Assembly (NCBI GenBank): GCA_964016885.1
Contig: OZ024747.1
Coordinates: forward strand, 75,454,001 to 75,518,000
Length of the DNA stretch: 64,000 bases
Source: Eledone cirrhosa
Taxonomy: Eukaryota
Reading direction: 5' to 3'
Shown here: positions 1-64,000 of the stretch, piece by piece
Position numbering within the stretch: the first letter of the stretch is position 1
Layout: the number at the start of each line of letters is the position of its first letter
Program-made: the position numbers and the translations under genes
The notes under the pieces: generated by a model
The model's database searches: none
What the model was told of the DNA's origin: nothing
What the model saw: only the letters and a program-made list of their open reading frames with translations

Positions 1-118
1 TATTTAGAACAAACACTACATGAACCTGAATGTAGATATATTTAGAACAAACACTACATAAATCTGAATGTAGATACACTTAGAACAAACACTACATGAA
101 TCTGAACGTAGATATACT
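1..118. repeat. ~38-40-bp tandem repeat, about 3 copies, cut by window edge
   Basis: TTAGAACAAACACTACATGAA(C/T)CTGAA(T/C)GTAGATA recurs three times. Confidence 0.85.
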
Positions 119-142
119 TTTCAGACACACACACACACACAC

Positions 143-626
143 ATTAATTTGTTGTTGCACACACGCAAGCACACACATACATGCAAATACATGTATAAAT
201 TATAGATTGGTTTTGATATTCATTGTTTGATTCAACGATTGATTGATGTAATCAGTTGTTAAATTGATCCATTGGTTTATCGATAGACTTAGATTGAACC
301 TTGCCACACACGACTTCCTCATATTTACCTCCCTTTAAAATAAAGGTAAAATAAAATCCTATTACAACTTTGTAAGACAGAACATTTCAAATGATATATT
401 AAACCCTGGATTATCTTATCTAAACCCTTCTACCTTCTTAACATTGTACATTACTTTATGTCACATTCTCAACAAAGTTGTACAAGTTAAATCATGTTTA
501 GTACTTTCTAAATATCAGTAATGTTACTGGCAGGGCAGGAGTGACTTTACATATCAACATAAAAGTTCCATCTAAGAATTATCCTGTATAAATTAAGCTA
601 CTCCCAACTTCGTTATACGAAACTAC
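143..626 (+). repeat. ~480-bp dispersed duplication; second copy at 60681-60729 + 61772-62208
   Basis: Near-identical from ATTAATTTGTTGTTGCACAC to GAAACTAC; the second copy is interrupted by a retroelement. Confidence 0.9.
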
Positions 627-664
627 GGTGTATAGAGGCCTATATATAAAAAAAATATATATAT

Positions 665-850
665 ATTTATTAAAATAACAGATTAAAGTTTAAGCAAAGA
701 ATCGGTGCTTTCACCCTTAACGGGTTCTTCTGAAACCCAGAATCTTTGCTTAAACTTTAATCTGTTATTTTAATAAATTTTTGGTCTATTTGATATATAT
801 TTATCCTTATCGAGTCCTCTTTGGATTTTAGTCTTCACATTTATTATTAT

Positions 851-853
<3 letters not shown>
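665..853. mobile_element. Penelope-like 3'-end repeat with fold-back; relatives at 24321-24425, 32641-32790, 37905-37990
   Basis: Inverted arms 665-699/743-778; shared GAAGACTAAAATCCAAAGAGG..CTCGATAAG block; minus-strand hammerhead-like CAGAAGA-ACCC-GTTAA-GGGT-GAAA; abuts (TA)n. Confidence 0.55.
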
Positions 854-903
<50 letters not shown>

Positions 904-1089
904 TCATGCATAAACTACAGCGAAACGTTTAGTGACGTGCAGATAAAATTATATGCACTCATTAACAACAAACACAGCTATACGTTTCAAGAAATAAACA
1001 TTTTTACTAATTAAGTAGGAAGGGATGGGCAGTACCCGTGGCCCTTTTCTGGGTCTCCTAGACTGCTGAGAAACAAGGGATAAAGCTTA

Positions 1090-1300
1090 CTCAAACCAGT
1101 GAACTGGTCCAAATGCTTGCAGCAGAGTAGATTCTGCTAAAGTCACTCAATGACCAAGTGGAGGTTTTACACCCAGCGATAGATTAACTCCTCCATTCAA
1201 GCCGGCTATAGTGGGATTTGAACTCAGAACATAAAGAGTGGGAACAAATACCACCAGGCAATTTAACTAATGCGCTAATGACTCTGACAATTCATTGCTT
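1090..1300 (-). mobile_element. tRNA-derived SINE, degenerate
   Basis: Minus-strand B-box-like TTCTGAGTTCAAATCCC matching other SINE copies. Confidence 0.55.
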
Positions 1301-1616
1301 ATGAATAATATATTTAGAGAGACATAATATGCTTTAACAGTCCAGGGATCACGTAACAGCACACACGCAAGCACGCACTCATACATACGTATATACATAT
1401 ATATATAAATAGACACACACACGCGCGTATGACCTGCACCTATTATGAAAATACAACCACACGCTGAGAATTATTCAAGTATGATTAAAGACTCATATGC
1501 ACATATGCGATCATGGCATAGACATATATACAGAGCAACAGTAACACAGGCACACACTTATAACATAGTAACACGTTCAGACCTACCAACATTTAATCTC
1601 TCTCTCTCACCCCCCC

Positions 1617-1652
<36 letters not shown>

Positions 1653-1729
1653 GTGTGTGTGTATGTATGTGTGTGTATGTGTGTGTATATATATATATAT
1701 ATGTATGTATTATGTATATATGTATGTAA

Positions 1730-1930
1730 AAGGTAAACAGAAATAACAACACAATCGGTACAGCATATGGAAGGAATATCTTAGGTTAACGCTTGAAATA
1801 TCAGAAAGAGAGCCTTAACGTTTCAGACACTAGTCCTTCATTAGAAGAAAGAATGAGAAATTAGAAAGATCGAAGGGACGGGCGAGGCGGAATCGGAAAA
1901 ACATATTTTTAGAGAAAAATAACAGGTCCA
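1730..1930 (-). mobile_element. Penelope-like 3' remnant with degenerate minimal hammerhead
   Basis: Minus 1813-1847: CTAATGA-AGGAC-TAGT-GTCT-GAAACGTTAAG. Confidence 0.45.
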
Positions 1931-2034
1931 TTCATGTTGCCATCTCTTGGAAAACTGTTGATGCTGGGGTTTTGAGTATGATATACTTTTTAGAAAAGTG
2001 GATGATGGAGTGTGTATATAGGTGTGTGTGTATT

Positions 2035-2274
2035 TATGAATAAGATATCAACACAAATTCCATGCTAGCTAAGGTTTCAAACGTCAAGCAGCATGGGACA
2101 TAGACATTCTATAATAAGTAAAATTAAGATGTATGAACATTGAAAGAACGGTCAGCCATCTTAGTTTTGCCTGAAGATAACTACTAAACTAAGAGATATA
2201 GAATGTCTATTTCGTATAGTGGTTGATGTTTGAAACCTCAGGTAGCATGCATCTGTGTTGAGATATTATTCGTA
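2035..2274. repeat. Diverged inverted repeat containing a hammerhead-like core
   Basis: Arms ~2035-2113/2197-2274; CTGAAGA at 2171, stem TAACTACTA/TAGTGGTTG, GAAAC at 2232. Confidence 0.55.
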
Positions 2275-2688
2275 CAACATATTTTGGCTTTGTATATTAC
2301 ATAGAGCACTTTTTACCTTGATCTATTCTTCGGAAATTCTAGGCACACATATATACAGACATATATATATACACACATATATAGCCACAGACACATATAT
2401 ACACACACATATATAGCCACACACACATATATACACACACACATATACACACACATATATAGTGCATTTTTAGAACCATTGAGTGATATGAAGATTTGAA
2501 TTTGTAAGTTAGAAATATCAGCGCTATTTTTTACTATGAAAAATAGTCAAAGCTGGACATAAAAACCCTGGAGACGGAAATATTTTATAACGCACTACAA
2601 ATTTCTTCCGTCTCTTGAGTTTACATATCCAACTTACACTATTTGTCATAAGGACCCCCCCCCCCCCCCCCAAAAAAAAAGCGAACCT

Positions 2689-3395
2689 ATTCAAATTCAA
2701 ATTCAATTCAATATATTTGGCAGAAATTAAAACATAGATGCTTCAGATGCCAAGTAAGGAGAGGATCGGGGCAACATTTACACAGTCCCAAACACAGTGG
2801 TCCAACACCGGTCCAATTTCGCCTTGAATTGTTGCGTGGTTGACACGTTGACTACTTCTTCTGGAAGCCGATTCCAGGGTCCAGAGATGCGGATCGAGAA
2901 AGCAGCTTTCCGTCTTAGGCAAAAGCGGTGGTGAAACAGCTTTTTGTCATGTCCACGTAGACCCCTTTCAAGTGCCGGAGTGATTAGGAGATCTTGAGGG
3001 AGATCGTAATGGCCATTGAAGAGATTGTAAGCCAAAATGAGATCGCCTCTTAGCCGTCGAAGGAGAAGAGGTTCAGCTTCTGCAGCCGGATTCGTAGGGC
3101 AGCTCATGAAGACCCTTTATCATTAGAGTTGCTAGTCGTTGAACTCTCTTCAAGTGATGGATATCCTGGATGAGATATGGGTTTGATGCTTGGATGCCAT
3201 ATTCTAGGTGCGGGCTCACGTGTGAGACATAGAGAGGCCTGAAAATTTCTGGAGTAAGTTTGGCAAAGGAGCGTCGAATAAGAAAAAGAGAGCTCCTTGC
3301 CTTGTTTGCGGCTTGAATGCAATGTTTTGATGGACGAGTCGACTAGCAGACCAAGATCTTTAGTCTCCTCAACCTCCTTCATAATATAATATTCG
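2689..3395 (-). mobile_element. CR1-clade LINE, 5'-truncated and frameshifted 3' end
   Basis: KDLG-, RRLRGDLI, RGH, WNRLPEEVV...FKAKLD motifs; short 3' UTR ending in a (TTGAA/TTTGAA)n tail. Confidence 0.85.
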
Positions 3396-3483
3396 TCGCC
3401 TGATATATATACTTATAAATATTTGTATGCATCGACATAAATGTAAATACCTATGTATTCACACACGCATACAGGCATACGCG

Positions 3484-3515
<32 letters not shown>

Positions 3516-3546
3516 CACACACATAAATAAATGTGTAACATTTTTC

Positions 3547-3618
3547 AGGTTCTACCGAGACTTGAACTCGGATCGCTGGATTCAGAGTCCAGAGTGCTAA
3601 CCATTACACCATAGAACC
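3547..3618 (-). tRNA. trnQ-CTG: tRNA-Gln, anticodon CTG
   Basis: GGTTCTATGGTGTAATGGTTAGCACTCTGGACTCTGAATCCAGCGATCCGAGTTCAAGTCTCGGTAGAACCT: 72 nt, paired acceptor stem GGTTCTA/TAGAACC, intact A and B boxes. Confidence 0.93.
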
Positions 3619-3714
<96 letters not shown>

Positions 3715-4100
3715 AACAATATACACATATAAAAAATGCTGATACATATGATAACATATAGACACACGTACACACACATAGACACACAAACACACACATA
3801 GACGCACAATGCACACACATATTTTAATTATACTTACATGAGGTACTGATCTGCTAAGTGGCGTGATCGGTTGTTGAAAAGACAAGGATCAGCAAGAAAT
3901 ATATTGATCTTACTACGTAATAGGAACGAGAAAAGGGAGAGAAGGATTAGAAAGATAACGAAGGTAGGGGGGAGGGGACAACACGGAAAGAAAGAGGAAA
4001 ATATATAATAAACAATGATTTAACGAGATAAGGTGTTGGTATGACAGGGTTGGTGCGTTGGTATATAAGAGATTAAATGTGTTGTTTTGTGATTGAGTGA

Positions 4101-4143
<43 letters not shown>

Positions 4144-4169
4144 TATATACACACACATGTATGTGTGTG

Positions 4170-4253
<84 letters not shown>

Positions 4254-4296
4254 AATATACATATACATATATATTAATATAGTGTCTGCGATTCAG

Positions 4297-4351
<55 letters not shown>

Positions 4352-5124
4352 GATGGGTGTTTACAAGAAAGGTTAGCTTCAAGTGGTTAACTTCTCCACC
4401 CGATCCTGTCAGGTAAAGTGGCTTCTGTTGTGTTTTGTTTGACACACAAAGCATTCAAGTAACCAACTCACCTCACTCGCCAACATTCTAACAGTAGAGG
4501 CTTTCATTAGAAGTCAGCGTCATCACTTGTGCAACGACTGTTCAATTATTTAACACTTAGATATTGTTTGGACTTTTGCTGGTGTGTCCGTGTGTGTGTG
4601 TGTGTACAGATTACATATATATATATATATATATATATATACTCACACATTCACAATGAGTGAGTGTGCATACTTCTTTGTATTGTAATCTTTTGTTTTT
4701 TCTGTCTTTTTCCAAACCATTATCCTGTTTTTATTGTTTTTGTGAAGGGCGGAGGGTGGTGTTGTAGTGGATCAGGTATAGTTTTCGAAAACAAACTACT
4801 TCTCCATTCATTTACAAAATTGGTTAGCAACACCAACACTTACACCTAATCCTAGCCCCAACATGAAATCCATACCACATCAAACCACACCACACCACAA
4901 CATATCGCCTCACAAGGCCACAACTCCATTACTACATTCATCTATTCTTAGAAAATGAAGGATAACAAGGGGTAAAAAACAAATTAAAGAAGAAGAAAAA
5001 TCAATAAATGGGAACAAAGTACAAAAAAGAACAACAACAACAATTATAAATATTGTGAGAGCAACTTAGACATATTAAGGAGTCAAATCAAAGACCAAAC
5101 AAACGCACACACACATACATATAT

Positions 5125-5249
<125 letters not shown>

Positions 5250-5613
5250 TATATATATATATTGGATTTACAAAAGAAGAAAACAGGAAGAGATCAAAAA
5301 GAAAACAAGACAAAACAAATATTGGATAAAATTTAAAAAGAAATAGAAAAAATGGGAAGAAAATAAAAAGTTAAGTTTGGAGCTAACTTGGCTGGGGATG
5401 TAGAATAATCTTTTATGATTTTGAAAGACATAGTATTAAAAGACTGTTAAAAATGCCAGCATAGAGAAAAGAGAATGGAAAAAATTGCTTTATAGCGGCT
5501 GACTCTTCAAAAGAAATATAACTGACATCGATAGCAAAGAGAAATTTACATGGACTAAAATTCTAAAAGGTAAAGGATGTTTATATATATATACATGTTT
5601 GTATGTATGTATG

Positions 5614-5660
<47 letters not shown>

Positions 5661-5671
5661 TTGTATGTATG

Positions 5672-5724
<53 letters not shown>

Positions 5725-5735
5725 TTGTATGTATG

Positions 5736-5787
<52 letters not shown>

Positions 5788-5866
5788 CGTATGTATGTGT
5801 CCATGTATACATGCTTGCATATATATATATATATATATAAATATATATATATATATGCAAGCATGT

Positions 5867-5914
<48 letters not shown>

Positions 5915-5974
5915 TGTTATTATTCTGAATAATGATATTGATACGAAGCAAAATAATAATAATATGTAGAAAGA

Positions 5975-6255
5975 ATTATTATTATTATTATTATTATTAT
6001 CAGCATCACCATCAGCATCATCATCATTCTAATTGTCATCAAGGTTATGAGGACGACGGAATAGGGGATGTTAATAATGATGATGATGATGATGATAATG
6101 ATGATATTGATCCTATCCCCCCCCCCTCACTTTATGAGAATGACGATGTTCACCATCATAGGCAACATCATCTTTATCAACATCATCATCATCATCATCA
6201 TCATCATTATCATTATCATCATATTCATCATCATCAACGTCGTCGTCATCACTGT
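5975..6255. repeat. (TTA)/(TCA)/(TGA) trinucleotide low-complexity tract
   Basis: Direct inspection. Confidence 0.85.
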
Positions 6256-6730
6256 TATTGATCTCATTTCCTGTATCCTCCTCCTCCTTCTCCATCACCA
6301 CAGCCCCCTCCCCCTCCTCCTCTCCCTCCTCATTTCACCTTCCCTAAGTCATATTTTCATTTTTAAATATTTATATATATTGGTGCGATTAAGTTTTTTT
6401 TCAAATTTTATTTCGGTCGTAATTATTTTTATACTATATTTTGTATAAACATTGTATGTTTCTTAATAAAATCGAATTAAATTTCACACTACACACATAC
6501 ATACAATCATGTATGTATGTACATACATATACATACATATACATACATACACAAATTCTTATACTCACACGTTCAAAGAAATATATATTTTATATATATA
6601 TATAATAATCATAATAATAAGTATAACCGAAGTTATATATACATATACATATGTATGTATATATATATATCTATATATATATGTATATATATGCGTGTGT
6701 GTGAGTTCACGCGTGTATAAAGAAATATAA

Positions 6731-6771
<41 letters not shown>

Positions 6772-6898
6772 GTGTGTATTCATGCGTTTATGTTAGAATA
6801 TATATGTATATTTATATATGCGTGTGCGTGTGTATATATATATATATAATATATATATATACATATATATATATACATATACACATATATATATATAT

Positions 6899-6979
<81 letters not shown>

Positions 6980-7239
6980 TTCAGCCTCAAATCGATGATG
7001 CTTAAAGTATTGAAGGAAATTGAGCGAAGTGGTGAATGTTTTCATCAAACACACACAATACTTTCATGTCACAATTTATGGCTAGTCTTGTTGTTGTTAG
7101 TTTTAATCTCACCGGAAATTACGCCTCTGTCATTCCTGAAATTTTCTTCATCCGAGTTATTTAATTGTTCATTTTATACAAAAAGCTACACAAAACAGTA
7201 CTTATATACACAAATATTCGCAAGCATACACAATTATAT

Positions 7240-7619
7240 TTATATATAGATGTATATATATATATATTTATATATAGATGTATGTATATATATATTATAT
7301 ATATGTATGCATATATTTATACATACATATACATAGAAACAGATACATATATATATATGTGTATATATATACATGTATATATATACACATATATGTATAT
7401 ATACTTATAAATATACATATATATATGTATATATATATATACATATAAATATATAAATATACATATATATGCATATATATATACATATAAATATACATAT
7501 ATATATATGAATATATATATATATATATATATAGATATACATATAAATATACATATATATGTATATAAATATGAATATATATATACATATACATATATAC
7601 ATATATATATATATGTATA

Positions 7620-7705
<86 letters not shown>

Positions 7706-7710
7706 TATAC

Positions 7711-7773
<63 letters not shown>

Positions 7774-7812
7774 CATATATACATATATATACATATATAT
7801 ATATATATATAT
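7240..7812. repeat. Compound (TA)n microsatellite; representative of dozens of (TA)n/(CA)n tracts, e.g. 5110-5260, 5580-5912, 25630-26080, 37990-38295
   Basis: Direct inspection; source of the YIYI/CVCV pseudo-ORFs. Confidence 0.95.
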
Positions 7813-8202
7813 TGAATAAAGTTTGAAGCTTCAACGTATCTTTTATGATAACAAATAGTCAACAAATGTGACATAAAGGCCCCTTGATCCCATCCAGGGG
7901 CGTTTATGTCTAAGTTGTTAGACTTACTAAAAAATAGGTTGAAACTTCTACTTTTAATTCAGTAAATCTACAGACCGTGTCAAAAATAGATCATATGTTT
8001 ATATTGGTCGTTGATACGGTTCTAAACTATTGCCTCATGCCTAGTCGTTTTATTCAGAGTGTCACACTTTCTTAACTTTGTGTTTACTCTGGACGAAAAT
8101 GTAGTAGATTTTCGCACCATCGAGTGCTTTGTAACCACCTCAAACTATCCGATTGTTAATTGTTCTATTGCGGCTACAACTTCGATTTATACCTTATATA
8201 CC

Positions 8203-8580
<378 letters not shown>

Positions 8581-8672
8581 TAAGGTCTGTTACCTACATA
8601 GAGCACTCTTTTTTCCTGGACTTTTCCGACGGAATTACTTCATTTTTATATATATATATATACACACACACC

Positions 8673-8970
<298 letters not shown>

Positions 8971-9157
8971 TATATAGGCATTTTTCATCATAAAAGATAC
9001 GTTGAAGATTCTAACTTTAATTCAATATATATATATATATATACGTACAAAGGGTGGGATGGAGAGAGAGAAAGGGTCCTGTCGGGGGAGAGGGACGCTC
9101 CGTTTGATGAGGGTGTGATCCAGAGCATTTGACCCCGATAAATCCAACACTGTTCAT

Positions 9158-9350
9158 GCCAAAATCGAACTCACGATACATATTCAGCCAAAATCGAACA
9201 CACTATACAAAATCGAACACACTATACATATTCAGCCAAAATCGAACTCCCTATACATATTCAGCCAAAATCGAACACACTATACATATTCAGCCAAAAT
9301 CGAACACACTATACATATTCAGCCAAAATCGAACGCCCTATACATATTCA
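9158..9350. repeat. 29-bp minisatellite, ~6-7 copies
   Basis: GCCAAAATCGAACACACTATACATATTCA repeated. Confidence 0.9.
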
Positions 9351-9658
9351 GACAAATAAAACCCCAACCAATTAAGTAGATGAAATCTTCCTGATGCACT
9401 CATTAACGAACACCTATATATATAATCTATACACCTGTGTGTATATAAATACACAATGTCTGATATATATGCAGAAATAGTTATGGAGAAGTTATTAAAA
9501 TTTGTAGAAATAGTTGAGAATATAAAAATTATAAAAGACTTCAATAAACCTTTATCTCTGTCTTCTTCCCCTTTTCCGTTGAGACACAAACATATACATA
9601 CACACACATTCCTAAATACACACATACACTTACACATACTTTTAGGAATGTATGTGGT

Positions 9659-9773
<115 letters not shown>

Positions 9774-9812
9774 CACATACACGCGCGCAAGCGTGTGCGA
9801 GCACACACACAC

Positions 9813-9855
<43 letters not shown>

Positions 9856-9872
9856 TTATATATGTGTATGTT

Positions 9873-9904
<32 letters not shown>

Positions 9905-9923
9905 TATATATATATATATACAT

Positions 9924-9966
<43 letters not shown>

Positions 9967-10484
9967 AGCACATACGCGCGTGTGCACGCGCACACACATA
10001 TATAGTCACACATCAAACGGTGTCATATTTACCAGGAAACGGTGCTTTGACATCTCTTGTAATAAATGATATCAAAAGAATGTAACTTCTGCCAAAGAGA
10101 TGATGATGATTGCTAAGTATGATGACGGCGATGGGAGCGGGGTTGAAGATTGTAGTAAGGATGATGATGATGGCTAGTATGATGATGGTGATGCTGACGT
10201 TTATGATGAATGGGATGAACGTGCTGATAATAAAGGCGATGATGATGATGATAATGTTGTTAGGTCAGATGTGATACAACAGACATGATCAAAGTTGTTT
10301 GAGCCGTGGCTATGTCATCTATATCTTTACTGGAGCACTGTCTACCTATGAGTAAAGTTGTGAGTGCGTACACCATGGTTATGTCATCTATATCTTTACT
10401 GGAGCATCGTCTACCTAGGATGTTGTGTGTGTACTTACTCTTTTACGTTTTTGAGCTTTTGATTTCATGGCATTCTTTGTGTTA

Positions 10485-10700
10485 GTCATGGTGATGGTTA
10501 TGATGATGGCAAGGGTGTTGATGGTGATGATAAGGTTTATGGTGATAATGGGGATAATTTTTATTGTGATGATGATGATGTTGGTGAAGGTGATGATGTT
10601 GGTGAAGGTGATGATGTTGGTGATGATGATGATGTTGTTCGTGAAGTTGGTGAAGGTGATGATGAGGGTGTTGATGATGGTGATGATGGTGATTGTGATA
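10485..10700. repeat. (GAT/GGT) low-complexity tract
   Basis: Direct inspection. Confidence 0.8.
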
Positions 10701-10934
10701 CTGTGTAGTTTGTGAAGGAGGATATGGAGGAGAAAAGGTGACGACAAATGACAGCTAAATAATTACTCACATTACAGTAAATGCAAGAAACCTTTATCCC
10801 CCAGGATGGGAAACCAGTCACTCGGTAGAAAGCTTTTTACACGACCTTCGCTTTTTACCTGAAGACATAATTAATTCCATGGTATTTTATTGGACTTTAA
10901 AACGAACAAATATTGCAAAATATGACTTTCGGTC

Positions 10935-11390
<456 letters not shown>

Positions 11391-12254
11391 ATTGAAAAAA
11401 TACTATGCACAATTTATTCAAATTTAAGAGCTCATGAGAGCTACATGTTAAAACATTATTTTAATATTTACAGCTTTACCCAGATAACACAGGCATGCAA
11501 AATGAAAGTCATTAAAATTGTTTTAATTCTAAGTAGTTATATTTTTTTTATTCCATCAACACAACAACAATAACAAAAAAGGGAACGTACAAAAAATCAA
11601 CAACTCAAAATATTCTAAATGTTTCTATTTCATCACATTTCAACCATATGCATAAAGGAAACAACACCAAGACTTATTGCACGCACGATATTTGAACTAC
11701 CATCAACATAGGGGAAACAACATACAGGTACATACATAAAGGAAAATATTCACATAGAGCCTCTTTAGTCTTTTACAATCTTACTTGTTTTGTTTTTACC
11801 TATAAAACTTCATTTAGTGGTTGGCTGTTTATACACTGTTTTTAGTTCATCACTATGGATAAACTAACAGTAAAGCGATATCATACTGGCTATTTATGTC
11901 TCTTCTACCTTCCAATGTAATATTTCCCCATTTTATTCATCTACTGCACCAAAACGTTTCGAGGAAAAATTCCAAATATGAAATTCAAAAGTGAACTTTA
12001 TATTTCATGTCTTTATACTTCACCAACAAATTTTTCAAGTTCTTTGGAATTCAGATTATTGTTGTGACATTAAAACAAAATATGAAATTGTTTCTTTGAA
12101 TAAAACTCAAGTAACTCGTTGAATTCTGTTTTAGAATTCTATTTTAGATATCATTTCTTAAATATTAAGTCAAGAAAATACGCCTTCTTTTTGAGTAGCA
12201 AAGATTTGGTACAAGTGTCTGAATAAAACAGCTTCCAGCTTTTGATAGTGCTTC

Positions 12255-12370
12255 GAGGATCCAGCCGGATCAATTGGAGACGGTTGTTTCTGACAGGACC
12301 CACTGGAGGGAGTGTTTGAGGACTTTATCCCCACGACCCTCTCAGGAATAAGTGGACGAGGAAGAAGAAC
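12255..12370 (+). mobile_element. RTE-type LINE 3' end
   Basis: Encodes IQPDQLETVVSDRTHWRECLRTLSPRPSQE*, then a GAA tail; same family as 58060-58305. Confidence 0.7.
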
Positions 12371-12435
12371 AAAAAAGAAAAGAAAAAGATAAAAATAAAA
12401 ATAATAAGGCGAAGATGACGATGACGTCGAAGAAG

Positions 12436-12610
12436 AAAAAGAAAAGAAAAGAAAAGAAAAGAAAAGAAAAGAAAAGAAAAGAAAAGAAAAGAAAAGAAAA
12501 GAAAAGAAAAGAAAAGAAAAGAAAAGAAAAGAAAAGAAAAGAAAAGAAAAGAAAAGAAAAGAAAAGAAAAGAAAAGAAAAGAAAAGAAAAGAAAAGAAAA
12601 GAAAAGAAAA
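12436..12610. repeat. (GAAAA)n microsatellite
   Basis: Long perfect run. Confidence 0.95.
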
Positions 12611-13309
12611 ATAATGAGAGGAAACAGACGAAGGAAAAGAAGTTTGATGATGGTTTTGACAGCAAGCTGTAGATTTATTTTCTGCTTGACTACTCTGTTC
12701 GGAACCCTGTGAAAATTCTTGGTTCTGTTGTCCCATTTACAGAAAGAAAGAAAAAACGTAAGAATATTTTTTACCCTGACCCCCTGACTCAGTAAGTCGC
12801 ATAACTTTCTGGTAACAACATATAAACCAATAACTATTCATTGTAGTCTACTTTTTCGAGAGTTACCAAATTCTGGCACCGTGTATTATCATTATAAATG
12901 GTCCTTTTATATTACATTCAGCTAATTCAATAAATTACCTTTATTCTTCTACGAGATAATCTCTTCCAGCGCTGCCAAGTTTCAGACTCTTATATACTTA
13001 CTGCAATAAACCAATGATCCATTTTTGTGTTAATGCGATGCTAAACTTCTTTCTCTATATTTGTAGCGAGAGATATTTGTAATGATATTTTTACCAATTT
13101 CCTACCGCTTTGAAGGCCATATTCATTCAAAATAAATTTCATCTCCAAAGTGAAACCGGTGTAATATTCAACTCCAAAGCGTCACTATTTTACGTAGAAT
13201 TTGAAGTTGATGAACATCGGCAAAAGATTCACCTCGAATATACGACCCTACCCCTTTTACCATTGATTATTTGGTCAAATATTTCTCGGTATATATACGT
13301 GTATATATG

Positions 13310-13363
<54 letters not shown>

Positions 13364-13365
<2 letters not shown>

Positions 13366-13800
13366 CTAGGGCGGGTAAAATTCCCGAGATCCATGGATGA
13401 GTTCTCTCCAGCGGTCTCTATCCCTCATTATCGCTGCCATGTCCTGTGTCTCCAACAGACCAGTGTCTGTCCTTAGGGCATCAACATACGTTAACCTTGG
13501 TCTTCCTCTTCCAGTGTGTCCATGTAGGGGATCCCACAGGAGCACTGAGTGCAATGTCAACTCTGGATGTCGGTGAGCATGCCCAGCTAACCTTAGTCTC
13601 CTTTGTGTTACTTTTGAGCTGACCTTTGGTAGGCTCCCATACAGCTCTGAGTTTTTCATCCTCAGTGTATACTGATTAATGTTCAGAGCCATCCTCAGCA
13701 TTCTCGTGTAGCACCCATCCACCATCTGAGTGAGTTTCTTGGTCAGTGTTCGTACAGTAGCACAGATTTCACTACAGCAATGAAGAGGCGGATTTTCAGT
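13364..13800 (-). mobile_element. RTE-type LINE 3' fragment inserted in (TA)n
   Basis: DGCYTRMLRMALNI...RRLRLAGH...GRGRPRLTYVD...MRDRDRWR; (TA)n on both sides. Confidence 0.85.
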
Positions 13801-13928
13801 ATATATATATATACACCCCCACTCTCAAGCGTGAAACTAATATTAACATTTTGTACTTAAGTTAAATGTGCAATGTTTTATCTGCATATTTCATTCATTG
13901 ATTGAGATCTCTAAGTATTAGAGACAAA

Positions 13929-14002
<74 letters not shown>

Positions 14003-14005
<3 letters not shown>

Positions 14006-14778
14006 AATACAAGTTAATATAAATTAATATATTTGATAAACACAAATATCCATGTTTGTATTGTAAACGACTAAGTTAGCTAGATTGAAAAATACTAATT
14101 ATACTAATACAGTTTGCCTGTCTCGATTTAAAATAATAAATCAATAAAAACAAAGCATATTGGCAAATGGCCGTGGTGCTTGGACAAATTTAAATTTCAA
14201 AATCAAACCTGTTCCGTAGACTGGTTTAAACCTTAAAATCCAAATAAGTTTCGAAAAATGAAACAGTGAAAGAATACCGCATTTCTATCTCCTCAGCAAG
14301 CACCAGAAAAATTGGTATGTTTCACTTCAAAATATTTAAAAAGACTGTTTAACGTACATGGTTTTTTTACACATGGTTATCCAGTGTCTAGCTACCGCAT
14401 ACTCGTGCTGCTCGAAGTAACAGCCGTTAATATGGGGTTAAATTTAGCTCTACGTAAGGAGCAGGGATACTATTAATAATGAGTTCAAAACTCAGGTAGT
14501 CCTTTACAAAGAAATAGCTCAAAGAAAGAAGTATTTCTGAGCCGTGTAATACAAGTTAATATAAATTAATATATTTGATAAACACAAATACCAACATATC
14601 CATGTTTGTATTGTAAACGACTAAGTTAGCTAGATTGAAAAATACTAATTATACTAATACAGTTTGCCTGTCTCGATTTAAAATAATAAATCAATAAAAA
14701 CAAAGCATATTGGCAAATGGCCGTGGTGCTTGGACAAATTTAAATTTCAAAATCAAACCTGTTCCGTAGACTGGTTTA
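14003..14778. repeat. Direct duplication of ~225 bp (14003-14228 and 14546-14778)
   Basis: Near-identical TGTAATACAAG...GACTGGTTTA with one 8-nt indel. Confidence 0.9.
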
Positions 14779-14976
14779 GAATTAAAAGCATTTCGATTAA
14801 AATTAAAAGCTTTATCTCCCCTGTTTGCTGAAAGTTTAAAGTAAGTGAGTCTGTCACTACTCTAAAACAAAAGCATAAGGTCTTCGAAATGCTTTTAATT
14901 AAGCATACAGTGTATTGCAAAATACACTATATATACATTCATATATATATATTTATTTCCAAGCGCCAATTCTAAT

Positions 14977-15080
<104 letters not shown>

Positions 15081-15162
15081 GTTATATTTAATTTGTTGGG
15101 ATACAACAAGCAAAATATTTTTATAACTGATATAAAGCACTCAACAAATTATTGGAGTAAAT

Positions 15163-15306
15163 ATACAATATATTAACAAATGAAAACAATATTTATAAAA
15201 CCATATTTATTTCATTATACATATTTCAAGGGCCACCAAGGCAAAAATGAAATGAAAAAAATATGGTTTTATAAATATAGTTTCCATTTGTTAATATATT
15301 GTATAT
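15163..15306. repeat. AT-rich inverted repeat
   Basis: AATATATTAACAAATGAAAACAATATTTATAAAACCATATT mirrored by AATATGGTTTTATAAATATAGTTTCCATTTGTTAATATATT. Confidence 0.75.
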
Positions 15307-15374
15307 ATATATATGTAGATATATATATATATGTATGTATGTATGCACACTATCAGTGCTAAAGTATGCAACAC

Positions 15375-15442
<68 letters not shown>

Positions 15443-15866
15443 TTCTTTCTCTCTCTCTCTCTCATCTTATTTTGTTGTTGATCACAAGAGCAGTATATGA
15501 TGGAGAGTGTACGCATTCCACTTAATATGATGTTAATGTCACCAAAGAAATCATTGGCTCATTAACTCAAAGCTAATTACAAAGATATGATACCAACTGA
15601 ACTGTCATTAGCGTGACTCGAAACATATGTATTAAGTAAGTAATCACTCAGACAAGAAAACAATAATAACATTGTCCATTGTTGAAAACACATTTATGTC
15701 CATTGAGAAACACACCCGTACACACACACTCTTTTTCTCTTACGTCCATTGACAGCCACAGACACACACACAGGCAGGCACACACTTAGAGGGGTGCATA
15801 CACACATATATATAGTTTAGTGATTGTACTAAGCAGAGTGTAATAGTAATAAGTATTACTTATCAT

Positions 15867-15924
<58 letters not shown>

Positions 15925-16097
15925 TCTTTTACTCTTTTACCTGTTTCCAGCCATCAAGATTTTACCAGTTTTAAATTAGACCATTATTCAATACTTGGGT
16001 TACTAGAGTGTAACTAATTTAGAAAGACACTAGGCCCAATGGCTGAGCTCTTGCCATTTCCATTGTCAAGACGGCAAGATCTCAGGCGCCGGGCCTG

Positions 16098-16149
<52 letters not shown>

Positions 16150-16203
16150 CTCTCTCGCTCTCTCTCTCTCTCTCTTACTCTCTCTCTCTCTCTCTTTCTC
16201 TCT

Positions 16204-16265
<62 letters not shown>

Positions 16266-16507
16266 ATACATACATATAATATATATATAATAATAACTAA
16301 TAATATATATATAAGTATAACAATATTTGTTTCGACACACGATTTCATATCAAAAAACCTTGCAAAAACTAATTCATCGCCGTTATATATATATATATAT
16401 ATATATATACTATATATATATATATATATAACAAAGGAATTGTGGTAAGGAACCAGATGGACCATAACGCACCAGAGTTCTCAATACTTAGGGTAGTAGA
16501 GTGGGAA

Positions 16508-16675
16508 ATAGGAAAAAGTATGACCCCGACGGCAGAGCTCAAGCCGTTTCGACGGCTATTTCTGGACTAAATTAGAATTTTTAGCCTGGTGAATTCACCA
16601 GGCTAAACATTCTAATTTAGTCCAAAAATAGCCGTCGAAACGGCTTGAGCTCTGCCGTCGGGGGTCATATTTTTT

Positions 16676-16680
<5 letters not shown>
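16508..16680. mobile_element. Zero-spacer palindrome of a Penelope-like 3' end
   Basis: Centred on GAATTC 16591-16596; each arm carries the hammerhead 3' half CGAAACGGC..GCCGTCGGGG; ends in (TA)n. Confidence 0.7.
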
Positions 16681-16709
<29 letters not shown>

Positions 16710-16964
16710 ATATAAATATACACATGCATATTGGAAGCTGAACACTTTACCAATCCCTTCTCGTTCTGATCTACGGACACTAGTGGAGATTAGAGCAAGT
16801 TTAACCCGTATATATATTATTTCAAAGAAAATGTACACGAAACAAATACAGATGAAAAATATACCTTTCCCACCCTACCGGAATTTCTTTAACGAAGAAC
16901 TAATTAATACCATTATATCTGTCTTTGTGTTCTTTCCCTTTTCAACTATGTATATAGTACCTAT

Positions 16965-18342
16965 CAGTGGCGGATTTAAGGAATAGGGCCCAGTCGGCAT
17001 TGGTCAGTAAGGAGGTCCCAGAGTGAAAATTAAAGTACCTTCTTTTCGAGCGAGTATTGAAAAAGTTTTTTTTTTAATTTCCCATTTAGCTACCAATAAT
17101 CATTAAGAAGACAATTAAATTACAAGTACACTTTATTTGAAACAAACAAACAGATGTGCTGTACTGTAAACAAATAATAAAGTAATAAAGTTGTATATAT
17201 GTTAGTCTTTTACACAAATTGCTTTTACATGCGCAGACCTCTGCGAGCTTTAACAGTTGAAAAATGAGTTATAGCGTGGTCCAAGTTTACTGATTTAGTA
17301 ATTTTGTTTTCAATTGCCAGCAGGGCAAAACTGGATAGCCTCTCCTGGCCCATCGTTGAACGAAGATAATTTTTAATTCTGAAAGAGCGTTCCGCACTTG
17401 CTATGCCAATTGGTAAAGTGAGAAATAGCCTTACCAGAATTTCAAACTCGGGAAAGACATCACACAAGTCATTGTTCAGTAAAAATTTCAGATATGGCAT
17501 AACCCCACTTTGTTTTAAAGCTGCGTTTGGCTGTGAAAAGTAGAGGCCAATGAAAGAAAAGAGTTCATTTCTGAGTTCCAGTGTGAATTCATTTGGAAAG
17601 TTATCTACCAATGTTGTTACATGTGTTTTTAGTTCATCATCTGAGCATTTAGCCAGTCGATTTGGACTCAAAAATCCAAAGATTGAAGATATTTTTTTTA
17701 TTCCTTCAGTTCGGGCTCTCATCTCTCCAATCATACTATCCAGTGATTGAAAATAAATTGCAGTGCGATATCTATCTGAAGCAGTAGCTAGTCTTTCAAC
17801 ACCACAAACTTCACCATCTATAATCTTTCTTCTCCTTACTCGCGTTATTTTAAAATCAGCTTCAGATGCATCAAATCCCACGTCATTCCAGGCTTTCTTT
17901 GCCTGGTCCACAAATTGTTCAAATTTGTGATCGCATCTGAGTTCTTCCAATTTATCTGTTGAACGTTCAAAGCACTCAGTCACAAGGAATAAATCAAAAA
18001 GAAACTAAAAAAAAAACCAAGAAACTAACAAAAATATCGCCAAAAAAAAACAAAACAATGAAACTAACAAAAACGTTTCAAATAAATAAATAAATCTATA
18101 TTTCTTTTAACGGCTAAAAAAAGGGGAATGTAAATTTGTTGGAATAGCCTCATTTCAGCAGCCAGCAGCGAAGTTATTTAGCCTCATATCAGCAGCGAAC
18201 AGCGAAGTTATTTAGCCCTAGGCATGAGGGAGGTATTTTTGGATATCGCACAAATTACAATTTTTTTTTTTTTTGCAAGCGCCCAGTCGGCAGGGGCCCA
18301 GTCGGCATTTGCCACCTTCGCCACCTGTTAAATCCGCCACTG
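16965..18342 (-). mobile_element. hAT DNA transposon, internally deleted (non-autonomous)
   Basis: Perfect 15-bp TIRs CAGTGGCGGATTTAA/TTAAATCCGCCACTG; perfect 8-bp TSD GTACCTAT (16957-16964, 18343-18350). Confidence 0.95.
17225..17983 (-). pseudogene. C-terminal part of a hAT transposase (Tip100/ZMYM1-like) with hATC dimerisation domain
   Basis: LFLTLPIGIASAERSF-RIKNYLRSTMGQERLSSFALLAIE; N-terminal and most catalytic regions absent. Confidence 0.88.
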
Positions 18343-19089
18343 GTACCTATCAAATCTATTTTATAAACACAGATAAAAGAGTGGAAAAAATCTACCCGGA
18401 AAACAATTGTTACATGTATCTGTGGAACCCCTTTTTGTGTTATAATATATTTAGTACTATATTCCATATTTCGATATTTTCTATATTTCCTATGTCAATT
18501 TATTTATAAATTAGGAGCTAGGAGAATTATATATCAACAGCCCACATCTAGTATGTGGATCTATACATTCATAGCACAGAAATATAATAATCTCTCTTAA
18601 TACCCAATCAAAGCCAAACTTCAAATTCGATCATTCCTTGTATATATTCTTCGAAACATTCTTCCGGAAGTTGTATTTTTGTATGCTTTCCTGTACACGA
18701 ACCATATCTCGTATACATGTCTTTCCTGTAATTTTCTTATAAATATATATACTGAATTAGTGTTGCTGCCTTACATCATGGAATCTCTCAACATGCTTTC
18801 AAAGTTGTATCCGTTATCTTGTTTTCTTTACTTATCTCTAGGCATCTCGATGAGTTAGACCTGTTTACGTCAAAGAAATCACAGTTAATTATATATGTTA
18901 TAATCGATAAGGGGTATGGAAAGTGTTCTGCTTTCTAGATACAAATGCTGTTGGGTCTCACATACCTAATATAGTGAGTTGAACATTTTAATTAGAGTTG
19001 CCGTTGGACACCCTTTACTGAGCCTATACACAATCAAAAGCATTGTAGCCATAACCATCTCGTCTTTGTTTCAGGGTAATATATAGAAT

Positions 19090-19240
19090 AAGGCGCCAAA
19101 TTGGCCGAGTCGTTTATACGTCAGATAGAATACTTTGTAGTATTCGTTTCGACTCGCTGCTTTCTGAGTTCAAATCACGTCGAGATCAATTTTATCCTTT
19201 CGAGGTCGATAAAAAAAGTACCAGTCTAGTCCTGGGGTAG
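19090..19240 (+). mobile_element. tRNA-derived SINE with Nin/Deu-like core
   Basis: TGGCCGAGTCG A-box-like, CTGAGTTCAAAT B box, TCCTTTCGAGGTCGATAAA..GTACCAG core. Confidence 0.7.
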
Positions 19241-20409
19241 ATTCTTCTTCTATATCTCTATCTCACTTCTTTTCTTCCAGCCTTTCTATTCTTCTTGGGG
19301 GAAATCTGCTGTATTTAGACATGGAGAGGAGATAGGCTCCACCAGGTTTAAAAGTGCCCTAGAAACACCGTATGTTTATACGGCGTCCCTAGGACCTTGC
19401 AGGCATGTATATATGTACAGTATATTATCGAATGTGCAGACTTGGCAGAGTCGTTACAGAGTTCTCTGTGTTGTGTTCAAAACATGCTGACATCAACTTC
19501 GCTAACATATCATTCTAGGCTGGTAAATTGGTGAAAGTTTTCGAGTGTTGAACGAGATGCTTTGAATTATCTTTGTAAGGCTTTTTGCGTTCATAGTTCA
19601 ATTCCCGCCTCCCAACAGCGGATCATCATAACCAATCATCTCAGATCGATCTAACGATAATATACCTCTAATGTCAGGCGAGGTGAAACGTTGATTCGAC
19701 CAACATCTCGTTTGCATCAATGTATAGGAATGTAACTCATGCTCTAATGTGGGAGAAACGCTACAGCAGAAACTTATCAATGGGTTATTCCTATTTTAAA
19801 CCGGCTGGGTAGTATTACAGTGAGATTTTGCAGCTATTTCTAGCAACTAGACTGCATAGAAGTAGCCACCGTTGATAAGGACGGCTAACTGGCAGAAACG
19901 ATACACAATCAGAGGTAAATGTCTTACAGTATTTAATTTCATTCATCTACATTCGATGTTCGAAACTTTCCAGTCTGGTTTTTGTCTTTCATCTTCGCAG
20001 GATCGCTGAAATATGAGTAAGAATTAACATTTATCTCCTTGGGATTAATTTAACTGACGTGTCTATATCCTTTGCAAAAAATACTACTCAGACACTCGTG
20101 ACAACTTCAAAGATATCAATTAATATCGATCACTAAAACCAGATTAGAAAAAACACTCAGATTTCAATAATTAATCAATATTTCAAATCACATATGGTAA
20201 GGGTCTCACATAAGTATATATCTGGCGCTAGTATTATATCAATTAGGTCACCATTTAGAGGTAAGACATCTGAGGGACACATTACTGAACATTAAAGGAT
20301 CACAGTTTATTTTAAATTATGTTTTTTACAAATTTCTATAATTAAATTGAATATATAATCATTTTCTGCGATCAATAAATAAATTGCTAAAACATCCTTG
20401 CCGCGTAAA

Positions 20410-20915
20410 TGTCTTGTGGAAATATCCAGAGTGGTGGAGAGGGTTGTATGGTGCCAAGATTTTTCGCGCTCCTCGATCACAGATGGTTCAGTTCTGTAGT
20501 AGAGAACTCCGTTGATGAGGACATGGCAAGAGGTCACCGACGAAAGGAAAGCAGACAGGGCCAGTGGGACAGGCGACCTAAGACAAAGGCCGTCTTATTT
20601 GATGGGTAAAGTGACCTGCTGCCATCCGTTGTAATCAAACTGGACGTTACATATCTCGTTAGAAGCCCGTTGGATGCAGACGTCGAGATCTGTGAGGATC
20701 TGTGAGGAGAGATGCTTGGCTGTAACAAGGGGCACTGCGGAAGGTGTATAAGAATTTCGGCATGACGAAACAGTCTTCAACAGAAAGAGTGCCAGGTGGG
20801 TATGGATGAGGCTCAGTTAACTCATCATAGATTCTAGCTGGTGTAGTTTACACCTGAGGGTAGAGCGAATGGCAGGCGGGAGGATCGGTGACCCGGGGAT
20901 AAGGACCTCTTCCTT
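20410..20915 (-). mobile_element. CRE-clade non-LTR retrotransposon fragment, degenerate
   Basis: Minus translation LRSAPCY...WQQVTLPIK*DGLCLR...ALSAFLSS...EPSV; overlaps in motif with the start of the 60728-61773 element. Confidence 0.65.
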
Positions 20916-21494
20916 ATCCTCCTCTACTACTACCATTGAAGTAGTAGTAGTAGTGGTAGAAATGTCGGTAGTGGTAGTGGTGATGGTGGTAGTAGTCGTT
21001 GTAGAGTACGTTTAGTAGCCTTTAGCAGCTGTGTACTACTAATACTTACTACTTACTACTGCTACTGTACTGCTGCTGCTGCTGCTGCTGCTGCTACTAC
21101 TACTACTACTGACTACTACTACTACTACTACTGACTACTACTATCTACTATACTACTACTATACTAGTAGTTGTATTGGTGGTAGCAGCTGCATTACCGT
21201 AAGTAACAGTAGTGGTAGTAGAAGCAGCTGTGGTGGTAGTAGTAGTAGTTGATGCTGTTTCTGATGCTGCTGTAATTATTGTTGAACTCATCGTCCTGGT
21301 TACTACAATGCATCAATAACAACGGTAATAAGTTTATCGTCATCATCACCATCTCAGCAACAGGTGCAGCAACAACAACTGCAGCAGCAACGGCGGCAGC
21401 AGCATCAATGGCAGCAACGGCAGCAGCAACAACGACAGCAACAAATGCAGGAGGAGAAACGCAGTCCTCATCGTCGTAGTTGTCATCACCATCA

Positions 21495-22936
21495 GCCACT
21501 AACACCACCACCACCACCACCACCGCCACCACCACTAACACCTCCACCACAACACCTCCACCACCACCGCCACCACCGCCACTAACACCACCACCACCGC
21601 CACTAACACCACCACCACCACCGCCACCACCGCCACCACCACTAACACCTCCACCACCACCGCCACCACCGCCACTAACACCAACACCACCGCCACTAAC
21701 ACCACCACCACCACCGCCACCACCAATAACACCTCCACCACCACCGCCACCACCACCGCCACCACCACCGCCACTAACACCACCACCGCCACTAACACCA
21801 CCACCACCACCACCGCCACCACCACCGCCACTAACACCACCACCACCACCACCACCACCGCCACTAACACCACCACCCCCACCGCCACCACCACCGCCAC
21901 TAACACCACCACCACCACCGCCACTAACACCACCACCACCACCGCCACCACCACCGCCACTAACACCACCACCACCACCACCGCCACCACCACCGCCACT
22001 AACACCACCACCACCACCACCACCACCACCACCGCCACCGCCACTAACACCACCACCACCGCCGCCACCACCACCGCCACTAACACCACCACCACCGCCA
22101 CCACCACCACCGCCACTAACACCACCACCGCCACCACCACCGCCACTAACACCACCACCACCGCCGCCACCACCACCGCCACTAACACCACCACCACCAC
22201 CGCCACCACCACCGCCACTAACACCACCACCACCACCACCGCCACCACCACCGCCACTAACACCACCACCACCACCACCGCCACCACCACCGCCACTAAC
22301 ACCACCACCACCACCACCACCACCACCACCGCCACCGCCACTAACACCACCACCACCGCCGCCACCACCACCGCCACTAACACCACCACCACCACCACCG
22401 CCACTAACACCACCACCGCCACCACCACCGCCACTAACACCACCACCACCGCCGCCACCACCACCGCCACTAACACCACCACCACCACCGCCACCACCAC
22501 CGCCACTAACACCACCACCACCACCACCGCCACCACCACCGCCACTAGCACCACCACCACCACCACCGCCACCACCACCGCCACTAACACCACCACCACC
22601 ACCACCACCACCACCACCGCCACCGCCACTAACACCACCACCACCGCCGCCACCACCACCGCCACTAACACCGCCACCACCACCGCCACTAACACCACCA
22701 CCGCCACCACCACCGCCACTAACACCACCACCACCGCCGCCACCACCACCGCCACTAACACCACCACCACCACCGCCACCACCACCACCGCCACTAACAC
22801 CACCACCGCCACCACCACCGCCACTAACACCACCACCACCGCCGCCACCACCACCGCCACTAACACCACCACCACCACCGCCACCACCACCGCCACTAAC
22901 ACCACCACCACCACCGCCACCACCACCGCCACTAAC

Positions 22937-22967
<31 letters not shown>

Positions 22968-23190
22968 CCACCACCGCCAATAACACCACCACCACCACTA
23001 ACAGCACCACCACCACCACCACCACCACCGCCACTAACACCACCACCACCACCACCGCCACCACCACCGCCACTAACACCAGCACCACCACCACCACCAC
23101 CACCACCGCCACTAACACCACCACCACCACCACCACCACCACCACCACTAACAGCACCACCACCACCACCACCACCACCGCCATCATCAT
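21495..23190. repeat. Complex (CCA)n-based minisatellite punctuated by CCGCCACTAACA
   Basis: Direct inspection; produces the spurious poly-Pro/poly-Val ORFs. Confidence 0.95.
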
Positions 23191-23299
23191 CATCGTGGCC
23201 AACATAAACACACTATGCTAGTTGTCATGATTATAACAAATTGTTGACGTCATTTTAATCCCATTATCTTTCTAGTTTCTCTCTCAGATATATCACTTG

Positions 23300-24008
<709 letters not shown>

Positions 24009-24287
24009 CTGCAACAATAACGAAAAACAATGAGAGGCAAAATGACAGCGTCAACAATAATAATATAAGTGTAAATGAGTAATCGATATTCTAATTAGCT
24101 TCTCGTTCTCTAGCTGTGATCAAAAATATATAGAGTGAGCGCCCCCTGGTGATAAGAGATGGGAAAAGCGACAAATATTATCATAGAATTTCAATATAAC
24201 AAGCTTGCGACAGAACAGATAAAGAAGAATGGTGTTGACACGAAGAAAACTTGTCTGATTAGATAAACGAACAAAAATAGAATTGAG

Positions 24288-24320
<33 letters not shown>

Positions 24321-24557
24321 GTAATAATAATAAATTTGAAGACTAAAATCCAAAGAGGGCTCGATAAGATCCCGTTAAGGGTGAAAGCAGCGATTCTTTG
24401 CTTAAACTTTAATCTGTTAATTTAAAAAAAAAAAAAAAATAAATAAATATATATATATATATATATATGTAGATAAATCTACCAAGAGTTTACGGTAGTG
24501 TCCAATCCGTATGAAGAACTCAATGTATTCCGGATATCATGGAAAGAAGAGATGTAA

Positions 24558-25049
24558 TGAAAATCCAATTTCGGTGAAAGATAAACGGTATACAGAGTCA
24601 AGATAAAATATTAATATTAATATTGTATGATATTGTCAATACTCTGATATGCCCAGTTCCTTGTTGGGTTGAAAATCCTTGTTGAAAATCCTTGTTGAAA
24701 ATCCAATTTCGGTGAAAGATAAACGGTATACAGAGTCAAGATAAAATATTAATATTAATATTGTATGATATTGTCAATACTCTGATATGCCCAGTTCCTT
24801 GTTGGGTTGTTAATTCACTGGGGAACTGGAGTCATATGACTCCAGTTCCCCAGTGAATTAACAACCCAACAAGGAACTGGGCATATCAGAGTATTGACAA
24901 TATCATACACCTAAACAACATATGTACTTGTCTATACCATACTAATTCAAACTGCCTGAAGAGGTCACAGCCAAAGATGGTTGTCACTGAAATATATATA
25001 GCAGTAATAAACGAAGCTAAATTTTAATCATTTGACTTTTATTTAACTT

Positions 25050-25056
<7 letters not shown>
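24558..25056 (+). mobile_element. Penelope-like 3' end with palindrome and direct duplication
   Basis: Perfect palindrome 24762-24909 centred on GTCATATGAC; direct repeat 24558-24670/24696-24808; hammerhead 24951-25005; ends in (TA)n. Confidence 0.7.
24951..25005 (+). ncRNA. Minimal type I hammerhead ribozyme (PLE-type)
   Basis: Stem I ACTGC/GCAGT, core CTGAAGA, stem II ACAGCCA-AAGA-TGGTTGT, GAAA, short palindromic stem III TATATA, cleavage triplet ATA. Confidence 0.7.
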
Positions 25057-25117
<61 letters not shown>

Positions 25118-25127
25118 ATATATATAT

Positions 25128-25432
25128 AAGGCAATATACCACCTATCAGCAAGTCAATACGTGGACAGAGACTCAGGTTTGCTGGCCACCGTTGGCGCAG
25201 CAAGGAAGAAATAGCAGGTGATGTGTTGTTATGGAGTCCATCTCATGGAGCAGGAAACGCTGGTCGTCCCAAGAAGACATACGTCAAGCAACTTGAGGAC
25301 GATACTGGATGCACTGCGGAAGAACTGGCAAACGCTATGAGAGACAGATGGATGGAGGAAACGTGTCGTAGAAAGCCGAGCAAGCTCGACCTGATGTCGT
25401 AGAAAGCTGAGCAAGCTCGACCTGATGATGAT
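25128..25432 (+). mobile_element. RTE-type LINE 3' end with (TGA)n tail
   Basis: GNIPPISKSIRGQRLRFAGHRWRSKEE...GRPKKTYVKQLEDDTG; last ~30 nt duplicated. Confidence 0.85.
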
Positions 25433-25636
25433 GTATATATATATATACAATACATAAACAGAGAAAGCCTTAAGCGATACTCTGACCAACTCCATCTCAC
25501 TCAACAAACATTAGGATATACTTAAGTATTATCCCAATTTAGTGTTTGGGGTGCTAACTAATCAGTATTTCGTGGATAGCTGGTTGTATTATTTTATATG
25601 AGACATTATTAAATAAATATCTCTTTCCTTCCATAC

Positions 25637-25771
<135 letters not shown>

Positions 25772-25806
25772 TATATATATACATACATATATATATATAC
25801 ACACAT

Positions 25807-25839
<33 letters not shown>

Positions 25840-25845
25840 ATACAT

Positions 25846-26064
<219 letters not shown>

Positions 26065-26080
26065 TATATACATATATATA

Positions 26081-27073
26081 CCAGATAGGAAAATGCGTAC
26101 AGCAAAAAAAAGTAATATTGTTGGAATAATAAACCTTTAAAAATACAGGACAAGAAACTAAGATAAAACTTTAAAGAATTGGACAAGAAATAAAAAATTT
26201 TACAATAATATTAGTGGCAAAATTTTTATTGGTAAAAAATCGAGTTCCACATTCATAGGCTCTGGGTTCCACATTCAGAGGTCGTCGTCAGACCGGGGGG
26301 ATCATTTGATCCTGGTTTGAACACCAATTGGGCCATAACCATACCCCTATTTCATCATTCGGCGACATGCCTCATGTGTCATGCATAATGTGAATGGACC
26401 CATGGGCCCATGAGCACAGATCTTGAGCAGCAGTGGACGGTCTTGTCGTCCCGCTCATCCTTGATCTTGACCAACCCGTCCATCTTCTCCTTGCATCTTG
26501 TCCTTGAGTTCAAGTCCGGCAGTCCAGATGAATGCGTGCCACAGCTTTCTGGTACAGGAAGGGGGAGCAGGAGGACTGGAGGGATGACGGGACAGAGGGA
26601 GGGAGGACCGGTGGTTGAGGGAGGTGCCGTAGTCGGTGGTCAGAGTCGACATCTTGTCCCGGTCGTCTTCTCCATCTTCGTCTGGTGTTGCGGGACCAGA
26701 AGTGTATTCTTGGAGGAGACCTGCAGCTGCATCGGCCAATTCTTCTTGCAATGGTCATTCTGACGGAGCAGAACTGCTCAGCCAACCAACCCCAACCAGA
26801 ACCAACCGCTCAGGGGCAACGCACAATGAGAGCATGACAATTATTATGCACTAATCAAGAAGATACTGGGGCATAGCACAGGAAACGAATAAAAAAATTT
26901 TGCCACTAATATTATTGTAAAATTTTTTATTTCTTGTCCAATTCATTAAAGTTTTATTTTAGTTTCTTGTCCTACTCTTTTAAAGTTTTATTTTAGTTTC
27001 TTGTCCTGTATTTTTAAAGGTTTATTATTCCAACAATATTACTTTTTTTTGCTGTACGCATTTTTCTATCTGG
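26081..27073. mobile_element. Element with ~150-bp terminal inverted repeats and GC-rich interior, family unassigned
   Basis: Arms 26081-26227/26891-27073 (right arm has an extra internal duplication); interior much more GC-rich than flanks. Confidence 0.7.
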
Positions 27074-27583
27074 TCTACTATTTTTTAAGGCAATGCAAGC
27101 AACAACTATCTAATAATTAAATGATCATAGTGAATTACTGACAAGTGATTGACATTTTAAAGTTCTTTTGAGTATAATTGCAATCTAGTTGAGGCAACTG
27201 GCTTAATGACAAAGCTAGTAAATCATGAATGTATTTGAATTCGTCATTTCTGGATTACCTCCCCTAGCGTCACGCTTACTACTTACTCACTTGAACACAA
27301 GATTTATCAGCAAACTTTGATTATAAACTTTTTCCCGCTGGACCAAATTTCTAGATTTTTAAGCCAAAAGATGCGTAAAGATCTACTGTTCATGCTCATA
27401 TAAGTTTTATCTCAGTTAAATAAAGTAGAGCCGCGCTGTACTGTCGTAAACAGACGATTGCCAACGAAAACACGACCACAACAATATTACTAAACGGACT
27501 ACCGTCCGTTTAGGATAAATGAAAAGTATAGAAATTATTGTGAGCAAGAAGCCAACAGTATTTCATAATATATAAATATATAA

Positions 27584-27641
<58 letters not shown>

Positions 27642-27951
27642 TACGCACGCATACATATACGGATATCTATCTATATATCAAAGTGTGTGTGCATACAGAT
27701 CTTTGATGTCACTATTAACTATTTTTAAAAACATTTGTGTGTGTATATACGCATACATATACGCGTACATATACACACATACACATATATACACATACAA
27801 GTACACCCACTCACCTATACGTATGCATGTGTATATATGTATATATATATATATAAATATATATAAATATAAATACATATATATTCTCATTTACTGTGGC
27901 TTAACTTCTAAATGAAAGATTCAAAACAATTCTAATAATCAACTTTGACAA

Positions 27952-28075
27952 AGGCAGCGGATTACCAAAATTGTTGCTTTGCGGTATTTATTTATGGTCC
28001 TGTACGTTCTGAGTTCAAATCCCACTGAGGTCCACTCTGAGATCAATAATATAAAGTATTAGTAAGGTACTAGAG
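27952..28075 (+). mobile_element. SINE fragment
   Basis: GTTCTGAGTTCAAATCCCACTGAGGTC...AAAGTATTAG. Confidence 0.6.
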
Positions 28076-28814
28076 TGATTATAATCAATTTTATTTTCTC
28101 TTTAGTGGTTAAAGGAGGAACCAGAGGTTTGTGATAGCAGTAACACTGGATGGCGTGCCGTCTCCGAATTAAGTCTATTCCCTGTTTATTTTTGCCGTAA
28201 TCCAGTAATTTTGCAATTTATACCTGATGACGTCGCCATAAGTCTTACGTTATGATCTGATGATGTAAGCAAGCCATAGAAATACGTATTGCGATTTTTG
28301 CAACAGTAAAGGAATATTTGGAATTCGGTCTTCATTGATATGTGTATATATAAATATGTACACACACACACACACACACATGTATATATAAATGTCATAT
28401 AGAAACGACATCTACTTGACTAGAACTTTCGTTCATTTGAAATCCCCAAGAATGTTAAATAAAGTTTGTCAGGTTCGTTATGTATAGATTTCTTCTGGAA
28501 AGGGAACGGCTCTTATAGAGGGGGTTGGAGGAAAAAGAGGGGGTGGAGGAAGAAGAGGGCGTGGAGGAAGAAGATGGGGAGAAAGGAGAAGACGAATGCC
28601 ATTAACACCTTTTCATTTTAAATGAAGGATATATATAATAGGGTTGTGATTTAGACAGGCTGGTTTTGGGTTTTTGAGATATTGAGAGTGATAGATAGAG
28701 AGATATATAGATATATCGGAAGAACAAAACCAGCGAAATTTAATAAATATGTGCTTGATAATGATTAAAGGAAATATGGGAGAAAATTATTATTGATTTA
28801 AATATATAATTGTA

Positions 28815-29060
28815 TCCACAAAACATATGCCAGGACAGCTCATCATCTCCATAGATGGAGAATGAAAGTCAGCCCAGTATGTGACTGTGGTGACCCTGAC
28901 CAGACAGTGCTGTATGTTGTTTGTGATTGCCCCCCCCCCCCCCCCTCTCAGACGTTTCCCTGGCAACCTCCAAGCAATCTATAATACAACAAATGACGCC
29001 TTAGTCTTGCTCACTAATCTCGATCTGTCTCTCTAACTATTGTGCATTTGTCATATAAGA
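28815..29060 (+). mobile_element. Ingi/Vingi-like LINE 3' end
   Basis: HLHRWRMKVSPVCDCGDPDQTVLYVVCDCP...RRFPGNLQAI...LTNLDLSL*: C-terminal zinc-finger pattern. Confidence 0.65.
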
Positions 29061-29074
29061 AGATTTACGTTCAT

Positions 29075-29515
29075 TTACGTTCTGAGTATGATTACTATTA
29101 TTAAAGTACCTGTAACGCATTGGGGTCGATTTAATTAACTCTCCCCTCCCCCAAAATTGTTGGTCTTGGGCCCAAATCAGAAACTTTGCCTTTCATCCTT
29201 ACGAAGTCGATAAAATAAAATACCAGTCACGAACTAGAGTCGATTTTAATCGACTTTCCCCTCCCCCAAAATTGTTGGCCTTGTGCCTATAGTACAAATC
29301 ATTATTATTATAAAAGGTTGGTGGATTAGCAGTATCGGTAGAAGGTCGAACGCTATGCTTTGCAGTATAGAGTTACGGCCTTTTAAGATCTGAGTTCAAA
29401 TTTCGCCGAGGTTAACTTTGCCTTTCATCCTTATAGGGTCGATAAAATAAAGCACCAATAATACACTAGGATAATTGCTGGCCTTGTACCAAAAGTAGAA
29501 ACCCTTATTATTATA
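29075..29515 (+). mobile_element. Cluster of tandem SINE copies and fragments (Nin/Deu-like core)
   Basis: AACTTTGCCTTTCATCCTTA..GTCGATAAAATAAA twice; CCCCCAAAATTGTTGG 3' part twice; full head at ~29315. Confidence 0.8.
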
Positions 29516-29912
29516 AAATCTCTGGTTCACAAACCTTTACTCTGATGACACACATACGACAGTGTTGTTAGGGTATTAAGACAAGCTCTTGCATGAGATT
29601 ATATTGACAAGCTAAACCGATACTTAATTATCACTATAACATCTTAATCGTGTATTTGATACCCACTTTAAGCTGAGCAAGTGTCACATACACATTCAAG
29701 CTATCAATATCAGTAGCAATGCAATGTCAAATGAGACAACAAGAAATAAGAAACAAAACAAAGTAAGTTACTTGGTGATTGTCATTGAGTTCCCTTCAAA
29801 GCTTAGAGATATTGAAATCATGTCGGAGTGTAGGAGGGGGAGGAGGGCGTCGTCAAGTTAGTGTTAGATGTTTTGTTTATCATTTGTGTTTATATATATA
29901 TGTATCTATCTA

Positions 29913-29960
<48 letters not shown>

Positions 29961-31445
29961 GGTGCAATATATATGAGGTGTAATACATACATATATAAAC
30001 ACATAGATATACACACACACACACACTTGCTCACGCACACTCATATATATATATATATGAGTGTACGTATATATATATATATATACTTGTACAATATATA
30101 TGTTGTGGTGTGATACACACATACACACACAGACACACATACACATATATATATATATTATTCTACAACATATATGCTACTCACAAAATTTATTATAACA
30201 CATTCAAAACTAGAAGTAAAGAAAACAAACATAAAAAAATGAAAGAGTTAATGAATAAATGACAAAATGAAGCCGAATATATTTATGAACAGTACAGTAT
30301 AGTTAACAGTTTACTGGAGTTTCTTTTTTTGGAAATAACACTAATGAAATATTGCTGATATGGAAATATATATATATATATACAAATGGAAGTTAAGTTT
30401 AGTAAACTCGAAGTTTTGGCTGTAGCCAAGCTAACGATATATAATCAGGAATGTGCAGCAAAGCACTCGATAAAGTTGTGTCAACTTAGAGTAATAACAT
30501 ACGTTAGATAGCTTGACAAATTGAAAATTGCGACAGGTGTTCCAGCCATATAATACCAAAGCAACGAGAAAACTATATATATATGGTTATATACTGTAAC
30601 CATCGCAACGAGAAAACCATATATATATGGTTATATACTGTAACCATCGCTTAAAATCTACATTTTCATATTACAAATACTACCAGGATTGAACGCCTGT
30701 CTCCATCTCCGTTTGATTGTCAAAATACATATTAACATTCTCTATTAGTCTTAATTCTATCAACTCTTCTATTATTTACCATTTAATATAAACTGCTATA
30801 GATAAAATGAGATTTCTTAATTCAATTCCCTAATGCATATACCAGCTGTCTACTAGCATTGATGTTATTCAGTAGAAGTCGAAATCTCCCCTTTCCTCAA
30901 TTGACACTTTATAATTAATACTACTACACCAAATGACCAGCCCTGTCCATTGTTCAATTGGTCAAGTATGGATTAAAATAGGCACTCCCCAAAATTCTTA
31001 TTTAGATAAAATAAACCATTTACTCATTGTATTCTCATTAGAAACCCTTTATATACTTGTTTAGCAGTAAATTGAATTACCATCTGTCATATACTATCCC
31101 CTCTTTTCTTCCTCTATTACCACTAATATAAATACTTCAATTTTTCTGATTTTATCCAATTTATCCAAAATCTCTGAAGAAGTGACAACTGATTATACAT
31201 TTGCTATCGAATACTTGCTAACATTATATGATTACGCAAGCAGCGATACATAGGTATTCCGTCTGTTACAGAAACATATGTCAATACCTAATAAATTCCT
31301 TTTTTTAAAAAAAAGCACTTTCATTTTATATTCATCTTTTCTACATTTTCTCCGGAATATAATTTATACTCGTTGAGCAAACCTACACGTACGCTGTTCA
31401 TCTCTAACGTAACGATATATTATCACTACATTATTGATAACCTGA

Positions 31446-31539
<94 letters not shown>

Positions 31540-31591
31540 TTTCTGAATTTGTTTAGCAAGATTCTTTATCTGAAAACGTGTGTTGAAACCG

Positions 31592-32230
31592 ATATTGTTA
31601 TACTTTGGGAGGGTCATGTTGCCAATAAGAAACACACGCACCAGTTGCTTTCACTCCAATTTATTATAAGTTAAATTAAATTATAAATTTCAGAAATTTA
31701 TAATTTTCGGTTGGTTGGTTCCACAACCAGACGGTTGTTCATATATTGTCAAAGTTCTTTCGTCACACATTCTGTGACCTCATCAGTGGCCGGGGATTCT
31801 TTTCTTTGTTTTGTGCCTCTCCTTTGTTCTGTCCTACGCCATCTTGTTTTTGTTTGTGTTGTGTGCTTAATTTGCGCATGTGTTACATCCGGGTGTCTGT
31901 GTGTGTTTTTATTTGTTTATTTATTTGTTTATTTACATGTTACTAGTAGGTTGTTTGTTCTATGTGTGTGTGTTTTCATTTTGTCCTTAATTGTAAGTTG
32001 TAATGTTGCTATTCCATTCATGTTTTCTATTTAATTTTGGTTGGAGTTCATTTATGTTTATTGCCTCTGTGATTTGTCTAAACATGAACAACCGTCTGGT
32101 TGTGGTACCAACCAACCGAAAGTTATAAATTTCTTAAATTTATAATTTAATTTAACTTATAATAAATTGGAGTGAAAGCTACTGGTGCGTGTGTTTCTTA
32201 TTGGCAACATGACCCTCCCAAAGTATAACA

Positions 32231-32234
<4 letters not shown>
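31592..32234 (-). mobile_element. Penelope-like element 3' end with a 151-bp inverted duplication
   Basis: Minus 32085-31987 encodes MFRQITEAININELQPKLNRKHEW..* (GIY-YIG C-terminal E-A..I...P.LN motif); arms 31592-31742/32084-32234. Confidence 0.8.
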
Positions 32235-32264
<30 letters not shown>

Positions 32265-32510
32265 TTTTGTTCGTTATTAGAAAATTCCAAACGCAGAAAA
32301 TAACTGTATCTCGCTTCTTCGTAGCGGCTTCTAGCCATTTCGTCCCGTTCATGGGAGTATTTTACCCGATTTTCTAAGGTATTATTTATAACAATTGACT
32401 ATGGTTTACAGCTATTTTCTGAGTTTGAATTTCCTACATTTTCTGAACATTTCAAATAACTACCCAATGCTGTGGTAGTTTATATAGAACACACATACAC
32501 ACACATTATA

Positions 32511-32643
<133 letters not shown>

Positions 32644-33372
32644 ATAATAATAATAAATGTGAAGACTAAAATCCAAAGACAGCTCGATAAGGATAATATG
32701 AAATATCTAAGAACTCTAGAGCGAATATTTATTAAAATAACAGATTAAAGTTTAAGCAAAGAATCGCTGCTTTCACCCTTAACGGGATCTTATATATATA
32801 TATATATATATATTCACACACAAACCTTACATACATGAATGTATACAGTCTTGTTGGAACCAACACCCTAATTCTATTTCTTGTTTAGGCCGAGCCAATC
32901 TAAAGCTCCGTATGGAAATGTAGTTAATCATCCCATAGATACATAAGATTTAAAACTATGTTTCTGGCTTATTTGAGTTTTAATATAAGACAGAGAAAGG
33001 GGTGCATCACCTTGACAACAGCTACACAGCCATAAACAGTTGTCGGTTGCTTCTCTCCCTTGTTTCTGCTGGAACTAGGTGGCTGGTGACGGCCACTACC
33101 TTTAAAATTCCTTGCTAAAGGGCTTTCAAATGTTTATTCGTAAACATATCGTATATATTATTCGATATACAAACCTTACATATATGAATATATACAGCTT
33201 TGTTGGAGCGAAAACCGTATTGGATAATGTATTCCTAGATACATATATATTACCTAAATAAAGAACATTACGAGATGGGCATAACTGGAACGATTTTGAT
33301 AATAAATCTACTGGATTAGTACTGACTAGGAGTTCTACTGACGCCGCCACCACCACCACCTCCAGCCGTAGT

Positions 33373-33408
<36 letters not shown>

Positions 33409-34424
33409 TGTTTGGCAATTCAATACGATCCCCCATACATCAGGGTGTTGTCAAAAGCTCGGTAAATTAAATCCCCTCCATTCCGTCCTTCCTTCTCATC
33501 TTTTCCTTTTCCTTCTTTGCTATGTCGGACATGACAGTACTTGCCTACTCTCAAACGTATAATTTCTCAGTAGAAGATTTAAAATATGAAATATGATCGC
33601 ATACTCACTGTACTTTGCCTGATAAAGGTGTGTAGGTGTTTTTATAGGTAGGGGAAGAAAGGTTTAAAAAATATCCCCTATTTCTGATGTGTATTTAACA
33701 GTATTTTAAGGAATCCCTTCCCTTCCATTTTCATATTCTTATCTACTTTTGTTTATGTATTTTGTGCTGATGCAATTCCATTTAACATTTTCTTTATCAA
33801 ACTCTCTCGTCTAACATTTTAATACTTCAGTGTATGGCCAGCCACATTTACCATCTTAAAACAGGAATACTAGTGTCATTAGCCTATTAGAAATATCAAT
33901 ATATTAGAAAGTGACAGAAACCTTCCTTTCGCTATGTACATCAATAATTTTCACTTAATTGAATTTAGTATCATTAAAATTATATTCATATAAATATTTC
34001 AGATAGTAAACATGAAGAAATTAGGAATATATAATGGAAATAATGGAATGTGTGTGTGTGTGATGGGGAGGACTCTAAATCCATATCAAGTTTGTATATC
34101 TCAGCTGCGCCCCGCGGAGAAAATGGCCAAAGTTAGTGACATGAAAGAGATTTATTTGCTATTTTCAGCAGATCGACAAACTGCAAAAGGCTCCGCCATT
34201 ATCTCAGGTCTCTGTAATGTATTGCCGATGCTTTTTTGTTTGTAATCATTAGAGTTGAGGGGTATGATCTACGCTACGAGGAAACCTTAGTAAAATATGT
34301 TAGTACCCAGACTCTGATCCCCTCCCCCCTCAATGGCATAGCAGTCAGAGAATACACATGTAGAGAGAAGATGCATACTCAAATATATCTACGCTTACAT
34401 CACGATCGTTTTCCGGGTTTTCAA

Positions 34425-34640
34425 CTTGACATAGCCGACCCTGTCAAAGTGTTTGGCTGAATCAAAGTTATACACTGTCAACGAATATTCCAGATAACAG
34501 ATTCTTCAGAATTTTGTAGTGTTTTGGTAGGAGATGTATTAGATAACGTGTTCCGGGGCGTAAACCGTATTGGGGGTTGTTATAAAGTTCCTGTTTGTCT
34601 AAATAGTCCATTATCATTCTACTTGTAATTTTTTCCATAT
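34425..34640 (-). mobile_element. CR1/L2-type RT fragment
   Basis: MEKI...QYGLRPG...LL..HY.IL..L..G..VDSV, then a frameshifted D.AKHFDRV. Confidence 0.7.
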
Positions 34641-34953
34641 GTGACTGTGTATACAAATACATACATACATATATATATATATACACACATATGTATATAC
34701 GAAATAAATTTATTACTATTGTATATATATATATATATATATATATTGTTCATAAGTATATGCGTGTATATGTATGATTATATATATATGTATGTGTGTG
34801 TGTTTACGAGTATTTGTGTATATGTGTATATCTACGTATCACTAGAATTTGTAATAAATCAAGAGAGTCCGTTGTTTACAGCTGTATGTGTTAAACATAT
34901 ATTATAATAAATGTTGTGTGAAGTGGGAATCGTTATAGAAGACGTACGATACG

Positions 34954-35002
<49 letters not shown>

Positions 35003-35302
35003 AATTGATATATATAAGAAATATGGTGAACATGTCATTTTCTTTTTGATTTTGTCAAATTTTCATTTTCGTCTTTTTTCGAGGGTGGATGAGGTCTTAA
35101 TATTTCTGGCTGGAATTCTGAGCTGAGCTATTTTATGGCAAGTTGTTTCAATAAACATTAGGTGGATTTATTTATTTCATTTATTCCTTTATAATCCTCG
35201 TCGTTTTTTTGTTGTTGTTACTTTTTAGCCCAAGGCCAATTCTAATCAAGCAGCTGACCTTTCATCGAATGTCGATTTGGACTATTATTCTTCTTATTAC
35301 TA

Positions 35303-35522
35303 GAGCGGTAGATTGGCAGTATCGGTAGAACGTCGGACACTATTTGTGACATAGAGTTACATCACTTTACGTTCTGAGTTCAAATCTCACCGAGGTTAAC
35401 TTTGTCTTTCATCCTTATGTGGTCGATAAAATAAAGCACCAGCAATGAACTGGGTTGATTTAATCGACTTTTGCCTCCCTTAAAATTGTTGGCCTTGTGC
35501 CTAAATCAGAAATCCTTATTAT
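35303..35522 (+). mobile_element. Full-length tRNA-derived SINE (Nin/Deu-like core)
   Basis: TGGCAGTATCGG A-box-like, GAGTTCAAATC B box, CTTTCATCCTTATGTGGTCGATAAA core, (TTA) tail. Confidence 0.85.
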
Positions 35523-36700
35523 AACATTAGTTTATATTCTGTGGATGTTTGGTCGTAGTAGTAGTAGTACCAGCATAAGATTCGTTAGCCTGCGGTGTCT
35601 GAAGAAGCCACATGCAATCTGCTTCTTTATATTTTCCCCTAGAATAGCTCCGTGACAAACCAATTATTCAAAGGTACTTCAGTATTTGAAGGTAGCAGGA
35701 TTCTGTGATACTACTACTGATGATGATGGTTAAAAAGATAGGACTGCGCCATTCGTAAGATACAGACTCATATCTTGTATTATCCAATGAGCCAAGAAAA
35801 CATATCTTTGTAAATCTAGTTCATTGAAGTAAAAGACAAATGACTTCTCATTGTTGACAAGTTCATCATGTAGTGTTGTTTATTTCTTTCCCAGCTGTAT
35901 ACTAATTATAGAAACTAATTAGTAAAACTATCATATAATAATTGTGTAGACATCAAGCAGTTCATTCAAATGAATTCACGTGTTTATATAATTTTCATCT
36001 TCATAAATGTATAATTAGGCGAACGTAGCAAGCTATTTAGTTCACAGCTTGCTACCTTGACTTCAGTTGTCAGTCAAACTTACCACCCAGATAGATAAAT
36101 AGACAGAAATACAGACAGATGAACAGGCAGATAGACATATCAACATAAACAAACCTATAAATCGATTGATCGATAAGGAAACGTACAAAAGCATGTGTCT
36201 AGAAGCTAGTAATGGTCTGCATTGGCAAAAATCACTTCAGTGAAGTCAACAAAATAGAACAAGTTGTATGCAACGTGGAGGAGAATCGTAATCAGACAAA
36301 GCTTTTCACTGAAGAAGGTATGCGAAGAAAAGTGTATTGGAAGGCTGGAAGTAGATTTTTACAATATCAGAAAACTTGGTAAGTGGAAATGATGAGGCGG
36401 AGAAGATGGAGAGAAAGACAGGGTTAATGCTAAAAAAAATATACCTTCTTGCAGTTATATGAATACACACACACAAACATTGTTGTTAGAATCCATATAA
36501 GTTCTGATTAAACACACCTTGCATCAAATACGTTCCGTCCGTGATCATCACGTCTTACTTTTATATTTGTAGCGAAGGTGGCAATATGGCAGAGATGTTA
36601 GAACCTAGAAGTAAAATGCTTACCAATATTTGATCTACCTCAGTTGGTTTTCACTTCATATCCTACAAATGTTAACTTTACAGTTTATCCTTTTATGGTC

Positions 36701-36735
36701 AACTAGCAGTGGTACCCGGCGTTGCACGGGATAAT
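36701..36735 (+). mobile_element. Possible Helitron/Helentron-type terminus
   Basis: ACTAGCAG followed by the short hairpin CCCGGCGTTGCACGGG; other end not identified. Confidence 0.4.
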
Positions 36736-37032
36736 GTATTTTGGAACGCGGGCCGCCAACAGACCTAATCGTGGAAAAACTGCATGCCTGGACAATATGT
36801 AAAGAAAATAAACCAAATACTCTCATGGCTGGATAATCTTTAAGATTTTCCTCGATGAAGCAGGAAAAATGCAGGTTTACACTTAATGCGGGCCCTAGGG
36901 GATCAAGAAAATGATTTTTTTTTGTTTTAATTGGTGGGAATCCACCAATCAAAAGAAGTCATTTTGTCAAACTCTTGAAACTCTGACTTTACCACATAGC
37001 ATGTATTTCATTTTCTTATAGCATTTTAAAAG

Positions 37033-37165
37033 GGTCCGTCGAGCCGCCGATTATTGAGTCGGGTAGGATCGATACAGATCGAACCTTGAGCTGATCAGTG
37101 GCGAAACGCGCGTCACCTATCAATAAATGCAATGAAGGAGTAATCAATCGTCCTTGTTATCCTTT

Positions 37166-37170
<5 letters not shown>
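37033..37170 (+). mobile_element. Penelope-like 3' end with degenerate hammerhead
   Basis: GGT-CCGTCGA-GCCGCCGATTA..TGATCAGTGGC-GAAA-CGCGCG-TC-ACC, then AATAAA and (TA)n. Confidence 0.6.
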
Positions 37171-37227
<57 letters not shown>

Positions 37228-37986
37228 TATTTCGTGTCAATTAATCCGTTATGAGTTTCTCAGATGCAGGTATAGATCAATAAAAACTTGTGTAAGCAGA
37301 GTTGAGTACACTACGTAGTATAACTTCCTAGTTATGATATCACGTAGGTACGTGATGAATTAGAAGGCAGTGGGTTAGAATTTCACCATATTCTTATCAT
37401 TACGTAATCGCAGTTACACATATCAGGAAGCTTTTGAAGACATCGCAAAAAAAAAAAAAAAAAAAGAGTCTTGGATACTTCCTGACTAAGCGATAAAAAG
37501 ATTTACAAAAATCTTACCCTATAATTTCAATGATTAGATAGATTTCGTTGATCGACAATCGCGACCAGCCTCATTAGTTTTTATGGGCAATGTAATTATA
37601 AAAAAATGCATACGCTGCGTATATATATATATATATACTCGTATATATATATATATATATATATAAATTATTAAAAAAATAATGAATAAACAAAGAAACA
37701 GTTCCTTATATTAAACAAAAAAAGTTCATTATTTTACGATCGTTTCTAGGACATATATGTGTTAGAATTGGTATGCATATTCAAAAGATCTATGTACAAA
37801 ATTATACAAACTATCAAAGAGAATATACATACCTTCACATATATATGCTGTCTTCAGAAATACGGATTGGACACTACCGTAAACTTTTGGTAGATTTATC
37901 TACATATATTACGGTTCTTATATATTTGATATATATTTATCCTTATCGAGCCCTCTTTGGATTCTAGTCTTCAAATTTATTATTAT

Positions 37987-38083
<97 letters not shown>

Positions 38084-38087
38084 CATA

Positions 38088-38142
<55 letters not shown>

Positions 38143-38146
38143 ATAC

Positions 38147-38178
<32 letters not shown>

Positions 38179-38210
38179 ATATATACATATATATATATAC
38201 ATATATATAC

Positions 38211-38296
<86 letters not shown>

Positions 38297-38388
38297 TTAT
38301 ATGTAGGAGGTGAGTTTTATTGTAGTACAATAAAGCAATGCAGATATCGGATAAGAAGCACTCTACAGTTTGTAGGACTGGAGTATAC

Positions 38389-38659
38389 ATAATATATAAG
38401 ATCAAAAGATGGTTAAATGAGTTCCATGTATTTTATTATGCGCATTATGTATTTTATTATGCGCATTATGAGTTCCATGTATTTTATTATGTTGATATAA
38501 AACTGCACAATCCACAAGTGTTTTTTAACCTTCATATCATGTCCTCCTATTTTATCTGATGAAAACACAAATGTTATTGCATGATGATATTTGTTTTTGA
38601 AATGCGCATAATAAAATACATGGAACTCATTTAACCATCTTTTGATCTTATATATTATA
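38389..38659. repeat. Inverted repeat (~58-bp arms) with internal slippage duplications
   Basis: ATAATATATAAGATCAAAAGATGGTTAAATGAGTTCCATGTATTTTATTATGCGCATT mirrored at 38601-38659. Confidence 0.85.
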
Positions 38660-39236
38660 TACACTTATATATACTTATATACACGCGGTTCGCTTTGATG
38701 ATAAATCTCACATAAAAAAAGACGAGATATGATGATAGCGAAGTTGAAACGTCTATGAATTATCTAAAGTAATATGGCAGATATCTCTGGCAAAGTGTGA
38801 TGCGACTGGTCGGTTTTCTTTGGTGTATAGGAATTAAACTGTAACTATTGAAACAACAACAACACCAACAAGAACAACAAGAACAACAATAACACACACA
38901 AAATGAACAACAACAACAATAGCAAAATATCAAACGAGAAATTTTTGAATATTCTTCAAAATGTTTAACAGTCGCTGTGCAACAGACACTGCTGCCAAAT
39001 AATAAATATATAAACGGAAATTTATTAAGGAATCGTTTAAACTTATATTGCCGTTTAAATATACTTGCCAAGATAATATACGCAATGATGTTTCAATGAT
39101 ATGCAACTTACGATTTAAAATGGTTCCTATTCTATTTCTAACTTTCAATGTTAGTTTAACATCGCGCGCATTCACACACATACACACCCGTATACCACCC
39201 CATATATATATATGTATATATACACACAAATACACA

Positions 39237-39270
<34 letters not shown>

Positions 39271-39329
39271 CTGTAACACACACATATATATATATATTTA
39301 CACCCATTCACCTGTATTCTACCCCACCC

Positions 39330-39365
<36 letters not shown>

Positions 39366-39401
39366 CGATACATATATATATATAAAAACGATATATATAT
39401 A

Positions 39402-39455
<54 letters not shown>

Positions 39456-39475
39456 CGATACATATATATATAAAT

Positions 39476-39507
<32 letters not shown>

Positions 39508-40226
39508 CGACACCCATCTATATATGGGTGTCGTATTTCTAACATCCAATGTTAGTTCGTACTCATGCGCATGTATGTATCTGTTTGTGTGTGTGAATAT
39601 TGTATGCATATCTACGTTTGTGTGTGTTTACACTCCAAGTTTGTTTATGTATCTGTACAAATATAAGTGTAATCAATACTGAGTTGTGCTAGAAGGAAGT
39701 ACTGTTGAGACTAGAAATATGTTTTTATGTGAGGCAACAACTGGAAATCTGAGGCCTGCGTTTCATAGAGCTCGCCACCTACTGAAACAAACTGTCTCTG
39801 TCAGTACATGTATAATAATAGCCGATACCCCCCCCCACACACACACATACACATGCACATACACATGTACAACAATTATTTATTACTTAGGGGTGGGTGA
39901 TTCTTCTCTGAAGCCCTTCTGTTGTCCAGCTCTCTTGAAAGTTTCATATCACTACACAACAGAATGGTTGGTAGCTGTGCACACGAGGGAGTCTCTATAC
40001 GACCGCCTGAGATGTTAGAAAGAAATACTGACCAAATATCTCTCTAAAATAAACCCTATAGTATGGGGAAGGGGAGGTATTTATTGAACAATGCCACACG
40101 CCACAGTGGATAAGCAACTTTCTTCTGTAATGACCCACAGTTTTTGGTTCTTGGCTCAAATATATATACCCAGAGCTTCCGTTACAGTTCTGGGACTGGA
40201 CAGGCTTAACTATATATACTGTACAT

Positions 40227-40641
40227 GCCCTGATTAACTTTTTCAAATTTCATTTGAAAAGGAAAATCAGGGTAGAGAGGGAAGTGTTCTCTTCCCAGCA
40301 TTTTGTTGAAAGATGGGTGAGAGAAGCAAGTATGGCCCGAATGAATGGGCCTTCTCTGAGTATGTGTCTGTAAATTAAAGGTGGAAAACTGGGAGAGGGC
40401 ACTTGCCCTGGTGGTCAGGGCCACTGTGGTCTTTTAATGGGCTTTCTCCACAAAGGTCCCTTGGAAGTCTCCCCCCTATTGGGGAATTTTTTCTTTGTTA
40501 TTTTATTTCAACCTCTGTTTTTTTACACGCAGAAATGCCCATTTGTACCGTCCTGTATTGTCCTGTACTGTCCTTAATGTCTACTTTATGTGAACCCTTG
40601 TGATTAATAAAGAAAACATTATTATTATTATTATTATTATT
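40227..40641 (+). mobile_element. 5'-truncated older Tx1-clade element (ORF2 C-terminus + 3' UTR + (ATT)8)
   Basis: ALINFFKFHLKRKIRVEREVFSSQHFVERWVREASMARMNGPSLSMCL* is homologous to the end of ORF2 42746-46165; AATAAA then (ATT)8. Confidence 0.85.
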
Positions 40642-40853
40642 GACGAAAGTGGATGTACGTTTTTTGAAGCTCCGTGAGTAAGCAATTTTTTGAGGATTAA
40701 TTGTGGAGAATTGTTTATTTTTTTGTACCGCTGAAGCATTATAAGACATTCATTTGTACCCTGTGAAGGAATAACTCATAATATTTGGGCCTTTTGGCCC
40801 AAATATTTGAACTTTATTTTGGGAAAAATAATAATTTTTTTTCTCAAAAAAAC

Positions 40854-42716
40854 ATGGCGGAGCCACGCCCCCTAGAGGCGGGTCTGCTGTCGTGCAACGG
40901 CGACTTGAGCGTTGAGAGGAGAGGTGGGGCGAGGAGCGCCACCAGCACGAGTGTGAGCAGCGACAGTGCCAGCACCAACGGGCCGAGCGGCGCGGAAGGT
41001 GGTAATAGCGAGAGCACCAACAAAACGAACAGCACAGAGAGTAATAGTAGCGACAGCAACAGCACCAACAAGGCCAACAGCACAGAAGGTAACCACGACA
41101 CAGGGGAGAACAACAACAGCAATAGCAGCAGCAACACCAACAAGAACAACAACAGTGACAACACCAACAAGAACACTTTCGCTGCTGTGGCAGCGGCTAA
41201 AAGGAGACCATGCTACAGCATCGACTTAACCAACAGAGAGGAAAAGTTGGCCCAGGCCTGGAAAATCATAAATCAAGAGCAGACCTGGGCAAACTTAACT
41301 GTCCCGGCAGAAGCCATTGAGGCAGTGGAAAAAAGAACGGTGCATTTCAGATGCATCTCAGTAGAGACAAAGAGGGCAGCGATAATCGCCCAAGCTGACA
41401 TAGAAGCCGCACTGAAACACATCAGAGAGGACACAGACTTCATAGAGAGGGGCAGGCAATACGGCACCGTTTCGGTGCTGTTCAAGTCTGAAGCCCTCGC
41501 TGTGAAGCATTCAATGACCCCTTGCAAAACCAGCAAGGTCATAATGTACCCCTCCCACATGGGAAAACGAATAGCACGTGTGCGCATTCCCAGGATTCCA
41601 CCAGGACTTGATATGTGGTGGCTCCTGGGTTGCGTAATCGTGGAAGGAACGGATACAGTCCCGGTAGAGGCAACGAGAACTGCCAGGGACGACTGGTCCG
41701 GTGTTGATCTGGAGATACTGCTCCAAATCAGACCCGAAAACGTAAAAACAATCCCGGACCACATCCGCCTCCAAAACGGGAGGGTGTTGCATATAATGAC
41801 TGAGGGCAAAAGGCCGCATTGTTTCCTTTGTGGGGAAACGACACACTTGCGAGCCTTCTGCCCTCAACTGCCGAAAAGCGCAAGGGGTCGAAAGATTCCA
41901 CTGCTGGCGACGCCGGGACAAGGACCACCAGCAACACCGTCAACAATGGAACCACCAAAATTGCACACCCAGGGGGGAAACGAGGAAAGCTCTCCCATTC
42001 CCCCTCCCCCCCAAAATACACACACGAACAAGAACATAAACACTCACTCAGACACAAACACGCTCACAGCCACAGACCCCTCATCCTCCAGCAGTGAAGA
42101 TGAGGGAAAACCAAAGTCCCCCAAAATACAAAAAACAAAACACAAAAAAAAAAGAAATCCACAAAGCACAAACACCCCCACAAAAAAAAATACACACACC
42201 ACCCACACAAACATTTTCCCCACAGCATCACCAACACAACCACCAAAATCCCCCAAACGCAAACAAGCTAAACAGACACAAGAACAAATAGACACACAAA
42301 CATCAGAAACTACAGACACCCCACCCACAACAAACGCAGACACAATAGAAACAACACTAACAAAGCTATCACCACCACAATCACACGAACAAATAAAACC
42401 CGAGCAACAAAACATTAAAAACTTCGTGCTTGCCAGAAGGGCCAACAAGGAATTGATGGCCCATGTAGCACGAAGCACAAACATCGAAAAAGACGGGGAA
42501 ACATTTGAAGCGAGCACATTTCGCGTACCAGATAATTTGCTTCTGATGCGAATGTCGCTCGCTTCATACAAAGAAATTCGAAAGAGCTTTCCTCGGGATG
42601 TGGGAACCCCGAACGTAAAACCCACGTCAAGACTATTAAAGGGGTTCCCAAAAGAAACCCCACAAACCATGGAGGTCGAACCACCCGACCTTCACAAGAC
42701 CCCGGAAGGTAAGTAA
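40854..42716 (+). CDS. ORF1 gag-like nucleic-acid-binding protein (620 aa)
   Basis: ATG in AACATGG context, matching the copy 2 start; zinc knuckle CFLCGETTHLRAFC; N/S/T-rich low-complexity regions. Confidence 0.88.
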   Translation: MAEPRPLEAGLLSCNGDLSVERRGGARSATSTSVSSDSASTNGPSGAEGGNSESTNKTNSTESNSSDSNSTNKANSTEGNHDTGENNNSNSSSNTNKNNNSDNTNKNTFAAVAAAKRRPCYSIDLTNREEKLAQAWKIINQEQTWANLTVPAEAIEAVEKRTVHFRCISVETKRAAIIAQADIEAALKHIREDTDFIERGRQYGTVSVLFKSEALAVKHSMTPCKTSKVIMYPSHMGKRIARVRIPRIPPGLDMWWLLGCVIVEGTDTVPVEATRTARDDWSGVDLEILLQIRPENVKTIPDHIRLQNGRVLHIMTEGKRPHCFLCGETTHLRAFCPQLPKSARGRKIPLLATPGQGPPATPSTMEPPKLHTQGGNEESSPIPPPPQNTHTNKNINTHSDTNTLTATDPSSSSSEDEGKPKSPKIQKTKHKKKRNPQSTNTPTKKNTHTTHTNIFPTASPTQPPKSPKRKQAKQTQEQIDTQTSETTDTPPTTNADTIETTLTKLSPPQSHEQIKPEQQNIKNFVLARRANKELMAHVARSTNIEKDGETFEASTFRVPDNLLLMRMSLASYKEIRKSFPRDVGTPNVKPTSRLLKGFPKETPQTMEVEPPDLHKTPEGK

Positions 42717-42745
42717 ACCTTTCCTCTCCCATTCATCCTGCCAGC

Positions 42746-45700
42746 ATGGCCATAAGAGTAGGAAGTTTAAATGTTCGTGGCCTGGGGTCGCCCTGGAAGC
42801 AAGGTCACTTGCTCAACGACCTCAGGTCACTAGGAATGGATGTAATTGCCATCAGCGAGACCAGAATTTCCGACACACGCGCACTGGCGCCGATTTTCGA
42901 CGATTATCAGATCTTTGCATCTGTTAGTCGGCCGGGAATGGGAGGTGGAGTGGCTGTGCTGTTTAGGAAATGTCTGGATCTCGAGGTAAGGTCAATCTTC
43001 CGGGATCCTGACGGAAAGTTGGTGGTCCTGGACGTGAGCAATAGCGAAGGTGGTGCCTTTAGACTGGTGGCCGTCTACGCCCCTACTGGGGCCGGTCGGC
43101 CGGACCTCTTTAGGCGCCTGGAAAACTTTCTGCTTACGTCTCGCCCTTTACTGTTAATAGGGGATTGGAATGGCATCTTAGAAGCACGCTGGGATTGTGT
43201 GGGAGTATCTGATAGGAGCGGGGGGTGCAAAAGCCTCAAGTACCTGATCAGCCAGTTTCAACTGTCTGACAGGTACCGACTAGATTTCCCTAATGCGCCA
43301 GTATGGACCTGGACCAATCGCATAGGGTCATCTAGATCGTACATAGATAGGATTTTCATTAGGAAAAGAGATAGAAATAGTGTAGGATGTCCACATTTTA
43401 AAACGGTTGCCTATTCAGATCACAAGCTTGTGATCTGTATGGTCGACCTAGATAAGACACGTAGGTTAGGACCTAGCTACTGGAAGCTAAACATGTCGTT
43501 TCCGGCACGTAAAGCTTACAGGGACCGGGTCAACAACTTAGTTAAGCAAAAGTTGACAGGGGGGGTTGTCAACAACAGGTGGTGGGGGGCACTCAAAAGA
43601 GAGATTAGAGCAACCTCGATAGGATTTAGCAAAGAAGTAGCAATAGAGAAAAATAGAAAGGAGGAGGGGCTGATAGCTAAGTTAGACGAGGCTATTTGTA
43701 GTGGCATTGCAACAGACGTGCTAGCGGCGAGAATGGCACTAGACCATTTCTTCAATGCGAAACACGAAGGTTGCATTGTCAGAGCTAAGGCGCGTGCTCT
43801 GAGGAACGAGGGAACCAAAGCTGCCCGATGGGCTCGCTTTGCAGAGACGCAGCGTGGAAATAAAACCACAATTCGGTCTTTGACGGATCGAGATGGACAC
43901 GAACTGAGCGATTCCAAGCAGATGTGTGAGGCCTTTCGCCAGCACTTTGCTCGATTGTTCGGGAGGATGGGTGAGTCGGAGACGGCGGCGGACTTCAGTC
44001 CCTACCTCGACGGCTTGCCACGCCTCTCGACGGCCGACGCTGAGCGCTGCGAAGAGCCGATAACATCAGCCGAAATTCAGGACGCCCTTGTCGGCTGCTC
44101 GAGTCGCAAGTCACCCGGTTTGGATGGTCTGCCCTACGAGCTTTACGTAAATATGCCAGACTTGTTCTCCGATCTCCTCGAAGCGCTCTACTGCAACTGG
44201 CAGCAGAACGGGAGCATTCCCAGTTCTGTGAGCCGTGGCGTAGTGACGCTGATAAGGAAAGACGAGAACAAGAGGGACACACTAGATAATTTCAGGCCCA
44301 TAACCCTGCTCAACACAGAGTTTAAGATTTTGGCCAAGGTGTTAGCGAAAAGGTTGGCGCTTGTCGTCAAAGATTTGGTTGGGGAGGCGCAAACTTGCGC
44401 AATCCCGACCAGGTCCATACACGACAACCTCCACCTCATGCGATACATCATAGAGAGGGTTGGGTGCAAACCTGGCTTCGGTGGGGCTCTGATCAATTTA
44501 GATCAATCGAAAGCATTCGATAGGGTCGACCATCGGTACTTGGAGGCTGTCCTCGAGGCGGCTGGCTTCGGCCCCGTCTTCAGAAGCTGGATCGCTGCAA
44601 TGTACAGCGGCATCCGCTCGGTGGTCAAAGTTAATGGCCACCTCTCGGAACCGTTTCAGATCTCTCGATCGGTCCGTCAAGGGTGCCCTCTCTCCTCACT
44701 TCTGTACGTATTGACTCTTGAGCCTCTACTGCGGAAGCTGGAGTTGTTGCAGGGCATCCCGCTCGAACCGGGACGTAGAAAGGCTGCGTCCGCTTATGCG
44801 GACGACATCACCGTGATGGTGTCGGACACCTCGGAAATCGAGGTGATCCGCACCCATTTGGAGGAATATGAAAGGTTGACGGGAGCAAAACTTAACCCGG
44901 AAAAGTCGGTGGGCTTGCAGCTCGGCACCTGGAGAGGCAAGTCCATGCCGTCCAACAGCGTCGTTGGGCGCTGGACAGACGGACCGGTAAAGTTGCTCGG
45001 GGTTTGGTTCGGACCAGACCTCCAGGTGGATAAGAATTGGGACGAGGTGACGAGCAGGATAGCCAACCTCACCCAGAAATGGGCTGAGAGAAAGCTATCA
45101 CTGAAAGGGCGGGCGGAGGTGGCGAACGCGTACATCGCGTCCGTCATCTACTACCGCCTGACCGTCGTGCCTTGCCCCCGTCCACGCCTCGCCAATTTGG
45201 AACGGCTCCTTTTCAAATTTTTGTGGAGGGGACGGGTCCCGTTGGTGAGGCGGTCCATCTGCTGCCAGCACCCTCTTCGTGGAGGGCTGGGCATGCCGTG
45301 GCTAATGATGCGCAGACATGCGCTGAGGCTGCGACATCTCCAGATATTTTGCCTAAACGGTGAACAGGTGTGGTCGCCGTTTGTTAGACGGGCCTTTCCG
45401 CAGCTCATCTCTTTGACTGAGCTGCAGTCCTGGGTCAAGAAGAGACCGAGACTGGGCGACTGGCATCTGGAATGTTGCCAGGCGCTCACTGCACTCTGCA
45501 AGGTGGGCAATGCGGTCAGTGGAACTTCCACTCAAGATTTCTATAGAGGATTAGTGGAGGGCAAGTGCGATGACGTACTAGGAGAGGCTCTGGGCGTCAA
45601 CGAAGTAGAACTGACCAGTATGTTCCGGAGGACTTTCGAGCCGGGGACGATGGATAACTTCCAGAAATCCCTCGCTTGGCAGTGCTACCGGGGGGCGCTG

Positions 45701-46165
45701 CCGGTTCGGGATAAACTCTACAGGCACGGAAGTGCTGTCAGACGAACCTGCCCGAGATGCGCGCAGAGCGACGAAACCGTTCTGCACGCACTCGTCCAGT
45801 GTCCGTGCATTGCTGACTTGTGGGGTTATGTCGAACAGCTATTGTCGCGTGTAGAACGGATCCGGCTATCGTCCGAGTCCATAGTGAAGATTGACCCGCC
45901 GCCTTCTTTTGGTCAGGAAGGGCAGGCAATTTTCCTCTGCCTGGTGGCAGTAGCGAAAGAGGTTGCATGGTGGACCAGGTTGAAAGGACTGAAGACAGAC
46001 ACTTTTCTCTTCGGCCAATCCCTCATCAACTTCTTCAAGTTTCACTTGGAAAGGAAGGTGAGGGTGGAGAGAGAAGTGCTGCCCCCCAGTACATTTACTG
46101 AAAGGTGGGTGAATGTGGCGAGAATGGCCCGCGTGAGTGGGCCTACTCTGATCATGCGCCTGTAG
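42746..46165 (+). CDS. ORF2 APE endonuclease-reverse transcriptase (1139 aa)
   Basis: SLNVRGL, SET, GDWN, IDRIF, SDHK; KSPGLDG, FRPITLLN, KAFDRV, QGCPLS, YADD; C-terminal CPRC..H...C. Confidence 0.96.
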   Translation: MAIRVGSLNVRGLGSPWKQGHLLNDLRSLGMDVIAISETRISDTRALAPIFDDYQIFASVSRPGMGGGVAVLFRKCLDLEVRSIFRDPDGKLVVLDVSNSEGGAFRLVAVYAPTGAGRPDLFRRLENFLLTSRPLLLIGDWNGILEARWDCVGVSDRSGGCKSLKYLISQFQLSDRYRLDFPNAPVWTWTNRIGSSRSYIDRIFIRKRDRNSVGCPHFKTVAYSDHKLVICMVDLDKTRRLGPSYWKLNMSFPARKAYRDRVNNLVKQKLTGGVVNNRWWGALKREIRATSIGFSKEVAIEKNRKEEGLIAKLDEAICSGIATDVLAARMALDHFFNAKHEGCIVRAKARALRNEGTKAARWARFAETQRGNKTTIRSLTDRDGHELSDSKQMCEAFRQHFARLFGRMGESETAADFSPYLDGLPRLSTADAERCEEPITSAEIQDALVGCSSRKSPGLDGLPYELYVNMPDLFSDLLEALYCNWQQNGSIPSSVSRGVVTLIRKDENKRDTLDNFRPITLLNTEFKILAKVLAKRLALVVKDLVGEAQTCAIPTRSIHDNLHLMRYIIERVGCKPGFGGALINLDQSKAFDRVDHRYLEAVLEAAGFGPVFRSWIAAMYSGIRSVVKVNGHLSEPFQISRSVRQGCPLSSLLYVLTLEPLLRKLELLQGIPLEPGRRKAASAYADDITVMVSDTSEIEVIRTHLEEYERLTGAKLNPEKSVGLQLGTWRGKSMPSNSVVGRWTDGPVKLLGVWFGPDLQVDKNWDEVTSRIANLTQKWAERKLSLKGRAEVANAYIASVIYYRLTVVPCPRPRLANLERLLFKFLWRGRVPLVRRSICCQHPLRGGLGMPWLMMRRHALRLRHLQIFCLNGEQVWSPFVRRAFPQLISLTELQSWVKKRPRLGDWHLECCQALTALCKVGNAVSGTSTQDFYRGLVEGKCDDVLGEALGVNEVELTSMFRRTFEPGTMDNFQKSLAWQCYRGALPVRDKLYRHGSAVRRTCPRCAQSDETVLHALVQCPCIADLWGYVEQLLSRVERIRLSSESIVKIDPPPSFGQEGQAIFLCLVAVAKEVAWWTRLKGLKTDTFLFGQSLINFFKFHLERKVRVEREVLPPSTFTERWVNVARMARVSGPTLIMRL

Positions 46166-46654
46166 GCTGGTGAATTCGAGAAGGAGAGGGGTGCCCTTCC
46201 CGGGTGCCCTAGGAGCGTCGGGTGGCTCAGGACTGGTGGGGTGCTTGAGTCAACCCTGGGTGGTGATCCCTCTTATTGGGGAACTTTCATTGTTGTATTT
46301 TTATTGTTATTTTGTTTTTGTTTTTTTGTTATTTATACTTACTCGATCTCTATGTAAACCCCCACTGTCCCTGTCTATTGTGTTGTCCCCTATATGTCGG
46401 CCCTTGTGGCCAATAAATGAAATCATTATTATTATTATTATTGACGAAAGTGGATGTACGTTTTTTGAAGCTCCGTGAGTAAGCAATTTTTTGAGGATTA
46501 ATTGTAGAGAATTGTTTATTTTTTGTACCGCTGAAGCATTATAAGACATTAATTTGTATCCTGTGAAGGAATAACTCATAATATTTGGGCCTTTTGGCCC
46601 AAATATTTGAACTTTATTTTGAAAAAAAAATAATAATTTTTTTCTCAAAAAAAC

Positions 46655-48565
46655 ATGGCGGAGCCACGCCCCCTAGAGGCGGGTCTGCTGTCGTGCAACG
46701 GCGACTTGAGCGTTGAGAGGAGAGGTGAGGCGAGGAGCGCCACCAGCACGAATGTGAGCAGCGACAGTGCCAGCACCAACGGGCCGAGCGGCGCGGAAGG
46801 TGGTAACAGCGACAACACCAACACCAACAAGCCGAACAGCGCAGAAGGTGGTAATAACGAGAGCACCAACAAAACGAACAGCACAGAGAGTAATAGTAGC
46901 GACAGCAACAGCACCAACAAGGCCAACAGCACAGAGGGTAACCACGACACAGGGGAGAACAACAACAGCAATAGCAGCAGCAACACCAACAAGAACAACA
47001 ACAGTGACAACACCAACAAGAACACTTTCGCTGCTGTGGCAGCGGCTAAAAGGAGACCATGCTACAGCATCGACTTAACCAACAGAGAGGAAAAGTTGGC
47101 CCAGGCCTGGAAAATCATAAATCAAGAGCAGACCTGGGCAAACTTAACTGTCCCGGCAGAAGCCATTGAGGCAGTGGAAAAAAGAACGGTGCATTTCAGA
47201 TGCATCTCAGTAGAGACAAAGAGGGCAGCGATAATCGCCCAAGCTGACATAGAAGCCGCACTGAAATACATCAGAGAGGACACAGACTTCATAGAGAGGG
47301 GCAGGCAATACGGCACCGTTTCGGTGCTGTTCAAGTCTGAAGCCCTCGCTGTGAAGCATTCAATGACCCCTTGCAAAACCAGCAAGGTCATAATGTACCC
47401 CTCCCACATGGGAAAACGAATAGCACGTGTGCGCATTCCCAGGATTCCACCAGGACTTGATATGTGGTGGCTCCTGGGTTGCGTAATCGTGGAAGGAACG
47501 GATACAGTCCCGGTAGAGGCAACGAGAACTGCCAGGGACGACTGGTCCGGGGTTGATCTGGAGATACTGCTCCAAATCAGACCCGAAAACGTAAAAACAA
47601 TCCCGGACCACATCCGCCTCCAAAACGGGAGGGTGTTGCATATAATGACTGAGGGCAAAAGGCCGCATTGTTTCCTTTGTGGGGAAACGACACACTTGCG
47701 AGCCTTCTGCCCTCAACTGCCGAAAAGCGCAAGGGGTCGAAAGATTCCACTGCTGGCGACGCCGGGACAAGGACCACCAGCAACACCGTCAACAATGGAA
47801 CCACCAAAATTGCACACCCAGGGGGGAAACGAGGAAAGCTCTCCCATTCCCCCTCCCCCCCAAAATACACACACGAACAAGAACATAAACACTCACTCAG
47901 ACACAAACACGCTCACAGCCACAGACCCCTCATCCTCCAGCAGTGAAGATGAGGGAAAACCAAAGTCCCCCAAAATACAAAAAACAAAACACAAAAAAAA
48001 AAGAAATCCACAAAGCACAAACACCCCCACAAAAAAAAATACACACACCACCCACACAAACATTTTCCCCACAGCATCACCAACACAACCACCAACATCC
48101 CCCAAACGCAAACAAGCTAAACAGACACAAGAACAAATAGACACACAAACATCAGAAACTACAGACACCCCACCCACAACAAACGCAGACACAATAGAAA
48201 CAACACTAACAAAGCTATCACCACCACAATCACACGAACAAATAAAACCCGAGCAACAAAACATTAAAAACTTCGTGCTTGCCAGAAGGGCCAACAAGGA
48301 ATTGATGGCCCATGTAGCACGAAGCACAAACATCGAAAAAGACGGGGAAACATTTGAAGCGAGCACATTTCGCGTACCAGATAATTTGCTTCTGATGCGA
48401 ATGTCGCTCGCTTCATACAAAGAAATTCGAAAGAGCTTTCCTCGGGATGTGGGAACCCCGAACGTAAAACCCACGTCAAGACTATTAAAGGGGTTCCCAA
48501 AAGAAACCCCACAAACCATGGAGGTCGAACCACCCGACCTTCACAAGACCCCGGAAGGTAAGTAA
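46655..48565 (+). CDS. ORF1 gag-like protein (636 aa)
   Basis: As copy 1, plus a 16-aa in-frame insertion. Confidence 0.9.
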   Translation: MAEPRPLEAGLLSCNGDLSVERRGEARSATSTNVSSDSASTNGPSGAEGGNSDNTNTNKPNSAEGGNNESTNKTNSTESNSSDSNSTNKANSTEGNHDTGENNNSNSSSNTNKNNNSDNTNKNTFAAVAAAKRRPCYSIDLTNREEKLAQAWKIINQEQTWANLTVPAEAIEAVEKRTVHFRCISVETKRAAIIAQADIEAALKYIREDTDFIERGRQYGTVSVLFKSEALAVKHSMTPCKTSKVIMYPSHMGKRIARVRIPRIPPGLDMWWLLGCVIVEGTDTVPVEATRTARDDWSGVDLEILLQIRPENVKTIPDHIRLQNGRVLHIMTEGKRPHCFLCGETTHLRAFCPQLPKSARGRKIPLLATPGQGPPATPSTMEPPKLHTQGGNEESSPIPPPPQNTHTNKNINTHSDTNTLTATDPSSSSSEDEGKPKSPKIQKTKHKKKRNPQSTNTPTKKNTHTTHTNIFPTASPTQPPTSPKRKQAKQTQEQIDTQTSETTDTPPTTNADTIETTLTKLSPPQSHEQIKPEQQNIKNFVLARRANKELMAHVARSTNIEKDGETFEASTFRVPDNLLLMRMSLASYKEIRKSFPRDVGTPNVKPTSRLLKGFPKETPQTMEVEPPDLHKTPEGK

Positions 48566-48594
48566 ACCTTTCCTCTCCCATTCATCCTGCCAGC

Positions 48595-51500
48595 ATGGCC
48601 ATAAGAGTAGGAAGTTTAAATGTTCGTGGCCTGGGGTCGCCCTGGAAGCAAGGTCACTTGCTCAACGACCTCAGGTCACTAGGAATGGATGTAATTGCCA
48701 TCAGCGAGACCAGAATTTCCGACACACGCGCACTGGCGCCGATTTTCGACGATTATCAGATCTTTGCATCTGTTAGTCGGCCGGGAATGGGAGGTGGAGT
48801 GGCTGTGCTGTTTAGGAAATGTCTGGATCTCGAGGTAAGGTCAATCTTCCGGGATCCTGACGGAAAGTTGGTGGTCCTGGACGTGAGCAATAGCGAAGGT
48901 GGTGCCTTTAGACTGGTGGCCGTCTACGCCCCTACTGGGGCCGGTCGGCCGGACTTCTTTAGGCGCCTGGAAAACTTTCTGCTTACGTCTCGCCCTTTAC
49001 TGTTAATAGGGGATTGGAATGGCATCTTAGAAGCACGCTGGGATTGTGTGGGAGTATCTGATAGGAGCGGGGGGTGCAAAAGCCTCAAGTACCTGATCAG
49101 CCAGTTTCAACTGTCTGACAGGTACCGACTAGATTTCCCTAATGCGCCAGTATGGACCTGGACCAATCGCATAGGGTCATCTAGATCGTACATAGATAGG
49201 ATTTTCATTAGGAAAAGAGATAGAAATAGTGTAGGATGTCCACATTTTAAAACGGTTGCCTATTCAGATCACAAGCTTGTGATCTGTATGGTCGACCTAG
49301 ATAAGACACGTAGGTTAGGACCTAGCTACTGGAAGCTAAACATGTCGTTTCCGGCACGTAAAGCTTACAGGGACCGGGTCAACAACTTAGTTAAGCAAAA
49401 GTTGACAGGGGGGGTTGTCAACAACAGGTGGTGGGGGGCACTCAAAAGAGAGATTAGAGCAACCTCGATAGGATTTAGCAAAGAAGTAGCAATAGAGAAA
49501 AATAGAAAGGAGGAGGGGCTGATAGCTAAGTTAGACGAGGCTATTTGTAGTGGCATTGCAACAGACGTGCTAGCGGCGAGAATGGCACTAGACCATTTCT
49601 TCAATGCGAAACACGAAGGTTGCATTGTCAGAGCTAAGGCGCGTGCTCTGAGGAACGAGGGAAGCAAAGCTGCCCGATGGGCTCGCTTTGCAGAGACGCA
49701 GCGTGGAAATAAAACCACAATTCGGTCTTTGACGGATCGAGATGGACACGAACTGAGCGATTCCAAGCAGATGTGTGAGGCCTTTCGCCAGCACTTTGCT
49801 CGATTGTTCGGGAGGATGGGTGAGTCGGAGACGGCGGCGGACTTCAGTCCCTACCTCGACGGCTTGCCACGCCTCTCGACGGCCGACGCTGAGCGCTGCG
49901 AAGAGCCGATAACATCAGCCGAAATTCAGGACGCCCTTGTCGGCTGCTCGAGTCGCAAGTCACCCGGTTTGGATGGTCTGCCCTACGAGCTTTACGTAAA
50001 TATGCCAGACTTGTTCTCCGATCTCCTCGAAGCGCTCTACTGCAACTGGCAGCAGAACGGGAGCATTCCCAGTTCTGTGAGCCGTGGCGTAGTGACGCTG
50101 ATAAGGAAAGACGAGAACAAGAGGGACACACTAGATAATTTCAGGCCCATAACCCTGCTCAACACAGAGTTTAAGATTTTGGCCAAGGTGTTAGCGAAAA
50201 GGTTGGCGCTTGTCGTCAAAGATTTGGTTGGGGAGGCGCAAACTTGCGCAATCCCGACCAGGTCCATACACGACAACCTCCACCTCATGCGATACATCAT
50301 AGAGAGGGTTGGGTGCAAACCTGGCTTCGGTGGGGCTCTGATCAATTTAGATCAATCGAAAGCATTCGATAGGGTCGACCATCGGTACTTGGAGGCTGTC
50401 CTCGAGGCGGCTGGCTTCGGCCCCGTCTTCAGAAGCTGGATCGCTGCAATGTACAGCGGCATCCGCTCGGTGGTCAAAGTTAATGGCCACCTCTCGGAAC
50501 CGTTTCAGATCTCTCGATCGGTCCGTCAAGGGTGCCCTCTCTCCTCACTTCTGTACGTATTGACTCTTGAGCCTCTACTGCGGAAGCTGGAGTTGTTGCA
50601 GGGCATCCCGCTCGAACCGGGACGTAGAAAGGCTGCGTCCGCTTATGCGGACGACATCACCGTGATGGTGTCGGACACCTCGGAAATCGAGGTGATCCGC
50701 ACCCATTTGGAGGAATATGAAAGGTTGACGGGAGCAAAACTTAACCCGGAAAAGTCGGTGGGCTTGCAGCTCGGCACCTGGAGAGGCAAGTCCATGCCGT
50801 CCAACAGCGTCGTTGGGCGCTGGACAGACGGACCGGTAAAGTTGCTCGGGGTTTGGTTCGGACCAGACCTCCAGGTGGATAAGAATTGGGACGAGGTGAC
50901 GAGCAGGATAGCCAACCTCACCCAGAAATGGGCTGAGAGAAAGCTATCACTGAAAGGGCGGGCGGAGGTGGCGAACGCGTACATCGCGTCCGTCATCTAC
51001 TACCGCCTGACCGTCGTGCCTTGCCCCCGTCCACGCCTCGCCAATTTGGAACGGCTCCTTTTCAAATTTTTGTGGAGGGGACGGGTCCCGTTGGTGAGGC
51101 GGTCCATCTGCTGCCAGCACCCTCTTCGTGGAGGGCTGGGCATGCCGTGGCTAATGATGCGCAGACATGCGCTGAGGCTGCGACATCTCCAGATATTTTG
51201 CCTAAACGGTGAACAGGTGTGGTCGCCGTTTGTTAGACGGGCCTTTCCGCAGCTCATCTCTTTGACTGAGCTGCAGTCCTGGGTCAAGAAGAGACCGAGA
51301 CTGGGCGACTGGCATCTGGAATGTTGCCAGGCGCTCACTGCACTCTGCAAGGTGGGCAATGCGGTCAGTGGAACTTCCACTCAAGATTTCTATAGAGGAT
51401 TAGTGGAGGGCAAGTGCGATGACGTACTAGGAGAGGCTCTGGGCGTCAACGAAGTAGAACTGACCAGTATGTTCCGGAGGACTTTCGAGCCGGGGACGAT

Positions 51501-52014
51501 GGATAACTTCCAGAAATCCCTCGCTTGGCAGTGCTACCGGGGGGCGCTGCCGGTTCGGGATAAACTCTACAGGCACGGAAGTGCTGTCAGACGAACCTGC
51601 CCGAGATGCGCGCAGAGCGACGAAACCGTTCTGCACGCACTCGTCCAGTGTCCGTGCATTGCTGACTTGTGGGGTTATGTCGAACAGCTATTGTCGCGTG
51701 TAGAACGGATCCGGCTATCGTCCGAGTCCATAGTGAAGATTGACCCGCCGCCTTCTTTTGGTCAGGAAGGGCAGGCAATTTTCCTCTGCCTGGTGGCAGT
51801 AGCGAAAGAGGTTGCATGGTGGACCAGGTTGAAAGGACTGAAGACAGACACTTTTCTCTTCGGCCAATCCCTCATCAACTTCTTCAAGTTTCACTTGGAA
51901 AGGAAGGTGAGGGTGGAGAGAGAAGTGCTGCCCCCCAGTACATTTACTGAAAGGTGGGTGAATGTGGCGAGAATGGCCCGCGTGAGTGGGCCTACTCTGA
52001 TCATGCGCCTGTAG
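48595..52014 (+). CDS. ORF2 APE endonuclease-reverse transcriptase (1139 aa)
   Basis: All catalytic motifs intact; two aa differences seen versus copy 1 (PDLF/PDFF, EGTK/EGSK). Confidence 0.96.
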   Translation: MAIRVGSLNVRGLGSPWKQGHLLNDLRSLGMDVIAISETRISDTRALAPIFDDYQIFASVSRPGMGGGVAVLFRKCLDLEVRSIFRDPDGKLVVLDVSNSEGGAFRLVAVYAPTGAGRPDFFRRLENFLLTSRPLLLIGDWNGILEARWDCVGVSDRSGGCKSLKYLISQFQLSDRYRLDFPNAPVWTWTNRIGSSRSYIDRIFIRKRDRNSVGCPHFKTVAYSDHKLVICMVDLDKTRRLGPSYWKLNMSFPARKAYRDRVNNLVKQKLTGGVVNNRWWGALKREIRATSIGFSKEVAIEKNRKEEGLIAKLDEAICSGIATDVLAARMALDHFFNAKHEGCIVRAKARALRNEGSKAARWARFAETQRGNKTTIRSLTDRDGHELSDSKQMCEAFRQHFARLFGRMGESETAADFSPYLDGLPRLSTADAERCEEPITSAEIQDALVGCSSRKSPGLDGLPYELYVNMPDLFSDLLEALYCNWQQNGSIPSSVSRGVVTLIRKDENKRDTLDNFRPITLLNTEFKILAKVLAKRLALVVKDLVGEAQTCAIPTRSIHDNLHLMRYIIERVGCKPGFGGALINLDQSKAFDRVDHRYLEAVLEAAGFGPVFRSWIAAMYSGIRSVVKVNGHLSEPFQISRSVRQGCPLSSLLYVLTLEPLLRKLELLQGIPLEPGRRKAASAYADDITVMVSDTSEIEVIRTHLEEYERLTGAKLNPEKSVGLQLGTWRGKSMPSNSVVGRWTDGPVKLLGVWFGPDLQVDKNWDEVTSRIANLTQKWAERKLSLKGRAEVANAYIASVIYYRLTVVPCPRPRLANLERLLFKFLWRGRVPLVRRSICCQHPLRGGLGMPWLMMRRHALRLRHLQIFCLNGEQVWSPFVRRAFPQLISLTELQSWVKKRPRLGDWHLECCQALTALCKVGNAVSGTSTQDFYRGLVEGKCDDVLGEALGVNEVELTSMFRRTFEPGTMDNFQKSLAWQCYRGALPVRDKLYRHGSAVRRTCPRCAQSDETVLHALVQCPCIADLWGYVEQLLSRVERIRLSSESIVKIDPPPSFGQEGQAIFLCLVAVAKEVAWWTRLKGLKTDTFLFGQSLINFFKFHLERKVRVEREVLPPSTFTERWVNVARMARVSGPTLIMRL

Positions 52015-52754
52015 GCTGGTGAATTCGAGAAGGAGAGGGGTGCCCTTCCCGGGTGCCCTAGGAGCGTCGGGTGGCTCAGGACTGGTGGGGTGCTTGAGTC
52101 AACCCTGGGTGGTGATCCCTCTTATTGGGGAACTTTCATTGTTGTATTTTTATTGTTATTTTGTTTTTTTGTTATTTATACTTACTCGATCTCTATGTAA
52201 ACCCCCACTGTCCCTGTCTATTGTGTTGTCCCCTATATGTCGGCCCTTGTGGCCAATAAATGAAATCATTATTATTATTATTATTATTATTAGCTCATGC
52301 TTTCTTAACACCAATACGAGACTAAAAAAGAAATTAACTTGATCATACAAACATATTTAGAGTCAGTAGTACATTAGTGTAGTATAAACCAAATCAGCTG
52401 TATATTGAAACAAATTATTGGAGGGGGTTAAACCCTAAGAGCCTCTTAGCGCCGGAAGGTTTGATATCATATCTTACATATACACATTTGAAAATATCTG
52501 TGGCCAACAGAGAACGCCTCAATCACCCAACTGTTGCTACCCCCTGTTTAAATCAAACCTAGCTATGACTGAACATTTGATCATACGTCTACTCAACCAG
52601 AGCTGTCAACAGGTTATATAACAACATCAATACCCCAAACTAAGAACTGAATGGTGTATTTCTATGTGGAGTATGGTATATCTGAAATAATTAATCTGCG
52701 GCTCACATCTGTTCGTTTAATGATTATCTATCTGGGATCTGGGACTACACAATA

Positions 52755-52955
52755 ATGGTTTCTAATTTAGGCACAAGGTGAACAATCTTTGGGGGAGGAG
52801 AAAGTCGATTACATCGACCCCAGTGTGTGACTGGTACTTTATTTTATCAACACCGTAAGGATGAAAGGCAAAACCAACGTCGACGAGATTTGAAATCAGA
52901 ACGTAAACGGCAGTAACTCTATGCCACAAAGAAAGGTATCCAACACTCTACCGAT
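52755..52955 (-). mobile_element. tRNA-derived SINE
   Basis: CTGGTACTTTATTTTATC..TAAGGATGAAAGGCAAA..GATTTGAA; reverse complement of the 35303 family. Confidence 0.8.
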
Positions 52956-53134
52956 ACTACCAACAACAACAACACCACACTGCGGTGTATTGACACAATT
53001 GGTAGAACTTCAGATAAGATGCCTTGTGTTATTTGTTTCTGAATCAGGATATGACAGAGCTGTTGTTCCATTGCTGGAATTCAATATTCTTCCTAATACA
53101 AATATTATCATCACTTAAAAATGATTTCTTTATT

Positions 53135-53422
53135 GGCCACAAATGTGTTACTGGATAGCCCTAGTTCTAGCGGGGTTTAGTAGGCCACAAATGTGTTACT
53201 GGGTAGCCCTAGTTCTAGCGGGGTTTAGTAGGCCACAAATGTGTTCCTGGATAGCCCTAGTTCTAGCGGGGTTTAGTAGGCCACAAATGTGTTACTGGAT
53301 AGCCCTAGTTCTAGCGGGGTTTAGTAGGCCACAAATGTGTTACTGGATAGCCCTAGTTCTAGCGGGGTTTAGTAGGCCACAAATGTGTTACTGGATAGCC
53401 CTAGTTCTAGCGGGGTTAAGTA
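53135..53422. repeat. 48-bp minisatellite, 6 copies
   Basis: GGCCACAAATGTGTTACTGGATAGCCCTAGTTCTAGCGGGGTTTAGTA. Confidence 0.95.
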
Positions 53423-53564
53423 ACTTACGGCCGTTAAGGCAAGATCAGCACGAAAAGCCGACGTTATGTCAACCAAATGATGTGTAATATTTTTACAAAG
53501 TAACTATAAACTAGTGTAATACATACATACATAATACATGCATACTTACATAAATACGTACATG

Positions 53565-54290
53565 ATGGCTGCCCCCTCGTTATCGAGTATGGCCATTGCA
53601 CGATATACCATCATTAATAATTATTAATTAATTCTATCGTGCAATGCCTGTGCATGAAGATATTTTTTTAAGTGAGGAAAGACTGTGCACTGAGCCAATC
53701 CCACTCACTGAGCGACAGTAGCTATAACCCGAAAAGAAGAAAAGATCAACATCATCGGTAACTACTGAGCCGCAGGTTTTATATCGGAGTTATCCCAGTT
53801 TCCTGAGTTGCCTTCTCCTAGAATAATTGTTTCTACTATTGGCACAAGGCCAGAAATTACCCAGTACATTACTGGTACTTTATTTTATCGACCCCGTAAG
53901 GATGAAAGGCAAAGTTAACCTCGGCGGGATTTGAACTCAGAATAGCAAGGGCCGTAACTCTATGCATCAAAGCATGGCGTCCGACCCTCTACCGATACTG
54001 CCAATCCATCTCCTAGAATAATGCCCTGACAAAGGCTAGGGGTCCTTCACTCCCAGTGGTTTAACCGCGCGGTACATGTGTATGTACATATTTACACACT
54101 TTTGGATGGCCGTTGACTCTTATGAGTTCTTCCGCCCTTTGTCAGGTTTTGTTTTTTGTCCTGCAGGGTGTCCAAAATCACCCTCCTCACCAAGTAAACT
54201 TGGTGGCGTTGCCGGTTAAGTCACCGACGACCCGGCCATGCGACAGGTTGTACTGGTTACATGTTACTAGTAGCAGTCAAGAGTGACCCA
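53565..54290 (-). mobile_element. RTE-related non-autonomous element interrupted by a SINE
   Basis: GTTGCCTTCTCCTAG...CAAAGGCTAG and CACCAAG..CTTGGTG resemble RTE 5' regions; (TACA)n flanks. Confidence 0.45.
53828..54008 (-). mobile_element. tRNA-derived SINE with 14-bp TSD
   Basis: TSD TCTCCTAGAATAAT at 53814-53827 and 54009-54022; B box and core well conserved. Confidence 0.9.
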
Positions 54291-54718
54291 TACATGCATA
54301 TATACATAATACATACATAATACATTTTAAAAATCTTTTTACCAATGTATCTTCAACAAAGTCTTCACGTATCTGTCCAATATATTATTGACTCTCATCC
54401 ATCGTCTCGTGTGAATGTCAGGAGCATCATTTCCGTTCATCATTTAGTCATGATAAAATAAATAACCTTTACTGGTGTCGTCTGCTCAACAACTACCACA
54501 CCACACCACACCGCTTCCTCTTACTCCACTCATCTGTAGTTTTGCTCCAATCTAAGAAATCATTATAGCTGATATACAACAGAGTTGGGAAAATCAAAAG
54601 TCGGACTCGAATGAAACAAGTTGTAACAAGACCCAGTGAGGAAATCTCTGCTTAGAATTAGTAGTTTAATATATCTCAGATTACTTCCTACCGTGTGTGG
54701 AGGGTTGGGTGAATGTGT

Positions 54719-54759
<41 letters not shown>

Positions 54760-54812
54760 AGGGGTGAATGTGTGGATTGTGTGTGTGGGGTGGTGGTGTA
54801 TGTGTGGATTGT

Positions 54813-54844
<32 letters not shown>

Positions 54845-55127
54845 GGAAAACATATTAAAGAATCTAATTCTAAAACCAAGACAAACAAAAAACAAAACAG
54901 GATAGGAGGTCACTTGTGGAAAGCCGCCGGTTAACGGAAGTGAAGTCACTGGAAAATAAAGTCAAACTTTTGGTTAAGTAAAAAAAAGGGTTTAAACCAG
55001 AATTTAAGTCTTTCCAATGGTTTACAAATATACATTTTCACTGTCCTTTTATGATATTTAAACAAGATGTGATTTTTTTCCTCTGAGACTTTTTTTCTGT
55101 GACATCTTCCCTGGATTTGGAAAGATA

Positions 55128-55406
<279 letters not shown>

Positions 55407-56514
55407 CGATAAATACCGAGAATGACAATAAATGTCTCTGGAAAAGAGCTGATTGTTAGATTAGACCAAGGAAACAATGTTTCTATTGGCTTTTCCATTG
55501 TTGACACTATCTACCGGTCACAACTCCTGACCAAAAGAGGTGACGATTTCTGTCAGGAGTTGTGACAGATCCACCACCACTAAGCCAATATTGAATTTAC
55601 TAAACCCACTGTGTATGAGTAACGTTGGTCTCGCTGAATCTCCCTGAGAATCATATTAAGTGGACACGTACCTATGGAATGCTCGTTTACAGGTTAACTT
55701 CACGAGCTGGTTGTTCCTTTGATCAAACAACCGGAACACTCATCGTCAAAACCGACCGAGATGCATTCCATTCCCGTTCTCACCAATAATAAGAAACATA
55801 ACAACGAAATGACAACAAATGGTATACTTCTCATTACTGTACGCTGCAGATAGATTAAACCTACAGATCCTCTCTGTAATGTAACTATGACAGGATTGAA
55901 TGAGAGAATCATTGCACGGTCACTTGACCGGCTTAAAATAGCCGTCAAACCTCTAGTCTTAAAAAGGACACCTTCTATATGATGTGGTCAGAGATAGATA
56001 TTGTATGTTTGAATAAAATAAAATGTCGGCTGGAATGTCTTTGATCGTATGTTTGTTCAGTCAAGGATGATCTGAGCTTAGCCGCAACAGCAGTAACAAC
56101 AAAAACAGCAGCAGCAAAAACAACAACAACAACAACAACAACAACAGCAGCAACAATAACAAACCACCACCACAACATCATCACCATCATCATCATCATC
56201 ATACTAAATATGAAAGACCACAGCATAAACTAATCTTCCATTGAATCGGTATTCCACTTCTATCAATTTTTATCACGCCGAAAATTATCAATTTTATATA
56301 ATATTCTATACAACATAGAATTCTGTCTTCAGCTGCTAATGTGTTTTTCTCTTTTTCTGTAAAACATCTTAATTCCCCTTCCAAGTTGTAAGTACTTTTA
56401 TTTCTGGCTAGAAGATAGACGTTCAAAAGAGCCATATAAAATATAGTTAAAGTCGTAAAATCTTTACAAGAGTTTTCGAAGTGGGTGGCTGGCCCTGCCT
56501 TATTAGTTAAAGGT

Positions 56515-57380
56515 ATAAGGGCGGTGGATTGACTGTATCGATAGAGCGTCGGACACTATGGTTTGCGGCATATAGTTACGGCTCTCAACGTTGTGAGTTC
56601 AAATCAGGCGAGGTTAGCTATGTCTTTTATACAAGGCAAAGTTGATCTCGGTGGGATTGGAATTCAGAGAGCAAATTCAAAACGAATACCGCTACCATTC
56701 TATCTGACGTTCTAACCACTCTGTCTTCTATCCGACGTTCTAACCACTCTGTCTTCTATCTGACGTTCTAACCACTCTGTCTTCTATCCGACGTTCTAAC
56801 CACTCTGTCTTCTATCCGACGTTCTAACCACTCTGTCTTCTATCCGACGTTCTAACCACTCTGTCTTCTATCTGACGTTCTAACCACTCTGTCTTCTATC
56901 TGACGTTCTAACCACTCTGTCTTCTATCTGACGTTCTAACCACTCTGTCTTCTATCCGACGTTCTAACCACTCTGTCTTCTATCCGACGTTCTAACCACT
57001 CTGTCTTCTATCCGACGTTCTAACCACTCTGTCTTCTATCCGACGTTCTAACCACTCTGTCTTCTATCTGACGTTCTAACCACTCTGTCTTCTATCCGAC
57101 GTTCTAACCACTCTGTCTTCTATCCGACGTTCTAACCACTCTGTCTTCTATCCGACGTTCTAACCACTCTGTCTTCTATCCGACGTTCTAACTACTCTGT
57201 CTTCTATCTGACGTTCTAACCACTCTGTCTTCTATCTGACGTTCTAACCACTCTGTCTTCTATCCGACGTTCTAACCACTCTGTCTTCTATCTGACGTTC
57301 TAACCACTCTGTCTACTATCCGACGTTCTAACCACTCTGTTTACTATCTGACGTTCTAACGACCGCCAATTAGCTGCCTA
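56515..57380. mobile_element. Two tail-to-tail SINE heads (+ 56515-56630; - 56630-57380)
   Basis: Plus: GGCGGTGGATTGACTGTATCG..GAGTTCAAATC; minus: GGCAAAGTTGATCTCGGTGGGATTGGAATTCAGA, with the head ending CCAATTAGCTGCCT. Confidence 0.65.
56698..57360. repeat. 28-bp minisatellite, ~23-24 copies
   Basis: TTCTATC(C/T)GACGTTCTAACCACTCTGTC. Confidence 0.95.
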
Positions 57381-58059
57381 TAGAGGGTCGGAGGTGTTTG
57401 TGTGTATTGGTTTACGTTGTGGGGAAAAATGTCGACCATACTTATAGTCATGCTTATTTTTTTTCTAATCTCACTAATACTCTCTCTTGAAGAAGGTGTG
57501 GCTTTGGTAAAACAACAAACATAAAACGATAAAGTAACTGATTGATTGCATGTAATAAGAATATTTAATCCTGTCACTTTTCAGTTTAAAGTATAAATTA
57601 CGCTCCCTACCTTCATGTCTGATTTAGAAGAAAGCTGTATGGGGTCGCTTGCATTCGTAGAATAAGCGACAAAATCTTTTTGATCATATCTGTGCTCGAC
57701 GAGAGGCTAAGGAACAACAAACTTCAATATCCTGGTGTCAAAAATAAAAATATCTAATGGGCTGCTGGAAAGATATGCAACATCCGGTTTGAAGACACTT
57801 GCTGGCAACAAGAAACCTTACGCATCAGATATGGTAACCTTTCTTTCATTGGTGACCTCTTGTCGTGTCCTCATCAACAAGCTTCTCCACAACACAACGG
57901 ACCCTACTGAAATTGGGGGAACGCAAGGCAGCCTACACAACATGGAACCAGCTCGGCCTCCTCCACCCTGCGGACGTCGTCCGTCCTATTCCCCTCAGTA
58001 AAAATCCAATCCCCTCCAAAGCAAATGCGAATATATCATGCTTACAATATGTTAATCAT

Positions 58060-58305
58060 ATTCTTCTTCGCTCATTTATTCCTGAGAGGGTCGTGGGGGA
58101 AGAGTTCCCAAACACTCCTTATAGAAAGTACTGTCAAAACCAACCATCTCCAATTTATCGGGCTAGTTACCCAAGTGAGACCCTCCAAACTCATGGATGT
58201 TACCCAACCAATTCGCTCAGGGTCTACATCTGGGTTTCCTGCCAGTTGGTTTGTCCGTAATATCTATCCAGCGATTCTTTCCTGAGACATTCTAACTACA
58301 TGTGA
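58060..58305 (-). mobile_element. RTE-type LINE 3' end, degenerate
   Basis: HVVRMSQERIA...; ends CCCCACGACCCTCTCAGGAATAA like 12255-12370. Confidence 0.7.
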
Positions 58306-58932
58306 TTTTGTGTCTTTGTGATCGATCGATCAATGGAATCAATCCACAAGATCGAAGACCTAATTCTCGTACCAGGTAGGGTGGAACTCATCAAATCGGA
58401 CCAAGGAAACAATGTCTCCATCGGTCTTTCCATTGCTGATACAATCTACCGGTTGCAACTCCTGGCAGATAAAACTTTAAATTAAATATTTATATGTGAC
58501 TATGCCCGCAAGGCTGACTTTAAAGGGATCGGAACATTTCGGCAATAAATACATAAATTCCATGTTATTTTCATTAGTCCAATTCTTTATAACATCAAGG
58601 TCTTTTTGGAGATTATTAATGTTATTAGAACTTTTAGTTTCTTTGAAATTTTGATGTCGTTATCATTGCTGACTCTTAAGGCTGCCTTCATATTCTTTGA
58701 TATTCAAGTATGTGTCTGGTAAAGCTGTTAAAAAGTGAAATAAGTCGAGGATAGAATCTCCAACTAATCCCGCGTGGGTTGGTAAAGTGCTTTAGAACGG
58801 CTACCGATGGCTAAAACAGCTTGAATCTGGTCGGTGAAAAAAATGAAAAAAGAAAAGGATAGAAAAAAAAAATACACGTACCAATATATGATATGAGAGG
58901 ATAATATATATATATATCCTGCAACCACACAC

Positions 58933-59025
<93 letters not shown>

Positions 59026-59103
59026 TATAGAATATATATGTGTTTATATATTTATATGTATATATATAATGTGTGTGTTTATATATATATATATGTGTGT
59101 GTG

Positions 59104-59175
<72 letters not shown>

Positions 59176-59801
59176 AAGAGAAGGGGAGAGAATCAGAAGT
59201 ATTGTATACTTGAAAGATAGTTATACTCGTAGTTAGATCTGGAGAGGGGAATAGTGAAGTGTCCAGCAGTATTCCTGAACAACATTAAACACAAGTCTCG
59301 TCTCTCACGTGATATATAAGTAGCGAGAGATTGTAAAGGTAGAATACATATCTCTATCTCTTACCATTTTATAATTTTAAATTTTAAGCAAGGATTATTT
59401 CTTACATCTTACAGAAGTACATAACCCCCAGTGGCGATAATAGTAGTGGTGCTATTATAGTTGTTGTAGTAGTAGTATTGGTGGTAGTAATAGTGGAAGT
59501 AGTTATTGTAGTAGTAGTATTGGTGGTAGTAATAGTGATAGTAGTTGTAGTAGTAGTGGTGGTGGTAGTAGTATTAGTAGTTGTATTAGCAGAGGTGGTA
59601 GTAGTAGTAATAGTAGTAGCAGTCATTTCATGAAACATCCCCTTCAATGATGATAAAAGAAGTCACTTATTTGGCAAAGTTTCAAAAAATATGAATATTT
59701 TTGGTCAAGTAACTTTTCATTATTTTCTGATTTCTCTATCTCTCTCGCTTATTTACACATCGAGGCAGACACACACGCACACGCACACGCACACGCACAC
59801 G

Positions 59802-59908
<107 letters not shown>

Positions 59909-60231
59909 ACACGTGTGTGTATATATAGTCAGACATGCAGGATTAGTGTTATAAGTCACAGCCAGGCAGATTCCTCTCCCTAACATACCTGTACGTTTAG
60001 GTAGATTCCTTATTCCTTTTTTCAACCTTAGACGTAGTAAGGTGTTGAAAGCATGACAAACTGTCGGAAATAGTTCTTGCTATATTCTTTAGCTGATATG
60101 CTTCCAAACACTTTCAATCATGTTCAGAATGTTTCAAACAGCGTACAGCTGTTTTCAGTAGACGAATTCCTTATATTCGTTTATTCCTTTGCTGGTTTCC
60201 ATCAATGCTGAGGCACTATCTTCGTTTAAAT

Positions 60232-60544
60232 CAGGGGTTCCTACCTATTTTCCGCCATCGCCCTCTTTCATATAGAAACATTTTCCGCCGCCCACCTGGA
60301 TAGTAAATATTCAAAAGCATACCAAAAATGTTTAGTAAAGGTTTGTTACAAGTTCGTTAAAATTATTTAGCCTCCTGTTTTTTTTAAACTACAGGTTCTT
60401 TGCATATTTTATTTTCGGGTAGTAAAGGCTGAACTACCTTCTTAATACTTAAAATCCTATATCGTCCACCTAATTTTCCAAACGACCTCTCAATAGTTGA
60501 AATCGGCCACGGGTGAACGATATCGCCCAGGCTGGGAAACCTTG
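60232..60544. mobile_element. Old hAT/Charlie-type MITE
   Basis: Imperfect TIRs CAGGGGTTCCTACCT / GGCTGGGAAACCTTG; degenerate 8-bp flanks GTTTAAAT/ATTTAGAC. Confidence 0.6.
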
Positions 60545-60596
60545 ATTTAGACCCTCATAGTGACCCCAGTACTTACGTTCACGTGTCTGGTACATA

Positions 60597-60682
<86 letters not shown>

Positions 60683-60727
60683 TAATTTGTTGTTGCACAC
60701 ATACACACATACAAATACATATATAAA

Positions 60728-61773
60728 TTTTTTTTTTTTTTTTTTTTTAACCACAAACATGTTTATTTAACTCTACTGGGATGAAAGAATGGTATTTAAC
60801 TAATGTAATGGTACGCGATGGGGCCCATCCACAGCCCCGGCGGACAGAATGGAGAAGGCGTTTCCCTGGTGGACAGCAAGGGAGACGCGCTGGAAAAGCC
60901 GCTCCAACTCGCAGGGCTCACATCTACGGCTGGCCAGCTCAGCGCCTATGGTGGTGAGTAAGGAGGTAGCCCTGGGGCCGAGGACACCAGAAGTTTCCAC
61001 TGCCAGGGGAACGACCGCAAACCTGTCGGAGAGCGACTGGTATTTGAGGAGTTTGGCCCCCTCAGCCCGACGTGCAGCAGAACCTGGGTCAGTCGCAGAC
61101 TGCACCAGGTTGCGGCTGCAGAAAGTGTCGGTGCAAGTGGCATCCCAGACGAGGGGTTTGTCACCGCGGAACGGGAAGATGGTCATGCCATCTGGCCTTT
61201 TGCCGTCCCCTCGATCCAGCCCCACCGGCTCGTGCTGGGAAGGGAAGCCTGCAGCGTCCAAGCCATGCTTAACGACCTCGTTGGGGGCAGTATGGCGTGG
61301 AATGAGGTCGGCACTGTGGCGTCAGGAAAGCGGGTGGAGGCCGAAAGAGTCCACGGTGGAACCGCAGCGACATTGGTGTGGCTGGCAGATCCGGAGGCCG
61401 AGCTTCAGGGAAACGCCGATTCGCAGGCTATGGTTGTCTAGCTGCGTGCCAGTGGAGAAGAAGGGCAGGGCATGGAGCCAGGCACCACTGTGGGGTTTGG
61501 AGGCCGCACGAAAACAAGCAAGGCGGTGCTGGTCGAGCTGGCGCGTTAGCCTGTCTGAGGCCAGGCTGCACTGGATGGCATCCCAAGTGCGTTGGGGGGG
61601 GGGGGGGGGCTTGACGACGTCAACAGGGGAAGAAGGAGGAGGGACGTCTACTGGGCCAAGTCCCAGCCAGTCCCACGTCTCACAGGCGGCCTCACGTTCT
61701 CTGAACACAGAGGGTTCTGTTATGGGCCCCATCGCGTACCATTACATTAGTTAAATACCATTCTTTCATCCCA
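60728..61773 (-). mobile_element. 5'-truncated CRE-clade (restriction-like endonuclease) retrotransposon with poly(A), TSD and inverted cap
   Basis: Poly(T) 60728-60748; TSD CATATATAAATT at 60718-60729 and 61772-61783; 52-bp perfect inverted repeat 60777-60828/61722-61773. Confidence 0.9.
60800..61721 (-). pseudogene. CRE-type C-terminal zinc finger + PD-(D/E)XK endonuclease, with a premature stop
   Basis: SGAWLHALP, RIGVSLKLG, CRCG..D..GLHPLS* (TGA at the expected Cys), DGKRPDG...WDATC.DT...K..KY...PLAVETSG...GNA. Confidence 0.85.
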
Positions 61774-62564
61774 TATATAAATTATAGATTGGTTTTGATA
61801 TTTATTGTTTGATTCAACGATTGATTGATGTAATCAGTTGTTAAATTGATCCATTGGTTTATCGATAGACTCAGATTGATCCTTGCCGCACACGACTTCC
61901 TCATATTTACCTCCCTTTAAAATAAGGGTAAAATAAAATCCTATTACAACTTTGTAAGACAGAACATTTCAAATGATATATTAAACCCTGGATTATCTTA
62001 TCTAAACCCTTCTACCTTCTTAACATTGTACATTACTTTATGTCACATTCTCAACAAAGTTGTACAAGTTAAATCATGTTTAGTACTTTCTAAATATCAG
62101 TAATGTTACTGGCAGGGCAGGAGTGACTTTACATATCAACATAAAAGTTCCATCTAAGAATTAGCCTGTATAAATTAAGCTACTCCCAGCTTCGTTACAC
62201 GAAACTACAACAACTGTTTGCTGGCAAGCATTGACTAAATCGTCTGAAAAAGATATTAATAGGTTCCGAATTTTCTAATAAATAAAAATACATAATATAA
62301 TAGTTTAGTGATCAATAGTGATGGGAAGGCAGGATCGGTGGAGCATCACACGAAATGCTTTGTGGTTATTTTGTTACTTCCTTTGAATTTCAGTGTTCTA
62401 ATGGCACCAAAACCGAACTTGTTTTTCATCCTTCCGGCTTCGATACAATCGATTAATGACATTACCAGGAATATCTGGACTTGTGCCAGTGATAGAAATC
62501 GTAATATAATTGCTAATCAAACTTTTGATTACGCTTTGGGAGGTGTCAGCTGGTTATGAAATAC

Positions 62565-62750
62565 GAAGAACAAATTAGAAATTGTTGAAGACAGCAATCT
62601 GTCTGTAGCAAAGCCACACAAAAGCTTGAACCAGAGAATAAATTGTTGAAGAAGCTGAATAAAAAAGGAAGAGCAACTGTATACAATGAAGAAATCACCG
62701 TGGAATACCGTTGCATAGTCAGAAACTAGAATATACGCTTAACAAACTCG
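62565..62750 (+). pseudogene. Possible decayed pogo/Tigger transposase N-terminus
   Basis: KLEIVE...KKEEQLYTMKK pattern with stops; by-eye similarity only. Confidence 0.3.
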
Positions 62751-64000
62751 GTTCATTTCAAAGAAGAGCTCATAGGATCAATGTATTTAGATCAACAGCT
62801 TCCATCACATGAAATGGGTTACTGTAACAATACTTGTCTACGAAACACCTACATAGTATAGTATTTATTATTGGAAAGTCACATCTATATGGCCACCATA
62901 ATATAAAAGACGGCCATGCCACGAGAACCCCCCCCCCACACACACACAAATACACACACAAACACACACAAAGACACAGACACACGCACATACACACCGT
63001 CTAAACAATATTTGACATCGTCTCATAACCACGGTATATATATACACACATTTATACTGAAATATATATATGAAATGTAGATTATGTTCCCAAGAACTAT
63101 TTGAAATAATGAAGTCTAGGGATATCTTATTAAATAAAAGACAGGAATTAATTATATCGTGTAATCATAAACTAAAAAAAACATTTAAATATTATAAACC
63201 TAATTAATAACATTATTCTAGAATTTAATTTAATTTAAATGTTAGTTAACCTATAAATTTAATTTAATTAATATTTTATTACAGATGAGAAAATATTATG
63301 TAATCATAAATTTTGAAAAACCTTTAAATATTACTAATATATACTCAGTAATTTAATTTATAGATTAATTTTAATTTATTTTAACCTTTTATTATAATTT
63401 TTTTTATTATAATTCTTTTACAGATAAAATATAACAAAATAATATCATGTATCCTATGACGGAGAAAGAATTTTTAGTATTATAGACCTAATTAATATAC
63501 ATTTTGGAAATATATTTATTATTTGGTTTTAGTTTTAATCAACCTAAAACTTTAATTTTAATTTGCTTAAAATTAGTATCCTTGTACAGACGATTTGCAG
63601 AATGTCATGTAATCATAGAATGGGATGTGTTTTGGATATATACCTAGTTAATATATTCTGTGCAATTTTTTGAAAAAGATATGTATATCTATATGTATAT
63701 GTATATGTGTGTATTGTATGTGTATCTGTATGTATATTTATGTGACTATATATGTATGTATGTGTATATATATGTATATATGTATATATATGTGTGTATA
63801 TGTATATATATGTGTATGTGTATGTATATGTATATGTATGCGTATTAATTTTGATTTTTATTTGCATATAATTATATTATGCTATTGATGAAATACAATA
63901 TCTGCTTTATGTATTGTATACCTAATTAACATATACTAATTAACGTATACTATTGAAATAAATATATAATTTTTAATTTAGTTAACATATAATTTATATG

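Follow-up and report, generated by a model that had tools for sequence, protein, structure and literature searches.

A young, likely Tx1-type LINE family found almost always in (ATT)n microsatellites and stacked head to tail in Eledone cirrhosa

The 64,000-nucleotide stretch of Eledone cirrhosa DNA analysed here (the window) carries two nearly identical full-length retrotransposons (family A), one directly behind the other and separated by a short run of ATT units, which raises the question of how such a stack is built. Our preferred reading, to which we assign a probability of roughly 65%, is that a young LINE family, likely of Tx1 type, targets (ATT)n and generates target duplications of 14-18 bp, and that its arrays grow at the 5' duplication with the additional involvement of a local process.

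Layout of the locus

The window comprises, throughout on the + strand, a fragment of a sister family, (ATT)8, copy 1, (ATT)6, copy 2, and (ATT)8. The coordinates agree with the order, the single orientation, and the common start base described in an earlier sequence-only reading; the shared start of the two full copies is GACGAAAG. The features are as follows.

40225..40617, + strand: sister-family (B-type) 3' end, 5'-truncated, 393 bp, with the ORF2 C-terminus and 3' UTR
40618..40641, + strand: (ATT)8 sequence, target run 5' of copy 1
40642..46424, + strand: family A copy 1, full-length, 5,783 bp, with 5' UTR, ORF1, ORF2, and 3' UTR
40854..42716, + strand: ORF1 of copy 1, 620 aa, with one CX2CX4HX4C knuckle
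42746..46165, + strand: ORF2 of copy 1, 1,139 aa, with predicted AP-type endonuclease, RT, and C-terminal zinc motif
46412-46417, + strand: AATAAA of copy 1, within the 3' UTR
46425..46442, + strand: (ATT)6 spacer between copies 1 and 2, a putative target-site duplication
46443..52267, + strand: family A copy 2, full-length, 5,825 bp, of a haplotype that differs from copy 1
46655..48565, + strand: ORF1 of copy 2, 636 aa, with a 48-bp unit missing from copy 1
48595..52014, + strand: ORF2 of copy 2, 1,139 aa, 99.8% identical to that of copy 1
52268..52291, + strand: (ATT)8 sequence, downstream remainder of the target

The upstream fragment had been taken for an old, decayed copy, but it belongs instead to a young sister family and is about 98% identical to its kin (98.5% and 98.2% to copies in L180 and L068). 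Its distance from the full copies (64% amino-acid and 75% nucleotide identity; 64% against ORF2 residues 1091-1137 by tblastn) is, on these sequence comparisons, one of family divergence and not of age. The 5' junction of the fragment lacks (ATT)n. Short-read contigs stop at (ATT)n and show neither an empty allele nor the span of an array; one such contig spans the 5' junction of the fragment, with just 30 letters on one side.

Alignment of copies 1 and 2 over 5,793 columns reveals 14 substitutions as well as indels, among them an in-frame one of 48 bp in ORF1. Over 5,517 masked columns they show 12 differences and no shared derived alleles, and the closest relatives of each are found elsewhere in the genome, those of copy 2 at 3 differences. 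The lack of a common derived variant indicates that the two copies are separate insertions. The best explanation of the window is that a truncated sister copy, with its (ATT)n, took in two separate family A insertions.

Structure and classification of family A

ORF1 and ORF2 are open in both copies alike, and Pfam domains PF03372, PF00078, and PF13966 (APE, RT, and zf-RVT) were identified in ORF2 of each, with the RT motif YADD at 684 in copy 1. Both copies thus appear intact, as had been proposed. The closest solved structure to ORF2 is human L1 ORF2p, which has the same APE-RT-zinc architecture and is the best PDB match (E 1.6e-56; R2, E 2.8e-22). In contrast to human L1, family A copies are not followed by poly(A), and the target and the type of ORF1 differ. 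The ORF1 knuckle at residue 323 is CFLCGETTHLRAFC; a Pfam search of ORF1 returned no match, and an Atlas resemblance, at the level of features, to RNA-binding clusters of zf-CCHC / ZCCHC3 type (0.90-0.93) serves as a lead only. Folding of the 5' and 3' ends in search of a conserved RNA structure yielded no fold better than shuffles (z -0.9 to 1.2), the sole fold feature at these ends being a 4-bp GGCC hairpin.

Predicted features place family A in the L1 group (L1/Tx1) of non-LTR retrotransposons, namely two ORFs, an N-terminal AP endonuclease, an RT, and a C-terminal zinc motif, with no RNase H. ORF2 lies nearer to L1 than to RTs of R2/R4 type, and its RT is 27% identical to that of an R4-like element (L273). 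Membership in Tx1 is plausible. ORF1 of the Tx1 clade comprises an RNA-binding region and a CCHC knuckle; the Tx1 features observed in family A are the CCHC knuckle in ORF1 and sequence-specific insertion with target-site duplication. In a tree of 28 RTs without named Tx1 families, family A falls together with B, P0001, and an Argonauta protein in one clade (0.998) inside a group (0.92) with Branchiostoma and Paramuricea proteins, and an Astyanax L1-like protein falls apart from them; this position toward Tx1 is suggestive only.

Dong is an R4-clade element; Dong/R4 elements carry a restriction-like nuclease at the C-terminus of a single ORF and have no APE. Family A shares the microsatellite of Dong but carries two ORFs, with an APE at the N-terminus of the second. 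The TAA microsatellite target of Dong is reported from Bombyx, Anopheles, and Biomphalaria in a review that puts Dong among the APE types (PMC3812793). The teleost Tx1 elements Kibi and Koshi and crocodilian Tx1 are reported to be microsatellite-specific APE-type elements (PMC4494074, PMC3812793); a comparison of targets gives (TC)n, (TTC)n, and, for the crocodilian families, (TTCC)n/(TTTC)n, whereas that of family A is (ATT)n.

(ATT)n targeting and target-site duplications

The whole 3.0-Gb genome was screened for exact 5' ends (heads) of family A, and 324 were recovered. Nearly all of these (318/324) lie in phase directly behind (ATT)3 or more, compared to a background of 1.5e-4 of positions for in-phase (ATT)3 in the window flanks. 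This indicates that (ATT)n at heads is not due to chance. Among copies chosen by 3' UTR, 38 of 40 were full-length, all with at least (ATT)5 upstream, and this predominance of full-length copies among the youngest is a further difference from human L1. One host repeat is the insertion site of 7 heads among the first 100, and its empty paralogues carry (ATT)4-6 (495 matches versus 58 in a reversed control, with a pattern that counted up to 6 units). The flanks of family A continue as host microsatellite or as the end of an element on the opposite strand, and several truncated copies, including the sister fragment of the window, have no (ATT)n at their 5' junction. Family A is young, mostly full-length, and almost always in (ATT)n genome-wide, and the targeting of (ATT)n put forward in the sequence-only reading is borne out by the tabulated flanks and the empty paralogous sites. 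The predicted endonuclease may be what sets this target.

Target duplications are visible at imperfect sites, where they measure 14-18 bp from N-TTATT onward (L168, 18 bp; L179, 15; L287, 16; L302, 17; L314, 16; L150, 14; L297, about 17 as read by eye). Ends with a first base other than A number 99, versus 1,584 that begin ATTATT; some non-A ends are an exact repeat of the 5' flank, and 24 of 30 continue as TTATT (counted by eye). Because the duplications start at N-TTATT, the apparent tail is for the most part duplicated target. Copies do end in (ATT)n, as had been claimed, but this run need not be a fixed tail of their own. Of 17 full-length copies whose downstream run is short, 15 lack an exact duplication of 14-18 bp (exact match 0-9 bp), which suggests that the second nick varies or that the RNA has a 5' (AUU) leader.

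We propose that the endonuclease would nick the (AAT)n strand beside TAATAA and that the 3' end of the RNA, lying immediately beyond AATAAA and probably extended by read-through into AUU repeats, would be copied from this first nick, with a second nick about 15-21 nt downstream. Each insertion would leave target on both sides of the copy, so that copies of sister families, and of a SINE whose 3' end is the same, could stack in one orientation. Self-arrays would arise when one copy after another enters the duplicated (ATT)5-7 left 5' of an element already in place, and the kinship of neighbors would come from RNA of the same or a neighboring source, likely followed by gene conversion or unequal exchange.

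Clear precedents for the core mechanism exist in microsatellite-targeting Tx1 and in arrays spaced by target duplications. Drosophila R1 arrays are reported to be head-to-tail, spaced by exactly the 14-bp target duplication, and attributed to new copies entering the duplication 5' of a resident one (PMC2718515), and tandem SINEU-3 copies sandwiching a duplication have been reported. Family A resembles R1 in that its spacers (15-21 bp) match its duplications (14-18 bp); however, R1 belongs to another clade and uses one site in 28S rDNA, whereas family A uses a genome-wide microsatellite and its stacks are common to several families and a SINE. A search of freely accessible papers found no (ATT)n-targeting Tx1 family, no cephalopod arrays of this kind, and no Tx1-type clade that targets (ATT)n alongside a partner SINE; an earlier description of the family in Repbase or in subscription papers is quite possible. 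Recognition of microsatellites by AP-type endonucleases was described as not well understood in a 2013 review (PMC3812793), and family A, with hundreds of insertions that are near-identical, mostly full-length, and legible at their junctions, is rare material for its study.

Stacking, kinship, and growth of arrays

Cross-family stacking, which had also been predicted, was detected. Among the first 100 heads, 21 lie behind a B/C-type tail and 8 behind a SINE tail, and about half adjoin a Tx1-type copy or SINE at its (ATT)n end. B tails account for 6,009 of about 44,308 (ATT)6 runs genome-wide (14%). Stacking on sister families is roughly as frequent as the fraction of (ATT)n sites that they contribute, in line with target regeneration. 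In a census of spacers up to 7 units, A-to-A spacers comprised 18 of 5 units, 25 of 6, 6 of 7, and none of 4, and A-to-B-head spacers comprised 1 of 4 units, 3 of 5, 35 of 6, and 14 of 7; the (ATT)6 of the window is the commonest junction length genome-wide. The ends of the clade match up to about 23% of the (ATT)6 runs, of which there are at least 44,308, and retrotransposition may thus explain part of the microsatellite load and of repeat clustering.

Self-stacking is more frequent. We identified 44 young-young junctions in 24 arrays of up to 10 or more copies, such that 44/324 A heads (13.6%) are self-junctions compared to at most 53/2,448 B heads (2.2%). Same-family arrays are about 6-fold enriched. 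Each insertion does appear to recreate its target, as had been suggested, but given this excess and the relatedness of neighbors target regeneration alone is insufficient to build self-arrays. A rare allele is common to 24/44 adjacent pairs (14/24 arrays) versus 2.7% of 1,500 dispersed pairs, and 13/44 adjacent pairs differ at no more than 3 sites versus 0.6% of dispersed pairs. This suggests that a local process also acts. Invasion of a neighbor by cDNA (shared alleles 5' of differences) was considered but is not supported: within-pair permutation gave p 0.015-0.03, yet closely related dispersed pairs matched the adjacent ones (AUC 0.65 for adjacent versus 0.64-0.66 for dispersed pairs). The excess and kinship raise the question of whether a LINE re-inserts beside its source or recombination remodels its arrays.

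The direction of growth was evaluated from spacers and ages. The length of the first spacer follows that of the run lying upstream (Spearman 0.63, p 0.001, 24 arrays); between the last spacer and the run lying downstream there is no such relation (Spearman 0.13, 22 arrays). Differences from the majority state along a 10-mer array are, 5' to 3', 5, 3, 3, 8, 8, 8, 24, 28, 30, and 25. The older copy is downstream in 8/9 pairs that differ by at least 3 private changes, a threshold picked after the data were seen, and a single array supplies 9 of the 44 pairs. Of all 31 pairs separated by more than 3 differences, 15 are upstream-younger, 7 are downstream-younger, and 9 are ties (16:12:3 by distance to the majority state). 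Age polarity is modest. Collectively, spacer length and age order favor growth at the 5' end over the insertion into tails that had been proposed.

A broader reading, less likely than not, invokes an octopod Tx1-type clade, comprising four or more families plus a SINE, that would make much of the (ATT)n it targets. Family A would home in cis, its AUU-bracketed RNA re-inserting 5' of kin or being copied as concatemers; 5'-young arrays would record the order of insertion, and an unrelated R4-type LINE would use the same microsatellite from the other strand. An R4-like LINE in this genome was observed tail-to-tail with family A copies, in the opposite orientation.

It is rather unlikely that self-arrays form in one event, in which the RT, aided by terminal (AUU)n, jumps from a finished RNA to the 3' end of the next and a concatemer is inserted. 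Template jumping with head-to-tail products is reported for R2 (PMC11371274), and such a process accounts for neighbor kinship, uniform spacers, and in-phase 5' junctions without exact duplication. However, several arrays mix clearly different ages (the A10 gradient; H, with 2 versus 24 private changes between mates; D2, with 3 versus 9), L168 and L179 have no leader, and the spacer follows the genomic upstream run.

Slightly less probable still are arrays made mainly by tandem duplication of DNA, through unequal exchange at flanking (ATT)n or copies, or partly by duplications in the assembly. For the identical neighbors G2 and A10_2/3 (0 differences) DNA duplication or assembly error fits equally well, and F2 and V (1 difference each), the array-private alleles in P and A10, the mosaic A10_7, and the uniformity of spacers within arrays point the same way. 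Yet 20/44 adjacent pairs have no rare allele in common, the window pair shares no derived allele and has its nearest relatives elsewhere, and duplication is unable to make cross-family stacks.

That the target is the element's own (ATT)n tail, with arrays extending at the 3' end, oldest first, is improbable. The heads behind sister and SINE tails show that tail-side insertion does occur, the older copy of B3 is upstream, and the order in the window is compatible. However, ends that start with a non-ATT duplicated target need no fixed tail, the older copy is usually downstream where ages differ, the spacer follows the upstream run, and predicted self-stacking is about 0.7-3.6% where 14-15% is seen. 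Random insertion of an element with (ATT)n as part of both its ends would suit the truncated copies without upstream (ATT)n but is hardly credible, given empty paralogous sites that already contain (ATT)n, flanks that run into host microsatellites and opposite-strand element ends, and the half or so of the first 100 heads that adjoin the (ATT)n of a Tx1-type copy or SINE.

Window copies and (ATT)n targeting

The head-to-tail arrangement in the window (G000:C7:75454001-75518000, within a 3.0-Gb genome) is real and general, and represents a known kind of element with a new target and a known type of array. The order of elements was confirmed as proposed in the sequence-only reading:

40225-40617, sister-family fragment
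(ATT)8, between fragment and copy 1
40642-46424, copy 1
(ATT)6, between copy 1 and copy 2
46443-52267, copy 2
(ATT)8, 3' of copy 2

Both copies had been judged to look transposition-competent, and both are intact, with open ORF1 (single CCHC knuckle) and ORF2 (AP endonuclease, RT, and zf-RVT domains); both ORFs are kept in 86 of 161 aligned full-length copies, including these two. Among named sequences, the RT is closest to one from Argonauta (69%), which makes an octopod host likely. Family A, comprising the two copies and their genome-wide kin, is assigned by sequence to the L1 group and is plausibly a Tx1 family, which its anatomy and targeting fit. Copy 1 and copy 2 differ by 14 substitutions and an in-frame 48-bp indel, with private changes numbering 2 versus 1. 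No derived allele is common to the two among the 161 aligned copies, and each is closer to copies elsewhere in the genome, which rules out a local or assembly duplication.

The 5' flanks of family-A copies bear out the proposed (ATT)n targeting. Exact family-A heads (5' ends) number 324 genome-wide, and 318 of these follow (ATT)3 in phase, versus a chance rate of 1.5e-4 for such a position (window's flanks). Among 40 copies chosen by perfect 3' UTR match, and therefore biased to the youngest, 38 are full-length with at least (ATT)5 upstream. Seven of the first 100 A heads lie in a single host repeat; its empty paralogues, which number in the hundreds, already carry (ATT)4-6, indicating that the target exists before insertion. 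All heads seen in the sister families A', B, and B' start with G immediately after (ATT)n; several truncated copies have no (ATT)n upstream.

The Tx1 elements Kibi, Koshi, and crocodilian elements target (TC)n, (TTC)n, and (TTCC)n, respectively (PMC4494074), whereas family A targets (ATT)n. Dong is found on TAA repeats (PMC3812793), and Hebe is without 5' truncations (PMC2861651). In Octopus vulgaris, 13 L1-Tx1 and 5 Dong-R4 families were recently active, with no target given in the available portion of that source (PMC13282606); the available portions of PMC3747384, PMC8967140, and PMC5786205 add nothing further on targets.

Element ends and target-site duplication

The 3' (ATT)n had been interpreted as the element's own tail. 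Such a run is present, with 1,584 ends continuing ATTATT. However, 99 ends continue with a non-A base, TTATT comes next in 24 of 30 such ends examined, and exact 14-18 bp duplications were identified at loci L168, L179, L150, L287, L302, and L314. These observations show that the element proper ends at GAAATC and that the sequence beyond is mainly duplicated target. A SINE inserted in an A' 5' UTR is flanked by a 17-bp duplication with TTATT at its start and is absent from the paralogous copy; the SINE 3' end is alignable to LINE ends, and it likely uses the same enzyme as the LINE clade. Among 17 full-length copies whose downstream run is short, 15 have no such exact duplication although the upstream (ATT)n is still in phase, reflecting either a second nick inside the run or a 5' AUU leader on the RNA.

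Self-arrays and their growth

Junctions of an A tail (3' end), (ATT)4-7, and an A head number 49 at 28 loci; the pattern took only these spacers, and one array runs on through (ATT)8 spacers outside it. In five of these the upstream partner is an older A' end, and the remaining 44 link young full-length copies in 24 arrays, including one of ten copies:

G000:C1:423361000-423421000 (L101-L107), ten-copy array, all spacers (ATT)5, mosaic copies

After its last copy comes a short segment of the element's 3' end in inverted orientation. Self-arrays are enriched, with self-junctions at 13.6% of A heads versus at most 2.2% of B heads after an A-type tail (53 of 2,448). Sharing of a rare allele, defined as one carried by no more than 2 of 90 dispersed copies, is seen in 24 of 44 neighbour pairs (16 of 35 without the ten-copy array), versus 2.7% of random pairs. 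Since neighbours are kin, and private alleles and mosaic copies occur in some arrays, a local process adds to target regeneration, which had been put forward as nucleating the arrays and stands, but not as their sole cause. The window's own pair belongs to the unrelated neighbour pairs.

Spacers between A copies span 5-7 units, in agreement with A-to-B-head spacers (mode 6) and duplication length. Length of the first spacer correlates with that of the upstream run (rho 0.63, p 0.001); no such relation holds between the last spacer and the downstream run. The ten-copy array grades from young at its 5' end to old at its 3' end. Where neighbours clearly differ in age, the older one lies downstream in 8 of 9 pairs (p 0.04, threshold set after seeing the data), and the 31 divergent pairs taken together split 15:7:9 (upstream copy younger, downstream copy younger, tied). 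Collectively, spacer length, upstream-run tracking, and age order favour, with moderate confidence, growth by insertion into the 5' duplication. R1 arrays are formed at the 5' end and spaced by their own 14-bp duplication (PMC2718515), and family-A spacers likewise match duplication length. SINEU-3 copies occur in tandem around a duplication (PMC4494074), and template jumping is described for R2 (PMC11371274). The interest of the self-arrays is that they are enriched, related, and apparently polarised.

Stacking across families

The upstream fragment had been considered old and diverged. It shares 98% identity with copies at loci L180 and L068 and, judged by sequence, is a member of the B-type sister group, so its divergence reflects family difference rather than decay. 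Its 5' junction is without (ATT)n. The B-type group outnumbers family A, with 6,009 exact tails genome-wide and 2,448 heads of one subtype, and one B copy has an intact ORF2 (75% identity). B-type elements also seem to form head-to-tail runs with ~6-7 kb spacing (G000:C1, e.g., 55423672-55449629). In a chimera at L080, ORF2 of a sister family (corresponding to positions 2114-3209 of family A) runs directly into the family-A 3' part from position 4325.

Runs of (ATT)6 preceded by a non-T base number 44,308, a lower bound on targets, relative to which B tails amount to 14% and B heads to 5.5%. A B/C-type tail lies upstream of 21 of the first 100 A heads, and a B head downstream of 9 of 121 sampled A ends. 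Cross-family stacking is thus near proportional to share of (ATT)n runs, as target regeneration predicts and consistent with the suggestion that regenerated targets stack several families. Of further interest, for as many as a quarter of the long (ATT)n runs in this genome there is a matching clade end.

An R4/Dong-like LINE (L273:156-3578, - strand; also in L272, L277, and L282) has a 1,141-aa ORF with RT, CCHC, and a PD...D...K motif, and no APE match. Its strand is opposite to that of family A, and the two meet tail-to-tail at common (ATT)n/(AAT)n runs, an arrangement seen at 8 of 121 sampled A ends. One microsatellite appears to serve two unrelated nucleases. An abundant SINE of ~200 bp, ending CCTTGTG..GAAAC(ATT)n like LINE ends, stacks with LINEs, generates the 17-bp TTATT duplication noted above, and is likely the partner SINE of the clade:

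window 29314-29509, + strand, SINE
window 35294-35503, + strand, SINE
window 52757-52963, - strand, SINE
window 53816-54050, - strand, SINE
L277:4030-4300, SINE

A 27-bp inverted Tx1-type 3' end (window 53116-53142, - strand) overlaps the start of a tandem repeat (53131-53416; ~six units of ~48 bp). Elsewhere, the window contains a (CAC)n-type array of 2.3 kb with (ACT)55 after it (21487-24007) and a remnant with a hAT transposase dimerisation domain (17225-18004, - strand; PF05699, E 3.7e-07).

What the first reader, a model, noticed from the sequence alone, without database searches (positions are those of the whole stretch)
60718..61783. CRE-clade insertion capped by a snap-back copy of its own 3' end
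Seen: TSD-poly(T)-3' UTR-body, then a perfect 52-bp inverted duplicate of the stop/3' UTR region, then the TSD. The inner junction ATGGGCCC is complementary to GGGCCCAT at 60821-60828, and the outer junction shares CA with the TSD. Classical twin priming inverts adjacent sequence without duplicating it; this duplicates sequence ~900 bp away. Inference: the first-strand cDNA end folded back on itself, was extended, then was joined by microhomology. The result is a retroelement with pseudo-TIRs, a structure usually associated with Penelope-like elements.
Basis: partly seen in the sequence, partly recalled or inferred. Interest (0 to 1): 0.7.

Follow-up and report, generated by a model that had tools for sequence, protein, structure and literature searches.

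The report
Broken LINE copy with mirror-image cap
A one-off, truncated copy of a jumping gene carries a 52-base mirror image of its own tail at its front end, most likely because both cut ends of the chromosome started copying the same RNA tail; it is an insertion scar of a known kind, not a new mobile element.

Summary
The structure is real: an 11-12 bp target duplication encloses poly(A), a 5'-truncated single-ORF RLE-type (CRE-like) LINE, and a perfect 52-bp inverted copy of its stop/3' UTR region. The inner junction is unique in the 3-Gb genome, so this is no propagating pseudo-TIR family. Twin priming with duplication is known for L1. In 234 sampled family copies, six inversions reach 5' of the forward piece and need an RNA template. 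Two other 3'-end caps break within 5 nt of the same GC hairpin. L342 has a 16-bp TSD and 7-nt outer microhomology, which fits double priming; L225 has 5-nt inner microhomology and runs into target DNA, which fits true snap-back. Ours matches L342's signature: double priming about 0.52, snap-back about 0.38. Unchecked notes of this scan report twin-primed and fold-back scars at other retroelements in this genome. Known process, unusual fully nested form; modest interest.

The parts
60718..60729 (.). Target-site duplication, copy on the poly(A) side (11 bp, or 12 if the first T of the T run is counted)
   Evidence: (D3)
60729..60748 (-). poly(A) tail of the element (T run on +); site of first target-primed reverse transcription (inferred)
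60749..60782 (-). 34-nt sub-lineage tail ('tail A', holds AATAAA) beyond the family core; likely a 3' transduction of the source copy
   Evidence: shared by a minority sub-lineage; other copies carry other tails
60777..60828 (-). Inner arm: last ORF codons, stop (60800-60802), core 3' UTR and first 6 nt of tail A; the stretch duplicated in the cap
60819..60839 (+). Predicted GC hairpin (GGGGC/GCCCC stem, 9-nt loop) at which the cap's inner end falls; caps of L225 and L342 break within 5 nt of it
   Evidence: fold (prediction only)
60800..61721 (-). 5'-truncated ORF remnant: linker, CCHC-like finger, RH and RPD..D restriction-like endonuclease motifs; premature stop at 61322-61324; private G run 61594-61609
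   Evidence: 96% to the family majority sequence
61721..61722 (.). Inner head-to-head junction, 0 nt perfect microhomology (native GTG against cap ATG on +); unique in the genome
61722..61773 (+). 52-bp inverted cap carrying the same sub-lineage variants as the body
61772..61783 (.). Target-site duplication, copy on the cap side; first 2 nt (CA) are microhomology with the cap

Best explanation
This is a single 5'-truncated LINE insertion whose inverted cap was likely made by double (twin) priming close to the RNA's 3' end. A staggered cut 11-12 nt apart left two target 3' ends (shown by the TSD). One primed on the poly(A) and was copied for about 990 nt (inferred). The other likely paired by CA:TG with the same RNA, or a sibling RNA of the same source, 27 nt upstream of the poly(A), and was copied for 52 nt to the GC hairpin. 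The first cDNA would have displaced the second (strand displacement by RLE-type RTs is recalled knowledge, not tested). The two cDNA ends were likely joined head to head without perfect microhomology, and the gaps were filled. The product is a dead copy; the inverted ends have no sign of function.
For: Outer junction has 2-nt microhomology and an intact TSD; inner junction has 0 nt. That is the twin-priming pattern: in L1 only 28 of 605 inverted copies lack outer microhomology, and inversion junctions lack it more often (PMC2912911 passages). The family does twin-prime: 6 of 234 copies with a visible 5' junction have inverted pieces reaching 5' of the forward piece. L163 inverts to the element's very 5' end with a 67-nt overlap and a TSD. 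L342 has the same design as ours: 16-bp TSD, 7-nt outer microhomology inside the RNA tail, no inner microhomology, cap ending at -41 and reaching 11 nt further 5' than its body. TSD of 9 nt or more: 2 of 6 upstream-inverted copies against 15 of 226 simple ones, null 57 of 2798 (p=0.064). Priming inside the tail is normal: at least 9 of the 37 listed tail-A-like copies stop within it. Cap and body share the sub-lineage variants.
Against: The overlap is total and 893 nt from the forward end; L1 duplications have a median of 22 bp. Among the 6 upstream inversions the largest overlap is 67 nt. The outer pairing is only 2 nt and energetically unremarkable (rank 33-87 of 340 in the last 993 nt). The TSD enrichment is not significant. 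L225, a DNA-templated cap, starts within 1 nt of ours. L342 could be a snap-back whose tip was later trimmed. Simple truncations are not enriched at the hairpin (3 there against 8 in a control zone with a different copy pool), so an RT stall there is not shown.
Confidence: 0.52

Rival explanations
1. Snap-back. The first cDNA's 3' end, probably ending in GTG, paired imperfectly with the hairpin loop of the same cDNA near 60826-60833, was extended 52 nt, and was then joined to the other target end by CA microhomology.
For: Any cap made this way lies inside the body, as here. L225 shows the family does it: a 127-bp cap, 96% identical arms, 5-nt inner microhomology at the same site, no TSD. It runs past the 19-nt tail shared with 19 other copies into a piece of a 1482-copy genomic repeat and sequence matched nowhere else among 40 scored of 394 candidates. 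An imperfect duplex (CTGT:ACAG plus GTG:CAT) can be drawn. Snap-back junctions are a described class for the RLE element R2 (PMC11371274, PMC11331408, PMC11204384 passages). L225 was 1 of 187 copies picked by place; no TSD-flanked nested cap was in that set.
Against: Perfect inner microhomology is 0 nt, and the base at 61722 follows the template (A), not the cDNA (G). This needs mismatch repair or a later mutation (about 2.6% per site). The imperfect register ranks 11-48 of about 200-235, never first. An intact TSD is rare among simple truncations (15 of 226) and absent in L225.
Confidence: 0.38
2. A later, separate event: a second very short insertion of the same sub-lineage, or a repair-templated inverted copy, landed exactly at the 5' junction of an existing copy.
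For: Very short copies exist (three simple truncations at -40 to -45). L218 carries an inverted 110-bp copy of its own 5' junction about 200 bp downstream, so templated inverted copies occur here. The arms are identical although the body has 25 of 963 private differences (chance about 0.065), which would fit a younger cap.
Against: One TSD encloses body and cap with no flank lost or gained. Tail A is a small sub-lineage (29 exact matches of its 29-mer, against 915 of the family 19-mer).
Confidence: 0.07
3. A propagating non-autonomous element with real inverted termini (MITE- or Penelope-like), or an assembly artefact.
For: Inverted ends inside a TSD resemble Penelope insertions with an inverted pseudo-LTR (PMC3846280 passages). 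The inner junction was not seen bridged in the listed contigs.
Against: The junction occurs once in the genome, one mismatch allowed. The 3.9-kb family sequence has no terminal inverted repeat. The outer junction is in a public-run contig. The ORF is RLE-type, not GIY-YIG.
Confidence: 0.03

Closest known systems
Twin-primed 5'-inverted L1 insertions with internal duplication (bioRxiv 10.1101/2024.08.27.596794 section 4 part 1 and passages read; PMC2912911, PMC11702581, PMC4245944 passages; Ostertag and Kazazian 2001 not held, known only through these)
   Same: Antisense piece at the 5' junction inside a 10-20 bp TSD, outer microhomology, duplicated sequence when the poly(dT)-primed cDNA passes the internal primer site.
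   Different: L1 duplications are short (median 22 bp) and lie at the inversion point. Here the whole inverted piece is nested 893 nt inside the forward piece and starts 27 nt from the poly(A). The element is an RLE-type LINE; PMC4245944 saw 5' inversions almost only with L1 among three LINEs tested in culture.
R2 'snap-back' 5' junctions in PRINT transgene insertion (PMC11371274, PMC11331408, PMC11204384; passages read)
   Same: RLE-type protein; upstream target joined to an antisense copy of the inserted sequence; the template is most often the cDNA itself.
   Different: Seen in engineered site-specific insertions in human cells. Here the inner junction lacks perfect microhomology and the TSD is intact. 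The sister copy L225 fits this class better than this locus does.
Two-template head-to-head insertions (PMC11702581 section 7 read; twin-primed snRNA/L1 chimeras, PMC4476161 passages)
   Same: Two target ends each extended by RT and joined in opposite orientation inside one TSD.
   Different: There the two pieces come from different RNAs. Here both carry the same sub-lineage variants, so one RNA or two from one source cannot be told apart.
Penelope-like elements with inverted pseudo-LTR (PMC3846280 passages)
   Same: Inverted terminal copy inside a TSD.
   Different: In PLEs it is a recurring family feature of about 200 bp with a GIY-YIG ORF. Here it is a 52-bp one-off in about 1% or fewer of copies of an RLE LINE with a poly(A) tail.

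Membership tests
RLE-type non-LTR retrotransposon | Single ORF with RT followed by a CCHC finger and PD..D restriction-like endonuclease, no APE | tested here: met
   One 1098-aa frame in the 3.9-kb family majority sequence with PHD-like finger, RT (YLDD) and RH/RPD..D motifs; Pfam RVT_1 E=1e-5 and PHD E=0.012 in a real copy, both under the curated cut-off; motifs in the window copy
RLE-type non-LTR retrotransposon | 3'-anchored, 5'-truncated copies without LTRs or TIRs | tested here: met
   251 distinct copies share the 3' end with variable 5' ends, median about 930 nt; no terminal repeats
CRE clade | RT groups with CRE1/CRE2/SLACS/CZAR/MoTeR in a tree | not tested
   No named reference was returned. 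Homologs were mostly unnamed; PDB gave only weak L1 and PHD hits; Atlas clusters were unnamed
CRE clade | REL motif C-X1-3-C-X7-8-H-X3-4-C-X9-10-RHD/N-X19-33-E-X9-21-R/KPD-X12-14-D/E as given for SLACS/CRE (PMC12857005 passage) | tested here: inconclusive
   Same order of residues, but spacers are 9, 8 and 15 (each off by one) and RHT stands for RHD/N; a strict pattern did not match
CRE clade | Site-specific insertion into a repeat | tested here: inconclusive
   Mostly dispersed; a genomic repeat motif lies within 150 nt of the 3' end in 11 of 251 copies against 4 of 3211 control windows
Twin-primed insertion | TSD preserved | tested here: met
   11-12 bp
Twin-primed insertion | Microhomology between target end and RNA at the outer junction | tested here: met
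   2 nt (CA); weak, and also expected after snap-back
Twin-primed insertion | Inverted piece copied from RNA (reaches sequence absent from the first cDNA) | tested here: inconclusive
   The cap is wholly nested, so the template cannot be read off; shown for 6 sister copies and likely for L342
Snap-back junction | Inverted piece nested in the cDNA or adjacent target | tested here: met
Snap-back junction | cDNA 3' end pairs with its own template at the inner junction | tested here: not met
   0 nt perfect; imperfect register not outstanding; met in L225 with 5 nt
Penelope-like element / TIR element | Inverted ends native or shared by many copies; GIY-YIG or transposase ORF | tested here: not met
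   Junction found once; no native inverted ends and an RLE ORF

The most novel reading that the evidence does not exclude
This RLE LINE family has a structural hotspot: a GC hairpin just before the stop codon at which head-to-head caps form by two routes. A second RT primed in the RNA tail stalls there (this locus, L342), and cDNA ends fold back onto it (L225). Together with ordinary twin priming, this would show that both target ends prime reverse transcription in vivo in an early-branching RLE LINE, and that the first cDNA can displace a second over its whole length.
Probability: 0.3. Interest if true: 0.5.

Novelty: new variant of a known kind. Interest (0 to 1): 0.3.

Why it matters
As a single locus it is a fossil of a mis-resolved insertion, with no sign of function or spread. 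Its use is mechanistic. How non-LTR elements finish the 5' junction is still open, and inversions have been studied almost only for L1 and engineered R2. This family offers natural examples of twin priming, near-3'-end double priming and snap-back side by side, with three independent caps breaking within 5 nt. A full count in the assembly could test whether an RLE RT primes on both target ends and whether an RNA or cDNA hairpin steers the junction. It also warns that such scars can be mistaken for TIR or Penelope-like elements. I found no paper describing twin priming or nested caps for a CRE-like family in five searches; subscription journals and Repbase are not covered.

Tried and rejected
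No genome-wide count of caps was obtained; all frequencies rest on samples. Head-to-head motif pairs within 4 kb were looked for by eye in listed rows: only ours among 29 of 29, none in 100 of 915, 100 of 214 and 100 of 103. This misses caps with a variant in either arm, as happened with L225. Short nested caps of 11 nt or more: 0 of 226 non-inverted copies. The first duplex-energy run did not enforce the terminal pair and was redone; neither junction register stood out. RT-stall hotspot: not shown; 3 simple truncations and 2 caps at the hairpin against 8 truncations and 0 caps in a control zone with a different copy pool. A tandem triplet on C1 was fetched as a possible full-length array; it is a segmental repeat with a rearranged copy, and its palindrome is not LINE sequence. 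Pfam found nothing in the two window ORF pieces; a plasmid search found nothing. Clade naming by homolog, PDB and Atlas searches failed. No empty-site allele was seen; the holders are three runs of one sample, and the RAD-seq run did not cover the flank. Gene conversion as the cause of the shared A variant was rejected: 8 of 37 other aligned copies, all tail A, carry it. The size distribution of L1 duplications is in a bioRxiv supplement that I could not see; it may hold fully nested cases.

Full report
Observation. On the minus strand the locus reads: target duplication, 52-bp antisense piece, 5'-truncated body, 3' UTR, a 34-nt tail, poly(A), target duplication. The arms at 60777-60828 and 61722-61773 are 100% complementary and 893 nt apart. 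The duplication is 11 bp, or 12 with the shared T, and its CA is also the last 2 nt of the cap. The body encodes the C-terminal part of an RLE-type ORF with one premature stop. A contig from a public run covers the cap-to-flank junction without differences, though with only 28 cap letters and perhaps from the assembly's own sample; no listed contig bridged the inner junction.

The family. The window lies in a 3.0-Gb animal genome. A 19-mer of the 3' UTR matches 915 times exactly. Twenty-three long copies give a 3.9-kb majority sequence with one 1098-aa frame (PHD-like finger, RT with YLDD, CCHC-like finger, RH and RPD..D motifs) and no terminal inverted repeat (Pfam support below cut-off). The REL motif is close to, but not within, the SLACS/CRE pattern given in PMC12857005 (passage). 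No named CRE reference was retrieved, so 'CRE-like' stays a lead. Sub-lineages differ in their 3' tails. Our copy has tail A, and the cap carries that sub-lineage's variants, including an A shared by 8 of 37 other aligned copies. Cap and body therefore come from the same source element.

The inner junction occurs once in the genome with up to one mismatch, and the inverted ends are not native, so neither refutation applies. But GGGCCCAT is not native at the truncation point: 28 of the 29 other best-matching copies read AACAC before it, and the 29th is truncated at that base. Perfect inner microhomology is 0 nt on either side. If the cDNA ran 2-3 nt further, an imperfect duplex with the landing site can be drawn. 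It ranks 11th to 48th of about 200-235 registers with a paired end, and it leaves the A at 61722 unexplained without repair or mutation. The outer CA pairing is just as unremarkable in energy. The premise that twin priming never duplicates is wrong: 283 of 1703 L1 5' inversions have an internal duplication, median 22 bp, when the poly(dT)-primed cDNA passes the internal primer (bioRxiv 2024.08.27.596794, section 4 part 1).

Survey of sister copies. Of 287 loci, 36 were dropped (29 with the same 3' context as another, 3 array or repeat fetches, 3 without a scored 3' end, 1 without a hit), leaving 251. In 234 the 5' junction was visible: 226 not inverted, 8 inverted. Six of the 8 (L026, L044, L080, L110, L163, L224), plus L004 whose end lies outside its locus, have inverted pieces reaching 5' of the forward piece. 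These cannot be copied from the first cDNA, so the family twin-primes. L163 inverts from -273 to the element's first base, with a 67-nt overlap and a TSD. Their inner junctions show about 0-3 nt of microhomology (read by eye). TSDs of 9 nt or more were found in 2 of these 6 and in 15 of 226 simple copies, null 57 of 2798 (p=0.064), so an intact TSD is unusual in this family. Among the 187 copies picked by place alone, 4 were inverted. Part of the sample was picked by sub-lineage motif and by likeness to our copy.

Two other 3'-end caps. L225 has a 127-bp cap, 96% identical to its template, starting within 1 nt of ours, with 5 nt of inner microhomology and no TSD. It runs past the 19-nt tail that 19 other copies share (none shares more than 20). 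It continues into a piece of a 1482-copy repeat that had no LINE upstream in 25 of 25 loci, and into sequence matched nowhere else among 40 scored of 394 candidates. It was most likely copied from DNA: a true snap-back. L342 (duplicated nearby as L343) came from a joint seen in public contigs and was then found in the assembly. It has a 16-bp TSD. Its forward piece runs from -30 into a tail shared with other copies; its inverted piece starts inside that tail with 7 nt of microhomology to the target and ends at -41, with a 3-nt filler and no inner microhomology. The inverted piece reaches 11 nt further 5' than the body, so the simplest reading is two primers on the RNA tail; a trimmed hairpin tip is the alternative. 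All three caps break at -45 to -40, at a predicted GC hairpin. Ours defined that site and L342 was found through our arms, so only L225 is an independent hit. A pattern search of that zone returned 2 caps, 3 simple truncations and 1 internal variant; a control zone gave 8 truncations, 3 variants and no cap. The hotspot is suggested, not shown.

Mechanism. Shown: one insertion, staggered cut, cap from the same source, no perfect inner and 2 nt outer microhomology, both routes present in the family. Inferred: which route made this cap. The TSD, the start in the RNA tail and the missing inner microhomology match L342 and the twin-priming pattern in L1 (PMC2912911, PMC4245944, PMC11702581 passages). 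The full nesting, the 893-nt distance and the landing site shared with L225 match snap-back as described for R2 (PMC11371274, PMC11331408, PMC11204384 passages). I put double priming at 0.52, snap-back at 0.38, a later separate event at 0.07 and the rest at 0.03. These odds are judgement on a few comparators. That RLE RTs displace strands and lack RNase H is recalled, not from a call.

Comparison and novelty. Both candidate processes are in print. Also read in passages: PMC10191854 (fold-back inversions at L1 targets), PMC12350158 (twin-primed L1 with duplications), PMC4476161 (twin-primed snRNA chimeras) and PMC3846280 (Penelope inverted pseudo-LTRs). The Penelope likeness is in shape only. 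Five searches showed no account of twin priming or nested caps in a CRE-like family; the library lacks most subscription journals, and the supplement with L1 duplication sizes was not visible. Unchecked notes of this scan describe twin-primed and fold-back scars at other retroelements in the same genome; they are not evidence. Verdict: a real, fully nested variant of a known insertion scar, most interesting as one of three caps at one hairpin; interest 0.3.

Noticed in passing
window 40643-52292: Two full-length, open two-ORF LINEs (APE, RT, zf-RVT in ORF2) in tandem, 99.6% identical. Each starts right after the (ATT)n tail of the one before, and a diverged relative's 3' end lies upstream. Looks like an L1/Tx1-type element that targets its own tail microsatellite; possibly active.
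   Followed up: partly
L225:2722-4075 (G000:C2, 330.37 Mb): Second nested cap of this family, 127 bp, 5-nt inner microhomology, running into target DNA: a clean natural snap-back.
   Followed up: yes
L342 and L343, about 1440-1610 (G000:C7, 71.14 Mb): Near-palindromic head-to-head insert of two 3' ends inside a 16-bp TSD, present twice 5.9 kb apart; likely double priming on the RNA tail.
   Followed up: yes
L163:59-4014 (G000:C1, 246.84 Mb): Twin-primed copy that holds the entire element: 3.6 kb inverted up to the first base, two extra C, a 67-nt duplication and a TSD.
   Followed up: partly
L218 (G000:C2, 270.78 Mb): A 110-bp inverted copy of the element's 5' junction (56 bp flank plus 54 bp element) sits about 200 bp beyond its 3' end and also stops at a GGGCCC.
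   Followed up: partly
L021, L068, L087, L225, L266, L269 and others, 3' flanks: A motif of an abundant genomic repeat (1482 matches) lies within 150 nt of the 3' end in 11 of 251 copies, in both orientations, against 4 of 3211 control windows: possible target preference.
   Followed up: partly
family-wide: At least six sub-lineage tails follow a common core end, and copies stop at many points inside a tail: serial 3' transduction with internal priming. Most copies lack a TSD of 9 nt or more.
   Followed up: partly
window 20475-20915: An older, 71% identical fragment of a related RLE element.
   Followed up: no
L361 (G000:C1, 85.76 Mb): Only the tail is in forward orientation, preceded by about 1.4 kb of inverted body: twin priming with a very short first cDNA.
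   Followed up: no
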